From positions 2,560,001-2,624,000 of the forward strand of contig CM000154.2 in assembly GCA_000004695.1 (NCBI GenBank): 64,000 nucleotides of DNA, in the 5' to 3' direction. This document shows, in pieces, positions 1 through 64,000 of this stretch; the stretch's first letter is position 1, and each line of letters opens with the position of its first letter. The notes below the pieces were generated by a model. The model was not told the DNA's origin. It searched no databases and saw nothing but the letters and a program-made list of their open reading frames with translations. The DNA comes from Dictyostelium discoideum. Its lineage: Eukaryota. A program made the translations under genes and the position numbers.

Positions 1-925
<925 letters not shown>

Positions 926-1083
926 CAAAGAAATGAAAAAAGGGTAAGGGTAAATTAAAGGGGTTTGGGGGGGGATTTTTTAAATATCCCCGAAAAAAAG
1001 GGGGGTTTTAAAATTTTTTTTTTTTTTTTATTTATTTAAAGATTTTTAATTTTTAATTTTTGAAAATTAAAATTTTAATTTTT

Positions 1084-1173
<90 letters not shown>

Positions 1174-1278
1174 AGTTTTAAAGATTTAATTAAAAGCAAA
1201 GTTTGTACTATAATGTGTTCACCATCAATATTTTATAGTGGGGGTCTTGAAGTTTGTGTATTTGTATTAAAGTAATGA

Positions 1279-1378
1279 NNNNNNNNNNNNNNNNNNNNNN
1301 NNNNNNNNNNNNNNNNNNNNNNNNNNNNNNNNNNNNNNNNNNNNNNNNNNNNNNNNNNNNNNNNNNNNNNNNNNNNNN
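1279..1378. other. assembly gap (100 N)
   Basis: run of n characters. Confidence 1.
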
Positions 1379-2028
<650 letters not shown>

Positions 2029-2125
2029 TGCTAAATGACTGAACAAAGGTATTATTTGGTCTATTTTAAAAAATAAAAAAATAATTAACAAAGGTCAGTA
2101 AAAGAGAATATTATAAGATTTGAAG

Positions 2126-2165
<40 letters not shown>

Positions 2166-2169
2166 ATTA

Positions 2170-2679
2170 TAATTACACTGCAAAATTTTGAGATAAAGTA
2201 TATTCAACATAACGTTTAATATAAGGCATTTGAAAGATATCAAAGATTGAAGGTCTTTTAGTAGGTTGTTTCTCTAGTAATTGATAAACTAAATTTTGTA
2301 AATCTTGAGAATAATTTGGAGAGATTGGTAATGGTTGACCTTGTAAGATTTGAAATATTAATGAGGGCATTTCCTTTGCATCGAATGCATGTTTCAATGT
2401 GATCATTTCATATAGACAACAACCCAATGACCAAATATCTGATTTAAAATCGTATGCTCTACTACCAAAACATTCTGGACTCATATAATATGGTGTACCA
2501 ATCATTGTCTTTGCAAACTCTGATGAATTCAAAACTCTTGATATACCGAAATCACCAATCTTTATAATGTTTTTCTTTGTTAAAAATATATTTTGTGTTT
2601 TTAAATCTCTATGTATAACTTTTTTCTTGTGCATATATAATAATCCTAATGCGATTTGAATAAACCAATCTAATATTTG
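2170..2679 (-). CDS. NIMA-related (NEK-family) Ser/Thr protein kinase, exon 2 (catalytic loop to end of kinase domain)
   Basis: QILDWFIQIALGLLYMHKKKVIHRDLKTQNIFL...DFGISRVL...GTPYYMSPECFGSRAYDFKSDIWSLGCCLYEM...KRPSIFDIF; acceptor ..aaaaatag|CAAATATTA at ~2681/2679. Confidence 0.8.
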
Positions 2680-2797
2680 CTATTTTTTATTTATTTAAAA
2701 AGTAAAAAAAAAAAAGTAAAATTAAATAAATATGTATAATTAATATTAATTTCTCCTTTTAACAAATAAAAATAAAAATAACTTTCAATATACATAC

Positions 2798-3106
2798 ATA
2801 TTCAGAAATGAATTCGTTTTTCTTTTTTTGAAGCGTTGTGAATAAGTCTCCCGATTCACAATAAGCCATAATGATACAAAGGAATTGATTATTTTCAATT
2901 TGAAAAGATTCAAAGTATTCGACAATATTTGGATGTTTTAATTGAGATAATACATTTACTTCGTGTAATGTATCTTTTGTCTTTTCTCTCTCTTTTAAAA
3001 AGATTTTTTTCATTACATATTTTTTTTTATCGATTGTACTTCTTACTAAATAAACATCACCATGCGATCCATTACCAATTTGTTTAATTATATCATATTT
3101 ATCCAT
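2798..3106 (-). CDS. NIMA-related (NEK-family) Ser/Thr protein kinase, exon 1 (Gly-loop, VAIK-like Lys)
   Basis: MDKYDIIKQIGNGSHGDVYLVRSTIDKKKYVMKKI...LHEVNVLSQLKHPNIVEYFESF...YCESGDLF...NEFISEY|gtatgt donor at ~2797. Confidence 0.8.
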
Positions 3107-3725
3107 TCCATTGATTTTATTTATTTTTATATAATTATATAAAAATAGTGTTTATTTATTTATTTATGTTGTTGTTTTTGTTGTTGGTACGTTTATATTT
3201 ATTTTTTTTTTTATTTTAATTGATAGTAGTGTAGATGTTAATGATAGTAGTAGTAGTAGTAGTAATAGTGTATAATTGATAATTGATAATAGATAATTGA
3301 TAGTAGTGGTAGATGTTAATTGATAGTAGTAGTGGTAATAATAGTGGTGGTAGTTGTTTTTATATTACTTTTTTTTTATTTATTGGTGTTTATGTATGTG
3401 TTTGTGTGTGTATATACTTGATTTTTATTATTATTATTATTATAGTTGGTTGTAGATGATATAAAGAAAGTGTAATATTGTTTAATGTGGTGAATTTTTT
3501 ATATACTCTATTTTTTTTTTTTTTTTTTTTTTTAAATAAATATTTATTTTAAATTTTTTTTTTTTTTTTTTTTTTTTTGATGATAAAAGTGTTATTTAAA
3601 TTTTGAAATGGTACAATTGTATTTATTATGCGTGAAAATATTTATGTAATAATATGTATGACTGAGTGCGTGTTGTGTGATTATAAATTGAAAAAAAATA
3701 ATAAAAAAATAAAAAAAAATAATAA

Positions 3726-3761
<36 letters not shown>

Positions 3762-4818
3762 TGTGAGTTATTTAATTGAAGTGTTTGGGGTACTGTTTGT
3801 GATGGGTGTGTATTATTTTTGTTTTTTGTAAATTTAATTTTTAATTTTTTTATATTTTTATTTATTTTTTTTTTTTTTTTTATGTCTGTATCTAACTGTG
3901 ATTGCTATATTGATTGAACTATAAATATAAAAATAAACCAACCCAATGATTAGTGTTATATATTAATGATGCTTTTATTATTTTTTTTTTTTTTTTTTGT
4001 GATATGAGGATCAGTGAAGAGAAAGAAAGAAAAAAAATAAATAAATAAATTTATATAAGTATAAAATATTTGTGTAATTTTAATAATAATAATAATAAAT
4101 ATAATAATAAATGAAATTTTTTTTTTTTTTTTTTTTTTGAAGTTATAAAAAAAAACACAACAACAAATTAAGCATTTAATTTAAAAAAATAAAAAAATAA
4201 AAAAAAAAAAAAAAATAATTGTTCGTATTGACAAATTAATTAAAAAAAATTTTATTTTAAAAAATATTGAAAAAAATTGAAAAAAAATCAATTCTATAAA
4301 AGGTTTGGTTTGATCGGTGAAAAGGAAAGATTTTGTCAATCTATCTTATAATTAAAGATTTTTTTTTTATATATTATAAAATTTTCTTTTAAAAAATATT
4401 TCCTTTTTTTTTTTAAAAAAAATTATTGAAAAAAAAAAAATATATTAAAAATTATTATGGACAAAAAAGGATTATTAGTTTATGTTATTAATAGAATTTA
4501 ATGCGTGTGTGTGTGTGGTTGGCAAAAAAAAAAAAAAAAAAAAAAAACTCTAATAAAAAAAACTCTAATAAAAAAATAATTAGAACAAAACTCCTTTTTT
4601 GTGCACACTTACAATTTAGGAAAATAAAAGACACACAAAAAATGATTTTGTAAAAAAAAAAAAAACCACCCCTTTAAAAATTCAACCTCTAAAAAAAAGA
4701 TCAATTCGACCAAAAATTAGATATATTACGAGATTTTTTTTTTTAAAAATTTTTTTTTTCTTTTTACTTTTTTTATTTTTTTTTATTTTATTTTATTTTA
4801 TTTTTATTTTTATTTTTA

Positions 4819-4849
<31 letters not shown>

Positions 4850-4980
4850 GGCTTTTATGTGCGAAGCCCCTTTATGAAAATATGATATTTCATAAAAAAT
4901 AAATATTTATTTAAAAAAAAAAAAAATTTTATTTTTGTTAAAATATGTTGTGGGTTGATATAAAATTTTTTTTTTTTTTT

Positions 4981-5139
4981 TTACATTTTTGGTTTTGATT
5001 GTAACTTGTTTGAAATTGGTAAAGAAGTTTTTAATTCTTCATAGACTCTAACACCAGTTTCAAGAGCTCCATTTATAGTTGAGAGATCGTATGTTGTAGC
5101 TGTTGCTTCACCTGCAAAGAATAATTTATTATCAATAGG
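4981..5139 (-). CDS. flavin-containing amine oxidase (polyamine-oxidase-like), last exon
   Basis: Acceptor ..aaaaatag|CCTATT; encodes PIDNKLFFAGEATATTYDLSTINGALETGVRVYEELKTSLPISNKLQSKPKM*, the canonical FAGEAT C-terminal FAD-binding motif of amine oxidases. Confidence 0.7.
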   Translation of the reverse strand, partial: PIDNKLFFAGEATATTYDLSTINGALETGVRVYEELKTSLPISNKLQSKPKM

Positions 5140-5598
5140 CTATTTTTGTAAAAATGAGATTTTTTTTTTTTTTTTTTAAAAAAATATAAAAAAAAAAAAA
5201 AAGGGTGATATTACAATTAATATTTTATATCAATTGATTCATAATATATATTTTATATTAACAAAAAAAGGATTATTTTGTTTTTTTTTTTTTTTTTTGT
5301 ACAAGTTGTGGTTTTTTGGATTTTTAAATTTAGATCACAAAAAAAAAAAAAAAAAAAAATAAGAGATATTTTTTGATTTTTAGATTAAAAATTATTTTAA
5401 TCAATATTAGAGATTAATAATTTATGAATATTATAATTATTATTATTATTTAAAAAATAATAAAAAGAAGATTTTGGTTAGTATTTTTTTTTTTTTTTTT
5501 TAAATCTTAAGATATATTTAATTTTTTTTAAAAAAAATAAAAATAAAAATAAAAAAAAAATATATATTATTAAGAAAATAAAAAAATTTTAAATTTAC

Positions 5599-6834
5599 CT
5601 CTGCTAAAATTTCATTTGGATAATTTTTATATGGATAAGTTGAAGGAATAATTGATGGATAAGAATAGGCACCACGTACGAATGGATTCTTTTGCCAATC
5701 ATAAACCATATGTGAGATAAAAGAGTCAGAGGCAGGTGTCCAACCATTTTCAGAAGTACCAAACATAGCATCTAATTGATCGAGGAAAGTACGAATTTGT
5801 TTTTGTGGTGATAGAGCACTGATGGCTTTAGCTTGGTCACCAGTGATGAAGCCAACTGAAACATATTCAGAAGGTTGTCCAGGAACGAGTGGACGATATG
5901 GTGGACCGTCCATCCAAATTTGAGGTACTGGACTATCACCACAAAGAACCAATTGACAATTATTTAACCAAAACTTTTTATTGAATTTAGCGATGATTTT
6001 CATACCACCGTCCATACCGATGGTTTTAATTGCGATTTTCTTTCTCTCTGGTAATTCTGGGGTGAAGGTGATATCACCATCTTTTAAGATTTGTAGTGGC
6101 ACAGTTACGACCACACGTTGGGCTTGAACCACTTGACCGTTGTAGGAGGTGACTTTAACCAATTTCTCGTCCTTTGTGGTATCGATATGTTTAACTCTCC
6201 AATTGAGGTTAATATCCAATGATTTTGAAAAATGATCCAACATAATCTTTGAAGATTGTTGAACTTTGTAATTGTTTGGAATTGTGTTTGGTTTACTATC
6301 TTCTCTTGCTGCTTCTTTAACACCAATTCTATCGAGATCAGTTGCCCATGTCTTTGAGTAGATTGCATCGGCCAAACCCAACACTCTGAATGGTACTTGC
6401 TTTTTAATTAAATGCTCTAAAAGATTCATTTCTCTATTTGGATTATCAATTTCATCAGATAAACTAACCAATGCATCTGCCAACTTTTGAATATCTTCAT
6501 CACGTTGATCTGCTCTAATTAATTTTCTTTCACGTCCTAAATATAAATAAGTGGAATTAATTGGTGAATTAAATAAATCCATTGAGAATACTTCAAATAG
6601 TTCCCATTTATTCTCCATTGCTAAACGATAATATAATGTATCACCACCATGAATCATTTCACCACCCAATTCAACTGGATAACTTGTAAAATTAAAATCT
6701 TGTCTAGTTCTACCACCAATAATATTATTTGCTTCAACAACTAAAACTTTATATCCATCCTTTTCTAATTTATAACCACACATTAAACCTGAAACACCTG
6801 ATCCAATTACAACAATATCATAAACATTACTCAT
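5599..6834 (-). CDS. flavin-containing amine oxidase (polyamine-oxidase-like), exon 1
   Basis: MSNVYDIVVIGSGVSGLMCGYKLEKDGYKVLVVEANNIIGGRTRQ (GxGxxG dinucleotide fold) ...; ORF read-through after ..NEILAE|gtaaat is intron. The ~460-nt intron is long for this genome. Confidence 0.75.
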
Positions 6835-7702
6835 TTTTCTTTTGAGAAAACAAAAAAAATAAAAAAAAAAAAAAGTAAAAAAAAAGTCAAGATTTAAATT
6901 TTAAAAATAAAATAAAATAAAAATAAAAATAAAAAAAAAAAATATAAATAGATTAATTTCAATTTATTAATTTAATTATAAAAATAAATGAAAAAATAAT
7001 AATAAAAATAATTATAAAATATTTTAGGGTGAAGTATGAAATTTTCTTATTTTACCTTTTTTTTTATTTTTTTTTATTATTCTTCAAAGTGAAGATATGA
7101 ATAAACAGTGTTGTAAACGAAAATAAAAATAAAAATAAAAAATATAAAAAAATTATAAAAAAAAAAAAAAAATCAAAAAAAAAAACGAAATCAAAATTAA
7201 TTTTTTTTTTTTTTTTATTATTTTATTTTTATTAAGTAGAATTGGTTTAAATTTACAAAAATAGAAAACAATCATTATCAAATCTGTCATTGCTTTTATT
7301 TAATTTTTTTTTTTTCTTGAAAATATATTTTTTTTTTTTTTTTTTGTTTCTCATTAAAACAAAATATAATTATTATTTTTATTTTTTAATTTTTTTTTTA
7401 TTAATATTTCATTACTGTTTCTCATTAAAACAAAATATAATTATTATTTTTATTTTCTAATTTTTTTCATCTTTTTGTTTTTTTCTTTATTATAATTTTT
7501 TTTTTTTTTTTTTTTTATTAATATGTGGATTTTTTTCCTATAATTAGATTATCTCACAACTATATATTTTCATAATTTCATTTTGTGGTGGTGTGGTGAG
7601 AGTGTTTCAAAAAAAAAAAAAAAAATCATACAATATTGTAATTTTATGGGAAGGTGAGAAAAACAGTGAGTATAGGTGTATACTAGTATTTGTACACAAT
7701 AA

Positions 7703-7739
<37 letters not shown>

Positions 7740-7961
7740 GTTGTGTTTCTTTTTCAATTTATTCAAATTATATTATTATTATTATTATTTTTTTTTTTAA
7801 AAAAATAAAGTTAAATCTTCATATAATAGGGTGTGAGATCATATAAAAAAACCAAATGATGAATTATGTTGTTATATCGTTTAACAATTATTATGTACTT
7901 ATAAGGTTAAAAATTACTTTATCAAATTTGAAATAATAATAATAAAAAAATGAATAAAAAA

Positions 7962-7994
<33 letters not shown>

Positions 7995-8087
7995 AAATAA
8001 AAATAAAAATAAAAAATTACAAATTAAAAATAAATAATAAATAAATAAAATAATTATAGTTCATAATTTGGTAATAGCGTTTTTTTT

Positions 8088-8123
<36 letters not shown>

Positions 8124-8585
8124 TTTATTCCATTTTATTTTATTTCATTTTATTTTTTCTTTTTTTTTTTATTTTTATTATTTTTTTTTATTTCTTTTTT
8201 TTATTTTATTTTTCCTATTTTATTATATTTATTTTTTTTCTACTGTATATGTCCATCTACTTACTTTGTACAAATTTGAACACTCACACTATTTTACTTT
8301 TAATAAAAAAAAATAAAAAAAAAAAAAAAATTATTTTTTTATTGGCTCCATATCATAAATAAAAATAGTGTTTAAAAATCGCTTTTATATCAATATTAAA
8401 AATTTAGATTATATTGTACATTAAATTTGATTATTATTATAATAAAAAAATTAAATAAAATAAATAAATAAAAAATAAATAAAAAAAAAATAACTAATTT
8501 GTTGTTATTTTTGAGGTTAATTAAAAAAATACAAATAAAATAAAATAAATAAAATAAAATAAATAAAAAATAAAATAAAATAAAA

Positions 8586-8624
<39 letters not shown>

Positions 8625-8807
8625 TAAATACTCCAACTACCAAATCTAATTCAATCAATTATTTATAGAGTACATTATAAAATTACAAATTGTAAAAAAT
8701 AATAATAATAATAAATAAAATTTAAAAAATAAAATAAATTTAGTAATAATAAAATTAATAATAATAATAAATTAAATAAAAATAGTAATATTACAAACTA
8801 ATTAAAA

Positions 8808-8820
8808 ATGACATTATTTG
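8808..8820 (+). CDS. small two-exon gene, exon 1 (MTLF-)
   Basis: ATGACATTATTTG|gtaagt, a classic donor. Confidence 0.4.
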
Positions 8821-8854
8821 GTAAGTCATTGTTATTATTTATAAAAATACAGTC

Positions 8855-8896
<42 letters not shown>

Positions 8897-8952
8897 GTGG
8901 AATCTTTAAAATCAAATTTCCTAATTTTTTTTTTTTTTTTTTTTTATCATAG

Positions 8953-9158
8953 AATCTTTAAAATCAATAAGCCCAGTTTCTAAAATTAATAACGATGGTG
9001 GAGTAATAGCGAATAATAAAATAACAGATCAATCAAATTATGGTATTAATGGTTTATCCGGATATGATGTACATAGAATTCCCGGTTATTCACCCCAAGA
9101 TTATTTCGAAACTACTGGATTTGGAAAAGAAGGTTATGTTGGTCCAAAATCATGTTAA
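8953..9158 (+). CDS. small two-exon gene, exon 2; ~73 aa product MTLFESLKSISPVSKINNDGGVIANNKITDQSNYGINGLSGYDVHRIPGYSPQDYFETTGFGKEGYVGPKSC
   Basis: Acceptor ..tatcatag|AATCTTTAAAATCAATAAG; frame continues from the exon-1 G. Typical Dictyostelium coding composition within AT-rich flanks. Confidence 0.4.
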
Positions 9159-9963
9159 CACTAGTAGTCTTTTTTTTTATGTTTTTTTTCCCCCATTTTT
9201 TTTAAATCTTTAATTAACTATTATTATTATTTTTTAAATTTCTTTTTTTAGTTAGAAAATAAAAAAAATAAAAAAAAAAAAAAAAAAAATAAAAAAAAAA
9301 AAAAATTAAAAAAATTAAAAAAAATATAAAGGTATTGTTTTCAATATTAAAATATTTAGTTTAAAATTTAACACCCTATAAAATATTTTTGGTTTAAATT
9401 TTTTTATTTTTTTTTTTTATTTAATTTAAAATTATTAATTAATTGTGTTATTATTTCATCATTGTTCGAAATTTCTACCAGTTAGAAATTCTAACCCTTC
9501 TTTTTCTATTAATGTTTTTAAAATTTTATTTTTTTTTATTTTTATTTTTTTTTTCATTTTTTATTTTATTTTAATTTTGTTTTAAATAATGTGGCACAAC
9601 TATGTTTCCCACACTGAAATTTAAAAACTAATCCAAATGAAACAAAGGTGACTAACTGCTAAAAAAAAATGAAATTTAGATATTTTTGAAAAAAAAAAAA
9701 AAAAATAGTTTTTTTAATTTTTTTGATAATTTTTTCCCATTACCTTGTCAGATATTTTTTTATTTTTTTTTTTATTTTAATTTTTTTTTTATTTTTATTT
9801 TTATTTTTTTTTTTTTATAATAATTCATCCTAATTTTTTTTTAAAAAAAAAGCAATAGAGAAAAAAAAAAAAACTTTTTTTTCATAAATCTTTAAAATAA
9901 ATTAATTGTATTATAAATTATCATTGTAAAAAAATAAAAAAAAATAATAAAATAAATTAAATA

Positions 9964-10017
9964 ATGGAACCAAGAACTTGTAGAATTTCAGTAGCAATTA
10001 GCTCACTCCTTGTATTT
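9964..10017 (+). CDS. small multi-pass membrane protein, exon 1 (MEPRTCRISVAISSLLVF)
   Basis: ATG then TTT|gtatgt donor. Confidence 0.45.
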
Positions 10018-10047
10018 GTATGTTTTATTTTTATAAATATTTCTTTC

Positions 10048-10079
<32 letters not shown>

Positions 10080-10302
10080 TAAAAAATAATAAAATAAAAT
10101 AAAATAAAATAAAATAAAACAAAATAAAATAAAAAAAGGGAAATTTTTTTTTTTTTTTTTTAATAATAAAAATAATTAATAATAAAATTCTAATAATATC
10201 TATTTTTATATTTTTTTGATCGCTTTGGAAAAAAAAATCAAAAAAAAAAAAAAAAAAAAAATCAAAATTTATAACTATTATTTATTATTTTTATTATTTT
10301 AG

Positions 10303-10647
10303 TTATTCGGTGTTACACAAGTTGTAATTACATTTTCAAATCAAAATATTGATACAAGTCATACATGGGCATTCTTTGCCAATGGTTGTACATGCACATT
10401 AACAGGTTTTGCAGGTATTTTAACAGCAATCTTTTCAAAGACAACATTCTCAAAAATCTACTTCCTTATGACATTTTTAACAGTTTTTGAAGCTATCATT
10501 GTCTATATCATTTTCAGTGCCGCCTTACCAAGTTACATTGAAGCAGCATGTGGTGGTACAACATTCTTTAATCACTATTGCCAAGGTATTAAAATTTATC
10601 TTTCATCTGCTACAAGTGTTTTCTGGTCTTGGATCCTTTTAATTCTT
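10303..10647 (+). CDS. small multi-pass membrane protein, exon 2
   Basis: ..attttag|TTATTCGGTGTT; LFGVTQVVITFSNQNIDTSHTWAFFANGCTCTLTGFAGILTAIFSKTTFSKIYFLMTFLTVFEAIIVYIIFSAALPSYIEAACGGTTFFNHYCQGIKIYLSSATSVFWSWILLIL|gtaagt. Confidence 0.5.
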
Positions 10648-10742
10648 GTAAGTAAATCTAAAATTAAAATCTAAAATCTAAAATCAAACAATTTATTAAT
10701 ATTTTTTATTTTTTATTTTTTTTCTCTTTTTCTCTTTTATAG

Positions 10743-10826
10743 CCAGCTTCATCATTCATTGCATGGAAAAATCTTACAGTTTCAAGATCTACTCCAGGTA
10801 ATATTGAAATGAACAGCAAAAACTAA
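10743..10826 (+). CDS. small multi-pass membrane protein, exon 3 (PASSFIAWKNLTVSRSTPGNIEMNSKN*)
   Basis: ..ttttatag|CCAGCT, in frame, stop TAA at ~10824. Confidence 0.4.
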   Translation, partial: PASSFIAWKNLTVSRSTPGNIEMNSKN

Positions 10827-11167
10827 ATTTAAAATTTAAAATTGTCTTATCCAAAAAAAAGCGAAATAAAATAACACAAATAATAATAAATTAAAAAAAA
10901 AAAAAAAAAAACAAAAAAAATAATATTAAAAAAAAAGAACAAATAATAATAATAATAATAACAATATTAATAATAAAATAAATAAATTCTGTACTGTAAA
11001 TTTAATAAACTATAAATAAAACTATTTTTGTTTAAAAAACCCGCCTTTTTTTTTTTTTTTTTTTAAATTTTTTTATTTTTATTTTTATTTTTTTTTTATT
11101 TTTTAATAAATTAATCATAAATATATATATATATATATACACAACATACCAAATACATAAAGATAAG

Positions 11168-11236
11168 ATGTTTACAAAAACAGCAATTGAATTAATTAAA
11201 GAATTAAGAGGAACAGATTCAATACCTCATTATAAT
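11168..11236 (+). CDS. gins1: GINS complex subunit Psf1, exon 1 (MFTKTAIELIKELRGTDSIPHYN)
   Basis: Matches the Psf1 N-terminus (human MFCEKAMELIRELHRA..); donor AAT|gtattt. Confidence 0.7.
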
Positions 11237-11330
11237 GTATTTATCAAAATATTTAAATCCATATATTATATTCTGAATAATATTATTATTATGGTACTAA
11301 CCAAACACCTCACCTTCATATAATAATAAG

Positions 11331-11398
11331 GATACATCAATTAAGGCGACCATCGATGAAATGATAGCATTATATGAAGATTTGATTAAAACTATTAC
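11331..11398 (+). CDS. gins1: GINS Psf1, exon 2 (DTSIKATIDEMIALYEDLIKTIT)
   Basis: Acceptor ..taataag|GATACA; donor AC|gtatgt (phase 2). Confidence 0.6.
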
Positions 11399-11507
11399 GT
11401 ATGTTATTTTCTTTTTTTTTTTTTTTTTATATTTTATTATCCCATTTCCTAACATTTTCTTTTTTTTCATCATTTAAATAATAATGATAATAACAATATT
11501 AATAAAG

Positions 11508-11946
11508 TGAACATAAAGAACAAAAAAAAGAACCATTTTATTTACAACATGCAATTACATTTCATAATAGTATTAATAGAGATAAAAGATGTATTTTAGC
11601 TTATTTAAATGAAAGATTGAATAGAATTAAAGAGTACAGGTGGAGTTCAGGTCAAAGTTTATTACCAGATCAATTAAAAGAGAGATTATCACAAAATGAA
11701 ATTCAATTCTTTTCAGAATATGATAAAATTTTAACAGAATACAATTCAAAGGTTGGTTTAGATTTAACAATTGATCCACAACCACCTAAAGAATTATATA
11801 TTGAAGTTAGAGTAATTAAAGAACTTGGTGAAGTAGTTTTAAACTCTGGATGTACTGTAAATTTAAATTTAAATACAACTCATTTTTTAAAAAGATCTGA
11901 TATTACAAATCTTGTAAAAAATGGTTCACTTGAACATATAATTTAA
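11508..11946 (+). CDS. gins1: GINS Psf1, exon 3
   Basis: Acceptor ..aataaag|T completes Thr. Encodes EHKEQKKEPFYLQHAITFHNSINRDKRCILAYLNERLNRIKEYRWSSG...PKELYIEVRVIKELGEVVL...LVKNGSLEHII*, collinear with human PSF1 (..[31 protein letters not shown]...SLYIEVRCLKDYGEFEV..LIRQGVLEHI). Confidence 0.75.
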
Positions 11947-12027
11947 ACAAATAAATAATACACACACACACAAATATTATTATTTTTGTTTTTATTTTTT
12001 TTTACTTTTATTTTTATTTTTTTATTT

Positions 12028-14892
12028 TTATTTTCTTGAATCGTTATCATTTGTTATTACCAGTTTTAAAATAGATTTGAATTTTTTTATATCATTACTA
12101 GAGTAGATAGTATCTTGATTACCAATTGATGAAGGAGGTAATTGAAGTATACCAGTTAATAATCTTTTACAATGATGGCAATATTCTTTTTTCGAAAGTT
12201 GTAGTTGTTGTTGTTGATGAGGATTAAGATGAAGATTTGGATTATCACTTGAATTCTTTTTAAAGATTAAACAAGAACAAGTGAGTTTTTCATCAATGAT
12301 CATGGTTATAGTTGAATTATCAGATTTTACAAATAATTTAATACCATCATTTTTATAATTTTGAACTGCGATTAGAGTGTTTTCATTCTTGCTATAATTA
12401 TCGACCCTTGTTAAAGATTTACCATTAACTGTAGAGATTGGATAAGGAGATGAAGGATCTTGTAATTCATATTGATCTTCACCCTCTGTTATATATTCGT
12501 CACTAAAACTTGGACTATAGAAATCTTTTTCCATGATATCTAAAAATGTTTTTAATTTCGATTCGAAAAAGTCTTTTTCTAAATGACCATTTGTTAAGGG
12601 ACAAACTTTTTTTAAACTTTGACAAAATTCATTTCTAATCGTTAAGAAACCATTAACAACCACCAATGGTAATATTAAAGTTGAAAAATCTGGGAAATCG
12701 TGCTTTAATTTTTCAACTAAATCTCTATATCTATCGATTGAATCATTTTCAACTTTTTTAACTTCATTTTCACTGTATACACCATCTCTTGATGGATCAA
12801 TAACTGAAATATCAATAATTGCAATCATTTTACCATTTTCTTTTTCAAATAAATTTGGTGTTAATTGTGGTATATTATTATTATTATGATATTGTTGAGG
12901 TATATGTTGTTGTTGTTGTTGTTGATGCTGTTGCTGTTGTTGTTGTGGTGGTACTAAAAATAATAAGAAATCAGGTGTTACTCTCCATTCTAAAGTTGGT
13001 GTATAAAATAATTTTTCATATTTTTCAGTGATTGGATTTATAAGTTTATATTCAATAGGTTCATATTTTGATTTAACCTCTTGAGTGAAATCATGTGGGA
13101 ATTGAGTTGCATTTGTAATTTCAATTGAATGTAATAATTTGAATCTTGGTGAACTATATTCTAAATGAAATTTCTCTTTAAATTTAGAATCCAACCAAAT
13201 TAATATCTCCCTTGCAATGAATTTACTAATTTGATTATGAATTGATAATCTTGATGTGAATTTATAGATATCTTTCATACTGACAGTTCTAGCGATTTCT
13301 TTAGTATGAAGTGTGGTCTCCTCTTTAGTATGAAGGAAAACCAATTCTACAATTTCCAAATCCATAGTTTGAATAGCTTTTGCTAGACTATTGGTTGGCA
13401 TTGGTTCGAATCTATTTTTACATAACCATTGAATAGCTTTTAAACTCCTACTTTCAATTGCATTAATTAGGGAGAAACTTGCAACACCATAGAAATTTTG
13501 ATGAATCATTTCCATGATCTCAATGTTTGCATGTTTTGCTGCCCAATCCATTGATTCGGTGAATACTCTATGTTTAACTTTGAAATAGGGAGGATTTCTC
13601 TTTGTGATTAATCCTTCCAATAAATGTTTGAAAGTTCTACTTTGATTACCTTTTGCAGCATATTCAAAACATTTAATTGTAACATCAAATAGTTTAAGTT
13701 GATCATCATCCGCTAATATCTCTTGAATCTTTAAATTTAAATTTGGTGATGATGATTGACACATTGCATCGAAAACCGATGAAAGGTTAACACCTCTAAC
13801 ACGTAGATGCTCCAATACCATTAAATTACCTTTACTTGCAATTTCACATAATAACTCTTTAGTTAATTCATATGGTTGTTTAACTCTATCCTCTAAAAAG
13901 AAAACACAATCCATATGACCATTTAATAATGCACCATTCATTGCTTTTGTCGTACAAATTTGATAATCTTTAAATTTTTTATCTGTTAAATCTAATAAAT
14001 GTAATTTTTTTTGATTATTATTATTATTATTATTATTATTATTTGATGTTGTTGTTGTTGTAGTTGTTGTAGTAGTTGTTGTAGTTGTAGTTGTAGTTTG
14101 ATTTGTTGATTTTTTCTTTTTCTTTGATTTTGATTTTGATTTTAAAGTTGGAATGTCCTCAATTGAGAATCTTTTTGGTTGTATATTATCATTGTAGTGA
14201 ATGATTTTAACTAAGAAAAAGAAAAGAAAAGATAAGATTTTAATAAAACCAAATGTTGAAGCTAAATCTAAAGCTTGTGGAGATATTGGTTTATTTTTAT
14301 GTGCTAAATAAACTACAACATCGTAATGACCATTCTTTGAGGCATTGATTATTGCATTTTCAGTGCAACCCTCATTTCTGTTGTTCATTAAGAATTTGAC
14401 GATATTGAGATGACCTTTTTCGGCTGCTTTATCCATCGCATTCGTTGTTACTAACCAATTACCCCAACTTAATGAATTCTCCCATGAATGTAGAGTTTTT
14501 AAAATTTTATAATAACCACCTTCACAAATTGCATCGATTATATCAATTGTGTTAAGGAAAACATTTTGACATGAATCCAATAGGAAATCCAATAATTTTT
14601 CATTACCTGCTGATCTTGCTATTGTACATAGTACATATCCATTCACTGTGTTTAAAATTTGTGAAAATTGAATTAAATCGAATTTCAACGAGAATTCAAA
14701 TTTGTCTAAAAGTAATGAAAAATATCGATTTCTAACCATCCAAACGCTGTTGGTAATATCGTCATAATAAAGTGTACGAAACATTCTTTTATCTCTTATA
14801 AAACCAATTATATGTTCTCTTAAAACTTTACTATTCCAAACTTTACGAAATAAAAAATCGCAATCCCTATTTTCTTTTACCTTTAAAACCAT
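12028..14892 (-). CDS. large ankyrin-repeat-containing protein with poly-Thr/poly-Asn/poly-Gln tracts (paralog family A; N-terminal LFRKVWNSKVLREHII motif)
   Basis: 954-aa uninterrupted ORF; ANK-like motifs AAEKGHLNIVKFLMNN, NASKNGHYDVVVYLAHKN, AAKGNQSRTFKHLLEG; T18 and Q-runs typical of Dictyostelium. Confidence 0.75.
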   Translation of the reverse strand: MVLKVKENRDCDFLFRKVWNSKVLREHIIGFIRDKRMFRTLYYDDITNSVWMVRNRYFSLLLDKFEFSLKFDLIQFSQILNTVNGYVLCTIARSAGNEKLLDFLLDSCQNVFLNTIDIIDAICEGGYYKILKTLHSWENSLSWGNWLVTTNAMDKAAEKGHLNIVKFLMNNRNEGCTENAIINASKNGHYDVVVYLAHKNKPISPQALDLASTFGFIKILSFLFFFLVKIIHYNDNIQPKRFSIEDIPTLKSKSKSKKKKKSTNQTTTTTTTTTTTTTTTTTSNNNNNNNNNNQKKLHLLDLTDKKFKDYQICTTKAMNGALLNGHMDCVFFLEDRVKQPYELTKELLCEIASKGNLMVLEHLRVRGVNLSSVFDAMCQSSSPNLNLKIQEILADDDQLKLFDVTIKCFEYAAKGNQSRTFKHLLEGLITKRNPPYFKVKHRVFTESMDWAAKHANIEIMEMIHQNFYGVASFSLINAIESRSLKAIQWLCKNRFEPMPTNSLAKAIQTMDLEIVELVFLHTKEETTLHTKEIARTVSMKDIYKFTSRLSIHNQISKFIAREILIWLDSKFKEKFHLEYSSPRFKLLHSIEITNATQFPHDFTQEVKSKYEPIEYKLINPITEKYEKLFYTPTLEWRVTPDFLLFLVPPQQQQQQHQQQQQQHIPQQYHNNNNIPQLTPNLFEKENGKMIAIIDISVIDPSRDGVYSENEVKKVENDSIDRYRDLVEKLKHDFPDFSTLILPLVVVNGFLTIRNEFCQSLKKVCPLTNGHLEKDFFESKLKTFLDIMEKDFYSPSFSDEYITEGEDQYELQDPSSPYPISTVNGKSLTRVDNYSKNENTLIAVQNYKNDGIKLFVKSDNSTITMIIDEKLTCSCLIFKKNSSDNPNLHLNPHQQQQLQLSKKEYCHHCKRLLTGILQLPPSSIGNQDTIYSSNDIKKFKSILKLVITNDNDSRK

Positions 14893-15994
14893 ATTGTTTT
14901 TTATTCCATCTTTATTTTCACTTTTTATTGACCCTTTATTTTCATTTTCATTTTTAATTTCTTTAATTTTTTCTTTTTTTTTTTCTTTTCTATTTTTTTT
15001 TTTTTTTTTTTTTTTAAAAAAATTTAATGTTATTTACATTAATTATTAAATTAATAAAATTTCTTTCTTTTTTTCTGTTTTTTTTTTGTTTTTAAAAAAG
15101 TGAAGAAAGAAAGAAATAAAGAAGAAAAAAACAAAAAAAAAAAAGAAAATAAAAATAAAAAATTTAACTTACTCTTCTTGTTCTATATCTAATTCTTCAT
15201 TATGGTTAAGATCTTTTAAAACGTATAAAGAGCATGTATAATTACTTTGTTTAATTTTATATTCTTCAACACTATAGCTATCAAAAAAGATGACTATAGT
15301 TTTTGAAAATTGTGTTTCCATTTTTTAATGGTTAATAAAAAAAAAAAAAATTTCATAAAAAAAAAAAATTTTGAAATTTTGAGCTTTTAAAAAAAATAAA
15401 TGAAATAAAATCAAAAAAGGTTTAATAAAATAAAAAAAACGTATTAAAATAAAAAAATTTTATTTTATTTTATTTTATTTTTATTTTTTTTTTTTTTTTT
15501 AATAATAAGAAATAATTTTTCAAATGATAAAACTAATAAGTTTTTAAAAAAAAAAAAAATCAAATTTTTTTTTAATTTTTTTTTTTTTTTAATTTAATTT
15601 CAGTTTTCACTATTATCCAAAATTTAATATATTAAAATCCGTTTGGCGTTTCATGAAACACATTGTTGTGTTTTTTTAGGAAATTTTTTTTAAAAAAATA
15701 AAAATTTTATGTGAAAATTTGTGGGAAAATGATTTAAAATTCAATATCATGCACCAATAAATAATTATCATTTGGAATCAAAGGAGGTTATCTTAATCTA
15801 CTTAATGGACCATCTGGTTGTTGGCATGAATTTGAGTTAATATTAAATGAAATATTCGTTATATTAAATATTTTTTAATTTTACTGTAAATGTTAAAAAA
15901 AATAAAAAAATTTTTTTTTTTTGACTTGTAAAATATAATTTAAATAATTTTTTTAATTATCATTATCATAAAAATAAAACAAATTCACATTTTT

Positions 15995-16115
15995 TTTTAG
16001 ATATTTATCATTGAATTACCAATAGCATTATAATAACATATGTTTTTAATATGGATATCGAAATTAAAATTATTTATTTATTTTGAAAAAAAAAAAATAA
16101 AAAAAAAACAGAATA
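15995..16115. repeat. ~120-bp dispersed non-coding repeat, copy 1 (3' flank of the 7-TM gene)
   Basis: ttcacattttttttt..attgaattaccaatagcatt.ta....tgtttttaatatggatat.gaaat.aaaattatttattt..(a)n..cagaataa is shared with 22065-22205. Confidence 0.6.
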
Positions 16116-16361
16116 ATTAAAAAAAAAAATAATTAAAAAAAAATTTTATGGCATTGTAAAAACCATTGGACATACCAAAGAGCTAAAAAAAGGAAAAAAA
16201 AAAATAAAATAAAAGTTTAATCCTCAACTTGGACTAAATCAAATTTGTCAAATCGATTTTGGAAAGACCCCCTGTCTGAAATAATTAATATTTTAAAAAA
16301 AAAAAATTTCTTTATTATTTATAAAAAAAAGAATTCTTTTTAAATATTGTTTTGATCAAAT

Positions 16362-17167
16362 TTAAACTTCAGAAGAATTTGAAACACTTATATTATTGGA
16401 ATCAGATATTTGAACATCGATTGTATTTGAATAATGAGTTGAAATATGAGTAACAGATAAAGCCAATTCATTGGCACCATTTGAACTACCACTAGAACCT
16501 TTACTACTATCTGAGCCTACCATTGACTCTGGATAACCTAATAATAATCTAATCTTTCTACAGGTTTCAGATCTACCAAAAATAATTAATGCAGCATAAC
16601 AATTGATTAATTCAAGAGCAAAGAAACCAATATTAATCCAATCTTCAGCATCTGAATCTCTTCCAATGGTAACATAAACAATATTGATAACCCAAAGTAC
16701 AATACCAAGAAAAGATGTAACACCAATGAGACCTTTAACTTTTGAAACAAGCATTTCATCATGTTGAGTCCTATTCTTATTGTGGTAAACTTGTTTTAAA
16801 ATTTTAAAACCAAAGAAACCAAGTGATCCAGTAATTAATGCGGCTGAACAAATGAAATATAATCTCCAAGTTGTATCGATAACTTTACTATAACTACCAT
16901 CAACCAATACTATAACTCCGATTGTAGTATAAAACACCAATGACATAATAACATTACCAATTATAATTCTATCAACAGTTGCAACTCTCTCAAAATGTAC
17001 ACGTTTATCCATATATACAACTGCTAATTTCATTAAAAGTAATACAATAAAAAAGAATTCCATTGCAAAAAATTGTACACTCCATCCATAAATAATACAT
17101 ACAATTTTATTAAGATGTGGTGCTTTAGTATTAAATATCCATGCTAATATACCTGTTGCAATTCTAA
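16362..17167 (-). CDS. seven-transmembrane receptor-like membrane protein, exon 2
   Basis: Acceptor tttttag|TTAGAATT (phase 1); 7 hydrophobic helices in total; Ser-rich C-terminal tail ...SDSSKGSSGSSNGANELALS... Confidence 0.65.
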
Positions 17168-17241
17168 CTAAAAATAATATTAAAGTTAATTTAATAATAA
17201 AATAAAAAAAAATAAAAAAAAAAATCAATTGTATTACTTAC

Positions 17242-17437
17242 ATAAAATTGCTATCATCATACTAAAAAATACCAGAAATGGAATTGATTTTAAGTACATC
17301 CTTTTTAATTTTTGATTCAATTTTTTAGATTTTTGAACTTCAATATAAATATGATATAAAACTATAAATAAAAGTGGGACATACCACATACCTTCTAAAA
17401 AATATATCCACGCCCCTCTTATTTTTTCTTGTACCAT
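17242..17437 (-). CDS. seven-transmembrane receptor-like membrane protein, exon 1
   Basis: MVQEKIRGAWIYFLEGMWYVPLLFIVLYHIYI...MIAIL then T|gtaagt donor. Confidence 0.6.
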
Positions 17438-17493
17438 TTTATTATTATTTTTATTATATTTTTATTAATATTTTTTTTTAATTATTAATGTTA

Positions 17494-17526
<33 letters not shown>

Positions 17527-18277
17527 TTTTATTTTATTTATTTTTTTTAATAATTATTTTTATTCTATTTGTTATTTTTTTTTTATTTTTTATTTTTTCT
17601 ATTATGATTAATTAAATTTATTTAAAAATAAAAAAAAAAAAATCAACTGACCATGTTTTTTTTTTTTTTTTTAACAGTTTTTAGGATAATATTTTATTTT
17701 AATTATTTTTATTTTTTATTTTATTTTTTTTACAACCTTTATTTTTATAAGGTGGAAACTAAGATATTTTTTTTTGGTTGGAGTAAAAAACCATTGCAGA
17801 AAAATATCTTTAAACTAAAAATAAAAAAATATGAAAAACATGAAAAATAGGACACGGATGCTTTTTTATTTTTTTTTTAATTTTTTTTTTTTAAGATATT
17901 TCCCGCATTATTTGAAATTCTTTTTTTTTTTTTTTTCATAATCAAAAAAGAAAAAAAAAAAAAAAAAAAAAGATATTTTAAAAAAAAAAAAAAAAAAAAC
18001 AAAGGAACTAATCAAAAACAAACATTAAAAAAAACAAATTTATAATTTTCACCATTGTTAATGGCAGGGGGGGCCTTTTTTTTTTTTTTTTTTTTTTTTT
18101 GGAAAAAAAATTGGCGGAAAAAAAAATTTTTTTTTTTTTTTTTTTAACCCTAAAAAAAATAAATTTTTTTTTTTTTTTTGCGCGAAAAAAAATTTTTTTA
18201 AAAACAAAAACCCCTTTAAATCCCAAGCCTTTTCTTTGGCAAAAGGTTTTTTTTTTTAAATTTTTTTAAATTTTTTT

Positions 18278-18377
18278 NNNNNNNNNNNNNNNNNNNNNNN
18301 NNNNNNNNNNNNNNNNNNNNNNNNNNNNNNNNNNNNNNNNNNNNNNNNNNNNNNNNNNNNNNNNNNNNNNNNNNNNN
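18278..18377. other. assembly gap (100 N), flanked by G/C-run low-quality-looking sequence
   Basis: n run; 17880-18277 has odd ggggggg/ttttt runs. Confidence 1.
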
Positions 18378-18512
18378 CAAAGAAATAAACGAGAATTTAT
18401 ACATATAATAAATAAATCACTGTTATATCTTCACCGCCACATTCATTCCTCTTAATTTTACCCTTTTTTTGCTCAATAAAGCAAGGGCTATCGTCCTATA
18501 TACTTTTCAACA

Positions 18513-19446
18513 ATGGCTGATGATCACTCAACTGAATTACAGTTAAATCATACAGATAACAACACAACCAATACAAATAATACCTCCACAACCTCAACAA
18601 CAAAAAACAAAAGTGCAAAAATCGACACACCTAAAAAACAAACCCCAACAAACCAACTCTCACTAAACAAAGGACTTGATAATCAATTAGATATCATTGC
18701 ACCTCCATCAATCACAAGACCACTCTCTTTCTTAGAAAAAAACAATAACACCATCAACATTAAGTGTTACTTTAACCAACCACACATCCGTGAAGAATTA
18801 ACCTCAAAAGATGACACAAGAATTCAACAAATTCACAAAAACATTCACAAACTCTTCGAAGATATACTGTCGCAATCAGCATTCAAAATAATTGGTGCAA
18901 CTGCCTTCGTAAATTGCAACGTCGATAAATTAACTTCAATAATCAACCTTCAAAACCAACTTGCACTAAATATCGACAAACTCAACTATAGATTCGATAT
19001 ATCATCAAATGATTATGCAATCATTAAAACATTCATTAAAACGTACTCACCCAAACATGCAAACGATGCAATTACAAACAACCTCACTAAATTCACCAGT
19101 TGTACATCAATTGAATCATTTACTGTCACATACTCATATGCTGTTGCGTTTAAAAGCTACATTATAACATATCATCTAATTGATCACACACACAACATTG
19201 TTGATCAAAAGATCGAACAACCATCTGGTATCACAAGATATATCAAAGCTGCAACACGTAGTGTCACTAAACACAAAATTCAACATGCAAAAAATGCAGA
19301 TATGGCAACAACTATAAAAAATGCCATCACGAACCCAAACATGAACAAAAACAATCAACCACCAAAAAACAACATTAACACCCCACCAATCAACGAAATT
19401 GCAAATTCCAATCGCAATAATAACTCACTTCAAAATAGTGGTTCAA
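18513..19446 (+). CDS. A/C-codon-biased ORF of unknown function (MADDHSTELQLNHTDNNTTNTNN...); composition resembles Dictyostelium non-LTR retrotransposon ORF1 rather than a host gene; truncated by the gap
   Basis: 311 codons open; third positions dominated by A/C (aca aac caa cca), like TRE5-A ORF1 at 34114. The 5' leader 18380-18512 is not AT-rich. No recognisable domain. Confidence 0.4.
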
Positions 19447-19546
19447 NNNNNNNNNNNNNNNNNNNNNNNNNNNNNNNNNNNNNNNNNNNNNNNNNNNNNN
19501 NNNNNNNNNNNNNNNNNNNNNNNNNNNNNNNNNNNNNNNNNNNNNN
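19447..19546. other. assembly gap (100 N)
   Basis: n run. Confidence 1.
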
Positions 19547-19848
19547 TCTATTTTACCACCACCATTAATCTCTACATTCAAATCGATTTTGTCTGATGGT
19601 GGTGGAAAACTCATTGATGATCCAGTTAGTTGATAATGTTGTTGAATTTTACTTATTCTTTCCATATCATCACTATTTTCTTTAATTACCAACCTTGAAA
19701 TAAAATCATTAATACCTTCTTTAACTTTTGAGTTATAAAATGTCCTTTCTCCACTTGAACTTATATAGTAATACGAATAAACTTTTTTTGAAAAAAATTT
19801 ACTAAGAGTTGGGCTTTTGAAACAATGTACTGATCCTCCTCTATGAGC
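19547..19848 (-). CDS. secreted hydrolase-like protein, exon 5 (C-terminal, partial at gap)
   Basis: Acceptor aaaaatag|GCTCATAGAGG; AHRGGSVHCFKSPTLSKFF...ENSDDMERISKIQQHYQLTGSSMSFPPPSDKIDLNVEINGGGKI- runs into the gap. Confidence 0.5.
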
Positions 19849-19930
19849 CTATTTTTGAGTGTTATGAAAAATCAATTTTATTAAAACTAGATTTTAGAAA
19901 TCCATAATTTAAATATAAATTTTTACTTAC

Positions 19931-20443
19931 CTGTTTTTCCATAAAATTATTATCACCAACACAAAACCATTTATAATCATATTGATTAGGTTGGGTTGGT
20001 ACAACTTCATCAGGAAAATCTCGTTTAAATTGAATAACTGAAAAAGCTTGTTTTGAATGATCCTTTTTTCTTGTAATAATTTTATTATTAGGAGCATAAC
20101 CAGTTATATCTTCAACTTGATATACATTACGTTCAAGATTTGAAACTTTTCCTGTTTCAATGTCATTATAATGTTGAGTTTGTAAATAAAAGTTTCCTAA
20201 TAGTGAAATTTGTTGACCACCAAAATCCATCTTTAAGGTTGAAATGTATGTCCAAATGTTTATTAAATTTTTATAACTCAATTTACTGGGATCCATATAT
20301 CTTCTTACACCATAAATATAGTTTTTCCCTAATTGGTTATCTTTGTTATAAAATTGTTTTTGATAAAAATATAATTTTTCTGAATATTGGTTATAAAGTG
20401 TTTCTAAATGTTGCTTTTTACTGTATTCCGAAAAATAATATGC
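19931..20443 (-). CDS. secreted hydrolase-like protein, exon 4
   Basis: aaccag|GCATATTAT ... GAAAAACAG|gtaagt; AYYFSEYSKKQHLETLYNQ...MDPSKLSYKNLINIWTYISTLKMDFGGQQISLLGNFYLQTQHYNDIETGKV...FCVGDNNFMEKQ. Confidence 0.6.
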
Positions 20444-20527
20444 CTGGTTTAAAAAGTTAATTTTTTTTTTTTTTTAATAAATAAGGTAATTTAAAGATTT
20501 TGATTAGATTAATGAAAATACACATAC

Positions 20528-20892
20528 ATGCTTTGCCAAAACATACAATGGGAATTTATCATTTTGGTCCAATATTTTAACATCATTAACAATTCCGGCT
20601 GTTACTTGAGATTCTCGAATATTAATATTTTCGTAATGAATATTTCTCTTTTGAAAATCATTTGTATCAGGTATTCTCATAAAGCTAACTCTTGGAAATT
20701 TGGCAGGATCTAAATCATCTAATATATTTGTTAACTCTAATGATGAGAGTCCCCAATTGACTGCCAAACCATTAACGTAACCAATAACTGAATTTGTTAA
20801 TACCAAATGTCTATAGATACCAACTTCAATCCCTGTTTTTGAAATCGGATAGCAATATGCATACTGTGCTTGTTGTAATTTTGGGTTCTTAT
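20528..20892 (-). CDS. secreted hydrolase-like protein, exon 3
   Basis: ccaaaag|AT.. (phase 1 in) ... AAGCAT|gtatgt; (D)KNPKLQQAQYAYCYPISKTGIEVGIYRHLVLTNSVIGYVNGLAVNWGLSS... Confidence 0.6.
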
Positions 20893-20972
20893 CTTTTGGT
20901 ATTAAATTCAAAAATTAATATTAATAATAAAGGAATGAAATTGGTTAAATGTATGAAATAATGAACCATTAC

Positions 20973-21142
20973 CTCTTAAATTTTTATCTTTATGATTAAA
21001 AACTTCTAAACCAGGATTAAATCCACCTGTTTGTGGCTTTTTTGCAAATTTTCCTTTCTCCATAGTTTCATCATTTCTACTTGTTCTAAACAAAGGAAAT
21101 GCTGTAAAACTATGCATCACATGTATACCACCATCTTTGTTC
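20973..21142 (-). CDS. secreted hydrolase-like protein, exon 2
   Basis: ttgtag|GAACAAAG ... AGAG|gtaatg; (W)NKDGGIHVMHSFTAFPLFRTSRNDETMEKGKFAKKPQTGGFNPGLEVFNHKDKNLR. Confidence 0.6.
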
Positions 21143-21260
21143 CTACAAGTTCACAATGTGTTTAAAATAATAAATCAATTTTTAAATTAAGAAATTAATT
21201 TTCCTTTTTTTTTTTTTTTTTTTAAAAAATTTAAATAAAATTAAAAATTAAAATATTTAC

Positions 21261-21619
21261 CAAATAAAAAATCCTTTTGAATGTCCACCTACTGGATCTT
21301 TATCTCTTGTTTCATCAGGATGATCATTGTAGGTAACATAATTATAATCTGGGTTTTCCATTTGGTTGAATGTTAATAAAAACGCTGATTCACTATCATA
21401 TCTTAATGAATATTCAATTCCTATTTTTTCAGTTATGGTATCAGAGAAACTATTCCAATAATAAATTCCACCTTCTTCAGGTAACTGGTAAATGTACCAT
21501 TTTCTTATTATATTGTTCAATCCAATATCTTTTCCTCCTTGTAAACACATGGGCTGACAATAAAATAATTGAATATTAAATATAATTAAAATTAAAAAAA
21601 TTAAAATAATCTTTTTCAT
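21261..21619 (-). CDS. secreted hydrolase-like protein (possibly phospholipase-B-like/LAMA family; family assignment unverified), exon 1 with signal peptide
   Basis: MKKIILIFLILIIFNIQLFYCQ signal peptide; ..DKDPVGGHSKGFFIW then TG|gtaaat donor. Five exons total, ~570 aa. Confidence 0.6.
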
Positions 21620-22064
21620 TTTATTTGTTGTAATTATTTTTTTTATTCTTTTTAAATAAATTAAATTATTTTAAAAATTAAAATATTTATTTTATTCAAT
21701 TTTATTTTTCTATTACAAGATTCTGATAAAACATGAGCAATAATTTAGGCGAGTATTTTTAACTTTTTTTTATTAAACTAATAAATCATTTATATAAATT
21801 ATTGTGTTAATGTTCAACATATGGTGCACCATTATTGTTTTTCTTTTTGAATAATGTTTCAAAACTAGACATTATTGTCGTTTTTTTTTATTCGAATCCA
21901 ATAGATGATATCATTATTATTAATATTTAATATTTGAAAATAGAAAAAAAAATGTTAGAAGAAAAAAATAATTTATTTAAATAATAAATAAAATTAAATG
22001 ACTTATTCCTTTTTTTTTATCATTTTCATAAAGTAAAAAAAGGAAAAAAAATATACACATATTT

Positions 22065-22205
22065 CACATTTTTTTTAAATGTGTAGCATTGAATTACCAA
22101 TAGCATTTATATTTACATTTGTTTTTAATATGGATATTGAAATAAAAATTATTTATTTGAATTAGAAAAAAAAAAAAAAAAAAAAAAACAGAATAAAAAA
22201 AAAAA
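22065..22205. repeat. ~120-bp dispersed non-coding repeat, copy 2 (3' flank of the 22433-24022 gene)
   Basis: See 15995-16115; ~85% identical core. Confidence 0.6.
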
Positions 22206-22432
22206 TAAAAAATAAAAAAAAATTATATTTTTTATTAATAATTGGTAAAGATCCAAATCTATATCTCCAAATAATTAATATCCAAAAAAAAACTATTGAT
22301 TATGATCTAGATCTGGTAAATAATTAATTAATATCATAAATAAAAGAAAAAAATAATAATAATATTTAAACTTTGGTTAATGATTTTATGTTTGAAATTC
22401 TTTTAAGAATTATAAAAATATTTATTTTAAAG

Positions 22433-23696
22433 TTAAGAATTTTTATAATCAATTAAAGAATTTTTTGAGAAACCATTATTTGAAACAGTTAATTTTAATA
22501 ATTTAAATTGTTTGATATGTTGATTTTTTGAAATGAAAGAATTGAATTTAAATTTATAATCATCCACACTACCAGATATTTGATCAACCATTGATTCGAA
22601 ATAGATTATATTTTTTAAGTTTTCCATTATATTAAAGAGAATGATAGAGTTATCGCCACCATGTATCGAAAACTTTTTTAAAGGTGATATCCAAGACAAG
22701 AAGCAAGTGAAATTATTTATAAATGATTTTTTGAATTTTTCTGAACTCCAAAGTAATGAAGCACCATAGGTAGTACAAGAATTACCAATAAACAAAGATT
22801 CCAATGTTAAATTTTTATTTTTGTTTGTTACCATCTCCTTTAATTCTAACCAATCATTATTGAATGAATCTTGGTCTTTGAAAGTGTCATTAATTGAAGA
22901 ATAGCTTGTCAAACAATTACATATACAATCTGAACGTTTATCTTGTGTATCAGATAAACAATACACTAATTTTCTTAAACAAATACCAACAAAAAGATGA
23001 TGTAAATCTTTAAAGACCAATGGAGATAATAAAAATGTTAAATCTTTTAAAGAGATTGCTGAATCATAAATTTCTAAATATTTGACATTTGAAATCATAG
23101 AAGCATTTTTTGAAAAAATTTCAGTTATTCTTAATGTTTGTGAAACAAATAATTGATTTAATGAATGATTCCAATATCTAAATGCTTCATTTATAACTGG
23201 TTCCTGTAATTCTGTACAAAAATGAATATAGAGTGAAAATAATTTGGTCACTCTTTTCTTTAACTTTTCTAAATCCTTCAAATTACTTGATTGATTAATT
23301 TCCAATTCCAATAATTGTATATTACTTTTAACGATTTCGTTCTCTTTAAATTTAAATATAATTAATTTATCAATATTATCATTAAAATTAACAATATTAA
23401 TATTTCTAATTAAAACTCTTTTAAATGGTATATTAATAATTAATTGATTTTCATTTTGTTGTTTTTTTTTTTGTTGTTGTTGTTGTTGTTGTAATTGTTT
23501 TTGATATTCTATTAAATTTTCAAATCTATTATCGATTTCATTAATTGTAATTTCTTTCTCTCCTTCTGGTGCTCTTATTGAACCACCACCACCTGGTCCA
23601 ATAATTTTATAAAAGTATGGTTTCTTGTAATCATGATGTAATTTAATGGTTTTAATATTCTCTCTTTTAATTATTGAATATTTTTCATTATTAATT

Positions 23697-23772
<76 letters not shown>

Positions 23773-24022
23773 ATGATATACTTGTTGATGATTGATCTTT
23801 ATAATTAAAATCAACTGATACTGTTAAATTATTTGATAATGTTTTAAACCAATCTTTACAAACCAATGCCAATGATAACATTAACTTTTTATTAATAGAT
23901 TCATTCTTTCTATACTCTGAATCAAGATCTGTTATAATTTCCAATGTCTTATTTTGTCTATCAATATGTTTACACAGTAATTTAATTATAAATTTTTGAA
24001 TATATAATGGTATTATGGTCAT
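22433..24022 (-). CDS. hypothetical protein with poly-Asn and poly-Gln tracts
   Basis: 529-aa uninterrupted ORF; MTIIPLYIQKFIIKLLCKHIDRQNKTLEIITDLDSEYRK...; typical coding composition. Confidence 0.6.
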
Positions 24023-24109
24023 TATAAATTAATTATATATGATTTAAAAAAAAAAATAATAATAATAATAAAAAAAAAAAAAAAAGGGGTTTGGGGGGAA
24101 AAAAATAAA

Positions 24110-24152
<43 letters not shown>

Positions 24153-24282
24153 GTATATAGTAATTTTGTTTTTTCACGAATAATTAAAAAATTAAGAAAA
24201 AAAAAAATAAAAAAAAATTAAAAAAATAAAAAAAATAAATAATATAATAAATAAATTAATTTTTATTTTAAATAATTGTTGT

Positions 24283-24323
<41 letters not shown>

Positions 24324-24535
24324 TGGGCAATTACTTTATAATAACCATAACTAACTATCCAATACTTATATGGTATCCATCTAGATGATTCATTACCAAA
24401 TTGATTTTTATTATTTATATTGTTGTAATTGCTTGTTGGTAGAATTTCATTATTATTTGTACCTATTCTATTTTTATTAATTGAGGTTAATGATTCTATT
24501 TTAAAAAAAATAAAAAAATGTTAATTAAATATTTC

Positions 24536-24575
<40 letters not shown>

Positions 24576-25357
24576 AACTTACTAAATAATGACATTTTAT
24601 TTGTTTTTTTTTTTTATTTGAATATGGACCGGTAAATTACAAAAATAATTTTATTTATAATTTTTTTTTTTGTTTTTTTTATTTTTGTTTTATCTTTAAA
24701 TTTTATTTTAATTTTAATTTTTATTTTTATTTTCCTTTAGCTCATTTATTGTTGTTTTAATTTCCTTTTTTATATATCTCATTATTATTAAATAAAAATA
24801 ATTTTTTTTTTTTTTTATATTTTTAATTTTTAAAAATTTTCTCATTGGCTAACCATATTTTTAAAATATATTTTTTTTTTTTTTTTTATTTTTAATATTT
24901 TTAAAAATTCCAAATTGGGTTAAACAATGCAAAGATTGGAACACACATTGGCTTATGAATAATTATAGAATAAATTTTAGTGGTTAAAATAATTACCACT
25001 GATTTCTTGATTGATTTTAAAATAACAAAATTAAAAATAAATTTTAAAATAATAATAAAAACTAATGTTTTCAATTTAAAAAAAAAAAAAAAAATAATAA
25101 TTCGCCATGGTGGTGTATAAGAAAAAAATTAAAATTAAAAAAGTGTGGGAGGTAAACCACACACTAAATACTAATGAGTAAGGAAATAATAATTAAAAAC
25201 ATTTTTATTAAAATTTTTAAAAAAAATAAATATATAGAAAAAAGATATTAAAAAAAGAAAAGGAAATTAAAACTCTGAATAATTTAAAATAAGAAAAAAA
25301 TGTTAGCAATTATAATTTAGAATTGATGTATATTATTTGTTGGATTTAGGTTATATA

Positions 25358-25445
25358 TATTATGTCAGAGGAAAATTTAGATAACGCAAAAAATCGTGTT
25401 TCGTTTTCAATTAAGTTCAAAAGTGTCCGATACTCATCATAGAAA
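25358..25445 (-). ncRNA. box C/D snoRNA-like gene 1
   Basis: Minus strand reads ..tttctATGATGAgtatcggacac......attttcctCTGAcataat: C box AUGAUGA near the 5' end and D box CUGA near the 3' end. A GC-richer island in AT-rich spacer. Confidence 0.5.
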
Positions 25446-25689
25446 ATTTATACCCCAAACCAACAAATAAAAAAATACAAAGTTAATAAATTATTAAATA
25501 TTTACCAATTAAAATTAATATAAAAAAGGACTACCAAGAATTTGGACTTTGAAAAAAGATTTAACCTGTAATTTCAAACAAAAGCAAAAAAAAAAAAATA
25601 ATAAAAAATAAATTAGTATAAAATTTTATTATTTAATATAAATAATACCATAGTTATTTAAACACAATATTTTAAAAAAATATGATAAA

Positions 25690-25772
25690 ATTATGTCAGA
25701 AGACTGTCGTGAGAAATCAATTGAGTAATCACAGATTTCATAGAGCTGAGTTGAATTACTTCATCATATTAA
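25690..25772 (-). ncRNA. box C/D snoRNA-like gene 2 (paralog of gene 3)
   Basis: Minus: aatATGATGAagtaattcaactcagctctatgaaatctgtgattactcaattgatttctcacgacagtcttCTGAcataatt; C box, D box, internal C'/D'-like ugauua/cuca. Confidence 0.55.
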
Positions 25773-26028
25773 TATTATCAATTTTTTTAAAAATAAGTGT
25801 TTAAATACTCGGTAAAGTATTTTTCAAAATAATTACCTTTTTACATATAATCTCAGAAAGCTTTTTGTACCTAAAGGGAGAGAAAAAAAAAAAGAAAATT
25901 CAAGAGAAAAAACCTAATAAGAAAAAAAAAAAAATATATATTAATTAGCAATTAATTTTTTTTTTTGGAAAAAATAAAGTATAATAATTATAATATCAGC
26001 TTTTATTATTGTTATTATTTTTATTTAT

Positions 26029-26105
26029 AATGTCAGAAGACTGTCGTGAGAAATCAAATTGAGTAATCACAGATTTCATAGAGCTGAGTTTGAATACTTC
26101 ATCAT

Positions 26106-26111
<6 letters not shown>
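26029..26111 (-). ncRNA. box C/D snoRNA-like gene 3 (near-identical to gene 2)
   Basis: Same sequence as 25690-25772 with 3 small differences; ~340 bp tandem spacing. Confidence 0.55.
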
Positions 26112-26147
<36 letters not shown>

Positions 26148-26374
26148 TGAACTGATAATAAAATATTATAGATAATACTTACAAAAATAGTTTTTGTTGC
26201 TGTGGAAAAAAAAAGTGAATAGAAAAATATAAAAAAAAAATTATTTAAAAAGCCGAAAAAGAAAAAAAAATGAAAAAAAAAAAAAATATTTTTTACGGAA
26301 AATGATTTTTAAGAAAAAAAAAACAACGTTATGATTATTTTAATTTTATTTTTATTTTCATTTTTACATGTTAG

Positions 26375-26426
<52 letters not shown>

Positions 26427-26444
26427 AATAATAAATAAATAAAC

Positions 26445-26482
<38 letters not shown>

Positions 26483-26653
26483 AATAATATTTTAAAAAAA
26501 TTCCTAAAAAAAAAATTAATAATAATAAGAAGTATTCACATTTATTTTTATTTATTTTTTTAATATGATTATTTCAATGTTTGATTATTTATTACTTCTT
26601 TTTTATTTTTATATTATTATTATTTTTATTTATTTATTTAATTTATTTTATTT

Positions 26654-27877
26654 TTATTTATTTTTATTTATAAATTTATTTAAAATTAAAGAAGGATCAA
26701 TTGAAGCACCAGGTTTTAAAAAATTTTGTTGATAAAATTGACCTTTTTCAAGATTTAATTGTTTTCCAGAATCAAAATGATTGATCCAAATACGTTTACT
26801 ATAATCTTTTGCCAAAAGGTAACTATAATAAGAAGCGCCATAATAAAAGAGATGATTAAAAGAGGTTAAAAAGAAATTTGAAACTGTACCATGAATACCA
26901 ATTTGTTGTTGATGTAAAGTACTTAAGATTTGAGCAGGTGACATATTTGTATCACCAATATTGGTACTTGTATTTTTATCAGTTTCTACGGTATGTAATT
27001 TTAAATCCAAGAAAGCCAATGAAATTTGTTCTTGAGTTTCAATACCTTGAAATAAATTTCTAGTCTTTTTTAAATTTGTTACCATTTCATTCGATATTGG
27101 TTTACCCATTGAATTAATTGCAAATTGTTGAAGTAAATCTTGATTCCAACTGAAATTCTCCATCAATGTACTTGGTATCTCTATGAAATCAGTAGGACCT
27201 CTTGTACCACACAAATGTTGAAAATTACAACGTGACATCAAAGTATGCAACGCATGGCCAAATTCATGAAACAACGTCTCTACATCTGAATGTTGTAATT
27301 TTGATTTCAATGGTTCATTAAAATTATTTTGAGTAAATGAACATGTAATTGAACATTTTGGTAAATTATATTCATCATTATATTCATCATCATCATCATC
27401 CTCATTTTTTAAATTATTTTTTAAATTATTTTTTAAAATTTTAAATTTTTTATAACCTAAACCAATTGGATGATTTACACAACCAGTTGCTTTATCTTGT
27501 CTTTCCCATGGATCTAAATACATTATACCTAATATTGTTTTATTTTCATCATTTCTTAATAAATTAAACTTTATAACTGATTTATCCCATGATTCACCAT
27601 TATTCATTGGTACAATTTTTAATTGTGAATTAAATAATTTATTAACAATTATATTTAAACCATTTAAAACATTTTCCAATGTGAAATATTGTGAAAGTTC
27701 TTCTTTATCTAATGAATGACTTTTATAAAATTCTTTTGACATTTGATTCTTATAAAATGGTAAATCAAAACTAAATATTTTATCATTATTTGGATTATTT
27801 GGTTCCATTCTTTTTTTAATTTCTATTAATTTATTTAATTCTTCATCTGATTTTTCTTTATATTCTTTTGATAAATC
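26654..27877 (-). CDS. M3-family zinc metallopeptidase (mitochondrial intermediate peptidase-like), exon 2
   Basis: Acceptor tatttatttag|GATTTATC in frame; HEFGHALH zinc-binding motif; ..LFHEFGHALHTLMSRCNFQHLCGTRGPTDFIEIPS.. Confidence 0.75.
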   Translation of the reverse strand, partial: DLSKEYKEKSDEELNKLIEIKKRMEPNNPNNDKIFSFDLPFYKNQMSKEFYKSHSLDKEELSQYFTLENVLNGLNIIVNKLFNSQLKIVPMNNGESWDKSVIKFNLLRNDENKTILGIMYLDPWERQDKATGCVNHPIGLGYKKFKILKNNLKNNLKNEDDDDDEYNDEYNLPKCSITCSFTQNNFNEPLKSKLQHSDVETLFHEFGHALHTLMSRCNFQHLCGTRGPTDFIEIPSTLMENFSWNQDLLQQFAINSMGKPISNEMVTNLKKTRNLFQGIETQEQISLAFLDLKLHTVETDKNTSTNIGDTNMSPAQILSTLHQQQIGIHGTVSNFFLTSFNHLFYYGASYYSYLLAKDYSKRIWINHFDSGKQLNLEKGQFYQQNFLKPGASIDPSLILNKFINKNK

Positions 27878-28044
27878 CTAAATAAATATAAATAAAAAAA
27901 TTATAATAATTTTTAATATATATATAAAAATAAATAAAAATAATAAAAAAAAAATAATAATAATAAAAATAAATATTAAAATATAAAATAATAAAATAAA
28001 TTATTATAATAATAATAAATAATAATAGTAAAAATAATAAATAT

Positions 28045-28083
<39 letters not shown>

Positions 28084-28121
28084 AATAATTGAAAAAAACA
28101 TACAAATAAATAATTATTTAC

Positions 28122-29093
28122 TTGAGTTGGAGTTTTTAATAATTTATTTTTTAATTCATAAAATGAATAATTTTCACAACCTAAAGTTTTTGCTAATTGA
28201 TAACGTTTTGAAATTAATTGAACTAAATGATTTAATACACTATCATAACAATTTGAAATGGATTGTAGTCTGTGAACTGAATATCTAATGTTTGGATCGG
28301 GTATATATTTTAAGATACCAGCCACTAGATAATCGGTTGGTATGAATGGTACATTACCATCTGGTTTCTTTGGAGGTAATTGTTGAAGGTATTTCAGAGG
28401 TAAATGACCAACCAATGAGGAGTAGGGAATATTTAATGTGACATTGGGAGGATGTTTATAAGAGTTTAAAGATTGTTCGATAAACATTGAACCTTGAGCA
28501 AATATCTCGTCTTTTAATTTCATAATTTCGTATTTCTCTTTTGGTTTCAAATTGATGCCATTCACTTCAGACTCTTTGATCATTTCATTGAGAAATAGTT
28601 GATGATCGTTTGGCAATTGGTGATAGTGTTTGTGGTCCCTGATTACCAATAGTAGTTGATAGAGATCAGAGTTTGCATTTAGTCTATTGACAGTGTCACT
28701 CATCTTTAGGAATGCTTTATGTGACTCAATTTTATGTGGTCCGTAGGGAATGACATTCATTACGAATTGTGCAGGATCCATAAGGTCACATAATTCTCTA
28801 GATATCCCATCAATATAATATAATGTCTCTTTTAATTGCTCAATGGTTGATTCTTGATTGATTTTAATTGGTATTATATGATCCCTAATTTCATTAATCT
28901 TTTCATTCTTTTTATGAAATAAATCCTCCCATCCTTTTGGTGTCTTTAATTCTTTAATACCTAATAATCCCACATTTTCATTACTACTATTATTAGTTGA
29001 TGTTATTAATCTAATTGAATTATTTTTATTATTAATTGATTTAAATAATACATTGCTATATTTTATTAAATTTTTATTTGTAAAAGATATCAT
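28122..29093 (-). CDS. M3-family zinc metallopeptidase (mitochondrial intermediate peptidase-like), exon 1
   Basis: MISFTNKNLIKYSNVLFKSINNK.. presequence-like N-terminus; ..KLLKTPTQ|gtaaat donor; ORF read-through after that is a 244-nt AT-rich intron. Confidence 0.7.
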
Positions 29094-30094
29094 TGATTAG
29101 TGGTGAACTTTTTAAAAATAATAAATAAATAAAAAAAAAAAATAAAAAAAAAAATAAAAAAATTTGTAAAAATTTTTTAAAAAAAAAAAAAAAAATAGGA
29201 ATATGAAATTTAATTTTAAAAAATAAAATAAAAAATTAAAACATAGAAAAAAAAAGAAAAAAAAATATTGCAACAATGAAAATATAATAATAAAACTTTA
29301 ATTATTTTTAAAAATAAAGTTTATTTATTTAGATTTTTTATTTTATTATTTTTTTTATTATTTTAATTTTAATTAATTTGATATTTTCATTTTCCTTTTT
29401 AACCCAATCTCTTTTTTCATATTTTTTTTTTTTTTTTTTTTTTTTTTTGAAATTGATGGATTTACCAGTGGCAAAAGAGTCGTTTGGAAAAAAAAAAAAT
29501 TAAAAAAAAAAAAATAAAATTTTGTTAGATGGCGTTATGGTTAATTAATTAAATAAATTAATTAATTAATTAAAATTTAAAAAAAAATAAAAAAATCGTT
29601 CGTCGGCTTTTTTTTTATTCATTTTTGACGATCATGATTATGATATTAATTTTTTTTTTAAAAATTTTTTTTTAATTTTTTTTTTTTTTTTTTTTTTTTC
29701 CAAAAAAAATAAAAAAATAAAAAAAATAAGTAAATTTCAAATTCATTTTAAAGAGTTTATTGTAAATTTCAAAAAACGCTCCTATTTTGTGTTTTTTTAA
29801 AAGGATAAAAAAAAAAACAAAACAAAAAAGGAAAATAAAATAAAATAAAATAAAAATAAAATAAAAAAAATTATTTATAATTAGTATTTTATTTTTTTTT
29901 TTTTTTTAAAAAACCACACACACATAATTCAAACGAATCATAAAAGATATTAAAAAAATTATTATTGTAATAATACAAATTAAAAAAAAAAAAAAAAAAA
30001 AGTTTCATAATAATATTAAATTTATATTAGCGCAAATAAATTAAATATAAAATATAATAATAATAATAATAATAATAATATATAAAAAAATAAA

Positions 30095-30994
30095 ATGACA
30101 AGTATAAATGATTCAAAATTTTCACTTCAAAATTTTTTAAAATGTGGTATGGGTGGTGCATTAGGATGTTGTTTTACACATGTAGTAGTGGTACCAATGG
30201 ATGTTGTTAAAACTAGAATTCAAATTGATCCAATTAAATATAATCAAGGTATGATAAAGAGTATGCAAAGTATAGTTAGACAAGAGGGAGGTGGTATGTT
30301 ATTACAGGGATTGGGTGCTACAACCTATGGATATGCAATTCAAGGTTTCTTTAAATTTGGATTGTATGATGTTTTAAAGAAGAAATTCTCATCACAATTC
30401 TCTGACGAGGTTGCCAAAACATACAGAATCCCAATTTGGGTCACAGCATCAGCGATCGCCGAAACCATTGGTGATATCGCTTTATGTCCATTCGAAGCTG
30501 TTCGTATTCGTCAAGTGTCAAACCCAACATTTGCAAGTGGTTTCTTTAGTGGATTCAATAGAATTTTAAAAGAGGAGGGATTCAGTGGGTTCTATAAAGG
30601 TTTGACCCCTATCATTCTCAAGCAAGTACCTTATACAGCATCACAATTTGTGACCTATGAATTGGCAAATGATTACCTTTACAAATATTTAGCATCAAGT
30701 AGAAATATCAAAAGAGAGGATCTATCGGATAAACAAAGATTAGGTGTCATTTTAACTACTGGTGCAATCTCTGGTTTAGTGGCTTCATTGGTTTCTCATC
30801 CAGCTGATACCATCCTCTCAAAAATTAATCAAGAAAAGACTGATGGTGGTGCAACAAAAGCAATCGCAAATATCATTAAACGTCTTGGTGTACGTGGTTT
30901 ATTCTTAGGTGTTGAAGCAAGATGTGTAATGGTTACTACATTAGTAACAGTTCAATTCTTAATTTATGATGGTTTAAAATTATTATTTAAATAA
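30095..30994 (+). CDS. mitochondrial carrier family protein, phosphate-carrier-like
   Basis: GMGGALGCCFTHVVVVPMDVVKTRIQIDPIKYNQGMIKSMQSIVRQEGGGMLLQGLGATTYGYAIQGFFKFGLYDVLKK - PiC-type first repeat; three carrier repeats; 299 aa. Confidence 0.8.
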   Translation: MTSINDSKFSLQNFLKCGMGGALGCCFTHVVVVPMDVVKTRIQIDPIKYNQGMIKSMQSIVRQEGGGMLLQGLGATTYGYAIQGFFKFGLYDVLKKKFSSQFSDEVAKTYRIPIWVTASAIAETIGDIALCPFEAVRIRQVSNPTFASGFFSGFNRILKEEGFSGFYKGLTPIILKQVPYTASQFVTYELANDYLYKYLASSRNIKREDLSDKQRLGVILTTGAISGLVASLVSHPADTILSKINQEKTDGGATKAIANIIKRLGVRGLFLGVEARCVMVTTLVTVQFLIYDGLKLLFK

Positions 30995-31111
30995 AAAAAA
31001 TAAAAAATAAAAAATAATAAATAAAAAAATAAAAAAATACCAATATTTAATTACATATGTATATATATATATATAGATATATATACTCTTTATTTATTTT
31101 TTTTATTTATT

Positions 31112-32677
31112 TTAAATAATTTCTAAATATCTTTCTAATTCCCATTTATGAACTTGATGATTGAATTGTCTATATTCCCAACGACGAGTTTCAACGAAAT
31201 GATCAACAAATTCTTCACCAAGGTATTCTTTTGCAATCTTTGATTTTGATAGTAATTCAGTTGATTCAGCTAATGATCTTGGTAATCTTTCAACTAGTCC
31301 TTTTTTATAGAGATCATAACTATTACCTATGATTGGTTTTTGTTTTAATTCTAATTTGTTAATGACACCATAGAGACCAGCAGCGAATGAAGCGGCGATT
31401 GAAATGTAAGGATTTACATCTGATCCTGTGACTCTGAATTCTGATCTTGTTGCTTTACCACCTTTGATAATTCTTAATGCTACAGTTCTATTATCCATTC
31501 CCCATGTTGGTGTGGTTGGTGCCCAATACCCATCGACTAAACGTTTATAACTATTGATTGTTGGTGCGAAAAATGGTAAAAACTCAGGCAACAATAATAA
31601 TTGACCAGCAACGAATGATTTGAAAATGTCAGACATATGATTTGGGTCGGATTCATCGAGGAATAGGTTCTTACCGGTTTTTAAACAATTGAAATTTTGA
31701 TGCATGTGTCCTGAGCAGCCTGGCAAATCTTTGAATGGTTTGGCCATGAAGCTTGCCATTATACCCTGCAACGATGCAATCTCCTTAGTGCAATGTTTGA
31801 ATAGTATTGCACGGTCAGCAGATTCTAACGCAGTGGAGAACCTAATGGCAGCTTCGTAAACACCAGGACCGGTCTCTGTATGCAACCCCTCCAATGGTAC
31901 ACCAAAGCCTTGTAGCTCGGCAAGAGAGTTCATAAATTCAGAATTCTGACTTGTTCTTAATAAACTATACCCAAACATACCATTTGATAGTGGTTCTAAA
32001 TTCGAGAAATTCTTATTCAACAATGATTTATTATTTTCACTGTAATTATACCACTCGAATTCCATGCCTTGAACAGGGTCAAATTGATGTTCGTGGCATT
32101 TCTTTATAACCTTTTTCAAAGTGGAACGAGGACAAATAGGTAATGGCTCTCCATTGGTGCCAATGAAATCCATCAAGAATAGTGGTACATCATATTCCCA
32201 TGGAATGGTACGGAATGTTGATAAATCTGGTCTTGCTCCCATATCTGGATACCCCGTATGATTACCTGTGAATTTAACATTATCATAGGCACTATCAGAA
32301 CTGTCCCACCCAAATATTACACTACAAAATCCTAACCCTTTCTTTATAGATGATTCAAATTTACTCTTATCCAAATATTTTCCCCTCAAAATTCCATCAA
32401 TATCAGATCCTGCAATCTTTACAAATGGTGATTTTGAAATCTTTATTTGATTTAATATTAAATCTTCTGCATTCATTAATTTTGATTCTTCATATTTATT
32501 ATTATTATTATTATTATTATTTAATTTACTGCTACTACTGAATGATTTTAAATCATTTTTATTTTTATTAAAAATATTATTATTATTATTATTTGTTTTA
32601 GTTGAATAATTATTTACAAAGTTTTTTAATGAATTATTTTTATTTATAAAAATATTCTTATTTACTAATTTATTCAT
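31112..32677 (-). CDS. glutamine synthetase catalytic-domain protein (GlnA family) with N-terminal poly-Asn extension
   Basis: ..FVKIAGSDIDGILRGKYLDKSKF...GWDSSDSAYDN...GVPLEGLHTETGPGVYEAAIRF...NRTVALRI..; 521-aa single ORF. Confidence 0.75.
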   Translation of the reverse strand: MNKLVNKNIFINKNNSLKNFVNNYSTKTNNNNNNIFNKNKNDLKSFSSSSKLNNNNNNNNKYEESKLMNAEDLILNQIKISKSPFVKIAGSDIDGILRGKYLDKSKFESSIKKGLGFCSVIFGWDSSDSAYDNVKFTGNHTGYPDMGARPDLSTFRTIPWEYDVPLFLMDFIGTNGEPLPICPRSTLKKVIKKCHEHQFDPVQGMEFEWYNYSENNKSLLNKNFSNLEPLSNGMFGYSLLRTSQNSEFMNSLAELQGFGVPLEGLHTETGPGVYEAAIRFSTALESADRAILFKHCTKEIASLQGIMASFMAKPFKDLPGCSGHMHQNFNCLKTGKNLFLDESDPNHMSDIFKSFVAGQLLLLPEFLPFFAPTINSYKRLVDGYWAPTTPTWGMDNRTVALRIIKGGKATRSEFRVTGSDVNPYISIAASFAAGLYGVINKLELKQKPIIGNSYDLYKKGLVERLPRSLAESTELLSKSKIAKEYLGEEFVDHFVETRRWEYRQFNHQVHKWELERYLEII

Positions 32678-33137
32678 ATTTCTTTTTATAATTAATAAAA
32701 TTGTTTTTTTTTTATTTTATTTTTTTTTATTTTTTTTTTTTTTGTTTATTAATTATCTTTGTTTTCTTTTTTTCTAAAATTTTTTTATTTATTTTGTATT
32801 TTGTAATTTTTTTTTTTTTTTTTTTTTTTAAATTAATTATTGATTGTTCAATTTAAATTTTTTTTTTTTTTTTTAATTTAATTTTATTTTAATTATTAAA
32901 ATTTTTATTATTTTCACTTTTTTTTTTTTTTATTTTAAATTTATTTTCTTACCAATTGGCAATCTACTTTTTATTTTTTTTTTATTTTTTTTTTTTTTAT
33001 TTTTTTTTTTTTTTTTTTTTTGAAGGGAATCATCACTCCTTAAAATGGATAAAAACAACCACTTTTTGTTTTTTTTTTTTTTTAAATGCGAGATAATTTT
33101 TTTTTTTAAATAAAATTAATAATTTAATATTAATATT

Positions 33138-33211
33138 TGTGTGTTAAGGTAAATTAAAAAACAATTATATTAATATTTTATAATTGTTTTTTAATTTACA
33201 ATTAACACACA
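33138..33211. repeat. ~32-bp near-perfect inverted repeat (hairpin) with 9-nt loop, in the spacer between the GS gene 5' side and the tRNA
   Basis: tgtgtgttaaggtaaattaaaaaacaattata-ttaatattt-tataattgttttttaatttacaattaacacaca. Confidence 0.7.
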
Positions 33212-33581
33212 TAAAAATTAAATAAAAAGATTGGAGATTTATTTAATTTTTTTTTTTAAATTAATTTTTTCCTTTTGTAAAAAATAGAAAAAATCATGTT
33301 AGCTTCAAAATTTATTTAATTTTTAAAAATAAATAATATACTAATATATAATATTTAATATTTACCCTACTGTCTCATTTGTGTGTAGAACACTATTGCC
33401 AATTTTATTGATTATTTATTAGTGGGATTGAAGATTACAATTTCGGTACAAGAATTGGTTGGAACTAGTTTTGATGTTATTTAGATGCACCGCAATCAAC
33501 TCAAGACGTTTTTAATCTTGGAACTTTATTTATAGCTTCCACTTTCATGTATCTCTGAAATTCTGAACTGAAAAAAAGTAA

Positions 33582-33592
33582 GGCATCGAACC
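33582..33592 (-). promoter_or_regulatory. external B box (ex-B) ~32 nt downstream of the tRNA gene
   Basis: Minus strand GGTTCGATGCC matches the pol III B-box consensus GGTTCGANTCC; Dictyostelium tRNA genes commonly carry a downstream ex-B box. Confidence 0.55.
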
Positions 33593-33623
33593 AGCGATGT
33601 AATCTTGGTGTTTTAAAAAAATT

Positions 33624-33696
33624 CACCCATTGTGGGTCTCGATCCCACGACCTGCAGCTTAGAAGGCTGCCGCAATTCCAACTTTGCTAAACGGGC
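33624..33696 (-). tRNA. tRNA-Arg(UCU): tRNA-Arg (anticodon UCU)
   Basis: Minus: GCCCGTT-TA-GCAA-AGTTGGAA-TTGC-G-GCAGC-CTTCTAA-GCTGC-AGGTC-GTGGG-ATCGAGA-CCCAC-AATGGGT-G. 7-bp acceptor stem (2 G-U pairs), D and T stems perfect, U33, anticodon TCT, A37; 73 nt. Confidence 0.8.
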
Positions 33697-33729
33697 TTTG
33701 ATGAAATTAAAAATATTACCCGAAATTAT

Positions 33730-34001
33730 AACTCAATTCAATCAAAAAAACAAACAACAACAACAATCTCTTTTTTTGATTATTTCATTTTTCATATAAA
33801 AAAGACTTAAAAAACAAATAAATAAATAAATAAACTATTTTAAAAAGCCATCTTTTTACTTTATTGTAATTTATTATTTGTTTCGTTTTGAGAATTTTGC
33901 GTAGCAAAATTTTCAAAAAAAAAGCAAAAAATAATCAGATCGAAAAAAACAAACAACAACAATCTCTTTTTTTGATTATTTCATTTTTCATATAAAAAAG
34001 A

Positions 34002-34037
<36 letters not shown>

Positions 34038-35744
34038 GGAACCCAAGTTAATCAGAAAATTTCCAGATTTTTAACTTTTTAAAGAAAAATAAAAAAAATA
34101 GAAAGAAAATAAGATGAAAATCACAAACAACACCACAAATATTAAGCAACACAAATGCCTACAAAAAATAAGCGAAATTGTGGATAAAACTCAATTAAAA
34201 AAAAAACAATTCAAATACGTCATAAACATCAATCACGAACCAGACGATAAAATAAAAAAAGATTTAGAAAAAAGTTTGGACAAAAAAGATGTTTTAATCA
34301 AAAGTAATAATACATTCAAAATTCTCACAGACAGTATTAGTACAGTAATCTATTTTGTAAATATGTTTGATGCAGAATTAAAAGGACAATTTATAACCAC
34401 TATAAGACCAAAAAATATGTATACAGATTTTGATTGGTATAAATCACTCACAGAAATAGAATGGGTAATAGAAAATGAAGGATGTAAACTAATTAAATTA
34501 GAAATTAAAGGCGAAACTCTAATTATCAAAACAGTGAAAAGAGTCGTAGAAGAATTTGACACTATCATTGAACTAGACAATCTAACATTAATTGGACACT
34601 CCAACAAAGGATGGAGAGATCAAACCTCATTACCAGAAAATCAAGAAGAAAACAAAAATAAAAAACAATCAGATGAACAACAACCACAATCTACATCAGA
34701 ACAAATACCAAAACAAGGAAAAAGAACAATCATTATCCCACCAATCACATCCTCATCTAATGATAAAACATTTATGGCCCTAGATGATACAGCTCAAAAG
34801 GTAATAGAAGCATCACTAGAAAACGTAGATGAACTAACAAGAATAGAGAATGAGATCAATACACAATCGATAAACAATCAAGAAATTAAAACAAAATCAG
34901 AAAAACCTATCGAACCACCATCTCCATACAATACACCAATAAAACAACACGGCGAAACAAAGGGACTAACAACGGAAGAAAAACTTAGAGAGGCAAATGA
35001 TATCTTCGACTTCACCAGCCCAAACACTGATGCAATAAGAAAAATAGAATTCCCACTTTCAATCCCTTCAAATCAATGGTTCTTCTCCTCTCCAATAAAA
35101 CATATCATGAGTTTCAGCCCAACCTATGGTACACCATCGAAAATTATCGATTCACCAAGTAAATTGTTAAACACACCAAAAAAGAAACAACAAGACAAAA
35201 CAAACAAGACCAACAAAACACCAGTCAAACCAAAATTGGGTGAATATGGACAAAAAAGCATAAAAACAAAAATGGATGAAGATATAGACAACTTCAACAA
35301 GGAAATTCTAAAACAAATCAATAAATCAAAAAACCCCACAAACACACAAGACCAACAACACAACGAACAAAGTAAAGATCAGTTAGAAGACAAAATAAAC
35401 CAGAAACTTCAAAAGGTAGATAAAAATTTACCCCAAATAAAACTATAAAGAAAAACCCAATAAGAATAGGTGTTTGGAACATCCAAGGATCCAACACCAT
35501 CCAATCTGCCAGCATAATAAACACCGTTTTAGACAACAACAAGCTGGACGCAGCACTTTTAACTGAAACAAATATAAAAACAAATAAAATTTACTCAATA
35601 AATCAACAATATAAAAACAAAATAACACCCCACGCACCAATTGATAAAACAGGACAAGGGGTGTCACAAATCATCATCAACACCCGCAATAGAACTTCCT
35701 AAACATCTCAAAAAATACAATAATTCACTCAGTACTTTCTATAA

Positions 35745-35779
<35 letters not shown>
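33730..35779 (+). mobile_element. TRE5-A (DRE) non-LTR retrotransposon, copy 1 (two A-modules, B-module, ORF1, truncated ORF2 stub, oligo-A), starting ~48 bp upstream of the tRNA 5' end
   Basis: A-module repeats at 33745-33815 and 33940-34010; ORF1 34114-35448; oligo(A) 35746-35779; position relative to the tRNA fits the known TRE5 target preference. Confidence 0.8.
34114..35448 (+). CDS. TRE5-A ORF1 protein
   Basis: 444-aa ORF MKITNNTTNIKQHKCLQKISEIVDK..., A/C-rich codons; followed at 35451-35700 by an ORF2 N-terminus (KNPIRIGVWNIQGSN.., APE-type endonuclease start) that terminates after ~83 codons. Confidence 0.8.
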   Translation: MKITNNTTNIKQHKCLQKISEIVDKTQLKKKQFKYVININHEPDDKIKKDLEKSLDKKDVLIKSNNTFKILTDSISTVIYFVNMFDAELKGQFITTIRPKNMYTDFDWYKSLTEIEWVIENEGCKLIKLEIKGETLIIKTVKRVVEEFDTIIELDNLTLIGHSNKGWRDQTSLPENQEENKNKKQSDEQQPQSTSEQIPKQGKRTIIIPPITSSSNDKTFMALDDTAQKVIEASLENVDELTRIENEINTQSINNQEIKTKSEKPIEPPSPYNTPIKQHGETKGLTTEEKLREANDIFDFTSPNTDAIRKIEFPLSIPSNQWFFSSPIKHIMSFSPTYGTPSKIIDSPSKLLNTPKKKQQDKTNKTNKTPVKPKLGEYGQKSIKTKMDEDIDNFNKEILKQINKSKNPTNTQDQQHNEQSKDQLEDKINQKLQKVDKNLPQIKL

Positions 35780-35879
35780 NNNNNNNNNNNNNNNNNNNNN
35801 NNNNNNNNNNNNNNNNNNNNNNNNNNNNNNNNNNNNNNNNNNNNNNNNNNNNNNNNNNNNNNNNNNNNNNNNNNNNNNN
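35780..35879. other. assembly gap (100 N) between two TRE5-A copies
   Basis: n run. Confidence 1.
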
Positions 35880-37225
35880 AATATAAGACCAAAAAATATG
35901 TATACAGATTTTGATTGGTATAAATCACTCACAGAAATAGAATGGGTAATAGCGAATGAAGGATGTAAACTAATTAAATTAGAAATTAAAGGCGAAACTC
36001 TAATTATCAAAACAGTGAAAAGAGTCGTAGAAGAATTTGACACTATCATTGAACTAGACAATCTAACATTAATTGGACACTCCAACAAAGGATGGAGAGA
36101 TCAAACCTCATTACCAGAAAATCAAGAAGAAAACAAAAATAAAAAACAATCAGATGAACAACAACCACAATCTACATCAGAACAAATACCAAAACAAGGA
36201 AAAAGAACAATCATTATCCCACCAATCACATCCTCATCTAATGATAAAACATTTATGGCCCTAGATGATACAGCTCAAAAGGTAATAGAAGCATCACTAG
36301 AAAACGTAGATGAACTAACAAGAATAGAGAATGAGATCAATACACAATCGATAAACAATCAAGAAATTAAAACAAAATCAGAAAAACCTATCGAACCACC
36401 ATCTCCATACAATACACCAATAAAACAACACGGCGAAACAAAGGGACTAACAACGGAAGAAAAACTTAGAGAGGCAAATGATATCTTCGACTTCACCAGC
36501 CCAAACACTGATGCAATAAGAAAAATAGAATTCCCACTTTCAATCCCTTCAAATCAATGGTTCTTCTCCTCTCCAATAAAACATATCATGAGTTTCAGCC
36601 CAACCTATGGTACACCATCGAAAATTATCGATTCACCAAGTAAATTGTTAAACACACCAAAAAAGAAACAACAAGACAAAACAAACAAGACCAACAAAAC
36701 ACCAGTCAAACCAAAATTGGGTGAATATGGACAAAAAAGCATAAAAACAAAAATGGATGAAGATATAGACAACTTCAACAAGGAAATTCTAAAACAAATC
36801 AATAAATCAAAAAACCCCACAAACACACAAGACCAACAACACAACGAACAAAGTAAAGATCAGTTAGAAGACAAAATAAACCAGAAACTTCAAAAGGTAG
36901 ATAAAAATCTACCCCAAATAAAACTATAAAGAAAAACACAATAAGAATAGGTGTTTGGAACATCCAAGGATCCAACACCATCCAATCTGCCAGCATAATA
37001 AACACCGTTTTAGACAACAACAAGCTGGACGCAGCACTTCTAACTGAAACAAATATAAAAACAAATAAAATTTACTCAATAAATCAACAATATAAAAACA
37101 AAATAACACACCACGCACCAATTGATAAAACAGGACAAGGGGTGTCACAAATCATCATCAACACCCGCAATAGAACTTCCTAAACATCTCAAAAAATACA
37201 ATAATTCACTCAGTACTTTCTATAA

Positions 37226-37280
<55 letters not shown>
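35880..37280 (+). mobile_element. TRE5-A copy 2, 5'-truncated by the gap (ORF1 from codon ~97, ORF2 stub, oligo-A)
   Basis: 35880-37226 is ~99% identical to 34395-35745; oligo(A) 37227-37280. Confidence 0.75.
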
Positions 37281-37281
<1 letters not shown>

Positions 37282-37285
<4 letters not shown>

Positions 37286-37631
37286 GGAACCCAAGTTAAT
37301 CAGAAAATTTCCAGATTTTTAACTTTTTAAAGAAAAATATAAAAAATAGAAAGAAAATAAAATGAAAATCACAAACAACACCACAAATATTAAGCAACAC
37401 AAATGCCTACAAAAAATAAGCGAAATTGTGGATAAAACTCAATTAAAAAAAAAACAATTCAAATACGTCATAAACATCAATCACGAACCAGACGATAAAA
37501 TAAAAAAAGATTTAGAAAAAAGTTTGGACAAAAAAGATGTTTTAATCAAAAAGACCCTGTAAAAAAAAAAAAAAAATAAAATGAGATCTAGCATCTCAAG
37601 GAGAAGCAAATAATAATTGCGTTATCCAATT

Positions 37632-37665
<34 letters not shown>

Positions 37666-38240
37666 ACTCAATTCAATATAAGGTTGAAAATTATAATTAA
37701 AGTGGTCTAAAGTACTTTATTTATTTTATATTTTAATTTATTTTTATATTTATTATAACTTTTATAATATTTTATTTTATCTTAATTTTATTATCTAATC
37801 TTTATTTTGAAATTTAACAATCCCTTTTATATTTATATATTTATTTATTACACTAATAGCTTATATAGCTTTAATTTAAATCACAATATATAAAGAAAAG
37901 TTAATTATTTTCAATATTTATATTAATTTAAATGAGTGACATAATTATTAATAAATAATTATTTTATATTTTTATGTTTGCTGATTTTAATAAAATTATT
38001 ATTTGAGATATTATGACACTAATTTGAATAAAAGCGAAATAGGTTTAATTATAAAATAGTAGCCCTTATTTTAAAAACAAAAATTTAATACAACTATAAT
38101 ATAATCAAAATTCAACTAATTTAGAACAAAAAAAAATAAAATAAAATAAAAGCTTTATAAAAAATTAATTTATGAGAATTAAAAACTCTAATTAAAATGA
38201 GAACAATTGCATTATCTAATTTAAAAAAAAAAAAAAAAAA
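37282..38240 (+). mobile_element. internally deleted TRE5-A fragments: B-module + first 66 codons of ORF1 + short tail (37282-~37650), then a C-module-like 3' region ending in oligo-A (~37655-38240)
   Basis: aacctgggaacccaagttaatcagaaaatttccag.. B-module and ATGAAAATCACAAACAACACC repeat the 34030-34310 sequence; two A-tailed ends (..aattgcgttatccaattc(a)n and ..acaattgcattatctaattt(a)n). Confidence 0.65.
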
Positions 38241-38433
38241 ATGAAATTTAAGATATTTTAAGCCTTGTGCAAAAAGAATCAAATGACGCAATTTGATTTT
38301 TTTTTTTTTTCACGGTTTGGAATTCCAAAAAATATCTTAAAAAAAAAAAACAGTTGTTTTTTATACACAAAAAAAAAAAAAAAAAAAAAAACTATTTTAT
38401 TTTTTATAGTAAACATTTTTAAACTAAAAAAAA

Positions 38434-39534
38434 ATGAATATAATTAAATCATTATCAATATTAATTTTATTTACAATTTTAATTAATGTTATATCATCAC
38501 AATCATCATCAGGTGATGATTCAATGCCAATTTTATTATCATTTTTTAGTAACGACCCAAGTAGAGATACATTATTTAAATTTAATAGAGTTGATTTAGA
38601 GGATGGTTCATTAAATATTACCCTTTACACTAGATATACAGCCTATGGTAAAATGTTGGGTGTTACTGGATATGATGGTGTTAATTGGTTTGATTATCAA
38701 TTTAAATATGAAACGGATCCAGATGAATTCCAAGACGGTGGTATCTCTGATTTAGGACAAGGTGATTCATCAGCTTCATGGATGAACGCAGATTTCTATG
38801 AAACCCATCCAGCCCTTGTAGACTATAATCCACATCCAATAGGTCAAGACGATGCACGTAGTGAATACCTTAGTGTTGGTTGGTCAAAGAAAACTCAAGC
38901 ATTATTAACACTCGGTTTCAATTATGTCGGTAACAATATGTTCTTTTATTATAATATAACTCAATATCAAGTTAGCGAGGCCTATGAAAATAGTTTAACC
39001 CAATGTTATGATTACACTCAAGGTTTAATGTACATAAATTATATTAACCCAACAAGCACCCAAAGACAAATTCTAGTTTATCAACCATTCAATCATTCAG
39101 ATGGTATATGCATTGATGAATATTCATTCGAGCCAGGCACAGATCTTACCAAATCAGTTGAATCCAATGTTTATCTTTTCTATTCAACCGTTGGAAATCA
39201 AAAAGAAAGTCCACTCTATATGGTTGAAGTTGCAAATGTTACAGGCACAAATTCAACCGTTAATTTATTATCAGTTGGTTTATCTGCCACTGGTTACACT
39301 GCATCAAGTAGTGTCATCTTATCTTTAGATAATAGTTATGGTTCAAATATTGATGGTATTCCATTATGCTATTTAGATCAACTTCATCAATATTTAATCT
39401 TATTATCAAAACCAACTTCAAAAATGTCTTATACTATTACAACTGTTGATCTTATTAATAATTATAAAACTACTTCAATTACAACTGATGTTGTTGATTT
39501 TTATAATTATGGTTTATATTACCAAGATAAATAA
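38434..39534 (+). CDS. secreted protein of unknown function (signal peptide, N-glycosylation sequons)
   Basis: MNIIKSLSILILFTILINVISSQ signal peptide; 366-aa single ORF. Confidence 0.65.
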   Translation: MNIIKSLSILILFTILINVISSQSSSGDDSMPILLSFFSNDPSRDTLFKFNRVDLEDGSLNITLYTRYTAYGKMLGVTGYDGVNWFDYQFKYETDPDEFQDGGISDLGQGDSSASWMNADFYETHPALVDYNPHPIGQDDARSEYLSVGWSKKTQALLTLGFNYVGNNMFFYYNITQYQVSEAYENSLTQCYDYTQGLMYINYINPTSTQRQILVYQPFNHSDGICIDEYSFEPGTDLTKSVESNVYLFYSTVGNQKESPLYMVEVANVTGTNSTVNLLSVGLSATGYTASSSVILSLDNSYGSNIDGIPLCYLDQLHQYLILLSKPTSKMSYTITTVDLINNYKTTSITTDVVDFYNYGLYYQDK

Positions 39535-39571
39535 ATAAATAAATAAATAAAAAAAAAAAATTTTATTTATC

Positions 39572-39607
<36 letters not shown>

Positions 39608-39909
39608 AGAAAAAAAAGCAAATAATTAAATGAGAAAAAAAAAAAAAACGATAATAAAATTATAAAAAAAAAACGATAATTAAATTATAAAAAAAGTAAA
39701 TAATAAAATTAAAAAAAAATGAAATAATAATAAAATGAGAAAAACCGATAATTTTTTTTATTTGGTAAATATTAATCAAAATCATATTTTATTGTTGTTT
39801 TAGTTTTTTTTTAAAGAATAAAATACCTGTTAAAATGAAATAGAAAAATTAGTAATCAATTTATATGTATTTTTTTTTAGTTTTTTTTTAAAAAAAACAC
39901 CATTTTATT

Positions 39910-40005
39910 GTTTTGGATCAGAGTTTTTGGCTTAATTAAAAATTAAATCTTATCTTGTCAATCACAGTCGTGTCGGACGGGGAAAGAAATCATCATCTAA
40001 ACAAT
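39910..40005 (-). ncRNA. box C/D snoRNA-like gene 4
   Basis: Minus: tGTTTag-ATGATGA-tttctttccccgtccgacacgactgtgattgacaag.....aaaactCTGA-tccAAAACa. C and D boxes plus a 4-5 bp terminal stem (GTTT/AAAC); GC-rich island in spacer. Confidence 0.45.
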
Positions 40006-40244
40006 AAAATAGTTTCTTTTTTAAAAAGTGTTTGAAACTTACAAGAAAAAGCAAAAGAAAGGACCAAGAATTGAAAGAACACCTCAAAGATAATAAAAGA
40101 AACTGAAAAAAAGACTCAAAGTAACCTAAATAAATCTAGAAAATTAATAAACAAAATTATATTAATATATTACTTTTATATTTTTTTAAATAAACAACCC
40201 AGTTAAATAATATAATAATGGGTATAAAATGTATTTATTAATGT

Positions 40245-40332
40245 TGTATGGTCAGAAGCAAAACTGGCGTGTCTTGTAAATCCGAATCATCATTAAGATT
40301 GCAGACTGGGGCGGTTGTCAATCATCATTCCA
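40245..40332 (-). ncRNA. box C/D snoRNA-like gene 5
   Basis: Minus: ggaATGATGAttgacaaccgccccagtctgcaatcttaATGATGAttcggatttacaagacacgccagttttgcttCTGAcca. C and C' (both AUGAUGA), terminal D box, GG/CC terminal pairing. Confidence 0.5.
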
Positions 40333-40671
40333 AAAACAAAAAAAATAAATATACACATAAATAATAATACTATTTATAACTTACAATTTGTTGTTAGTTG
40401 TGAATGAAATATTTTTTTTTTTTTTTTTTCTTTTTGTTGAAAGGAAAAAAAAAAAAAAAAAACTTTGAAAAAAAAAAAAATAAAAAAAAAAAGTAAAAAA
40501 TAAAAAAAAAAAAAATCACGAAAAAAGAACGTTATTCACGCATATTGTTTTTTTTTTTTTATTTTAATTTTTTTAATTTTTTTTATTTTTATTATTACTT
40601 TTTTTTTTTACTAAAAATAAATTTATTTTTATTTTTATCTATTTTTATTTTTATTTCTATTTTTTTACAAT

Positions 40672-44589
<3,918 letters not shown>

Positions 44590-44714
44590 ATAAATTTTTC
44601 TACAATATATCTAGTTATCTAGTTATACCAAAATAAATCCAAAAAAAAGTGTGTCACATGGTTTCCATTTTTTATTTTTTTTTATTTTTTTTTTATTTTT
44701 TTTTTATTTTTTTT

Positions 44715-46297
44715 TTAAATTAATAATCTTTTATCAATTTTATCTTTAAATGAATTATAAATTGTTGGATTAATTAAAGATAAAATTTTATCTTTAATTC
44801 TTTGTAATTCTTCAGGTGATGAAATTTTTGAATTTTTTAATTGTTTGAAATATTCATAATAGTTTCTATCAGATAAAGGGTAAAAATCAATTGGTTCGCC
44901 ATTAATCAATGGTAAAGATTTAATACTACGTTCAGAGATTTCAACGATTTGTTGTAGTTCTTCATTATCAGATGCATCACAATTAAATACTGATTGAATA
45001 TGTTTGGGTACACCTTTTTGAAGAATATTTGAAAGTTGTTCAGAGGAGAACATCTTTTTAAATTCAACCGATTGTTGTCTAAAATCGATCATTTTTCTTA
45101 AATGTTTAATCTTATTAAATGTACGTTCATCTTGATTATCTGGTGAATCTATATCCATTACTTTACCAAGTTTATCTTCAAGTTGATCGAATTATCAGGA
45201 AGTGACTTTTCTTTAACTGACATATCTTTAATTTCAACAGTTCTTGAATGTGAATATTTTGAACAAACTAAACCAATACCAGTATCTAATGGATTTGTTA
45301 AACTTGGTTCATGATATACTATTGAGTCATTTAGTAATGGTTCTTTACATTTTTCACAAAGATAACCAGATAGGTTACTTTGAAATTCACAAAGTGGACA
45401 TTGACAAAAGAAATAGTAACCATCCAATAATTCTCGTCTACGATTTTTTAAAGGGTATTCATTTGCCAAATATCCAAGAGATAGTTCATCACCTTTTTTA
45501 ACATTTGAGGACGTTGAAAATAGTAACATACCTTGATCATCCAATGACCATGTCGTATTTGGCATACAAGAATGATTGAAATAACCAGTTGGACAAACAC
45601 CTCTACCAATCTCTTTACTTGTAGCATAGGAAAATTGATGAGCATTTGTCAAAACTGAGGAAAAGCATTCCAATATTTCATGGATTGTAATAGTGTTTTT
45701 TAAGTATCCAACACCACGTACTGATGATATTAAACTACTTATTGAAGTTACACCACGTTTAAATTTTGTCATATGTTCTTTATCAACTTTATCCAATGTA
45801 CTCGTTAAACCCATGAAATCCTGATAATCATCAACTATATTATCTTTCAATTGACTGCTTTCCACAATAAACAGTTGGGTTACTTGGAGTTTGCATTCCT
45901 TGTTTACCATTTGCGATGTTTGCAATGATTCTTAACAATAACCTCATATCACGTGTATCTGAACCTAAATGAAAAGTACTTAAAATTTTATAAAAACCAC
46001 AAACCTCTTTATGATAATCTGAAATGGTTCCACAGCACTTTCATTTATCGATCTACATGATTTACAAACTGAATAAAGCTTACAATTTTTACAAAGACAT
46101 TCTTTACTATCAGATTTCGGAATTCTCTGTAAACAGAAACCACAATACTTTTCAGTTGCCAATTTATCAGAATCTTCAATTGATGAAGCGAATGGCGCAC
46201 ATCTAAATACAGTACTACCCTTTGGCAAATCAGTATTGGCTTGCACAGTTCTTCCTTTATTTGGAAATTGTTGAAATTGTTTCTCATCCTTTTTCAT
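44715..46297 (-). pseudogene. SET + MYND zinc-finger (SMYD-like) methyltransferase gene with at least two reading-frame disruptions (possible pseudogene, or homopolymer sequencing errors)
   Basis: Three consecutive ORFs in different frames. 45980-46297 holds the MYND Cys cluster (CGFCLQRIPKSDSKECLCKNCKLYSVCKSC). 45158-45925 holds the SET core (GRGVCPTGYFNHSCMPNTTWSLDDQGMLLF..GDELSLGYL) and post-SET (CQCPLCEF). 44715-45158 is the C-terminal region. Junctions at ~45930-45980 and ~45160-45200 have no room for introns. Confidence 0.5.
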
Positions 46298-46560
46298 TTT
46301 AGCATTAAATTGTTCCTCCTCTTCTTGAGTTTTCTTTATCTTTTCTCTATTTTCTCTTTATCTTGTTGATACTCTTTTTTATAATTTTCATTACTTTCAA
46401 TTGAAATCGCTTCCTCAATTGATTTTAAAGCATCATCTAATAGACATAAATCTCTTTTACCACGGGAATGTCTAAAATAAATCTTTGAAATTATTTTTAT
46501 AATTTCCTCTCTTATCAATTGAAATACCTTTTTCACTATTTTCAGCAAAAACAGATTGTT

Positions 46561-46685
46561 ATTTTATTTCTATTTTCATTTCTATTTCTATTTTTTTTAT
46601 TTTTTTATTATTTTTTTTACAATATGATTAATAACGAATACAATGAAAAAAAGGAAAACCTTTTTTGGATGGTATTTCAATAACT
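46561..46685 (+). repeat. duplicated fragment of the promoter and first ~25 codons of gene B (cf. 40621-40740)
   Basis: ..ttttacaatATGATTAATAACGAATACAATGAAAAAAAGGAAAACCTTTTTTGGATGGTATTTCA is ~90% identical to the gene-B start, then breaks off. Confidence 0.7.
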
Positions 46686-47070
46686 CCTTCACCTGTAAAA
46701 CTCCATCTTTACCAGGTACTGTTGTATAAATTACCCCATCAGGAGAACATCCAATTCTTTTGTCACCTGGCAATGGAAAGATACCTTTTTCGATAATTGA
46801 AGTCTCCAACTCATTAAAATAAAATTCTCTTGCTATTGGTTCTTGGCTTTTACCATGTTCCATTGCCTTTTTACAGTAGTCACTAAAGAATGGTGTTTTC
46901 TTTTTAGCCAATATTAATTTTAAATCATGTTGTGAAGTGTATGGATCAATTCCAATGGCAGCAGCTAATCTACTTCCAGTTAAAGAATACTTCTCTCTTG
47001 CTTTTTCCCATTTTTTAGTTCCTTGTACCAAATCTTCATCGATACATCGGTTTTGTATGGAGTTGTATTT
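46686..47070 (-). pseudogene. YqaJ-like (lambda-exonuclease-type) recombination nuclease domain fragment; lacks a start, C-terminal part replaced by the gene-B fragment
   Basis: ..KKWEKAREKYSLTGSRLAAAIGIDPYTSQHDLKLILAKKKTPFFSDYCKKAMEHGKSQEPIAREFYF...IGCSPDGVIY...GVLQVKE resembles the YqaJ domain (..TGSDIAAILGLSPYKTPYELWLEKTG..). Confidence 0.45.
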
Positions 47071-47541
47071 TTACAAACTGCTAATGATTTGAAAATCATA
47101 AACAATCAAACCTATTCAAATTGTCTAACGTTTTACTATCAAATGATTTCGAATATTAATTTCGAAAATGCTGAAGTAACCATATTAAAAGTCATACCAC
47201 CCAAAGATAGGTGTATGGAACAAATTAACCAAAGAGGTAGAACCTTTGAAGTCGGTAGTTTATCTATAGACTATGTTTCCAAATTAACCGATAAAATTCG
47301 ATCTCATTGTGTTAGCCAAGTTTTATCAAGACTTGAAAAACCAATAAAATGCTGTATCGATAGAGAATACAAAAGCAATGATGACCTGTTCAATGACATT
47401 TTCTTTAATGAAAATCCAAACTCAATTCCCACACCATCAAATACTCCAACTCAATCTCTTCAAAGTTCACACTCAAATCTTAGTTTTTATTACCCATCGA
47501 ATCAAGAGCAATATTTTAATATTCAAGATTATTTGAATTAA
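47023..47541 (+). pseudogene. deoxynucleoside kinase (dCK/dGK family) C-terminal fragment; no N-terminal P-loop part present
   Basis: ..NAEVTILKVIPPKDRCMEQINQRGRTFEVGSLSIDYVSKLTDKIRSH matches the dNK motif ..IYLxxxPExCxxRIxxRGRxEExxIPLEYLExLHxxHE; the frame opens right after a stop, with no ATG. Confidence 0.45.
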
Positions 47542-47638
47542 TAAAACTAAATTCTAAATAATACTATAAAAAAAAAAATAAAAAAAAAAATAAAAAAATA
47601 AAAATATATTTAAATTAAATAAAAAAAAGAAAAAAAAA

Positions 47639-47824
47639 ATGTCTACATTTGCCGATCTTCGTTCTGTTTCAGGTGCCTTACTAGGTGGTATGGGTAGTAT
47701 TGGTGTTGCCGCTCTTGGTGCTTACTTTATTTATACAAGTGAAATTGGAAGCGTTGATTTCTATATGGGTGTTGGTTTTGCTGCCTTTGGTTGTCTCTTG
47801 GTTTCGGATCATTATTCAAAATAA
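47639..47824 (+). CDS. small hydrophobic protein (61 aa, two predicted TM segments)
   Basis: MSTFADLRSVSGALLGGMGSIGVAALGAYFIYTSEIGSVDFYMGVGFAAFGCLLVSDHYSK; codon usage typical of expressed Dictyostelium genes (ggt, gct, gtt). Confidence 0.45.
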   Translation: MSTFADLRSVSGALLGGMGSIGVAALGAYFIYTSEIGSVDFYMGVGFAAFGCLLVSDHYSK

Positions 47825-47949
47825 AAATGATTAAAGAAAAGAAAAAAAAAGAAAATAAAAATTAAGATAACTAGATTTCAATTATTTTAATTATTATTTA
47901 TTAATATTATTTATTTTATTTAAAATAAAAACAAAAATAGTTGATGGTT

Positions 47950-48345
47950 TTATTTGTTTTTTTCTTCATTTTCTTTTGGCACATCACATAATCTAACAAC
48001 TTTTCCATCTATATACTGAAGATTTGTTAATAATTCGGTTCTTTCTTTAAAACGATTTTTTTTAATAAAATTGGTATATTCGTAGAGGCTCAAACCCTTC
48101 ACTCCATGACCAAATACCATTTTACAATCTTCAAAGTAACCTCTTGAGAATTTATAATGATTATAAAGGATAATGTCAATTATTTTTACCATTTTTACTT
48201 TACAGTCAGTTGTACATACACAAGGTTCAAACTCGGGGAATTCATCTGGATCTGTTAATAGCCACATGTATTTACTCTTATTTTCCTCAGCTTCTTCAAT
48301 GGATAAATTTGAATGTGGGCACTTATTAGTAGCTCTTTCTTCCAT
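47950..48345 (-). CDS. hypothetical Cys-containing protein (131 aa)
   Basis: MEERATNKCPHSNLSIEEAEENKSKYMWLLTDPDEFPEFEPCVCTTDCKVK...; coding-like composition. Confidence 0.45.
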   Translation of the reverse strand: MEERATNKCPHSNLSIEEAEENKSKYMWLLTDPDEFPEFEPCVCTTDCKVKMVKIIDIILYNHYKFSRGYFEDCKMVFGHGVKGLSLYEYTNFIKKNRFKERTELLTNLQYIDGKVVRLCDVPKENEEKNK

Positions 48346-48539
48346 TATTTAAGTTGTAATTATAAATATATATGTTTGTGTGATAATTTTTTTATTTTTA
48401 ATGTTAGTAAAAAATGTTTAAAAAAAATTAAATTATTATTTTTAAAAAAAAAAAAAAATAGAAAAAACACCGTGGGTGTGGTGTTTTTTTTTTTTGGAAA
48501 ATAAAAATAGAAACACCCAGGAAGCAGTTTTTTTTTTTT

Positions 48540-48757
48540 TTGCCATCACTTATTTTTTTGAGTTCTTGTGCAGTTGCAAAGGTTCTAATTGGCTCTTGTT
48601 TTTCTCTAAGTCTTTGCAATCGTCTTCTTTCACTTTCTTCTTGCATCAACCTTCTTCTTTCTTCTTGTTCAGCCATTCTTTGTTGTGCTTTTTTAATTTT
48701 AATTAATTTGACCGTTTCAGGATCTGCTTCAATTTCTTTTTTTTGACGGGCACCCAT
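48540..48757 (-). CDS. small charged coiled-coil protein (C-terminal boundary uncertain)
   Basis: MGARQKKEIEADPETVKLIKIKKAQQRMAEQEERRRLMQEESERRRLQRLREKQEPIRTFATAQELKKISDGKKKK then runs into a poly-A/T tract. Confidence 0.4.
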
Positions 48758-49389
48758 CGTTTTTTTTTAAAAATAAACCTAATGATTTATACATGTTTAT
48801 ATTTAATAATTGAGAATTTTTTATTTTAAGACAATGGTTTTGAATTCTTTTTTAAAAAAATCATTATAAATTTTCTTTGATTCATTACATTTTTGTTTCT
48901 ATCAAATGATCACTTTCTAATGATTTTATATTAATAGTCATTAGAAAGTCCATTAGCTACTTAGGAATTCTATAGAAAATCGTTGAAAATTTTAGTTTTG
49001 TTTTCTTTATAATGGTTATCTTCTAAAGATTTTTAAATAGAAAATCTATGGATAATAATAGTTTCTAATTAGAAATCTTTAAACAATCATTGGAAATCGT
49101 TGAATTTTTCTTTGGCTTATTTAATAGTTTTCTATCTAATGATCACATCCATACCGTTATCTATTGAAAACTATTCCAACAAAAAATCTAATGGCCTTCA
49201 ATAAAGTAATATTAAATTATAAAAAAATAAAAAGAAAAGAAAAAAACAATCCAAACCAATAGATGGGTTTCATTGAAAGAATATTTTAAAAAAGATTAAA
49301 GTTTTTATTTTAAAGAATTTTTGTATTGATTTCATAAAGGAAATCATTAAAATGTTTTTTAACAATGGTTTTGAATTAAAAGATAACCT

Positions 49390-50760
49390 TTAATATTTCT
49401 TCACCCAAGTTTCTTCAGCTCCATCTTTAATGAGTTCATATCCCTCCTCTGCAGTGATTCTAATTCCATCACCTACTTCACGTGCAGTATTGGCGATACC
49501 ATCACCTACATCATGTGCAGTATTGGCGATATCATCACCAATCTCATTGACACCTTCTCTCCATGCTTGATAACCTTGTTGAGCATAATTACGAGCACCG
49601 TTGCCAGCTTTTTGTACACCATTTCTCATGGAATTGTAACCTTCATTAGCATAATTACGTGCACCATTACCAGCTTTTTGTGCACCATTTCTCATGGAAT
49701 TGTAACCTTGATTAGCATAACGAGTAGCTCTGCTACGTATAGAGTTACCAACACCATTAGCAGTACGAGAAATAGAACCACCAGCTCTGGAAGCAACTCC
49801 TGCGGCACCACCCTCAGCACCGGCTGCTGCACCAGCTGCTGCTGCACCGGCGCCAGCAACAATAGCACCCCTGCAATACCAACATCTATAGCAATTAATT
49901 GATCATCCGAAACCTGAAAGTTTGAATGTGGATTTTGATTCTGATTTTGATTTTGATTTTGATTTTGATTTTGATTTGAATTCTTATTTCTTGATGCGAA
50001 AGCATTTGATATTCTTAGGTAGTAGCCTTGCGAATGAAAAGTATAATCCTCTTCAGTTCTATTACAGAAATCACTGCCTTCTATGGCCACTTCACCAGTT
50101 CTGAATGGTATACCCTCTGGAAATATTTGAGATTGATCAGCTTTTAAAGATGATTCGACGAAATGTTTGGTATGTTGATTAGTTTGACCATCCCATACAA
50201 AACCTGGCTCTTTTTCAATATTAAAAGATGGAGCATTGATATCCATATTATAAAAAGATGCAAGGATATCTATCCCATCCCAAACCATTTTCATCAGGGT
50301 AAGCAGTATCAAATTCTGGTTCAAAACCAAGATTGTCCCATGAGTTGAATTGAGTTTTGAATTGGTGGAGTAGAGCTTGTTCAACAGGTGTTACTTGGTT
50401 ACTGGTTCCTTTATCATTCAATCCGGGGAAACGCATATAGCACACAATGAAATCACGTTCAACATGGTTACGTCTACTGTGATCAGCAATTCTGTCCCGA
50501 ACATCAATAGTGGATCTTCCGATATAATATAGTGGAAGCATGTATTCATTACCGTCGATGATTTCATTGGCAGTCGAGAAAATTGCATAGATACCGGCGT
50601 TATTGCATTCAAGTGGACCATATCCACCGTTTTGGTTAATAACACTATTACATGCCCAAATATTATGAGTAGTGGGGTGCAAATCGCCTGGAGGTGGATA
50701 GAATGAAGCAATTGCTTTTTCATACCCTAAAGAAAATTGGATACTACTACAAAAAACCAT
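49390..50760 (-). pseudogene. GIY-YIG nuclease-like N-terminal domain fused to a Gly/Ala-rich, LEA-like repeat C-terminus; frame broken at ~50290 and at a GGGG run (~49868-49871); GC-rich, atypical codon usage
   Basis: N-terminal: ..NAGIYAIFSTANEIIDGNEYMLPLYYIGRSTIDVRDRIADHSRRNH...VEQALLHQFKTQFN (GIY..YIG..R..H..E..N). C-terminal: GAIVAGAGAAAAGAAAGAEGGAAGVAS...MRNGAQKAGNGARNYANEGYNS / MRNGVQKAGNGARNYAQQGYQA and DIANTAHDVGDG / IANTAREVGDG repeats. Codons CCC, CGG, TCG, GAC, GCC, which are rare in this genome. Confidence 0.5.
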
Positions 50761-50883
50761 TACAAAATAAACAATTAATTTTAGTTTATTGAAATTAAAT
50801 TGTATATAATAATGAAAAAAAAAAATATTAAATAGTAAAAAAAAATATTTGTAATTTAATTATTTGTTTCCAATTCAACTGTC

Positions 50884-64000: not shown

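Follow-up and report, generated by a model that had tools for sequence, protein, structure and literature searches.

Three GC-richer islands on the minus strand of an AT-rich spacer in Dictyostelium discoideum are, with a probability of about 0.9, catalogued box C/D snoRNA genes whose products guide methylation of the 26S rRNA. This figure covers the identity and the guide function of the genes, and the intronic arrangement proposed below is held apart from it, at roughly even odds. The islands stand out in the 64,000-nucleotide stretch of chromosome 5 analyzed here (the window) by a GC content of ~31-34% in 80-nt windows, against 8-15% in their flanks. Their identification as snoRNAs, made from the letters of the DNA in the first-pass annotation, is correct and was already known.

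Identity and box architecture of the three genes

All three islands gave full-length Rfam matches far above the curated gathering score of 70 bits. The upstream copy of DdR16, CD16 or DdR-16 (78 nt; 26031-26108, minus strand), scored 103.8 bits with RF01566 (DdR16) over model positions 1-78, and the downstream copy, CD23 (77 nt; 25694-25770, minus strand), scored 102.7 bits with the same model over its full length. CD5, or DdR-5 (81 nt; 25363-25443, minus strand), reached 114.4 bits with RF01573 (DdR5), and 81/81 of its positions equal the consensus. Adding 2,560,000 to the window coordinates yields the published chromosome 5 coordinates of these three genes and of CD2 and CD13, which also lie in the window. 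CD16, CD23, and CD5 coincide base for base with Table S5 of Diesend et al. 2022 (chr5 2586030-2586108, 2585693-2585770, and 2585362-2585443, all minus strand; PMC8817022), and their sequences are identical to the published ones. The locus is named there the CD16-CD23-CD5 cluster, with DdR-16/CD16, CD23, and DdR-5/CD5 credited to Aspegren et al. 2004 as cited by Diesend et al. 2022, and expression is reported from a cDNA library, RNA-seq, and primer extension (PMC8817022). Neither this cataloguing, nor the D' guides, nor the double-guide nature of both DdR16 copies had figured in the first-pass annotation.

In RNAs of this class, boxes C/D and C'/D' bind Snu13, Nop56/Nop58, and the methyltransferase fibrillarin. 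The terminal boxes lie where they had been proposed, near the two ends of each RNA: in 3/3, box C (AUGAUGA) occupies nt 4-10, and 2 nt follow box D (CUGA). With these boundaries the RNAs are 77-81 nt long, and not about 85 nt as first estimated. The flanks had been described as identical; they are indeed common to the three genes, but not strictly so, with AUGAUGAAGUA on the 5' side of both DdR16 copies and AUGAUGAGUA on that of DdR5, and with UCUGACAUAAU on the 3' side of CD23 and CD5 and UCUGACAUUAU on that of CD16. Internal D' and C' boxes are present in all three RNAs and were positioned from the +5 rule together with alignments to snoR69Y and SNORD58. In CD16 (minus strand), box C at 26099-26105 and box D at 26033-26036 (nt 73-76) are evident in the sequence. 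Its box D' (AUGA, nt 30-33, 26076-26079) follows from the +5 rule applied to the D' duplex and lies in the same UCUAUGA that was aligned in a sub-threshold snoR69Y match, and its box C' (UGAUUA, nt 40-45, 26064-26069) was read from the sequence and is degenerate relative to UGAUGA. The corresponding boxes of CD23, on the same strand, are C at 25761-25767, D' at 25738-25741, C' at 25726-25731, and D at 25696-25699. Those of CD5 (also minus strand) are C at 25434-25440, D' (UUGA, nt 24-27) at 25417-25420, and D at 25365-25368, with a degenerate C' box, UGAAAA. For a short terminal stem that would bring boxes C and D together, given as 3-4 bp in the published table (PMC8817022), just 2-4 pairs are possible. 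The minimum free energy folds are weak, and in no case did the mature RNA fold more stably than shuffled sequences (z = +0.6 to +1.0 for the three), as is expected for open guide RNAs.

Guide regions and their rRNA targets

Box C/D snoRNAs base-pair with the pre-rRNA through the 10-15 nt that precede box D or D', and the rRNA nucleotide opposite the fifth guide position receives the 2'-O-methyl group. The guides were compared with proxy rRNA, namely, eukaryotic rDNA recovered from metagenomes (the complete unit L014, plus L071, L031, and L025), and not with D. discoideum 17S/26S. The guide already proposed in the first-pass annotation, gatttctcacgacagtctt, proved to be the D guide, whose best box-anchored partner in L014 is UAGACCGUCGUGAGA; as anticipated for a methyl site at box D +5, the opposite nucleotide is a C equivalent to the mapped 26S-Cm3292. 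In CD16, the complete D guide UCUCACGACAGUCUU (nt 58-72, 26037-26051, minus strand; G68 = +5, A67 = +6) pairs in the LSU rDNA proxies with AGACCGUCGUGAGA over 14 positions, with a single A/C opposition at +6, and the partner of +5 is the C at L014 8828, the equivalent of 26S-C3292. An A/C pair at +6 has also been described for CD23/26S-C3292 (PMC8817022). The D' guide of CD16, AAACUCAGCUCU (nt 18-29, 26080-26091, minus strand; G25 = +5), forms 11 bp (10 Watson-Crick and 1 G-U) with GAGCUGGGUUU in three LSU rDNA proxies, placing +5 opposite the C at L014 8817, which is the equivalent of 26S-C3281. CD23 carries its guides at 25742-25753 (D') and 25700-25714 (D) on the minus strand; the D guides of both copies are identical, and the D' duplex has 10 bp in CD23 versus 11 in CD16.

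Across the complete L014 unit, the best box-anchored D and D' duplexes thus fall at 8828 and 8817, 11 nt apart and with C opposite +5 in both, and both target sites were found again in L071 and L031. Likewise, the Cm3281 site (D' target) lies 11 nt upstream of the Cm3292 site (D target); both are sites mapped by RiboMeth-seq, and the very same D/D' combination is listed in Table S7, where the distance is likewise 11 (PMC8817022). The scores of the anchored duplexes in L014 are by themselves only modestly above those of shuffled guides, which scored as well in 59/2000 cases for D, 167/2000 for the CD16 D', and 443/2000 for the CD23 D' (p ~0.03-0.2 per guide). Consequently, the argument rests on two best matches at mapped sites 11 nt apart, and not on the strength of the duplexes. 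On this basis, CD16 and CD23 very probably act as redundant double guides, with D' directed to 26S-Cm3281 and D to 26S-Cm3292. The modifications that they would direct, Cm3281 (yeast Cm2948) and Cm3292 (yeast Cm2959, human Cm4506), would adjoin the peptidyl-transferase center.

This assignment differs from that in Tables 1 and S5 of the 2022 catalogue, where the targets of CD16 are 26S-Gm1686 and 17S-G1588/1589 and not Cm3281/Cm3292 (PMC8817022). The first of these was rejected, as no duplex of at least 9 bp was found at the equivalent region of L014. For the second, nt 39-53 of DdR16 form a G-U-rich 15-bp pairing with the SSU near position 1590, and a further DdR16 target there is conceivable. 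The targets derived for the copy at 26031-26108 (Cm3281 and Cm3292) agree with the entries for "CD15" in Table S7 and in the oligonucleotide table, and the naming of CD15 and CD16 is inconsistent within the published supplement (PMC8817022). Either CD15, on chr4 at 59280-59392, would be a third paralogue, or the two labels may have been swapped in part of the supplementary tables. The published "CD16" primer-extension oligonucleotide had no match with up to 3 mismatches anywhere in the window.

CD5 would use its D' guide, GUAUCGGACACUU (nt 11-23, 25421-25433, minus strand; C19 = +5). The complement of this guide, AAGUGUCC(GA), lies within the conserved LSU stretch ...GAUAACGCAAGUGUCC..., and the duplex measures 8 bp in L014, where it is not the best box-anchored match, and 10 bp in L025. 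From the G opposite +5, the C3281 equivalent is reached 297 nt farther 3', which is the distance between positions 3281 and 2984 (3281 - 2984 = 297). Very likely, then, the CD5 D' guide is directed to 26S-Gm2984. Relative to an antisense element of at least ~9 nt beside D or D' with +5 at a mapped 2'-O-methyl, the proxy rDNA offers 14 positions with one A/C for the D guide, 10-11 bp for the DdR16 D' guides, and 8-10 bp for the CD5 D' guide. CD5 also contains a candidate accessory antisense element, UUUGCGUUAUCU (nt 54-65, 25379-25390, minus strand), which forms 12 bp with AGAUAACGCAAG at L014 8507-8518 and is the top unanchored CD5 duplex in three rDNA proxies. Its site abuts the D' target immediately 5', with an overlap of 3 nt. 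Since the element lies 10 nt from box D, it is not positioned to direct methylation itself, and its pairing probably strengthens rRNA binding, in the manner of the "extra base-pairing" documented previously (PMC3116282).

Orthologues of DdR5 and DdR16 have been reported from D. giganteum, and snoRNAs of more distant organisms share the targets and the guide register. The two rRNA positions assigned to DdR16 are served in yeast by snR69/snR73 (Cm2948 and Cm2959) and in human by SNORD35 (U35; Cm4506) (PMC8817022, Table 1). Plant snoR69Y and Z161/Z228 and Aspergillus fumigatus Afu_304 carry the guide cores CCCAGCUC/ACUCAGCUC and UCUCACGAC(G/A)GUC in the same box register as DdR16. Afu_304 unites both cores in one RNA, as DdR16 does, whereas yeast employs two separate snoRNAs for the two sites. 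The A opposite C at +6 sets the Dictyostelium D guide apart from its yeast, human, plant, and fungal counterparts. The alignments are confined to guide cores and boxes, and the Rfam thresholds were not reached for snoR69Y (RF01198; 19.1 versus 45 bits), Z161/Z228 (RF00328; 26.9 versus 45 bits), or Afu_304 (RF01511; 18.1 versus 35 bits). Similarly, the consensus of human SNORD58 (U58), which guides 28S-Gm4198, aligns with box C of CD5, with the D' guide core GGACAC, and with the UUGA that follows, so that the guide is in register. The 3' half is unrelated, and at 23.6 bits over the 5' half only (RF00151, gathering score 42) CD5 is not a member of the Rfam family. The published table equates Gm2952 with human Gm4166 and gives no human counterpart for Gm2984 (PMC8817022); the two intervals agree (4198 - 4166 = 2984 - 2952 = 32). 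Judged by position and by the register of the guide, human SNORD58/Gm4198 seems to be the counterpart of CD5/Gm2984.

Splice-like signals and the expression of the cluster

The three genes are called intergenic in the literature (PMC8817022). Five snoRNAs in two clusters lie in the window, and all five have a 5'-splice-site-like hexamer 43-74 nt upstream. In three of them it is GTAAGT, a hexamer that occurs 12 times in 128 kb (both strands), nine times on the minus strand, where 3/9 lie at this distance from a snoRNA; in the remaining two, GTAATT or GTAAAT takes its place, 62-66 nt away. Both variants are also present at likely coding introns of the window, as returned by a crude intron finder that is too noisy to furnish a splice-site matrix. 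Downstream of 4/5 snoRNAs, a branch-like CTAAY is followed by a T-tract and then YAG, the exception being CD13, whose 3' signal is without CTAAY. The combined splice-like signal is found at 0.14% of positions in AT-rich background, giving P(at least 4/5) of ~2e-11, a post-hoc value whose motif windows were set with the data already in view. Additionally, in 5/5 snoRNAs of the window the mature 5' end precedes box C by 3-4 nt, as would be expected of a trimmed and not of a primary end.

For the CD16-CD23-CD5 cluster, these signals predict the following order on the minus strand. A putative 5' splice site GTAAGT lies at 26177-26182, 74 nt upstream of CD16, and the first intron would close at 25914-25953 with a branch-like GCTAAT (CTAAT from 25948), a T-tract, and the 3' splice site TTATTAG/G (AG at 25915-25914). 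A predicted exon 2 of 77 nt (25837-25913), with no usable ORF, would be followed by the 5'-splice-site-like GTAATT at 25836-25831, and the intron around CD23 would end at 25566-25620 with a branch-like TACTAAT (CTAAT from 25616), a T-tract, and ATTACAG/G (AG at 25567-25566). The predicted exon 3 (60 nt, 25506-25565) contains AATTCTTGGT at 25533-25542 and precedes GTAAAT at 25505-25500. After CD5, a branch-like GCTAAC (CTAAC from 25306) and TATTCAG/A (AG at 25276-25275), within 25275-25310, would lead to a last exon at 25204-25274, ending in the poly(A) signal AATAAA (25204-25209). The resulting layout would have non-coding exons of 60-77 nt and introns of 231-271 nt with one snoRNA each, whose end lies 60-86 nt before the branch-like site. 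In the other cluster of the window (chr5 2,599,700-2,600,450), the predicted splice junctions are 40385^40125 and 40043^39826. The exonic 10-mer AATTCTTGGT and similar first-exon starts are common to both predicted host genes, and the two snoRNA clusters may correspond to two such genes.

The hexamers upstream, together with CTAAY, T-tract, and AG downstream, suggest non-coding host transcripts in which every intron holds a single snoRNA. We judge it about an even bet that the Dictyostelium box C/D snoRNAs described as clustered and "intergenic" are intron-encoded in this way, with GTAAGT...CTAAY...AG signals in short, T-rich, non-coding Pol II hosts. This intronic arrangement, which we infer, is the sole point that goes beyond the literature. 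Each snoRNA would then probably occupy a separate intron, either within one short T-rich non-coding Pol II transcript or spread over two to three of them, and would be freed once the intron had been spliced out, debranched, and trimmed by exonucleases as far as the snoRNP boundary. Hosts with one snoRNA per intron and no coding capacity, of the UHG/GAS5 type in vertebrates and similar in some fungi, are best known from animals and some fungi. They alternate short non-coding exons with snoRNA-bearing introns, as in the predicted layout; the host transcript in Dictyostelium differs in being predicted from signals in the DNA alone. No lncRNA at either cluster was found by chromosome 5 coordinates in the accessible part of the supplements to a lncRNA survey (PMC5295588). 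Among the proteins searched, which include none from Dictyostelium, the closest match to the neighboring M3-peptidase ORF (26654-27808) is from Heterostelium album (44% identity); in that locus, with 10-kb flanks, no snoRNA stands beside the gene and synteny is lost.

The current Dictyostelium catalogue assumes polycistronic or independent genes instead of introns. A single unspliced polycistronic precursor, or a mono- plus a bicistronic one, cut by RNase III and exonucleases as in the snoRNA clusters of yeast and plants, would make the splice-like motifs irrelevant. Dictyostelium clusters have been described as bi- or tri-cistronic units, and RT-PCR detected precursors for three other clusters but no common precursor for CD16-CD23-CD5 (PMC8817022). 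An unspliced precursor would be equally expected of a host pre-RNA, and the regular spacing of ~330 bp fits any precursor model. The ordered 5' splice site-, branch-, and 3' splice site-like signals around all five snoRNAs are not predicted by such a precursor, which we therefore regard as unlikely, while taking it seriously. Independent genes, each with its own promoter directly upstream and a 5' end that is the start of transcription, were suggested by the authors of the 2022 catalogue as one explanation of the missing common precursor (PMC8817022), and T-runs followed by CC...ACAAAAA(G/C) do occur upstream of both CD16 and CD23. Nevertheless, these elements lie upstream of the 5'-splice-site-like hexamers, a position that suits separate host transcripts just as well. 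Near CD5 there is a single TATA-like element, ~10 nt before the mature 5' end and too close for a promoter, and trimming typically leaves ends such as these, 3-4 nt ahead of box C. The DUSE motif was discarded as a snoRNA promoter, with 6 matches to WCCCAYAA in the window versus 9.6 expected by chance and none near any of the five snoRNAs. Independent transcription thus appears quite improbable.

The relation between the two DdR16 copies bears on whether both are functional. They had been described as a tandem duplicate, ~97% identical and 340 bp apart, and the computed values are close to this: about 96% (76/79 aligned columns), with starts 338 bp apart. Three one-base indels account for all the differences; they lie close to nt 14, close to nt 18, and within the U-run of nt 51-53, outside the boxes and guide cores. 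The duplication is limited to the mature RNA, and the flanks of CD16 and CD23 can no longer be aligned with each other. Against an expectation of 0, exactly two occurrences of the 19-mer GATTTCTCACGACAGTCTT were counted in 128 kb (both strands), and the two DdR16 copies are the only ones among the non-low-complexity repeats of 24500-27000. These observations, with the unalignable flanks, led us to reject a longer repeat family or transposon remnant. That one copy is an unexpressed or decaying pseudogene, as the redundancy of both guides and a published primer-extension oligonucleotide unable to distinguish CD16 from CD23 would allow, is very improbable, given that both copies scored as expressed in the published classifier (PMC8817022) and that RNAs ~96% identical, with all boxes and guide cores intact despite diverged flanks, point to selection or gene conversion acting on both.

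Implications for snoRNA biology in Dictyostelium

The rediscovery of three catalogued genes carries little weight in itself, but it shows that criteria based on the sequence work in an extremely AT-rich genome. If CD16 and CD23 are redundant double guides, the published table, which gives the two different targets, needs to be checked, and the loss of either methylation would not be expected from single knock-outs. Beyond yeast and human, CD5 is a clean candidate for extra base-pairing, and if its correspondence with SNORD58 is true, the Gm2984 site would be conserved and not amoeba-specific. If confirmed, the intronic arrangement would change the annotation of snoRNA genes in Dictyostelium, and it would provide an amoebozoan data point on the age of the host-gene organization with one snoRNA per intron.

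A known snoRNA cluster and its duplicated pair

The three islands at 25358-26111 on the minus strand have a GC content of ~31-34% (80-nt windows) versus 8-15% in the flanks, and in all three AUGAUGA begins 3 nt inside the island start and CUGA ends 2 nt before its end, confirming the cluster of box C/D motifs described in the first-pass annotation. The flanks that it had called identical among the islands are similar, but not strictly so. Furthermore, the Rfam check proposed there was run on the whole window at the gathering threshold and gave six matches, supporting the box C/D snoRNA reading. DdR16 was found twice, at CD16 (the upstream copy, 26031-26108, 78 nt; 103.8 bits) and CD23 (the second copy, 25694-25770, 77 nt; 102.7 bits), and DdR5 once, at CD5 (25363-25443, 81 nt; 114.4 bits, 81 of 81 positions equal to the consensus), against a gathering score of 70. 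The RNAs thus measure 77-81 nt instead of the ~85 nt first estimated. The other matches, also on the minus strand, were DdR13 (CD13, 40252-40331), DdR2 (CD2, 39917-39999), and a tRNA gene (33624-33696; RF00005, 59.2 bits).

Table S5 of Diesend et al. 2022 (PMC8817022) places CD16 at chr5 2586030-2586108(-), CD23 at 2585693-2585770(-), CD5 at 2585362-2585443(-), CD2 at 2599916-2599999(-), and CD13 at 2600248-2600331(-). Consequently, the window corresponds to chr5 with an offset of 2,560,000, and the islands are the published CD16-CD23-CD5 cluster. According to the same study, the cloning of DdR-16 and DdR-5 dates from 2004, and CD23 was added in 2022 (PMC8817022). The three-island cluster is real and was rightly interpreted, and, being already known, it is a rediscovery.

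The tandem duplicate also holds, as CD16 and CD23 start 338 bp apart and differ solely by three single-base indels, with 76 of 79 aligned columns matching. Their likeness ends exactly at the RNA ends, and their flanks (130-170 nt per side) align no better than chance for AT-rich sequence. The alternative that the motifs belong to a longer repeat family was checked with a repeat search of 24500-27000, which showed the CD16/CD23 pair alone, apart from low-complexity A/T families; the 19-mer upstream of box D in DdR16 has exactly two copies across both window strands (0 expected).

Guides, predicted rRNA targets, and counterparts

Proxy rDNA was sought by scanning a metagenome collection for GATAACGCAAGTGTCC, an rRNA stretch predicted from CD5, and 6 of the 79 hits were eukaryotic LSU rDNA. 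One of them, L014 (metagenome contig Ga0307414_10002705; 9332 nt), spans a full rDNA unit, with the SSU at 2775-4653 (1879 nt) and the LSU start at ~5535. The spacing of the snoRNA target sites in this contig equals the D. discoideum numbering differences (11, 297, and 32 nt), and its source may be a dictyostelid-like amoebozoan.

The best box-anchored partner in L014 of the DdR16 D guide, directly upstream of box D, is UAGAC*CGUCGUGAGA, where the C at 8828 faces +5, the guide position opposite the methylated nucleotide. For the D' guide (box D' AUGA, nt 30-33), it is GAGC*UGGGUUU, with the C at 8817 facing +5. The two sites lie 11 nt apart, and both duplexes recur in two further proxy contigs (L071 and L031). 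Judged on this proxy rRNA, the partners at 8828 and 8817 are the predicted equivalents of 26S-Cm3292 and Cm3281, both RiboMeth-seq sites (PMC8817022), so that the suggested complementarity check of the box D guide, run on proxy rDNA, puts the C3292 equivalent opposite +5. Table S7 of that paper lists C3292/C3281 as a D/D' pair at distance 11, and the A/C opposition at +6 described for CD23/C3292 (PMC8817022) is the same as in the proxy duplex. Each taken alone on the proxy rRNA, single duplex scores beat just 78-97% of shuffled guides. Since the D guide is identical in CD16 and CD23 and the D' duplex has 11 and 10 bp, respectively, the two RNAs would be redundant double guides.

The copy at 26031-26108 was compared with Tables 1, S2, S4, S5, and S7 of PMC8817022. 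Tables 1 and S5 give 26S-Gm1686 and 17S-G1588/1589 as CD16 targets and only Cm3292 as the CD23 target, with Cm3281 given to CD15 on chromosome 4; in Table S7, the C3292/C3281 double guide is listed under "CD15". In the part of L014 equivalent to the G1686 region, no pairing was found for the window CD16 RNA. Nt 39-53 of DdR16 form a G-U-rich 15-bp duplex with the proxy SSU near position 1590, from which the published "+6" prediction could stem. Of the primer-extension oligos (PMC8817022), the one labelled CD16 has no match in the window with up to three mismatches, and the one shared by CD15 and CD23 fits both window DdR16 copies exactly. Two explanations are possible, namely, that CD15 is a third paralogue carrying these guides or that some tables swap the names CD15 and CD16.

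In CD5, the D' guide GUAUCGGACACUU lies directly before UUGA, and its duplex with AAGUG*UCC(GA) measures 8 bp in L014 versus 10 bp in the proxy contig L025. In L014, where at least one other anchored hit outscores this site, the G facing +5 is at 8520, 297 nt 5' of 8817, and 3281 minus 2984 is also 297, which points to 26S-Gm2984 as the predicted CD5 target. Among all unanchored duplexes of CD5, the best in each of the three proxies is made by nt 54-65 (UUUGCGUUAUCU), with 12 bp to AGAUAACGCAAG at L014 8507-8518, directly 5' of the D' target with a 3-nt overlap. Because the element is 10 nt from box D, it is unable to put a nucleotide at +5; it probably provides the extra base-pairing documented in yeast and human (PMC3116282), which would steady the methylation duplex.

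Independent support came from a permissive Rfam scan, which aligned the guide cores, in register with the boxes, to families serving orthologous sites. DdR16 guide cores aligned to snoR69Y (19.1 bits), to Z161/Z228 (26.9 bits), and to Afu_304, a double guide of A. fumigatus (18.1 bits), and the CD5 5' half (25398-25445, minus strand) to SNORD58 (23.6 bits); as all are below gathering scores, no membership is called. SNORD58 guides human 28S-Gm4198. Dictyostelium Gm2952 equals human Gm4166 in Table 1 of PMC8817022, which gives no human counterpart for Gm2984. Since 4198-4166 and 2984-2952 are both 32, 26S-Gm2984 matches human 28S-Gm4198 by position.

Splice-like signals and putative host transcripts

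A DUSE motif was found near none of the five window snoRNAs. All five follow a 5'-splice-site-like hexamer on the minus strand, namely, GTAAGT 74, 53, and 43 nt upstream of CD16, CD13, and CD2, GTAATT 66 nt upstream of CD23, and GTAAAT 62 nt upstream of CD5. GTAAGT has just 12 copies in the 128 kb of both strands, several of the remaining ones at obvious coding exon ends or right behind an ATG. On the other side, CTAAY lies 60-86 nt from the snoRNA 3' end in four of the five, followed by a T-rich tract and YAG|R. In 25200-26300 of the minus strand, there are exactly three CTAAY, one for each predicted intron. These signals predict exon 1 ending at 26183, intron 1 with CD16 (26182-25914), exon 2 (25913-25837), intron 2 with CD23 (25836-25566), exon 3 (25565-25506), intron 3 with CD5 (25505-25275), and a last exon up to the AATAAA at 25204-25209, all on the minus strand; the predicted exons are T-rich and without a usable ORF.

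In AT-rich background sequence, with the snoRNA loci excluded, the rates per position were 5.7% for the 5' signal, 0.44% for GTAAGT, 3.1% for the 3' signal, and 0.14% for both. The post hoc probability of both signals at at least four of the five loci is ~2e-11, inflated by windows picked after looking at the data; despite this, the enrichment around the snoRNAs is far beyond chance.

The second known cluster, CD13 and CD2 (39917-40331, flanks 39790-40420, minus strand), is laid out as CD16-CD23-CD5 is, with GTAAGT at 40384 and 40042, a 3'-splice-site-like TTATTTAG before G (AG at 40127-40126), TACTAAT (39852) and then TTTAACAG before G (AG at 39828-39827), and AATAAA at 39793. The exact 10-mer AATTCTTGGT has only two window copies, at 25533-25542 and 40063-40072 (minus strand), each between two snoRNAs, in the predicted internal exon preceding the last intron of its cluster and 21-28 nt upstream of the hexamer ahead of the last snoRNA. 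It could be a signal used in both clusters, or two host genes could share it by descent.

Several other features lie on the same strand. Directly upstream of the first cluster, a gene at 26654-29093 codes for a metallopeptidase of the M3 family that carries an HEFGH motif and whose best hit is a Heterostelium album "peptidase M3A and M3B domain-containing protein" (44% identity). A hairpin, GTGTGTGG-TTTACCT-CCCACAC, at 25143-25164, ~40 nt downstream of the AATAAA that closes the predicted last exon (25204-25209), precedes a T-run. At 24520-24600, a typical-looking short first exon, ATGTCATTATTTA, is followed by GTAAGT (24582) and an intron end, AAAATAG, and looks like the beginning of a small gene that lies downstream of the cluster. 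One of six DUSE-like hits (33630-33637) lies within the tRNA gene at 33624-33696. Another DUSE-like element, ACCCACAA at 4948-4955, has a small GC-richer island 60-100 nt downstream (about 4850-4895), in which two stretches, ATGAAATATCATATTTTCAT and GGGGCTTCGCACATAAAAGCCC, can form hairpins ahead of a long A-run; the island has no Rfam match and may represent a small RNA not yet annotated, driven by a DUSE promoter.

From these signals, we give an even chance (probability of roughly 0.5) that short non-coding host transcripts, one or several in number, carry each snoRNA in a separate intron from which it would be freed. The T-run/CC...ACAAAAA elements that precede both CD16 and CD23 would be compatible with separate transcript starts; such starts would explain as well why RT-PCR did not detect a common precursor of the CD16-CD23-CD5 cluster (PMC8817022). 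Comparison of the cluster surroundings with the Heterostelium album locus revealed no synteny, the accessible part of the lncRNA survey supplements (PMC5295588) holds nothing at either snoRNA locus, and nothing relevant turned up in the papers searched for snoRNA host genes in Dictyostelium. If true, the intron and host-gene layout would revise the published "intergenic" class (PMC8817022), adding one more example of an organisation already known from other eukaryotes.

Follow-up and report, generated by a model that had tools for sequence, protein, structure and literature searches.

A TRE5-A.2 retrotransposon upstream of a tRNA-Arg(UCU) gene in Dictyostelium discoideum, probably written twice in part through an unmerged contig overlap

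The tRNA-Arg(UCU) gene and its promoter boxes

The window (the whole 64-kb stretch of D. discoideum DNA analysed here; GC content 22%; neighbouring gene DDB_G0289285) carries a tRNA-Arg(UCU) gene on the minus strand, with TRE5-A retrotransposon sequence upstream of it and the following features in the gene and at its 3′ side:

33582–33592, minus strand: ex-B box GGTTCGATGCC, found by motif match, 31 bp 3′ of the tRNA end (first base +32)
33615–33621, minus strand (coordinates counted on the plus strand): T7 run, Pol III terminator-like, directly 3′ of tRNA-Arg(UCU), by direct reading
33624–33696, minus strand: tRNA-Arg(UCU) gene with A box TAGCAAAGTTGG and internal B box GGATCGAGACC, by ARAGORN (tRNA-Arg(tct)) and Rfam

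Runs of T serve as terminators for Pol III, and the one here would do the same. The tRNA gene proposed in the initial annotation was called by ARAGORN and matched over its full length by Rfam RF00005 (59.2 bits, E=2.5e-11; gathering score 29). The ex-B box proposed downstream of it was likewise confirmed, as the sole match to GGTTCGANNCC in the 64-kb window, where 0.04 would be expected, and at an offset common to other tRNA genes: five of the seven tRNA genes examined have such a box at +31 to +36 after the tRNA end, and Gly, Pro, Ile and Lys tRNA genes at related loci share the offset of tRNA-Arg(UCU). The internal B box had been described as off consensus at A54 and elsewhere, and the ex-B box as closer to it, and this description stands: GGATCGAGACC deviates at A54, G59 and A60 and agrees with GGTTCGAATCC at 8 of 11 positions, as compared with 9 of 11 for the ex-B box. 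Judged from sequence, the covariance score, the A and B boxes, the T run and the ex-B box together are consistent with a eukaryotic tRNA gene that has a dictyostelid ex-B box. Assemblies of two divergent wild isolates carry the tRNA gene at 100% identity, with flanks of only 85–92% identity; the ex-B box is kept in one of these isolates (L018), while in the other (L017) TTGAACC replaces TCGAACC.

Anatomy and position of the TRE5-A.2 element

Upstream of the tRNA gene, and bracketed by one pair of target-site duplications (TSDs), lie the modules of a TRE5-A.2 (formerly DRE), a non-autonomous non-LTR retrotransposon of D. discoideum:

33728–33742, plus strand: left TSD copy ATAACTCAATTCAAT (direct repeat family D12 and direct reading)
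33743–33942, plus strand: A-module, the 200-bp promoter module, sharing 99–100% identity with its counterparts in the other TRE5-A.2 and TRE5-A.1 copies compared
33943–34004, plus strand: partial second A-module, first 62 nt (repeat D7)
34005–34033, plus strand: internal oligo(A) of A29 that separates the A-modules from the B-module, a canonical part and not an element end
34034–34323, plus strand: 5′ B-module, 290 bp, including the ORF1 start at 34114
34114–35448, plus strand: ORF1, 444 aa, 51.3 kDa, exactly the protein DDB_G0277285/DDB_G0293690 of D. discoideum AX4
35424–35702, plus strand: ORF2 remnant in the −1 frame, N-terminal part of the endonuclease domain, stop codon at 35700–35702
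35686–35746, plus strand: final 61 nt of ORF2, no longer in frame, 100% identical to the ORF2 3′ end in TRE5-A.1 copies
35747–35779, plus strand: oligo(A) run internal to the element, placed between ORF2 and the 3′ B-module (in L001, introduced below, the corresponding run is directly followed by the 3′ B-module)
37282–37551, plus strand: 3′ B-module, 270 nt retained
37552–37632, plus strand: 3′-terminal part of the C-module, 81 nt
37633–37662, plus strand: terminal oligo(A) tail
37663–37677, plus strand: right TSD copy ATAACTCAATTCAAT (D12 and direct reading), its junction identical in L001

The published TRE5-A layout is AB-ORF1-BC, with a 200-bp A promoter module and a 290-bp B-module that contains the ORF1 start (PMC3159450), and the element has A and B at its 5′ end, B and C at its 3′ end and an oligo(A) tail. 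The A-module begins with C in the window and with G in other copies; the partial A-module ahead of the B-module occurs in all copies examined, and the A-run at that place in all 5′ UTRs compared. ORF1 agrees in mass with the published 51 kDa (PMC5911963) and is followed, as in TRE5-A generally, by an ORF2 in the −1 frame, which overlaps it by 25 nt; a Pfam search returned no model for ORF1. The large ORF2 deletion that marks the TRE5-A.2 subtype has its junction at 35685/35686, where 3,133 bp are absent relative to TRE5-A.1 (L011 9573–12705). Both large copies discussed below share this truncation, as had been noted earlier; the tail between the remnant's stop codon and the oligo(A) is 44 nt and not 45. 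Published TRE5-A.2 elements have a 72-bp deletion of the BC region and retain the 3′-terminal 87 bp of C (PMC3159450), compared with ~69 nt deleted at the B/C junction here (alignment gap L011 13086–13154) and 81 nt of C, the small difference residing in A-runs. The C-module RNA is predicted to fold into two hairpins (z=−2.84).

The first base of the element (33743) is separated by 46 bp from tRNA +1 (33696), within the published TRE5-A distance range (PMC5911963); an earlier estimate of ~48 bp had the position right and the spacing slightly long. Orientation is divergent, as previously described: the tRNA gene is on the minus strand, and the A-module and ORFs are on the plus strand and begin beside the tRNA 5′ end, following the rule that the TRE5-A 5′ end faces the tRNA 5′ end (PMC5391098). 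A single 15-bp TSD (its first A ambiguous with the oligo(A) tail) encloses the entire 33743–37662 interval and falls within the published 10–16 bp (PMC9012585). Position, orientation and TSD length thus count for a single TRE5-A.2, and the identification as TRE5-A is borne out by module layout, ORF1, TSD and tRNA spacing alike. Relative to TRE5-A.1, the A, B and C modules, ORF1, the 237 nt after ORF1 and the last 61 nt of ORF2 are 97.6–100% identical; TRE5-A.1 has a complete 3.4-kb ORF2 (APE, RT and zinc finger) and a complete C-module, whereas the element here lacks the 3,133 bp of ORF2 and ~70 bp of BC. It differs in nothing of substance from known TRE5-A.2.

The region had been read as a tandem array of internally deleted elements, and this we do not sustain, because a single TSD brackets it and because the same module order (A, partial A, oligo(A), B, ORF1, deleted ORF2, oligo(A), B, C remnant, oligo(A)) is common to nine other TRE5-A.2 copies. 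The short oligo(A)-bounded units at 33743–34033 and 37282–37663 are likewise no separate elements; they correspond to the A/A′ and B/C modules of a single TRE5-A.2.

The repeated stretch and the 100-N gap

Between the ORF2 remnant and the 3′ B-module, part of the element is written a second time:

35780–35879, no strand: 100-N placeholder gap, one of five identical 100-N gaps in the window
35880–37281, plus strand: second representation of 34399–35779 (ORF1 from nt 288, ORF2 remnant, oligo(A) of A54)

The window's 100-N gaps are unsized; that at 19447–19546, for example, matches no 100-bp stretch in the gapless assembly described below, which has at least 7.1 kb or a discontinuity there. Two near-identical large copies around the gap had been reported at ~99% identity over 1.35 kb, and the alignment of 34401–35779 with 35882–37260 bears this out, extending over 1,379 nt ungapped with 6 mismatches (99.56% identity). 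The left contig ends inside the oligo(A) homopolymer and the right contig begins at ORF1 nt 288, which is no structural boundary. The window contains no junction between units, whether of the form C-oligo(A)-TSD-A or oligo(A)-B-ORF1 5′ part, and the copies meet only at the run of Ns.

We compared the locus with GCA_054883475.1, a Nanopore/Illumina assembly with a gapless chromosome-scale contig from a near-identical D. discoideum strain (another isolate or stock), in which the window's locus is designated L001. One 2.4-kb element is present there (L001 6847–9231), with 5′ and 3′ element junctions identical to those of the window and flanks that differ almost only in homopolymer lengths, and the stretch written twice in the window occurs once. 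At the six mismatch sites all 18 of 18 other TRE5-A copies have a single allele, and each difference is private to one window copy. L001 agrees with the left copy at 34472–3 (74–75 nt from the right contig start) and with the right copy at 35428, 35457, 35559 and 35629 (150–351 nt from the left contig end), a clustering near contig ends with a chance probability of ~2e-4. The six differences therefore suggest contig-end errors, and 35880–37281 most likely represents the DNA of the left copy over again, contributed by an overlapping contig. In one further respect the two assemblies disagree: the first 80 nt of the window's 3′ B-module are of TRE5-A.1 type, while all nine TRE5-A.2 3′ B-modules in GCA_054883475.1, that of L001 included, lack CCTGGG and 29 nt here. 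As this start is unlike L001 and every TRE5-A.2 copy, the window sequence within the repeat may blend reads from other copies. This TRE5-A.1-type start and the part written twice are peculiarities of the window alone.

Taken together, we consider it highly probable that one non-autonomous TRE5-A.2 of ~2.4 kb lies upstream of tRNA-Arg(UCU) and that its duplication is an unmerged contig overlap. Two contigs would both have run into the element, the left stopping in the internal oligo(A) and the right starting at ORF1 nt 288, and would have been set end to end across a 100-N placeholder without a merge, which left 1.38 kb represented twice. The apparent array would then result from internal oligo(A) runs that separate canonical modules and from overlapping contig ends around the placeholder. 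The initial annotation had itself warned of assembly expansion of a single element, and the one element in GCA_054883475.1 is in keeping with that warning; its treatment of the two large copies as separate elements gives way to the same observation and to the behaviour of the six differences. We infer that the copy number in the window's strain equals that of GCA_054883475.1. By the published mechanism, which we extend to this tRNA gene, TFIIIC on the B box would position TFIIIB, the TRE5-A ORF1 protein would contact TFIIIB, and target-primed reverse transcription would integrate the element ~50 bp upstream of the tRNA, leaving a TSD of 10–16 bp; without most of ORF2, TRE5-A.2 would be mobilised in trans by the TRE5-A.1 ORF2 protein.

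Against the overlap reading, the comparison assembly comes from another isolate or stock, and the window's strain may carry a duplication of its own, since TRE5-A remains active in strains kept in the laboratory and genuine tandems of it occur. Contig-end errors would cluster alike even with two real identical copies under the two contigs, and two tandem units could in principle be merged into one during long-read assembly. Real tandems are nonetheless kept in GCA_054883475.1, namely L007 (two A.2 copies separated by a TSD), L009 (A.2+A.1), L010 (A.1+A.2+fragments) and the tRNA-Pro locus L014–L016, one composite TRE5-A.1 with 36 A-modules and three B-ORF1-ORF2 units followed by B-C, with a unit period of 4,890 bp; that assembly therefore does not routinely collapse such structures. 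The window resembles these arrays in having repeated TRE5-A sequence upstream of one tRNA gene, but theirs are complete units with a TSD between them (L007) or a B-to-B period (L014–16), whereas the window's only ‘junction’ is a run of Ns. A duplication of B-ORF1-dORF2 within the element of the window's strain, absent from the compared strain, is improbable in our view; if true, it would be a B-module-mediated copy-number change arisen within laboratory lineages, like the composite of three units and 36 A-modules. The element would then be a genuine internal tandem of the form A-A′-(B-ORF1-dORF2-oligo(A))x2-B-C, arising through template switching or through unequal recombination of the 5′ B-module with the 3′ one, and the gap would conceal only ~370 bp (the B start and the first 287 nt of ORF1). 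Such a tandem would leave the outer junctions and the single TSD unchanged, as seen, and the composite at L014–L016 is a comparable structure; but the near-identical strain carries one unit at this locus, a 1.75-kb two-unit repeat is unlikely to have been collapsed by an assembly that resolves L014–16, and the six private contig-end variants mean that two copies are not required by the sequence.

Two separate TRE5-A.2 integrations, with the younger copy beside the tRNA and ~1 kb in the gap (3′ B, C, oligo(A), TSD, A, A′ and 5′ B to ORF1 nt 287), seem very unlikely to us. Such TRE–TRE tandems are documented (PMC5391098; PMC9012585) and are those seen in L007, L009 and L010, but here the proximal 5′ junction is copy-specific (C followed by AAAAAAAC, with exactly one full A-module), in contrast to the five other junctions read, four of which open with (C)AGATCG and the fifth with the A-run itself. 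Proximal and distal junctions alike are the same in the window and in the single-copy assembly, so that two integrations would require either that the very same 15 bp were targeted twice and an identical 5′ end resulted, or that the other strain, which has a single copy, later lost one by recombination. Repeat collapse is a known assembler failure. That precedent, and the difference in the 3′ B-module between the two assemblies, might favour a correct window and a Nanopore assembly that collapsed a real repeat, but we give this hardly any credence: GCA_054883475.1 resolves much harder arrays, its L001 3′ B-module equals those of all eight other TRE5-A.2 copies, the window's being the odd one out, and these assemblies were published at 79x coverage from Nanopore plus Illumina sequencing (PMC12745789).

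The association of TRE5-A.2 with tRNA genes is already textbook knowledge, and the locus says nothing new on retrotransposon targeting. Its value is mostly practical, in that a 100-N gap inside a repeat of this assembly can conceal a redundant overlap, and the TRE5-A.1-type start of the 3′ B-module suggests that sequence inside its repeats may blend several copies; TRE copy-number or ‘tandem array’ calls made from this assembly would therefore be inflated.

Older sequences at the locus

Downstream of the tRNA gene, the 33340–33540 region is moderately GC-rich, as had been observed (29%, against 10% in adjacent intergenic DNA). The suggestion that it is a TRE3 site finds no support: blastn and tblastx against two RT-encoding TRE3-like elements located 3′ of tRNA genes in L003 and L004, from a TRE3 group of four families, gave no similarity, and ~300 kb of other D. 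discoideum sequence gave neither nucleotide nor translated similarity.

On the far side of the element lies one further feature:

38150–38241, plus strand: old degenerate C-module-like 3′ end with oligo(A) (repeats D8 and D13; alignment to the full C-module)

By its sequence this is evidently what remains of an earlier TRE5 copy that had inserted in the same orientation, so that tRNA-Arg(UCU) would have been targeted earlier as well. Comparison with the wild isolates shows that only the laboratory (NC4-type) lineage has the TRE5-A.2 insertion, and that the tRNA gene, the ex-B box (which one of the two isolates retains intact) and the C-module relic are older than it. The orthologous relic in wild isolate L017 (9665–9751) is 81% identical to the C-module.

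A TRE5-A.2 element upstream of tRNA-Arg(UCU)

The 15-mer ATAACTCAATTCAAT is present twice in the window, at 33728-33742 and 37663-37677, and everything that the initial annotation described as a tandem array of internally deleted TRE5-A retrotransposons sits between these two copies, in the order listed here.

Features of the repeat region (window positions)
33743-33942: 200-bp unit, nearest the tRNA
33943-34004: repeat of the first 62 nt of the 200-bp unit
After 34004: run of 29 A, preceding the 290-bp unit
290-bp unit: holds the ATG of the 444-codon ORF1
34114-35448: ORF1, 444 codons
Stop ending at 35702: ORF2 remnant, an 86-codon open frame in the -1 frame
After 35702: 44 nt, then 33 A, then 100 N
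37282-37551: second copy of the 290-bp unit, first 270 nt only
After 37551: 81 nt, then 31 A, then the second copy of ATAACTCAATTCAAT

Beyond the gap (35780-35879), the sequence restarts at nt 288 of ORF1 and duplicates 1,379 nt with six mismatches, on through a run of 54 A, such that a left copy (34401-35779) faces a right copy (35882-37260).

Full-length TRE5-A is organized as AB-ORF1/ORF2-BC. Its A-module measures 200 bp, and its 290-bp B-module sets the ORF1 start and has a second copy in the 3' UTR; TRE5-A.2 is the AB-ORF1-BC form, with a large ORF2 deletion, a 72-bp BC deletion and the last 87 bp of C kept (PMC3159450). Relative to full-length copies in a public assembly, the window element is missing 3,133 bp of ORF2 (junction 35685/35686) and, where B meets C, about 69 nt. 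Nine other TRE5-A.2 copies share its order of modules and have both internal oligo(A) runs, and thus the short 'copies' bounded by oligo(A) are modules rather than elements, leaving no array of small internally deleted elements. Likewise, the '45-nt tail' assigned to ORF2 exists (44 nt after the stop), but corresponds to the final 61 nt of ORF2, now out of frame. As the published rules for TRE5-A have it, the element lies 46 bp from the tRNA in head-to-head orientation with a 15-bp target-site duplication (TSD), which upholds the divergent upstream placement first proposed (approximately 48 bp claimed).

The protein encoded by ORF1 matches AX4 DDB_G0277285 and DDB_G0293690 exactly, and its mass of 51.3 kDa agrees with the published TRE5-A value (PMC5911963). 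A Pfam scan of ORF1 and the 86-codon ORF2 remnant yielded no significant family, so the identity of the element rests on its architecture, the exact AX4 protein matches and the alignment to full-length copies. Searching for homologues of the ORF2 remnant gave a single match, an unnamed 123-aa protein, and the truncated ORF1 of the right copy (343 aa, with a private E-to-A change) is absent from the protein collection searched. The window thus holds a known element, TRE5-A.2, in a textbook position.

One element or two at the tRNA-Arg(UCU) locus

Very probably, the tandem array is an artefact, in which modules were taken for copies and an overlap between contigs was left unmerged. Through the neighbouring gene DDB_G0289285 (window 38434-39534), we reached the same locus (L001) on a gapless 5.29-Mb contig of the D. 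discoideum assembly GCA_054883475.1, which, judging by its N50 and its identity to AX4, is probably the Nanopore and Illumina AX2-214 assembly of PMC12745789, and which outside the element differs from the window almost entirely in homopolymer lengths. There the tRNA, the 5' junction, the 3' junction and the TSD are the same as in the window, and the locus holds one element of 2,385 bp. The shared 5' junction is copy-specific, with a C+A7 start and one full A-module.

The L001 allele is that of the left copy at 34472-3 and that of the right copy at 35428, 35457, 35559 and 35629, and its alleles at the six differing sites are found in all 18 TRE5-A copies sampled (A.1 and A.2); every left/right difference is thus private to a single window copy. 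These private variants all sit near contig ends (74-75 nt from where the right contig starts, or 150-351 nt from where the left one ends), a clustering with a chance probability of about 2e-4. The left contig end falls inside a homopolymer, and the right contig start is at no structural boundary. Taken together, these findings point to a single element with its middle represented twice, two overlapping contig ends having been abutted but not merged. The two large near-identical copies at the N-gap were correctly observed, and the accompanying warning of an assembly expansion was apt, but their reading as separate elements is not supported, since L001 has a single one and the differences are private and contig-terminal. 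We also considered the six differences as a sign of two diverged elements, and rejected this because none of them is shared between the two window copies or occurs in the 18 others.

The first 80 nt of the window's 3' B-module are of the TRE5-A.1 type (CCTGGG plus 29 nt, ATATAAAAAATAG variant; compared over window 37267-37345), as against a shorter start in L001 (8888-8916) and all eight other TRE5-A.2 copies, on which grounds the window sequence within the repeat seems to be a mixture of several copies. The two alternatives are a chimeric window sequence within the repeat and gene conversion of this copy.

Tandem arrangements of TREs are known from the literature (PMC5391098, PMC9012585), and GCA_054883475.1 contains genuine TRE5-A tandems. 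Upstream of tRNA-Lys(UUU) (L007 5433-10562, JBTAPE010000004.1), two complete TRE5-A.2 elements with the same 5' end lie in tandem with a 2,579-bp period and a TSD between them, and ATATATCTAATTT precedes the first and recurs between both; the contig ends in the oligo(A) of the second, and the array may be longer than seen, or itself an assembly-end effect. Two further loci combine TRE5-A.2 with A.1 (L009) and A.1 with A.2 and fragments (L010). Upstream of tRNA-Pro(UGG), a composite TRE5-A.1 (L014-L016, CM142511.1, about 3.02-3.04 Mb; L016 650-7907) carries 36 tandem A-modules (199-bp period), three B-ORF1-ORF2 units (4,890-bp period) and one terminal B-C, and from its sequence looks like amplification within one element via repeated modules.

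Such tandems lend some plausibility to a B-mediated internal duplication within one TRE5-A.2 in the window's strain, recognizable by an inter-unit junction in which dORF2-oligo(A)-B runs into ORF1 past nt 190. Both outer junctions would stay unchanged in such an event, and contig-end errors would look no different; however, only one copy is present in a near-identical strain, in an assembly that demonstrably resolves such arrays, and we regard the probability of the duplication as low, though not zero. Less likely than this are two successive TRE5-A.2 integrations, for which the inter-unit junction would be CCAATTC(A)n ATAACTCAATTCAAT CAAAAAAACAAAC, as the single-copy assembly shares both outer junctions with the window, the copy-specific 5' end among them.

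The tRNA gene and its flanks

The tRNA-Arg(UCU) gene at 33624-33696 (-) is the sole tRNA gene called by ARAGORN in the 64 kb, matches the Rfam tRNA model over its full length (59.2 bits), is the only match in an Rfam E-value scan of 33000-38600, and is directly followed by a T7 run. The motif GGTTCGATGCC at 33582-33592 (-), starting 32 nt past the tRNA end, is the one match in the window to GGTTCGANNCC (0.04 expected). Of seven tRNA genes compared, taken from the window and from related loci, five have a B-box-like motif at +31 to +36, which identifies 33582-33592 as a dictyostelid external B box (ex-B box) and bears out the initial annotation of the gene. The internal B box, GGATCGAGACC (A54, G59, A60), is indeed further from consensus than the ex-B box.

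The T-loop is AUCGAGA (A54, A60; window 33635-33645, -), a pattern familiar chiefly from eukaryotic initiator tRNA. A54 is also present in a tRNA-Ala(AGC) (L007 263-336). In two divergent D. discoideum-group wild isolates (L017, from GCA_054859385.1, and L018), the flanks are 85-92% identical to the window and the tRNA is 100% identical, including A54; given this conservation and the shared A54 of tRNA-Ala(AGC), the A54 T-loop looks like a trait shared by a family of Dictyostelium elongator tRNAs, not decay. The ex-B box is intact in L018 and reads TTGAACC in L017 (TCGAACC in the window).

TRE5-A.2 is absent from the tRNA-Arg(UCU) locus of both isolates. L018 has about 136 bp from the tRNA to the homologous flank, and L017 carries, about 45 bp upstream of the tRNA (stretch 8674-9190), a 5'-truncated element of roughly 430 bp with a poly(A) end, from another TRE5 family, 78.6% identical to L013 13777-14217 (a further comparison locus) and with 38% protein identity to the TRE5-A ORF2 3' end. 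At the corresponding position, L018 (9126-9200) has only a run of 23 A. A degenerate C-module-like 3' end followed by 19 A lies at window 38150-38241 (+), in the same orientation as TRE5-A.2 and about 0.6 kb from the tRNA once that element is removed. Its orthologue in L017 (9665-9751) is better preserved (81% identical to the C-module), and the relic is thus an older hit on the same tRNA, predating the strain split.

Downstream of the tRNA, 33340-33540 is 29% GC against 10% in adjoining sequence, and had been proposed as a site of TRE3-type insertion. It has no nucleotide or translated similarity to two RT-encoding elements downstream of tRNA genes (L003, L004), nor to any other fetched sequence except for a 33-nt patch (33501-33533) with 91% identity to L018 in its orthologous intergenic region, and on these comparisons a TRE3 origin is unsupported. 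The narrower segment 33365-33560, 22 bp beyond the ex-B box, reaches 33% GC in otherwise 10% GC intergenic DNA, and contains no ORF of at least 50 aa and no match to Rfam or to the retroelements fetched for comparison. A box C/D snoRNA-like reading of 33474-33560, made by eye, was dropped given its imperfect C box and no Rfam match.

Gaps and other regions of the window

The window (22% GC) has five gaps, each exactly 100 N. These are unsized placeholders. In place of the one at 19447-19546, GCA_054883475.1 has at least 7.1 kb or a discontinuity; this gap marks missing sequence, a structural difference or a misjoin. The 7.1 kb adjoining window 19547 in that assembly hold three genes, of the TPR, Arf-family and DNase_II-domain types (the last in part, as the remainder of the gene), and no part of this sequence has a counterpart in the window, where 1-19446 is occupied by other host genes (ankyrin, amine oxidase). 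The window and GCA_054883475.1 also differ by three substitutions within 8 nt (38412-38419), a short way upstream of the start codon of DDB_G0289285. Downstream of that gene, a large ORF contains a long imperfect short-period tandem repeat (40950-41650), seen as many staggered self-matches in the locus alignment.

Follow-up and report, generated by a model that had tools for sequence, protein, structure and literature searches.

Two box C/D snoRNA genes of Dictyostelium discoideum, DdR-13 (CD13) and DdR-2 (CD2), lie on the minus strand of chromosome 5 within the stretch of DNA analyzed here. This stretch, referred to as the window, comprises 64,000 nt (approximately 2,560,001-2,624,000; chromosome position equals window position plus 2,560,000) and is extremely AT-rich, with a GC content of 22%. 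Positions below are those of the window, and all features described for the locus itself lie on the minus strand. CD13 occupies 40248..40331 and CD2 39916..39999; each gene is 84 nt long and they are 248 nt apart. Scanned with Rfam models at gathering thresholds, the window contains one tRNA and five box C/D snoRNAs of Dictyostelium, and two of the five, DdR13 and DdR2, coincide exactly with the interval 39910-40332, in which the earlier note had proposed a pair of C/D-box snoRNAs. DdR13 (RF01563) matches 40252-40331 with 104.1 bits against a gathering score of 65 (model positions 1-80 of 80) and DdR2 (RF01569) matches 39917-39999 with 110.1 bits against 80 (1-83 of 83), that is both matches are full-length, and both islands are nearly identical to the consensus of their families. 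Table S5 of Diesend et al. (2022; PMC8817022) places CD13 at 2600248-2600331 and CD2 at 2599916-2599999 on the minus strand of chromosome 5. The positions listed there for CD5, CD23 and CD16 agree with the other Rfam snoRNA matches in the window, and the primer-extension oligos of the same study for CD2 and CD13 match the window sequence exactly when reverse-complemented. Locus, sequence and strand identify the islands as the published genes DdR-13 (CD13) and DdR-2 (CD2); nothing differs from RF01563 and RF01569, to which CD13 and CD2 in Diesend et al. (2022; PMC8817022) correspond, the window being the reference sequence.

Diesend et al. (2022; PMC8817022) use the names CDx for what Aspegren et al. 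(2004) had called DdR-x RNAs, and cite the older work for the first cloning of the DdR-13 and DdR-2 RNAs and for northern blots. In the newer study, expression was shown by RNA-seq and primer extension, and methylation of 26S rRNA at the predicted sites by RiboMeth-seq. The earlier note had let its reading stand or fall with guide complementarity and expression: the former is present, both in the duplexes that we recomputed from the window sequence and in those published, and the latter is reported by RNA-seq and primer extension (PMC8817022). The identity and guide function of CD13 and CD2 are not contradicted by any evidence. As the note had it, both islands are on the minus strand and GC-rich, with 44% GC in the first (40248-40331) and 34.5% in the second (39916-39999) against a window mean of 22%.

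The pattern ATGATGA-N50-75-CTGA occurs seven times in the window as compared with 0.61 expected occurrences, and none of 100 shuffled sequences reached seven. Five of the seven matches are Rfam-confirmed snoRNAs. The remaining two (42164-42245 and 63067-63142), which Rfam does not support, were rejected as snoRNAs and are treated as chance matches; they illustrate that the bare pattern can arise fortuitously, as it would if the islands at 39910-40332 were chance box-like motifs or functionless pseudogenes. To that explanation, which is already refuted, we give practically no credence in view of the full-length covariance-model matches for both islands, the published expression and target methylation of CD13 and CD2 (PMC8817022) and the near-invariance of the islands across species inside diverged spacers. 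A further observation of the earlier note concerned a short motif shared by both islands, ttgtcaatca on the forward strand (TGATTGACAA on the minus strand). It is indeed present at 39955-39964 and 40315-40324 and nowhere else in the window, but carries no meaning as a shared element, since 12 of 100 shuffles contained at least two copies. In DdR13 it consists of the end of the C box and a variable stretch (UUGACAA, UCAACAA, UUAACAA or UACACUA in the orthologues), and we regard the 10-mer as a coincidence and not as a functional element.

The C, C' and D boxes of CD13 are laid out as the earlier note had read them. The C box AUGAUGA (40322..40328) and the D box CUGA (40252-40255) are invariant in the five orthologues, and the internal boxes consist of a D' box CUGC (40301-40304) and a second perfect AUGAUGA as C' box (40287..40293), also invariant in the orthologues. 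GG/CC pairing of the ends, likewise noted, exists in the window but is not conserved: another strain of D. discoideum already has CA in place of CC. Directly upstream of the D' box lies the D' guide ACCGCCCCAGU (40305..40315), directly upstream of the D box the D guide ACGCCAGUUUUGCUU (40256..40270), which is invariant in the five orthologues. The RiboMeth-seq map assigns 26S Am1370, Am1463 and Gm2952 to CD13, the first two also to CD9 (PMC8817022). When the window guides were paired with the 26S segments printed in the supplement of Diesend et al. (2022; PMC8817022), the D guide formed 14 base pairs including one G-U around A1370 and a weak duplex with an 8-bp run and two G-U pairs around A1463, while the D' guide formed 10 base pairs around G2952; in each case the target nucleotide is opposite guide position 5. 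G2952 belongs to the P-loop, where it touches the CCA end of P-site tRNA (PMC8817022); Gm2952 corresponds to yeast Gm2619 and human Gm4166, and Am1370 to yeast Am1133 and human Am1858.

Both CD13 guides resemble those of well-known snoRNAs. The 5' guide together with the D' box is identical to the SNORD31 consensus ACCGCCCCAGUCUG, which directs the P-loop Gm (SNORD31 (U31)/snR67), and the 3' guide matches the U38-type GCCAGUUyUGCUUCUGA, which directs the H39 Am (SNORD38 (U38)/snR61/plant snoZ223). These likenesses agree with the orthologous sites, U31/snR67 and U38/snR61, in Table 1 of Diesend et al. (2022; PMC8817022). CD13 reaches 24.7 bits with the SNORD31 model (gathering score 40) and 25.4 bits with the snoZ223/SNORD38 model (gathering score 45). 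With guides identical or near-identical to theirs, it works like SNORD31 and SNORD38/snoZ223 without being a model-verified member of either family. CD13 combines in one RNA two guides which in yeast and human are carried by separate snoRNAs.

In CD2, the C box AUGAUGA (39990..39996) and the D box CUGA (39918-39921), both invariant in the five orthologues, are found as the earlier note had described them. The D' guide UUUCUUUCCCCGU (39977..39989), invariant in the orthologues, is directly followed by the D' box CCGA (39973-39976) and by a segment that comprises the linker CACGACUG and the C' box UGAUUGA (39958..39972), which is invariant save for one linker position; the internal boxes CCGA and UGAUUGA are degenerate as usual. 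The CD2 copy of the 10-mer TGATTGACAA lies in this linker/C' box stretch, where it is made up of CAA and the C' box UGAUUGA and does not vary among the DdR2 orthologues. Directly upstream of the D box is a 14-nt antisense element UUAAGCCAAAAACU (39922..39935) that is invariant in all five orthologues. Gm2661, located in domain V of 26S rRNA (helix H73), is assigned to CD2 and CD3 (PMC8817022) and is the only target given for CD2 in Table S5; none is published for UUAAGCCAAAAACU. The recomputed duplex between the D' guide and the region of G2661 comprises 13 base pairs with the G opposite guide position 5, given one restored target G, a letter dropped from the published target segment in the text extracted from the PDF. 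This G was restored because of the numbering: GCGGGGAAAGAAGA-CC-CUGUUGAGCUUGACU gives G2661 + 26 = U2687, as in Table 1.

Orthologous loci were found via the neighboring gene for a protein of 366 amino acids in a second D. discoideum strain, D. citrinum, D. dimigraforme and D. firmibasis and were compared with the window. At each of these loci, DdR13 is followed by DdR2 in the spacer before the next gene, with the same order, strand and spacing, and both lie on the strand opposite to the neighboring gene. With their guides and boxes they form near-invariant islands within diverging flanks, with the exception of D. firmibasis DdR13, which is devoid of the P-loop guide (CCG-AUAAGU). A search for further loci by means of the Peptidase_M3 neighbor yielded Heterostelium album only, and no snoRNA match was obtained at that locus. 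Directly downstream of CD13, an AT-rich block (40140..40247) including the invariant TATTTAACTGGGTT is near-identical across the orthologues. It was considered as a structured RNA and rejected: the RNAalifold consensus amounts to only -3.0 kcal/mol and most pairs never vary, three of 26 being changed on both sides.

The terminal pairing of mature CD13 and CD2 is restricted to 2-3 bp, and CD2 has an external stem of about 28 bp instead. Its 5' arm (39999..40027) and 3' arm (39885..39913), identified as an inverted repeat and by folding, form an inverted repeat of 29 nt that is 90% complementary, the longest of the region, and precisely enclose DdR2; the GUUU/AAAC pairing recognized in the earlier note is real and forms the inner end of this repeat. 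An invariant TAAAATGGT is situated at 39907-39899 within the 3' arm. The CD2 precursor of the window folds with z = -4.2 and -4.95, and none of 200 shuffled sequences folds as well. For the four orthologous precursors, stems of 19-28 bp were obtained with z = -2.7 to -3.5 and zero to two of 200 shuffles. Since the orthologues shift register, a count of covariation in a fixed register is unsuitable and the stem was judged by folding each sequence separately; it persists in the CD2 orthologues despite substitutions and register shifts. Complementary flanks are mentioned by Diesend et al. (2022; PMC8817022) solely as 'data not shown'. Folding of the flanks of CD13 revealed no external stem apart from a short, non-significant GUUGU/ACAAC. 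The conserved stem of about 28 bp may serve to present CD2 for snoRNP assembly and exonucleolytic trimming.

Splice-like signals are found around both genes. The octamer TGTAAGTT precedes CD13 (40385-40378) as well as CD2 (40043-40036), is kept in all five genomes and contains GTAAGT as a putative 5' splice site, 53 nt upstream of the mature 5' end of CD13 (40379..40384) and 43 nt upstream of that of CD2 (40037..40042). In the orthologues, GTAAGT is located 44-91 nt upstream of the C box, or 46-90 nt for CD2 alone. Downstream of CD13, the segment 40136..40167 harbors a putative branch site TATTAAT (40161-40167) and a putative 3' splice site CTAG/ (here and below, the slash marks the presumed junction), with the acceptor AG at 40136-40137 and an alternative, equally putative TTTAG/ ending at 40126; the branch-like motif reads TACTAAT or TATTAAC in the orthologues and the AG is kept in each. 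Between this acceptor and the donor-like site of CD2 extends a putative non-coding exon 2 of 93 nt (40043..40135), which is rich in pyrimidines and free of ATG and the counterparts of which are 58-104 nt long and barely alignable. Downstream of CD2, a putative branch site TACTAAT (39848-39854) and a putative 3' splice site AACAG/GT with its AG at 39827-39828 make up the segment 39827..39854. TACTAAT is present downstream of DdR2 in all five genomes and is followed 20-30 nt further on by AG/GT and then by a conserved AATAAA, in the window a putative poly(A) signal on the snoRNA strand (39788..39793) within the conserved block AATAAAATATGATTT. The long invariant blocks outside the snoRNAs include the splice-like signals GTAAGTTA, TAATTGGTAAATAT and CAGAGTT, and GTAAGTTA, the putative CD13 donor, ranks among the four longest. 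In the spliced models, the longest reading frame starting with ATG comprises 4-5 codons in all five cases; as expected for a host gene, the putative exons are ORF-free and less conserved than the snoRNAs.

The second cluster in the window, CD16-CD23-CD5, provides an independent replicate of this layout in four species. GTAAGY, AG/GTAATTAT and TTG/GTAAATAT are located 62-74 nt upstream of the three snoRNAs, and CTAAT, ATAYTAAY and TAYTAAYATTTT, each followed by YAG, are located downstream; the intervening segments are unconserved and a conserved AATAAA marks the end of the cluster. Donor-, branch- and acceptor-like signals thus surround all five snoRNAs of the window in the right order and on their own strand and are conserved in four to five genomes, while the joint layout is encountered at 2% of random window positions. 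GTAAGT occurs only 12 times on both strands of the window (128 kb), and three of these hexamers precede snoRNAs by 43-74 nt. The majority of the remaining ones are donors of plausible coding introns, in which the YTAAY...TAG grammar recurs. The predicted snoRNA introns of 216-271 nt correspond in length to a typical Dictyostelium intron plus one snoRNA, and the snoRNA 3' ends lie 59-86 nt before the branch-like A. Diesend et al. (2022; PMC8817022) describe the genes within clusters as 'equally spaced'.

As published, CD13-CD2 is an intergenic bicistronic unit transcribed by RNA polymerase II, the precursor of which would be cut between the snoRNAs by an RNase III-type endonuclease, a mechanism known from yeast and plants, and trimmed by exonucleases without any splicing. 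According to Diesend et al. (2022; PMC8817022), all but one of the Dictyostelium C/D snoRNA genes are intergenic and mono- or polycistronic. The same article cites RT-PCR evidence for bicistronic primary transcripts and states that, of the four bicistrons first described, Aspegren et al. (2004) demonstrated such transcripts for three, among which CD13-CD2 must be counted by elimination. Furthermore, the 28-bp duplex around CD2 is a possible RNase III substrate, and in D. discoideum a TATA-like TATAAATA precedes CD13 by about 45 nt. On the other hand, snoRNA abundance and methylation were both unchanged in a drnB knockout (PMC8817022), and an RT-PCR product spanning both genes fits an unspliced host pre-RNA equally well. 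The TATA-like TATAAATA is unconserved, whereas the overlapping GTAAGTTA is invariant, and it was accordingly rejected as the CD13 promoter. Neither the conserved donor-, branch- and YAG-like signals at each of the five snoRNAs nor the position of a quarter of all GTAAGT hexamers in the window shortly upstream of snoRNAs favors a unit processed without splicing, and we consider this description of the locus rather unlikely, though still to be reckoned with.

A different explanation for the conserved upstream signal would be that each snoRNA constitutes an independent gene and that TGTAAGTT is a snoRNA-specific promoter element and not a splice site. The occurrence of the same octamer before both genes and its conservation in five genomes would suit such an element. 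Its distance from the snoRNA, however, varies from 43 to 91 nt among genes and species, and the equivalents in CD16-CD23-CD5, AG/GTAATTAT and TTG/GTAAATAT, are variants of a splice donor, representing a different octamer. A promoter would also leave unexplained the conserved branch-like motif and AG after every snoRNA as well as the fact that each cluster closes with a single AATAAA, and bicistronic transcripts have been reported (PMC8817022). Independent transcription of each snoRNA therefore appears quite improbable. A DUSE-like ACCCA located between the two genes was also considered as a promoter element for CD2 and discarded; it is about 220 nt away from CD2, its spelling varies between species and it lies inside a putative intron.

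The conserved arrangement of signals rather suggests that CD13 and CD2 reside in introns of a non-coding host gene that has so far escaped annotation, and not in an intergenic polycistron. Both snoRNAs would be made from one common precursor, probably a spliced and polyadenylated non-coding host transcript carrying one snoRNA per intron. The host gene would extend on the minus strand from upstream of 40385 to about 39770, with introns at 40384-40136 and 40042-39827. As box C/D snoRNPs, CD13 and CD2 pair with 26S pre-rRNA, and the nucleotide opposite the fifth guide position before box D or D' is 2'-O-methylated. In the papers searched, no description of snoRNA host genes in Dictyostelium was found.

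CD2 bears a resemblance that goes beyond its published assignment. SNORD12/B/C, Schizosaccharomyces pombe snR107 and Saccharomyces cerevisiae snR190 are orthologues according to the literature. Their first antisense element selects G3878 in human, equivalent to G2483 in S. pombe and G2395 in S. cerevisiae, and another one, located before box D, pairs with domain I of 25S rRNA without methylation; snR190 acts purely as a folding chaperone. For Gm2661, no human or plant counterpart is given by Diesend et al. (2022; PMC8817022). From the offsets in Table 1 of that study, in which Dictyostelium U2687 corresponds to S. cerevisiae U2421 and human U3904, it follows that Dictyostelium G2661 equals S. 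cerevisiae G2395 and human G3878. The CD2 guide UUUCUUUCCCCGU pairs with GCGGGGAAAGAAGA and thereby selects precisely the G that is chosen by this family. Sub-threshold Rfam alignments relate DdR2 to SNORD12 through the D' guide and the CGAC..UG linker after it; with plant snoZ103, the aligned part additionally includes the D guide. The scores amount to 17.9-18.8 bits for the SNORD12 model (RF00581; gathering score 43), confined to the 5' half, and to 23.6 bits for snoZ103 (gathering score 44). As these scores are below gathering, membership of CD2 in the SNORD12 family is based on the similarity of guide and linker and on positional equivalence, which make CD2 a likely Dictyostelium (amoebozoan) counterpart or orthologue of SNORD12/snR107/snR190 and probably also of plant snoZ103. 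By analogy, the D-side element UUAAGCCAAAAACU may be equivalent to the second, non-methylating pairing element of the family. In 80 environmental LSU rDNAs, all non-dictyostelid, which were retrieved from metagenomes by means of a published 21-mer, no complement of the CD2 D guide was found; the 21-mer is widespread and the relevant stretch of domain I is lineage-variable among these 80 sequences.

Our analysis thus correctly rediscovered two known snoRNAs whose cloning dates from 2004 and whose functional assignment dates from 2022, and it follows that a first-stage reader is able to recognize real C/D snoRNAs from raw sequence. As by-products, it adds to the cited literature the probable link between CD2 and the SNORD12 family, the conservation of the CD2 precursor stem and the proposed host-gene architecture. 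Taken as a whole, the account given here, with CD13 and CD2 as known guides, for which we infer a host gene, a SNORD12-family relationship and a precursor stem, is in our judgment very likely to be the best explanation of the locus. The more demanding statement that the Dictyostelium clusters are host genes with one snoRNA per intron and, at the same time, CD2 is an orthologue of SNORD12/snR107/snR190 with a non-methylating D-side pairing is one towards which we lean slightly. If the former part is true, the contrast drawn in the literature between 'intergenic' snoRNA genes in Dictyostelium, yeasts and plants and 'intronic' ones in animals needs revision, and the one-snoRNA-per-intron design of host genes reaches beyond animals and fungi. 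If CD2 belongs to the SNORD12/snR190 family, Gm2661 is a conserved modification and not specific to Dictyostelium, and a chaperone-type second pairing is predicted in a tractable organism.

The putative host genes share several traits with UHG, GAS5 and ZFAS1 of mammals and Uhg of Drosophila. In all of them, each snoRNA has a donor-like site before it and a branch-like motif with an AG after it. As in hosts of the UHG/GAS5/ZFAS1 type, the presumed 'exons' of CD13-CD2 are short, unconserved and ORF-free, and further likenesses are the distance of 59-86 nt between the snoRNA 3' end and the branch-like A and a flanking stem that may stand in for a missing terminal stem. The difference is that the Dictyostelium arrangement is deduced from sequence, the published class being that of intergenic polycistrons. 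With respect to the SNORD12/snR107/snR190 family, the D' guides of these RNAs and of CD2 pair with the same universally conserved GCGGGGAAAGAAGA of 25S/28S rRNA, the CGAC..UG linker after box D' is common to SNORD12 and CD2, and a second conserved antisense element is present upstream of box D in the family and in CD2. Unlike the case of snR190, the Dictyostelium site is methylated. SNORD12 resides in ZFAS1 and snR107 in mamRNA, and CD2 may likewise be intron-encoded in a non-coding RNA.

The DdR13 orthologue of D. firmibasis (positions 7720-7798 of the orthologous locus L003) is recognized by Rfam with a reduced score of 76.7 bits. It has lost the D' guide for the P-loop Gm (26S Gm2952), reading CCG-AUAAGU instead of CCGCCCCAGU, while its D guide is intact. 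The P-loop Gm of D. firmibasis is presumably guided by another snoRNA, perhaps a CD9 orthologue. Directly downstream of DdR13, on the minus strand, an AT-rich block of about 108 nt (window 40140-40247) is conserved far above the remaining spacer and includes the invariant stretch TATTTAACTGGGTT as well as an ACCC...GGGT hairpin with a loop deletion in D. firmibasis. A search for a consensus fold of this block yielded none that was convincing.

A second snoRNA cluster, CD16-CD23-CD5, resides on the minus strand at window positions 25362-26108, where Rfam assigns DdR16 twice and then DdR5. CD16 and CD23 are near-identical paralogues sharing the D guide UUUCUCACGACAGUCUU; the 26S-Cm3292 duplex has been published for CD23 only, without CD16. 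This cluster exhibits the same conserved grammar of putative donor, branch and acceptor signals as the DdR13-DdR2 cluster. Compared with window 25362-29093, the D. citrinum block consisting of the Peptidase_M3 gene and CD16/CD23/CD5 (L005 2181-4645) lies in inverted orientation with respect to the 366-aa gene neighbouring the DdR13-DdR2 spacer, from which it is separated by about 5.4 kb versus about 12 kb in D. discoideum. A tRNA gene (window 33624-33696, minus strand; Rfam, 59.2 bits) is kept in the orthologous loci.

Two further minus-strand matches to ATGATGA-N50-75-CTGA, at 42164-42245 (antisense within a 1305-aa ORF) and 63067-63142, are AT-rich and have no Rfam match, in line with the approximately 0.6 expected by chance.

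The D-side antisense element of CD2, UUAAGCCAAAAACU (window 39922-39935, minus strand), does not vary among the five genomes and is similar to the plant snoZ103 3' guide; no rRNA target has been published for it. For 26S Gm2661, no human counterpart is given in Table 1 of Diesend et al., 2022 (PMC8817022); by position, this site corresponds to Gm3878 of human 28S (SNORD12) and to Gm2483 of S. pombe (snR107).

Follow-up and report, generated by a model that had tools for sequence, protein, structure and literature searches.

A probable recently inactivated paralogue of a putatively secretory, Dictyostelium-only family with a GIY-YIG-like domain

GIY-YIG nucleases occur in repair (UvrC, SLX1), in homing endonucleases, in restriction enzymes, in retroelements and in bacterial toxins. 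To our knowledge, no eukaryotic member is preceded by a signal peptide and attached to a membrane anchor. The described enzymes closest in shape to the domain that we report here are the long-hairpin enzymes R.Eco29kI and T4 EndoII. Among eukaryotic proteins, SLX1/HIGLE and the N-terminal domain of plant GrxS16 are nuclear or plastid and are associated with RING/PHD or glutaredoxin partners; they differ from our family by having no signal peptide, no membrane anchor and no repeat tail, and no sequence relationship between them and the family was detected. In bacteria, the Tox-URI1 and Tox-URI2 domains of polymorphic toxins are GIY-YIG domains located at the C-terminus of RHS or filamentous proteins, which are exported through T2SS, T5SS or T6SS and have immunity genes adjacent to them; the signature of Tox-URI1 is Y, YxG, R, [RK]xxE, N (Zhang et al. 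2012, PMC3482391). These toxin modules are the only well-described exported GIY-YIG domains that we could document here.

The present work concerns a locus of Dictyostelium discoideum and the family to which it belongs. We call "window" the whole stretch of DNA that was analysed, at its full length of 64,000 nucleotides. With the GIY-YIG superfamily, the family shares the same predicted beta-beta-alpha-beta-alpha core, with GIY and YIG on strands, an Arg in the first helix, a His four residues further on, then a Glu and an Asn; the R-x3-H, H-to-E (33) and E-to-N (12) spacings resemble those of UvrC. However, the similarity stays below every curated threshold, and in the family this core comes after a putative signal peptide and a Cys-rich preface and before a middle domain that is novel, an anchor of hydrophobic residues and a tail of repeats. 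Its location is likely extracytoplasmic, whereas that of the superfamily is nucleoid or nuclear. Like the Tox-URI modules, it would provide a GIY-YIG-fold domain exported from the producing cell, and the window copy has the corresponding Y58, Y79-x-G81, R90, E127 and N139. Unlike them, it lacks the [RK]xxE motif (the window copy reads TPVE) and the domain is N-terminal, behind a eukaryotic signal peptide. No homology to Tox-URI was found in a search of 1.84 billion proteins, and we do not count the family among the Tox-URI domains.

The gene-like stretch 50760..49390, on the minus strand, carries the motif set GIY..YIG..R..H..E..N. Its first frame is open from an ATG at 50760 to a stop at 50248 and encodes a product of 170 aa, in which GIY is found at residues 56-58, YIGRS at 79-83, RIADH at 90-94, VEQALL at 126-131 and NSWDN at 139-143. 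The middle part lies in a second frame, from about 50270 to 49872, and the first frame is used again from 49869 down to the TAA at 49390-49392, which makes two frame changes within the stretch. The features are as follows, from the 5' end of the locus:

50761..50794, minus strand: remnant of the 5' part of the ORF, still reading ..NKLKLIVYFV in frame (DNA alignment with L001 and L002)
50725..50760, minus strand: first surviving ATG and end of the former signal peptide, MVFCSSIQFSLG (hydropathy)
50596..50724, minus strand: conserved Cys-containing N-terminal preface, K..A.FYPPP..PHP.T...W.C......C (family alignment A1)
50332..50595, minus strand: GIY-YIG-like core, with GIY (Y58), YIG (Y79, G81), R90, H94, E127, N139 and the family motif VCYMRFP
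50587-50595, 50512-50526, 50479-50493, 50368-50385 and 50332-50346, minus strand: the motifs GIY, YIGRS, RIADH, VEQALL and NSWDN, respectively
50267..50274, minus strand: tandem duplication of GATA, GATAGATA, 4 nt, shifting the frame by +1 (DNA alignment)
49990..50266, minus strand: conserved middle domain, DILASFYNMDIN.P ... F.EGIP(Y/F)..G.V..G.D.C ... S..Y..I
49931..49977, minus strand: (AATCAA)n encoding an (NQ)n linker, of different length in different copies (Tandem Repeats Finder, DNA alignment)
49798..49898, minus strand: Ala/Gly/Val-rich hydrophobic segment (LIAIDVGIAGGAIVAGAGAAAAG...), putative transmembrane anchor, split by a 1-nt deletion (hydropathy)
49465..49720, minus strand: C-terminal tail repeats, of 22 aa (YNSMRNG.QKAGNGARNYA..G) x2.3 and of 11 aa (IANTA.xVGDG) x2.2
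49390..49392, minus strand: TAA stop of the ancestral ORF
48076..49389, no strand assigned: downstream flank duplicated together with the gene, including part of a neighbouring 198-aa gene (blastn: L001 84-86%, L006 77-87%)

No further paralogue of the family was found within the window. Positions 46450-59711 are 100% identical to CM142511.1 of the D. discoideum assembly GCA_054883475.1, whose annotation places a 418-aa gene at exactly 50760..49390, a model which needs 114 nt of introns. The neighbouring ORF 52450-54759 on the minus strand is cupC. The loci of cupC relatives in two other D. discoideum assemblies are 4x cup arrays, in which nothing resembles positions 44000-52390 of the window.

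The lesions of the window copy were called from its DNA alignment with three other copies, L001, L002 and L003. The paralogue L001, found in a different D. discoideum assembly, shares 84% identity with the window over 49111-50878, and its frame runs from MAKLKLIIYFVIVFCSS (the beginning of both P0001 and L001) to WVKKY*, uninterrupted save for one stop, GAA having become TAA. Since L001 can be read in a single frame, it shows what the ancestral sequence was at each of the three lesions of the window copy, which are thus seen against an inferable intact ORF, as in a disabled paralogue. At the junction 50787/50788, the alignment with L001 and L002 shows that 20 nt (AAACGTAGTTAATGATGGCA) are missing, with a flanking AAAC microhomology; with this segment went the ATG of the ancestor and the opening codons of its signal peptide (MAKLKL.. 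in the paralogue). This start-codon deletion is a third lesion, which the original prediction had overlooked. At 50267-50274 the window has GATAGATA where other copies have GATA, which adds 4 nt between GLGWD and ILASFYNMDIN. Neither L001 nor L003 has the duplication, and in L002 another indel occupies this site; ancestrally the sequence read GLGWDILASFYNMDIN, and both P0002 and P0009 read WDILAS. Finally, the window has GGGG at 49868-49871 where others have GGTGG, a T having been lost inside GIAGGAIVAG. The two frame breaks had both been predicted. The second of these had been placed, at the correct site, in a GGGG homopolymer, and is not a miscounted run of G; the first break also exists, at the GATA duplication and not at about 50290 as had been proposed.

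What remains of the N-terminus (MVFCSSIQFSLG) is too short for a signal peptide, and the N-terminal hydropathy peak, which reaches a Kyte-Doolittle value of 1.98 over 19 aa in L001, is absent from the window copy. With the start codon and part of the signal peptide deleted and the frame broken twice, the family protein cannot be made from this locus. Comparison of the window copy with L001 gives a dN/dS ratio of 0.22, for a dS of 0.094. This means that purifying selection acted over most of the separate history of the two copies and that the decay is recent. Taken alone, this ratio tells of past constraint, and it would fit a still-functional gene too.

According to the public annotation, the locus would instead be a functional gene of 418 aa with two very short introns. 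Six pairs of GT-AG introns, each pair with a total of 114 nt, do yield an open frame of 418 aa; the assembly annotation places such a gene at identical coordinates, and the dN/dS of 0.22 is a sign of constraint. However, L001 keeps its colinearity with the window and its reading frame at either site, and the first would-be intron is coding DNA. The original prediction had already mentioned, as an alternative to the upstream frame break, a GT..AG intron of 76 nt, but this stretch (50210-50285) encodes DILASFYNMDINAPSFNIEK, which contains SFYNMDIN and is conserved in the family as far as D. purpureum, and its counterpart in L001 (and L002) is colinear and keeps the frame. Its GC content is 0.30, against 0.12-0.21 in the flanking non-coding DNA; the two candidate introns have 30% and 61% GC, respectively, against 12-21% in the flanks. 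GT and AG are indeed present at the ends of the 76-nt stretch, as can be expected by chance. The second intron would measure just 35-56 nt, the spliced product would be deprived of a signal peptide and of conserved residues, and none of the six intron-pair models is recorded as a protein. We therefore regard a functional two-intron gene as very improbable: the public 418-aa gene model is an artefact, in which false introns bridge the frameshifts.

The other way of saving the gene is to suppose that it is intact and that the frame breaks are errors of sequencing or assembly. One of the lesions is indeed the loss of a single base beside a run of G (49868-49871), and single frameshifts are also found in several relatives coming from the same set of new assemblies (P0008/L009). 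Nevertheless, the three lesions differ in nature (20 nt deleted with microhomology, 4 nt duplicated in tandem, one T lost), and two of the three are atypical of long-read errors. Moreover, the 769-aa ORF of cupC is identical to that of D. discoideum AX4 (XP_636312.1) and very AT-rich ORFs, as long as 1305 aa, are uninterrupted in the window, so that the rate of indel errors appears to be low. An intact gene misread in this way is very unlikely, with a slight possibility of an assembly error at the 1-nt deletion, and we take the frame breaks for true mutations by which a pseudogene was disabled. We consider it probable that the minus-strand stretch 50794..49390 is an intron-less paralogue, inactivated not long ago, of a Dictyostelium-only family of putatively secretory, GIY-YIG-like proteins.

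This family was delimited by an exhaustive phmmer search with the exact 170-aa ORF against 1.84 billion representative proteins. It returned 10 relatives, all of them "hypothetical proteins" of Dictyostelium (D. discoideum, D. cf. discoideum, D. purpureum, D. firmibasis and D. dimigraforme), and no homologue outside these five species, which are members of the dictyostelid "group 4". When the joined 431-aa protein was used in a word-indexed search, nothing matched, probably because the words of the NQ and poly-Ala tracts swamped it, and a word-indexed profile search with alignment A1 gave only three close fragments.

The original prediction had assigned the domain to GIY-YIG nucleases, and the Pfam profile PF01541 does not by itself carry this assignment: the match has an E-value of 0.044 and 14.5 bits against a cut-off of 22.6, and covers profile positions 2-33 only, which is below the threshold for membership. 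The relatives P0003-P0010 have no Pfam match at E<1. When matches up to E<=10 are considered, GIY-YIG is found in 4 of the 11 family sequences and MUG113, weakly, in one of the 11, and GIY-YIG is the sole weak match that recurs. MUG113 belongs to the same Pfam clan as GIY-YIG. Searches of PDB sequences with the protein and with the profile gave no meaningful matches.

A template-free AlphaFold2 model of the 170-aa ORF (pLDDT 69.8, pTM 0.70) has the order strand-strand-helix-strand-helix that this fold would have, and for a second model, that of P0003 from D. purpureum, the top eight fold matches are all GIY-YIG; the predicted models thus have the alpha/beta GIY-YIG fold. GIY (56-58) and YIG (79-81) lie on adjacent predicted strands, E56-62 and E76-82, and R90 lies in helix 87-98. 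The Tyr of GIY is present in 8 of 9 family sequences, that of YIG in 9 of 10 and the Arg in 8 of 10; E127, G81 and N139 are at least 90% conserved. Counterparts of the catalytic Arg in helix 1, of the metal-binding Glu and of the conserved Asn of GIY-YIG domains are all present. The His of R-x3-H (His94) occurs in just 5 of 8 members. The full signature with correct spacing that had been announced thus stands for its motifs, to which the predicted fold can be added; it does not stand for the spacing, since GIY and YIG are separated by 21 residues and not by the canonical 10 or so. On these models we conclude that the domain has a predicted GIY-YIG fold in which most of the catalytic constellation is kept, and that it is most probably a divergent GIY-YIG nuclease domain.

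The longer members have a common architecture, as alignments A1 and A3 show. A signal peptide is followed by the preface FYPPP..PHP.TG..W.C and by the GIY-YIG block, which reads GIY...YIG(R/K)S...R, then (I/V)VC.MRFP and (V/I)E..LL..F...N. The middle domain comes next, as GL.(F/W)DI(L/M).SFYNMDIN.P ... F.EGIPY.GG.V.DG.D.C ... S..Y..I. The C-terminal half is composed of a low-complexity linker, of one hydrophobic stretch rich in Ala, Gly and Val, and of a variable tail which is predicted to be helical. The linker is made of NQ repeats in the window copy, whose close paralogues also carry N/Q repeats, and of Thr/Pro-rich repeats in P0004. In the hydropathy profile of each long member, a signal peptide is seen together with one hydrophobic segment. 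Over 19 aa the latter scores 1.87 in the window copy and 1.72-2.21 in P0003, P0007 and P0008, on the Kyte-Doolittle scale, from which alone all signal peptides and transmembrane segments were called here. The signal peptide, four cysteines that are conserved, a linker of mucin-like character and the presence of just one hydrophobic segment suggest that the family would be a type-I protein of the secretory pathway, a reading of sequence features only.

The tail was the part that the original prediction had called LEA-like. The Ala/Gly-rich stretch that it described is present at 49798-49869, and the 22-aa and 11-aa tandem repeats were recovered by Tandem Repeats Finder, which reports a unit of 66 nt x2.3 (49571-49720), a unit of 33 nt x2.2 (49466-49539) and GATTTT x7.8, which is the (NQ)n tract. 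L001 carries one extra 66-nt unit. The periodicity of the tail is thus of 11 and 22 residues, and its hydrophobic moment peaks at 100 degrees, as in an amphipathic helix. The same tandem periodicity is found in the 11-mers of group-3 LEA proteins and apolipoproteins, but the tail is rich in Gly, Ala, Asn and Arg whereas the group-3 LEA type is rich in Lys, Glu, Ala and Thr. No LEA family matches the tail in Pfam at E<=10, the best match being ApoO (E 0.09, weak). A database search with the tail, for which bacterial or viral LEA-like relatives had been envisaged, brought two Dictyostelium fragments only and no relative outside the family. The tail of P0003, predicted to be helical with low confidence, is weakly homologous to that of the window copy (31%, E 3e-6). 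We rejected the identification as a LEA protein, as there is neither a profile match nor a homologue: the likeness is a physical analogy, confined to the 11/22 periodicity which also recalls apolipoproteins.

It had further been proposed that the gene was recently acquired by horizontal transfer, with a codon usage foreign to this genome. The raised GC content is real: the gene has 0.395, the whole window 0.22. The matches that rank best by structure are phage or bacterial enzymes (T4 EndoII, R.Eco29kI), and phages and giant viruses commonly carry GIY-YIG domains, which also speaks for a bacterial or viral nuclease gene. However, the codon usage is native. The codon adaptation index is 0.48, 0.62 and 0.58 for the three pieces and 0.557 overall, within about one standard deviation of that of the window ORFs (0.66±0.11, range 0.48-0.84, n=15, leave-one-out), and GC3 is in the range of the window ORFs (0.29, 0.20 and 0.19 for the three pieces, 0.06-0.28 for 15 other ORFs). 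Amino acid by amino acid, GC3 is near the reference: for the synonymous codons of Gly and Ala, it is 0.15 against 0.10 and 0.16 against 0.14, respectively. The excess of GC sits in the first and second codon positions, as Gly and Ala account for 22% of the codons, and the five codons cited as rare amount to 14 out of 442. Relatives in a donor lineage are lacking as well: no homologue from outside Dictyostelium was detected among the 1.84 billion representatives, nor any for the tail, and in a viral fold library only weak matches were obtained, the best at E 9e-3. The family is present in five Dictyostelium species, with members that have a eukaryotic signal peptide. Native codon usage, the Dictyostelium-only spread, the native signal peptide and the NQ tract together rule out a recent transfer, to which we give hardly any credence. 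The common ancestor of the five species may have received the domain by an ancient transfer. Taken as a whole, the observation which started this work is partly confirmed, and its interpretation mostly fails.

All seven loci of the D. discoideum group that we examined (five from D. discoideum and two from D. cf. discoideum) are damaged or are fragments. Besides the three lesions of the window copy, L001 has one stop codon; L002 has lost its start, contains stops and frameshifts and is truncated at its 3' end; L003 is a fragment; L006, in the same genome as the window, consists of a 3' fragment and of a divergent member with frameshifts and stops; L009 has one frameshift. At L009, the 475-aa model P0008 was obtained by means of a 37-nt false intron, which removes the frameshifted Arg helix.

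Several dispersed and degenerate copies, some of them near retrotransposon fragments (L002, L006), could be expected of a selfish mobile GIY-YIG element, such as a free-standing homing endonuclease or the remnant of a Penelope-like element. Yet neither a reverse transcriptase nor a DNA-binding module is fused to the domain, and the signal peptide, the conserved cysteines, the anchor and the tail suit a secretory protein rather than a nuclear endonuclease. Moreover, the copies have in common a downstream flank which includes part of the unrelated 198-aa gene. This suggests that they arose by segmental duplication and not by mobility of their own, and a selfish element seems to us scarcely credible.

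The locus itself is of little weight, as it is a dead gene which was turned into a 418-aa protein by invented introns. It is nevertheless a useful warning for the gene models of Dictyostelium, the more so as the same trick was played in the relative P0008. The family is more interesting than the locus, and modestly novel. No description of a secretory GIY-YIG family, in Dictyostelium or in another eukaryote, was found in the literature, nor any of the D. purpureum accessions cited below.

An intact member would enter the ER by means of a cleavable signal peptide and would become a type-I membrane protein. Its Cys-containing ectodomain would be composed of the GIY-YIG-fold core and of the conserved middle domain of about 100 aa, and its tail would be on the cytosolic face of the membrane. 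The GIY-YIG domain would then face the lumen of the secretory or of the endo-phagosomal system, or the exterior of the cell. As most members keep the Tyr/Tyr/Arg/Glu/Asn constellation, they may cut DNA by the one-metal GIY-YIG mechanism. We propose, tentatively and with more doubt than assurance, that the intact relatives (XP_003291147 and XP_003284980 of D. purpureum, and the members of D. firmibasis and D. dimigraforme) could be undescribed membrane-anchored GIY-YIG nucleases of the secretory pathway, which would act on DNA outside the cytoplasm, for instance on the DNA of ingested bacteria in phagosomes, or would serve as a weapon of conflict or allorecognition; the family would undergo rapid birth and death, and D. 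discoideum would be losing it. If these proteins are active, a professional phagocyte would turn out to have extracytoplasmic nucleases of a new class, and their patchy and decaying distribution would be the mark of a conflict-type or of a relaxed selection.

In public gene models, tiny false introns span the frameshifts of GIY-YIG-like copies, both in the window (49390-50760) and at L009 (10001-11465), a family locus of the D. discoideum group. The window pseudogene is thus deposited as a 418-aa protein from which 114 nt have been taken out, while the model of P0008, the 475-aa relative encoded at L009, drops 37 nt bearing the conserved Arg helix. Five entries (P0001, P0002, P0009, P0025 and P0026) are deposited as "hypothetical protein" though they are pseudogene fragments. 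A short direct repeat, GGGATGGGAT(A), at window 50267-50281 is an indel hot spot: the window copy carries 4 extra nt at this site, where the L002 copy has undergone an independent 5-nt deletion.

Neighbouring genes in the window include the following.

52450-54759, minus strand: cupC (calcium up-regulated protein C, a Ricin-B lectin), same as the AX4 protein
47950-48757, minus strand: two-exon gene of 198 aa, carrying the ERRRLMQEESERRRLQR motif
44715-47099, minus strand: multi-exon gene; the public annotation gives its 5' exon product a match to PF09588 (YqaJ-like recombinase/exonuclease)

The 198-aa gene lies inside a dispersed repeat which forms the downstream flank of the pseudogene (47875-49523); this repeat also adjoins the family copy at L001 (84-86%) and is found at three places in L006, from the window's own genome (77-87%). 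The multi-exon gene is unrelated to the pseudogene, and ORFs downstream in its region look like a Cys-rich MYND/SET-type protein. Directly upstream of the pseudogene, the start of a small gene (50882-51102) is duplicated on the opposite strand about 8.5 kb away (42242-42462, 88% identical). In two other D. discoideum assemblies (L007 and L008) the cup genes form fourfold tandem arrays; their neighbours are different, and no GIY-YIG family copy was found near these arrays.

At L002 (10645-11772), gene models join the 3' end of the pseudogene copy to sequence matching Met_synt_B12 (PF02965), giving the chimeric model P0025. This fusion suggests that a rearrangement breakpoint lies within the C-terminal tail repeats.
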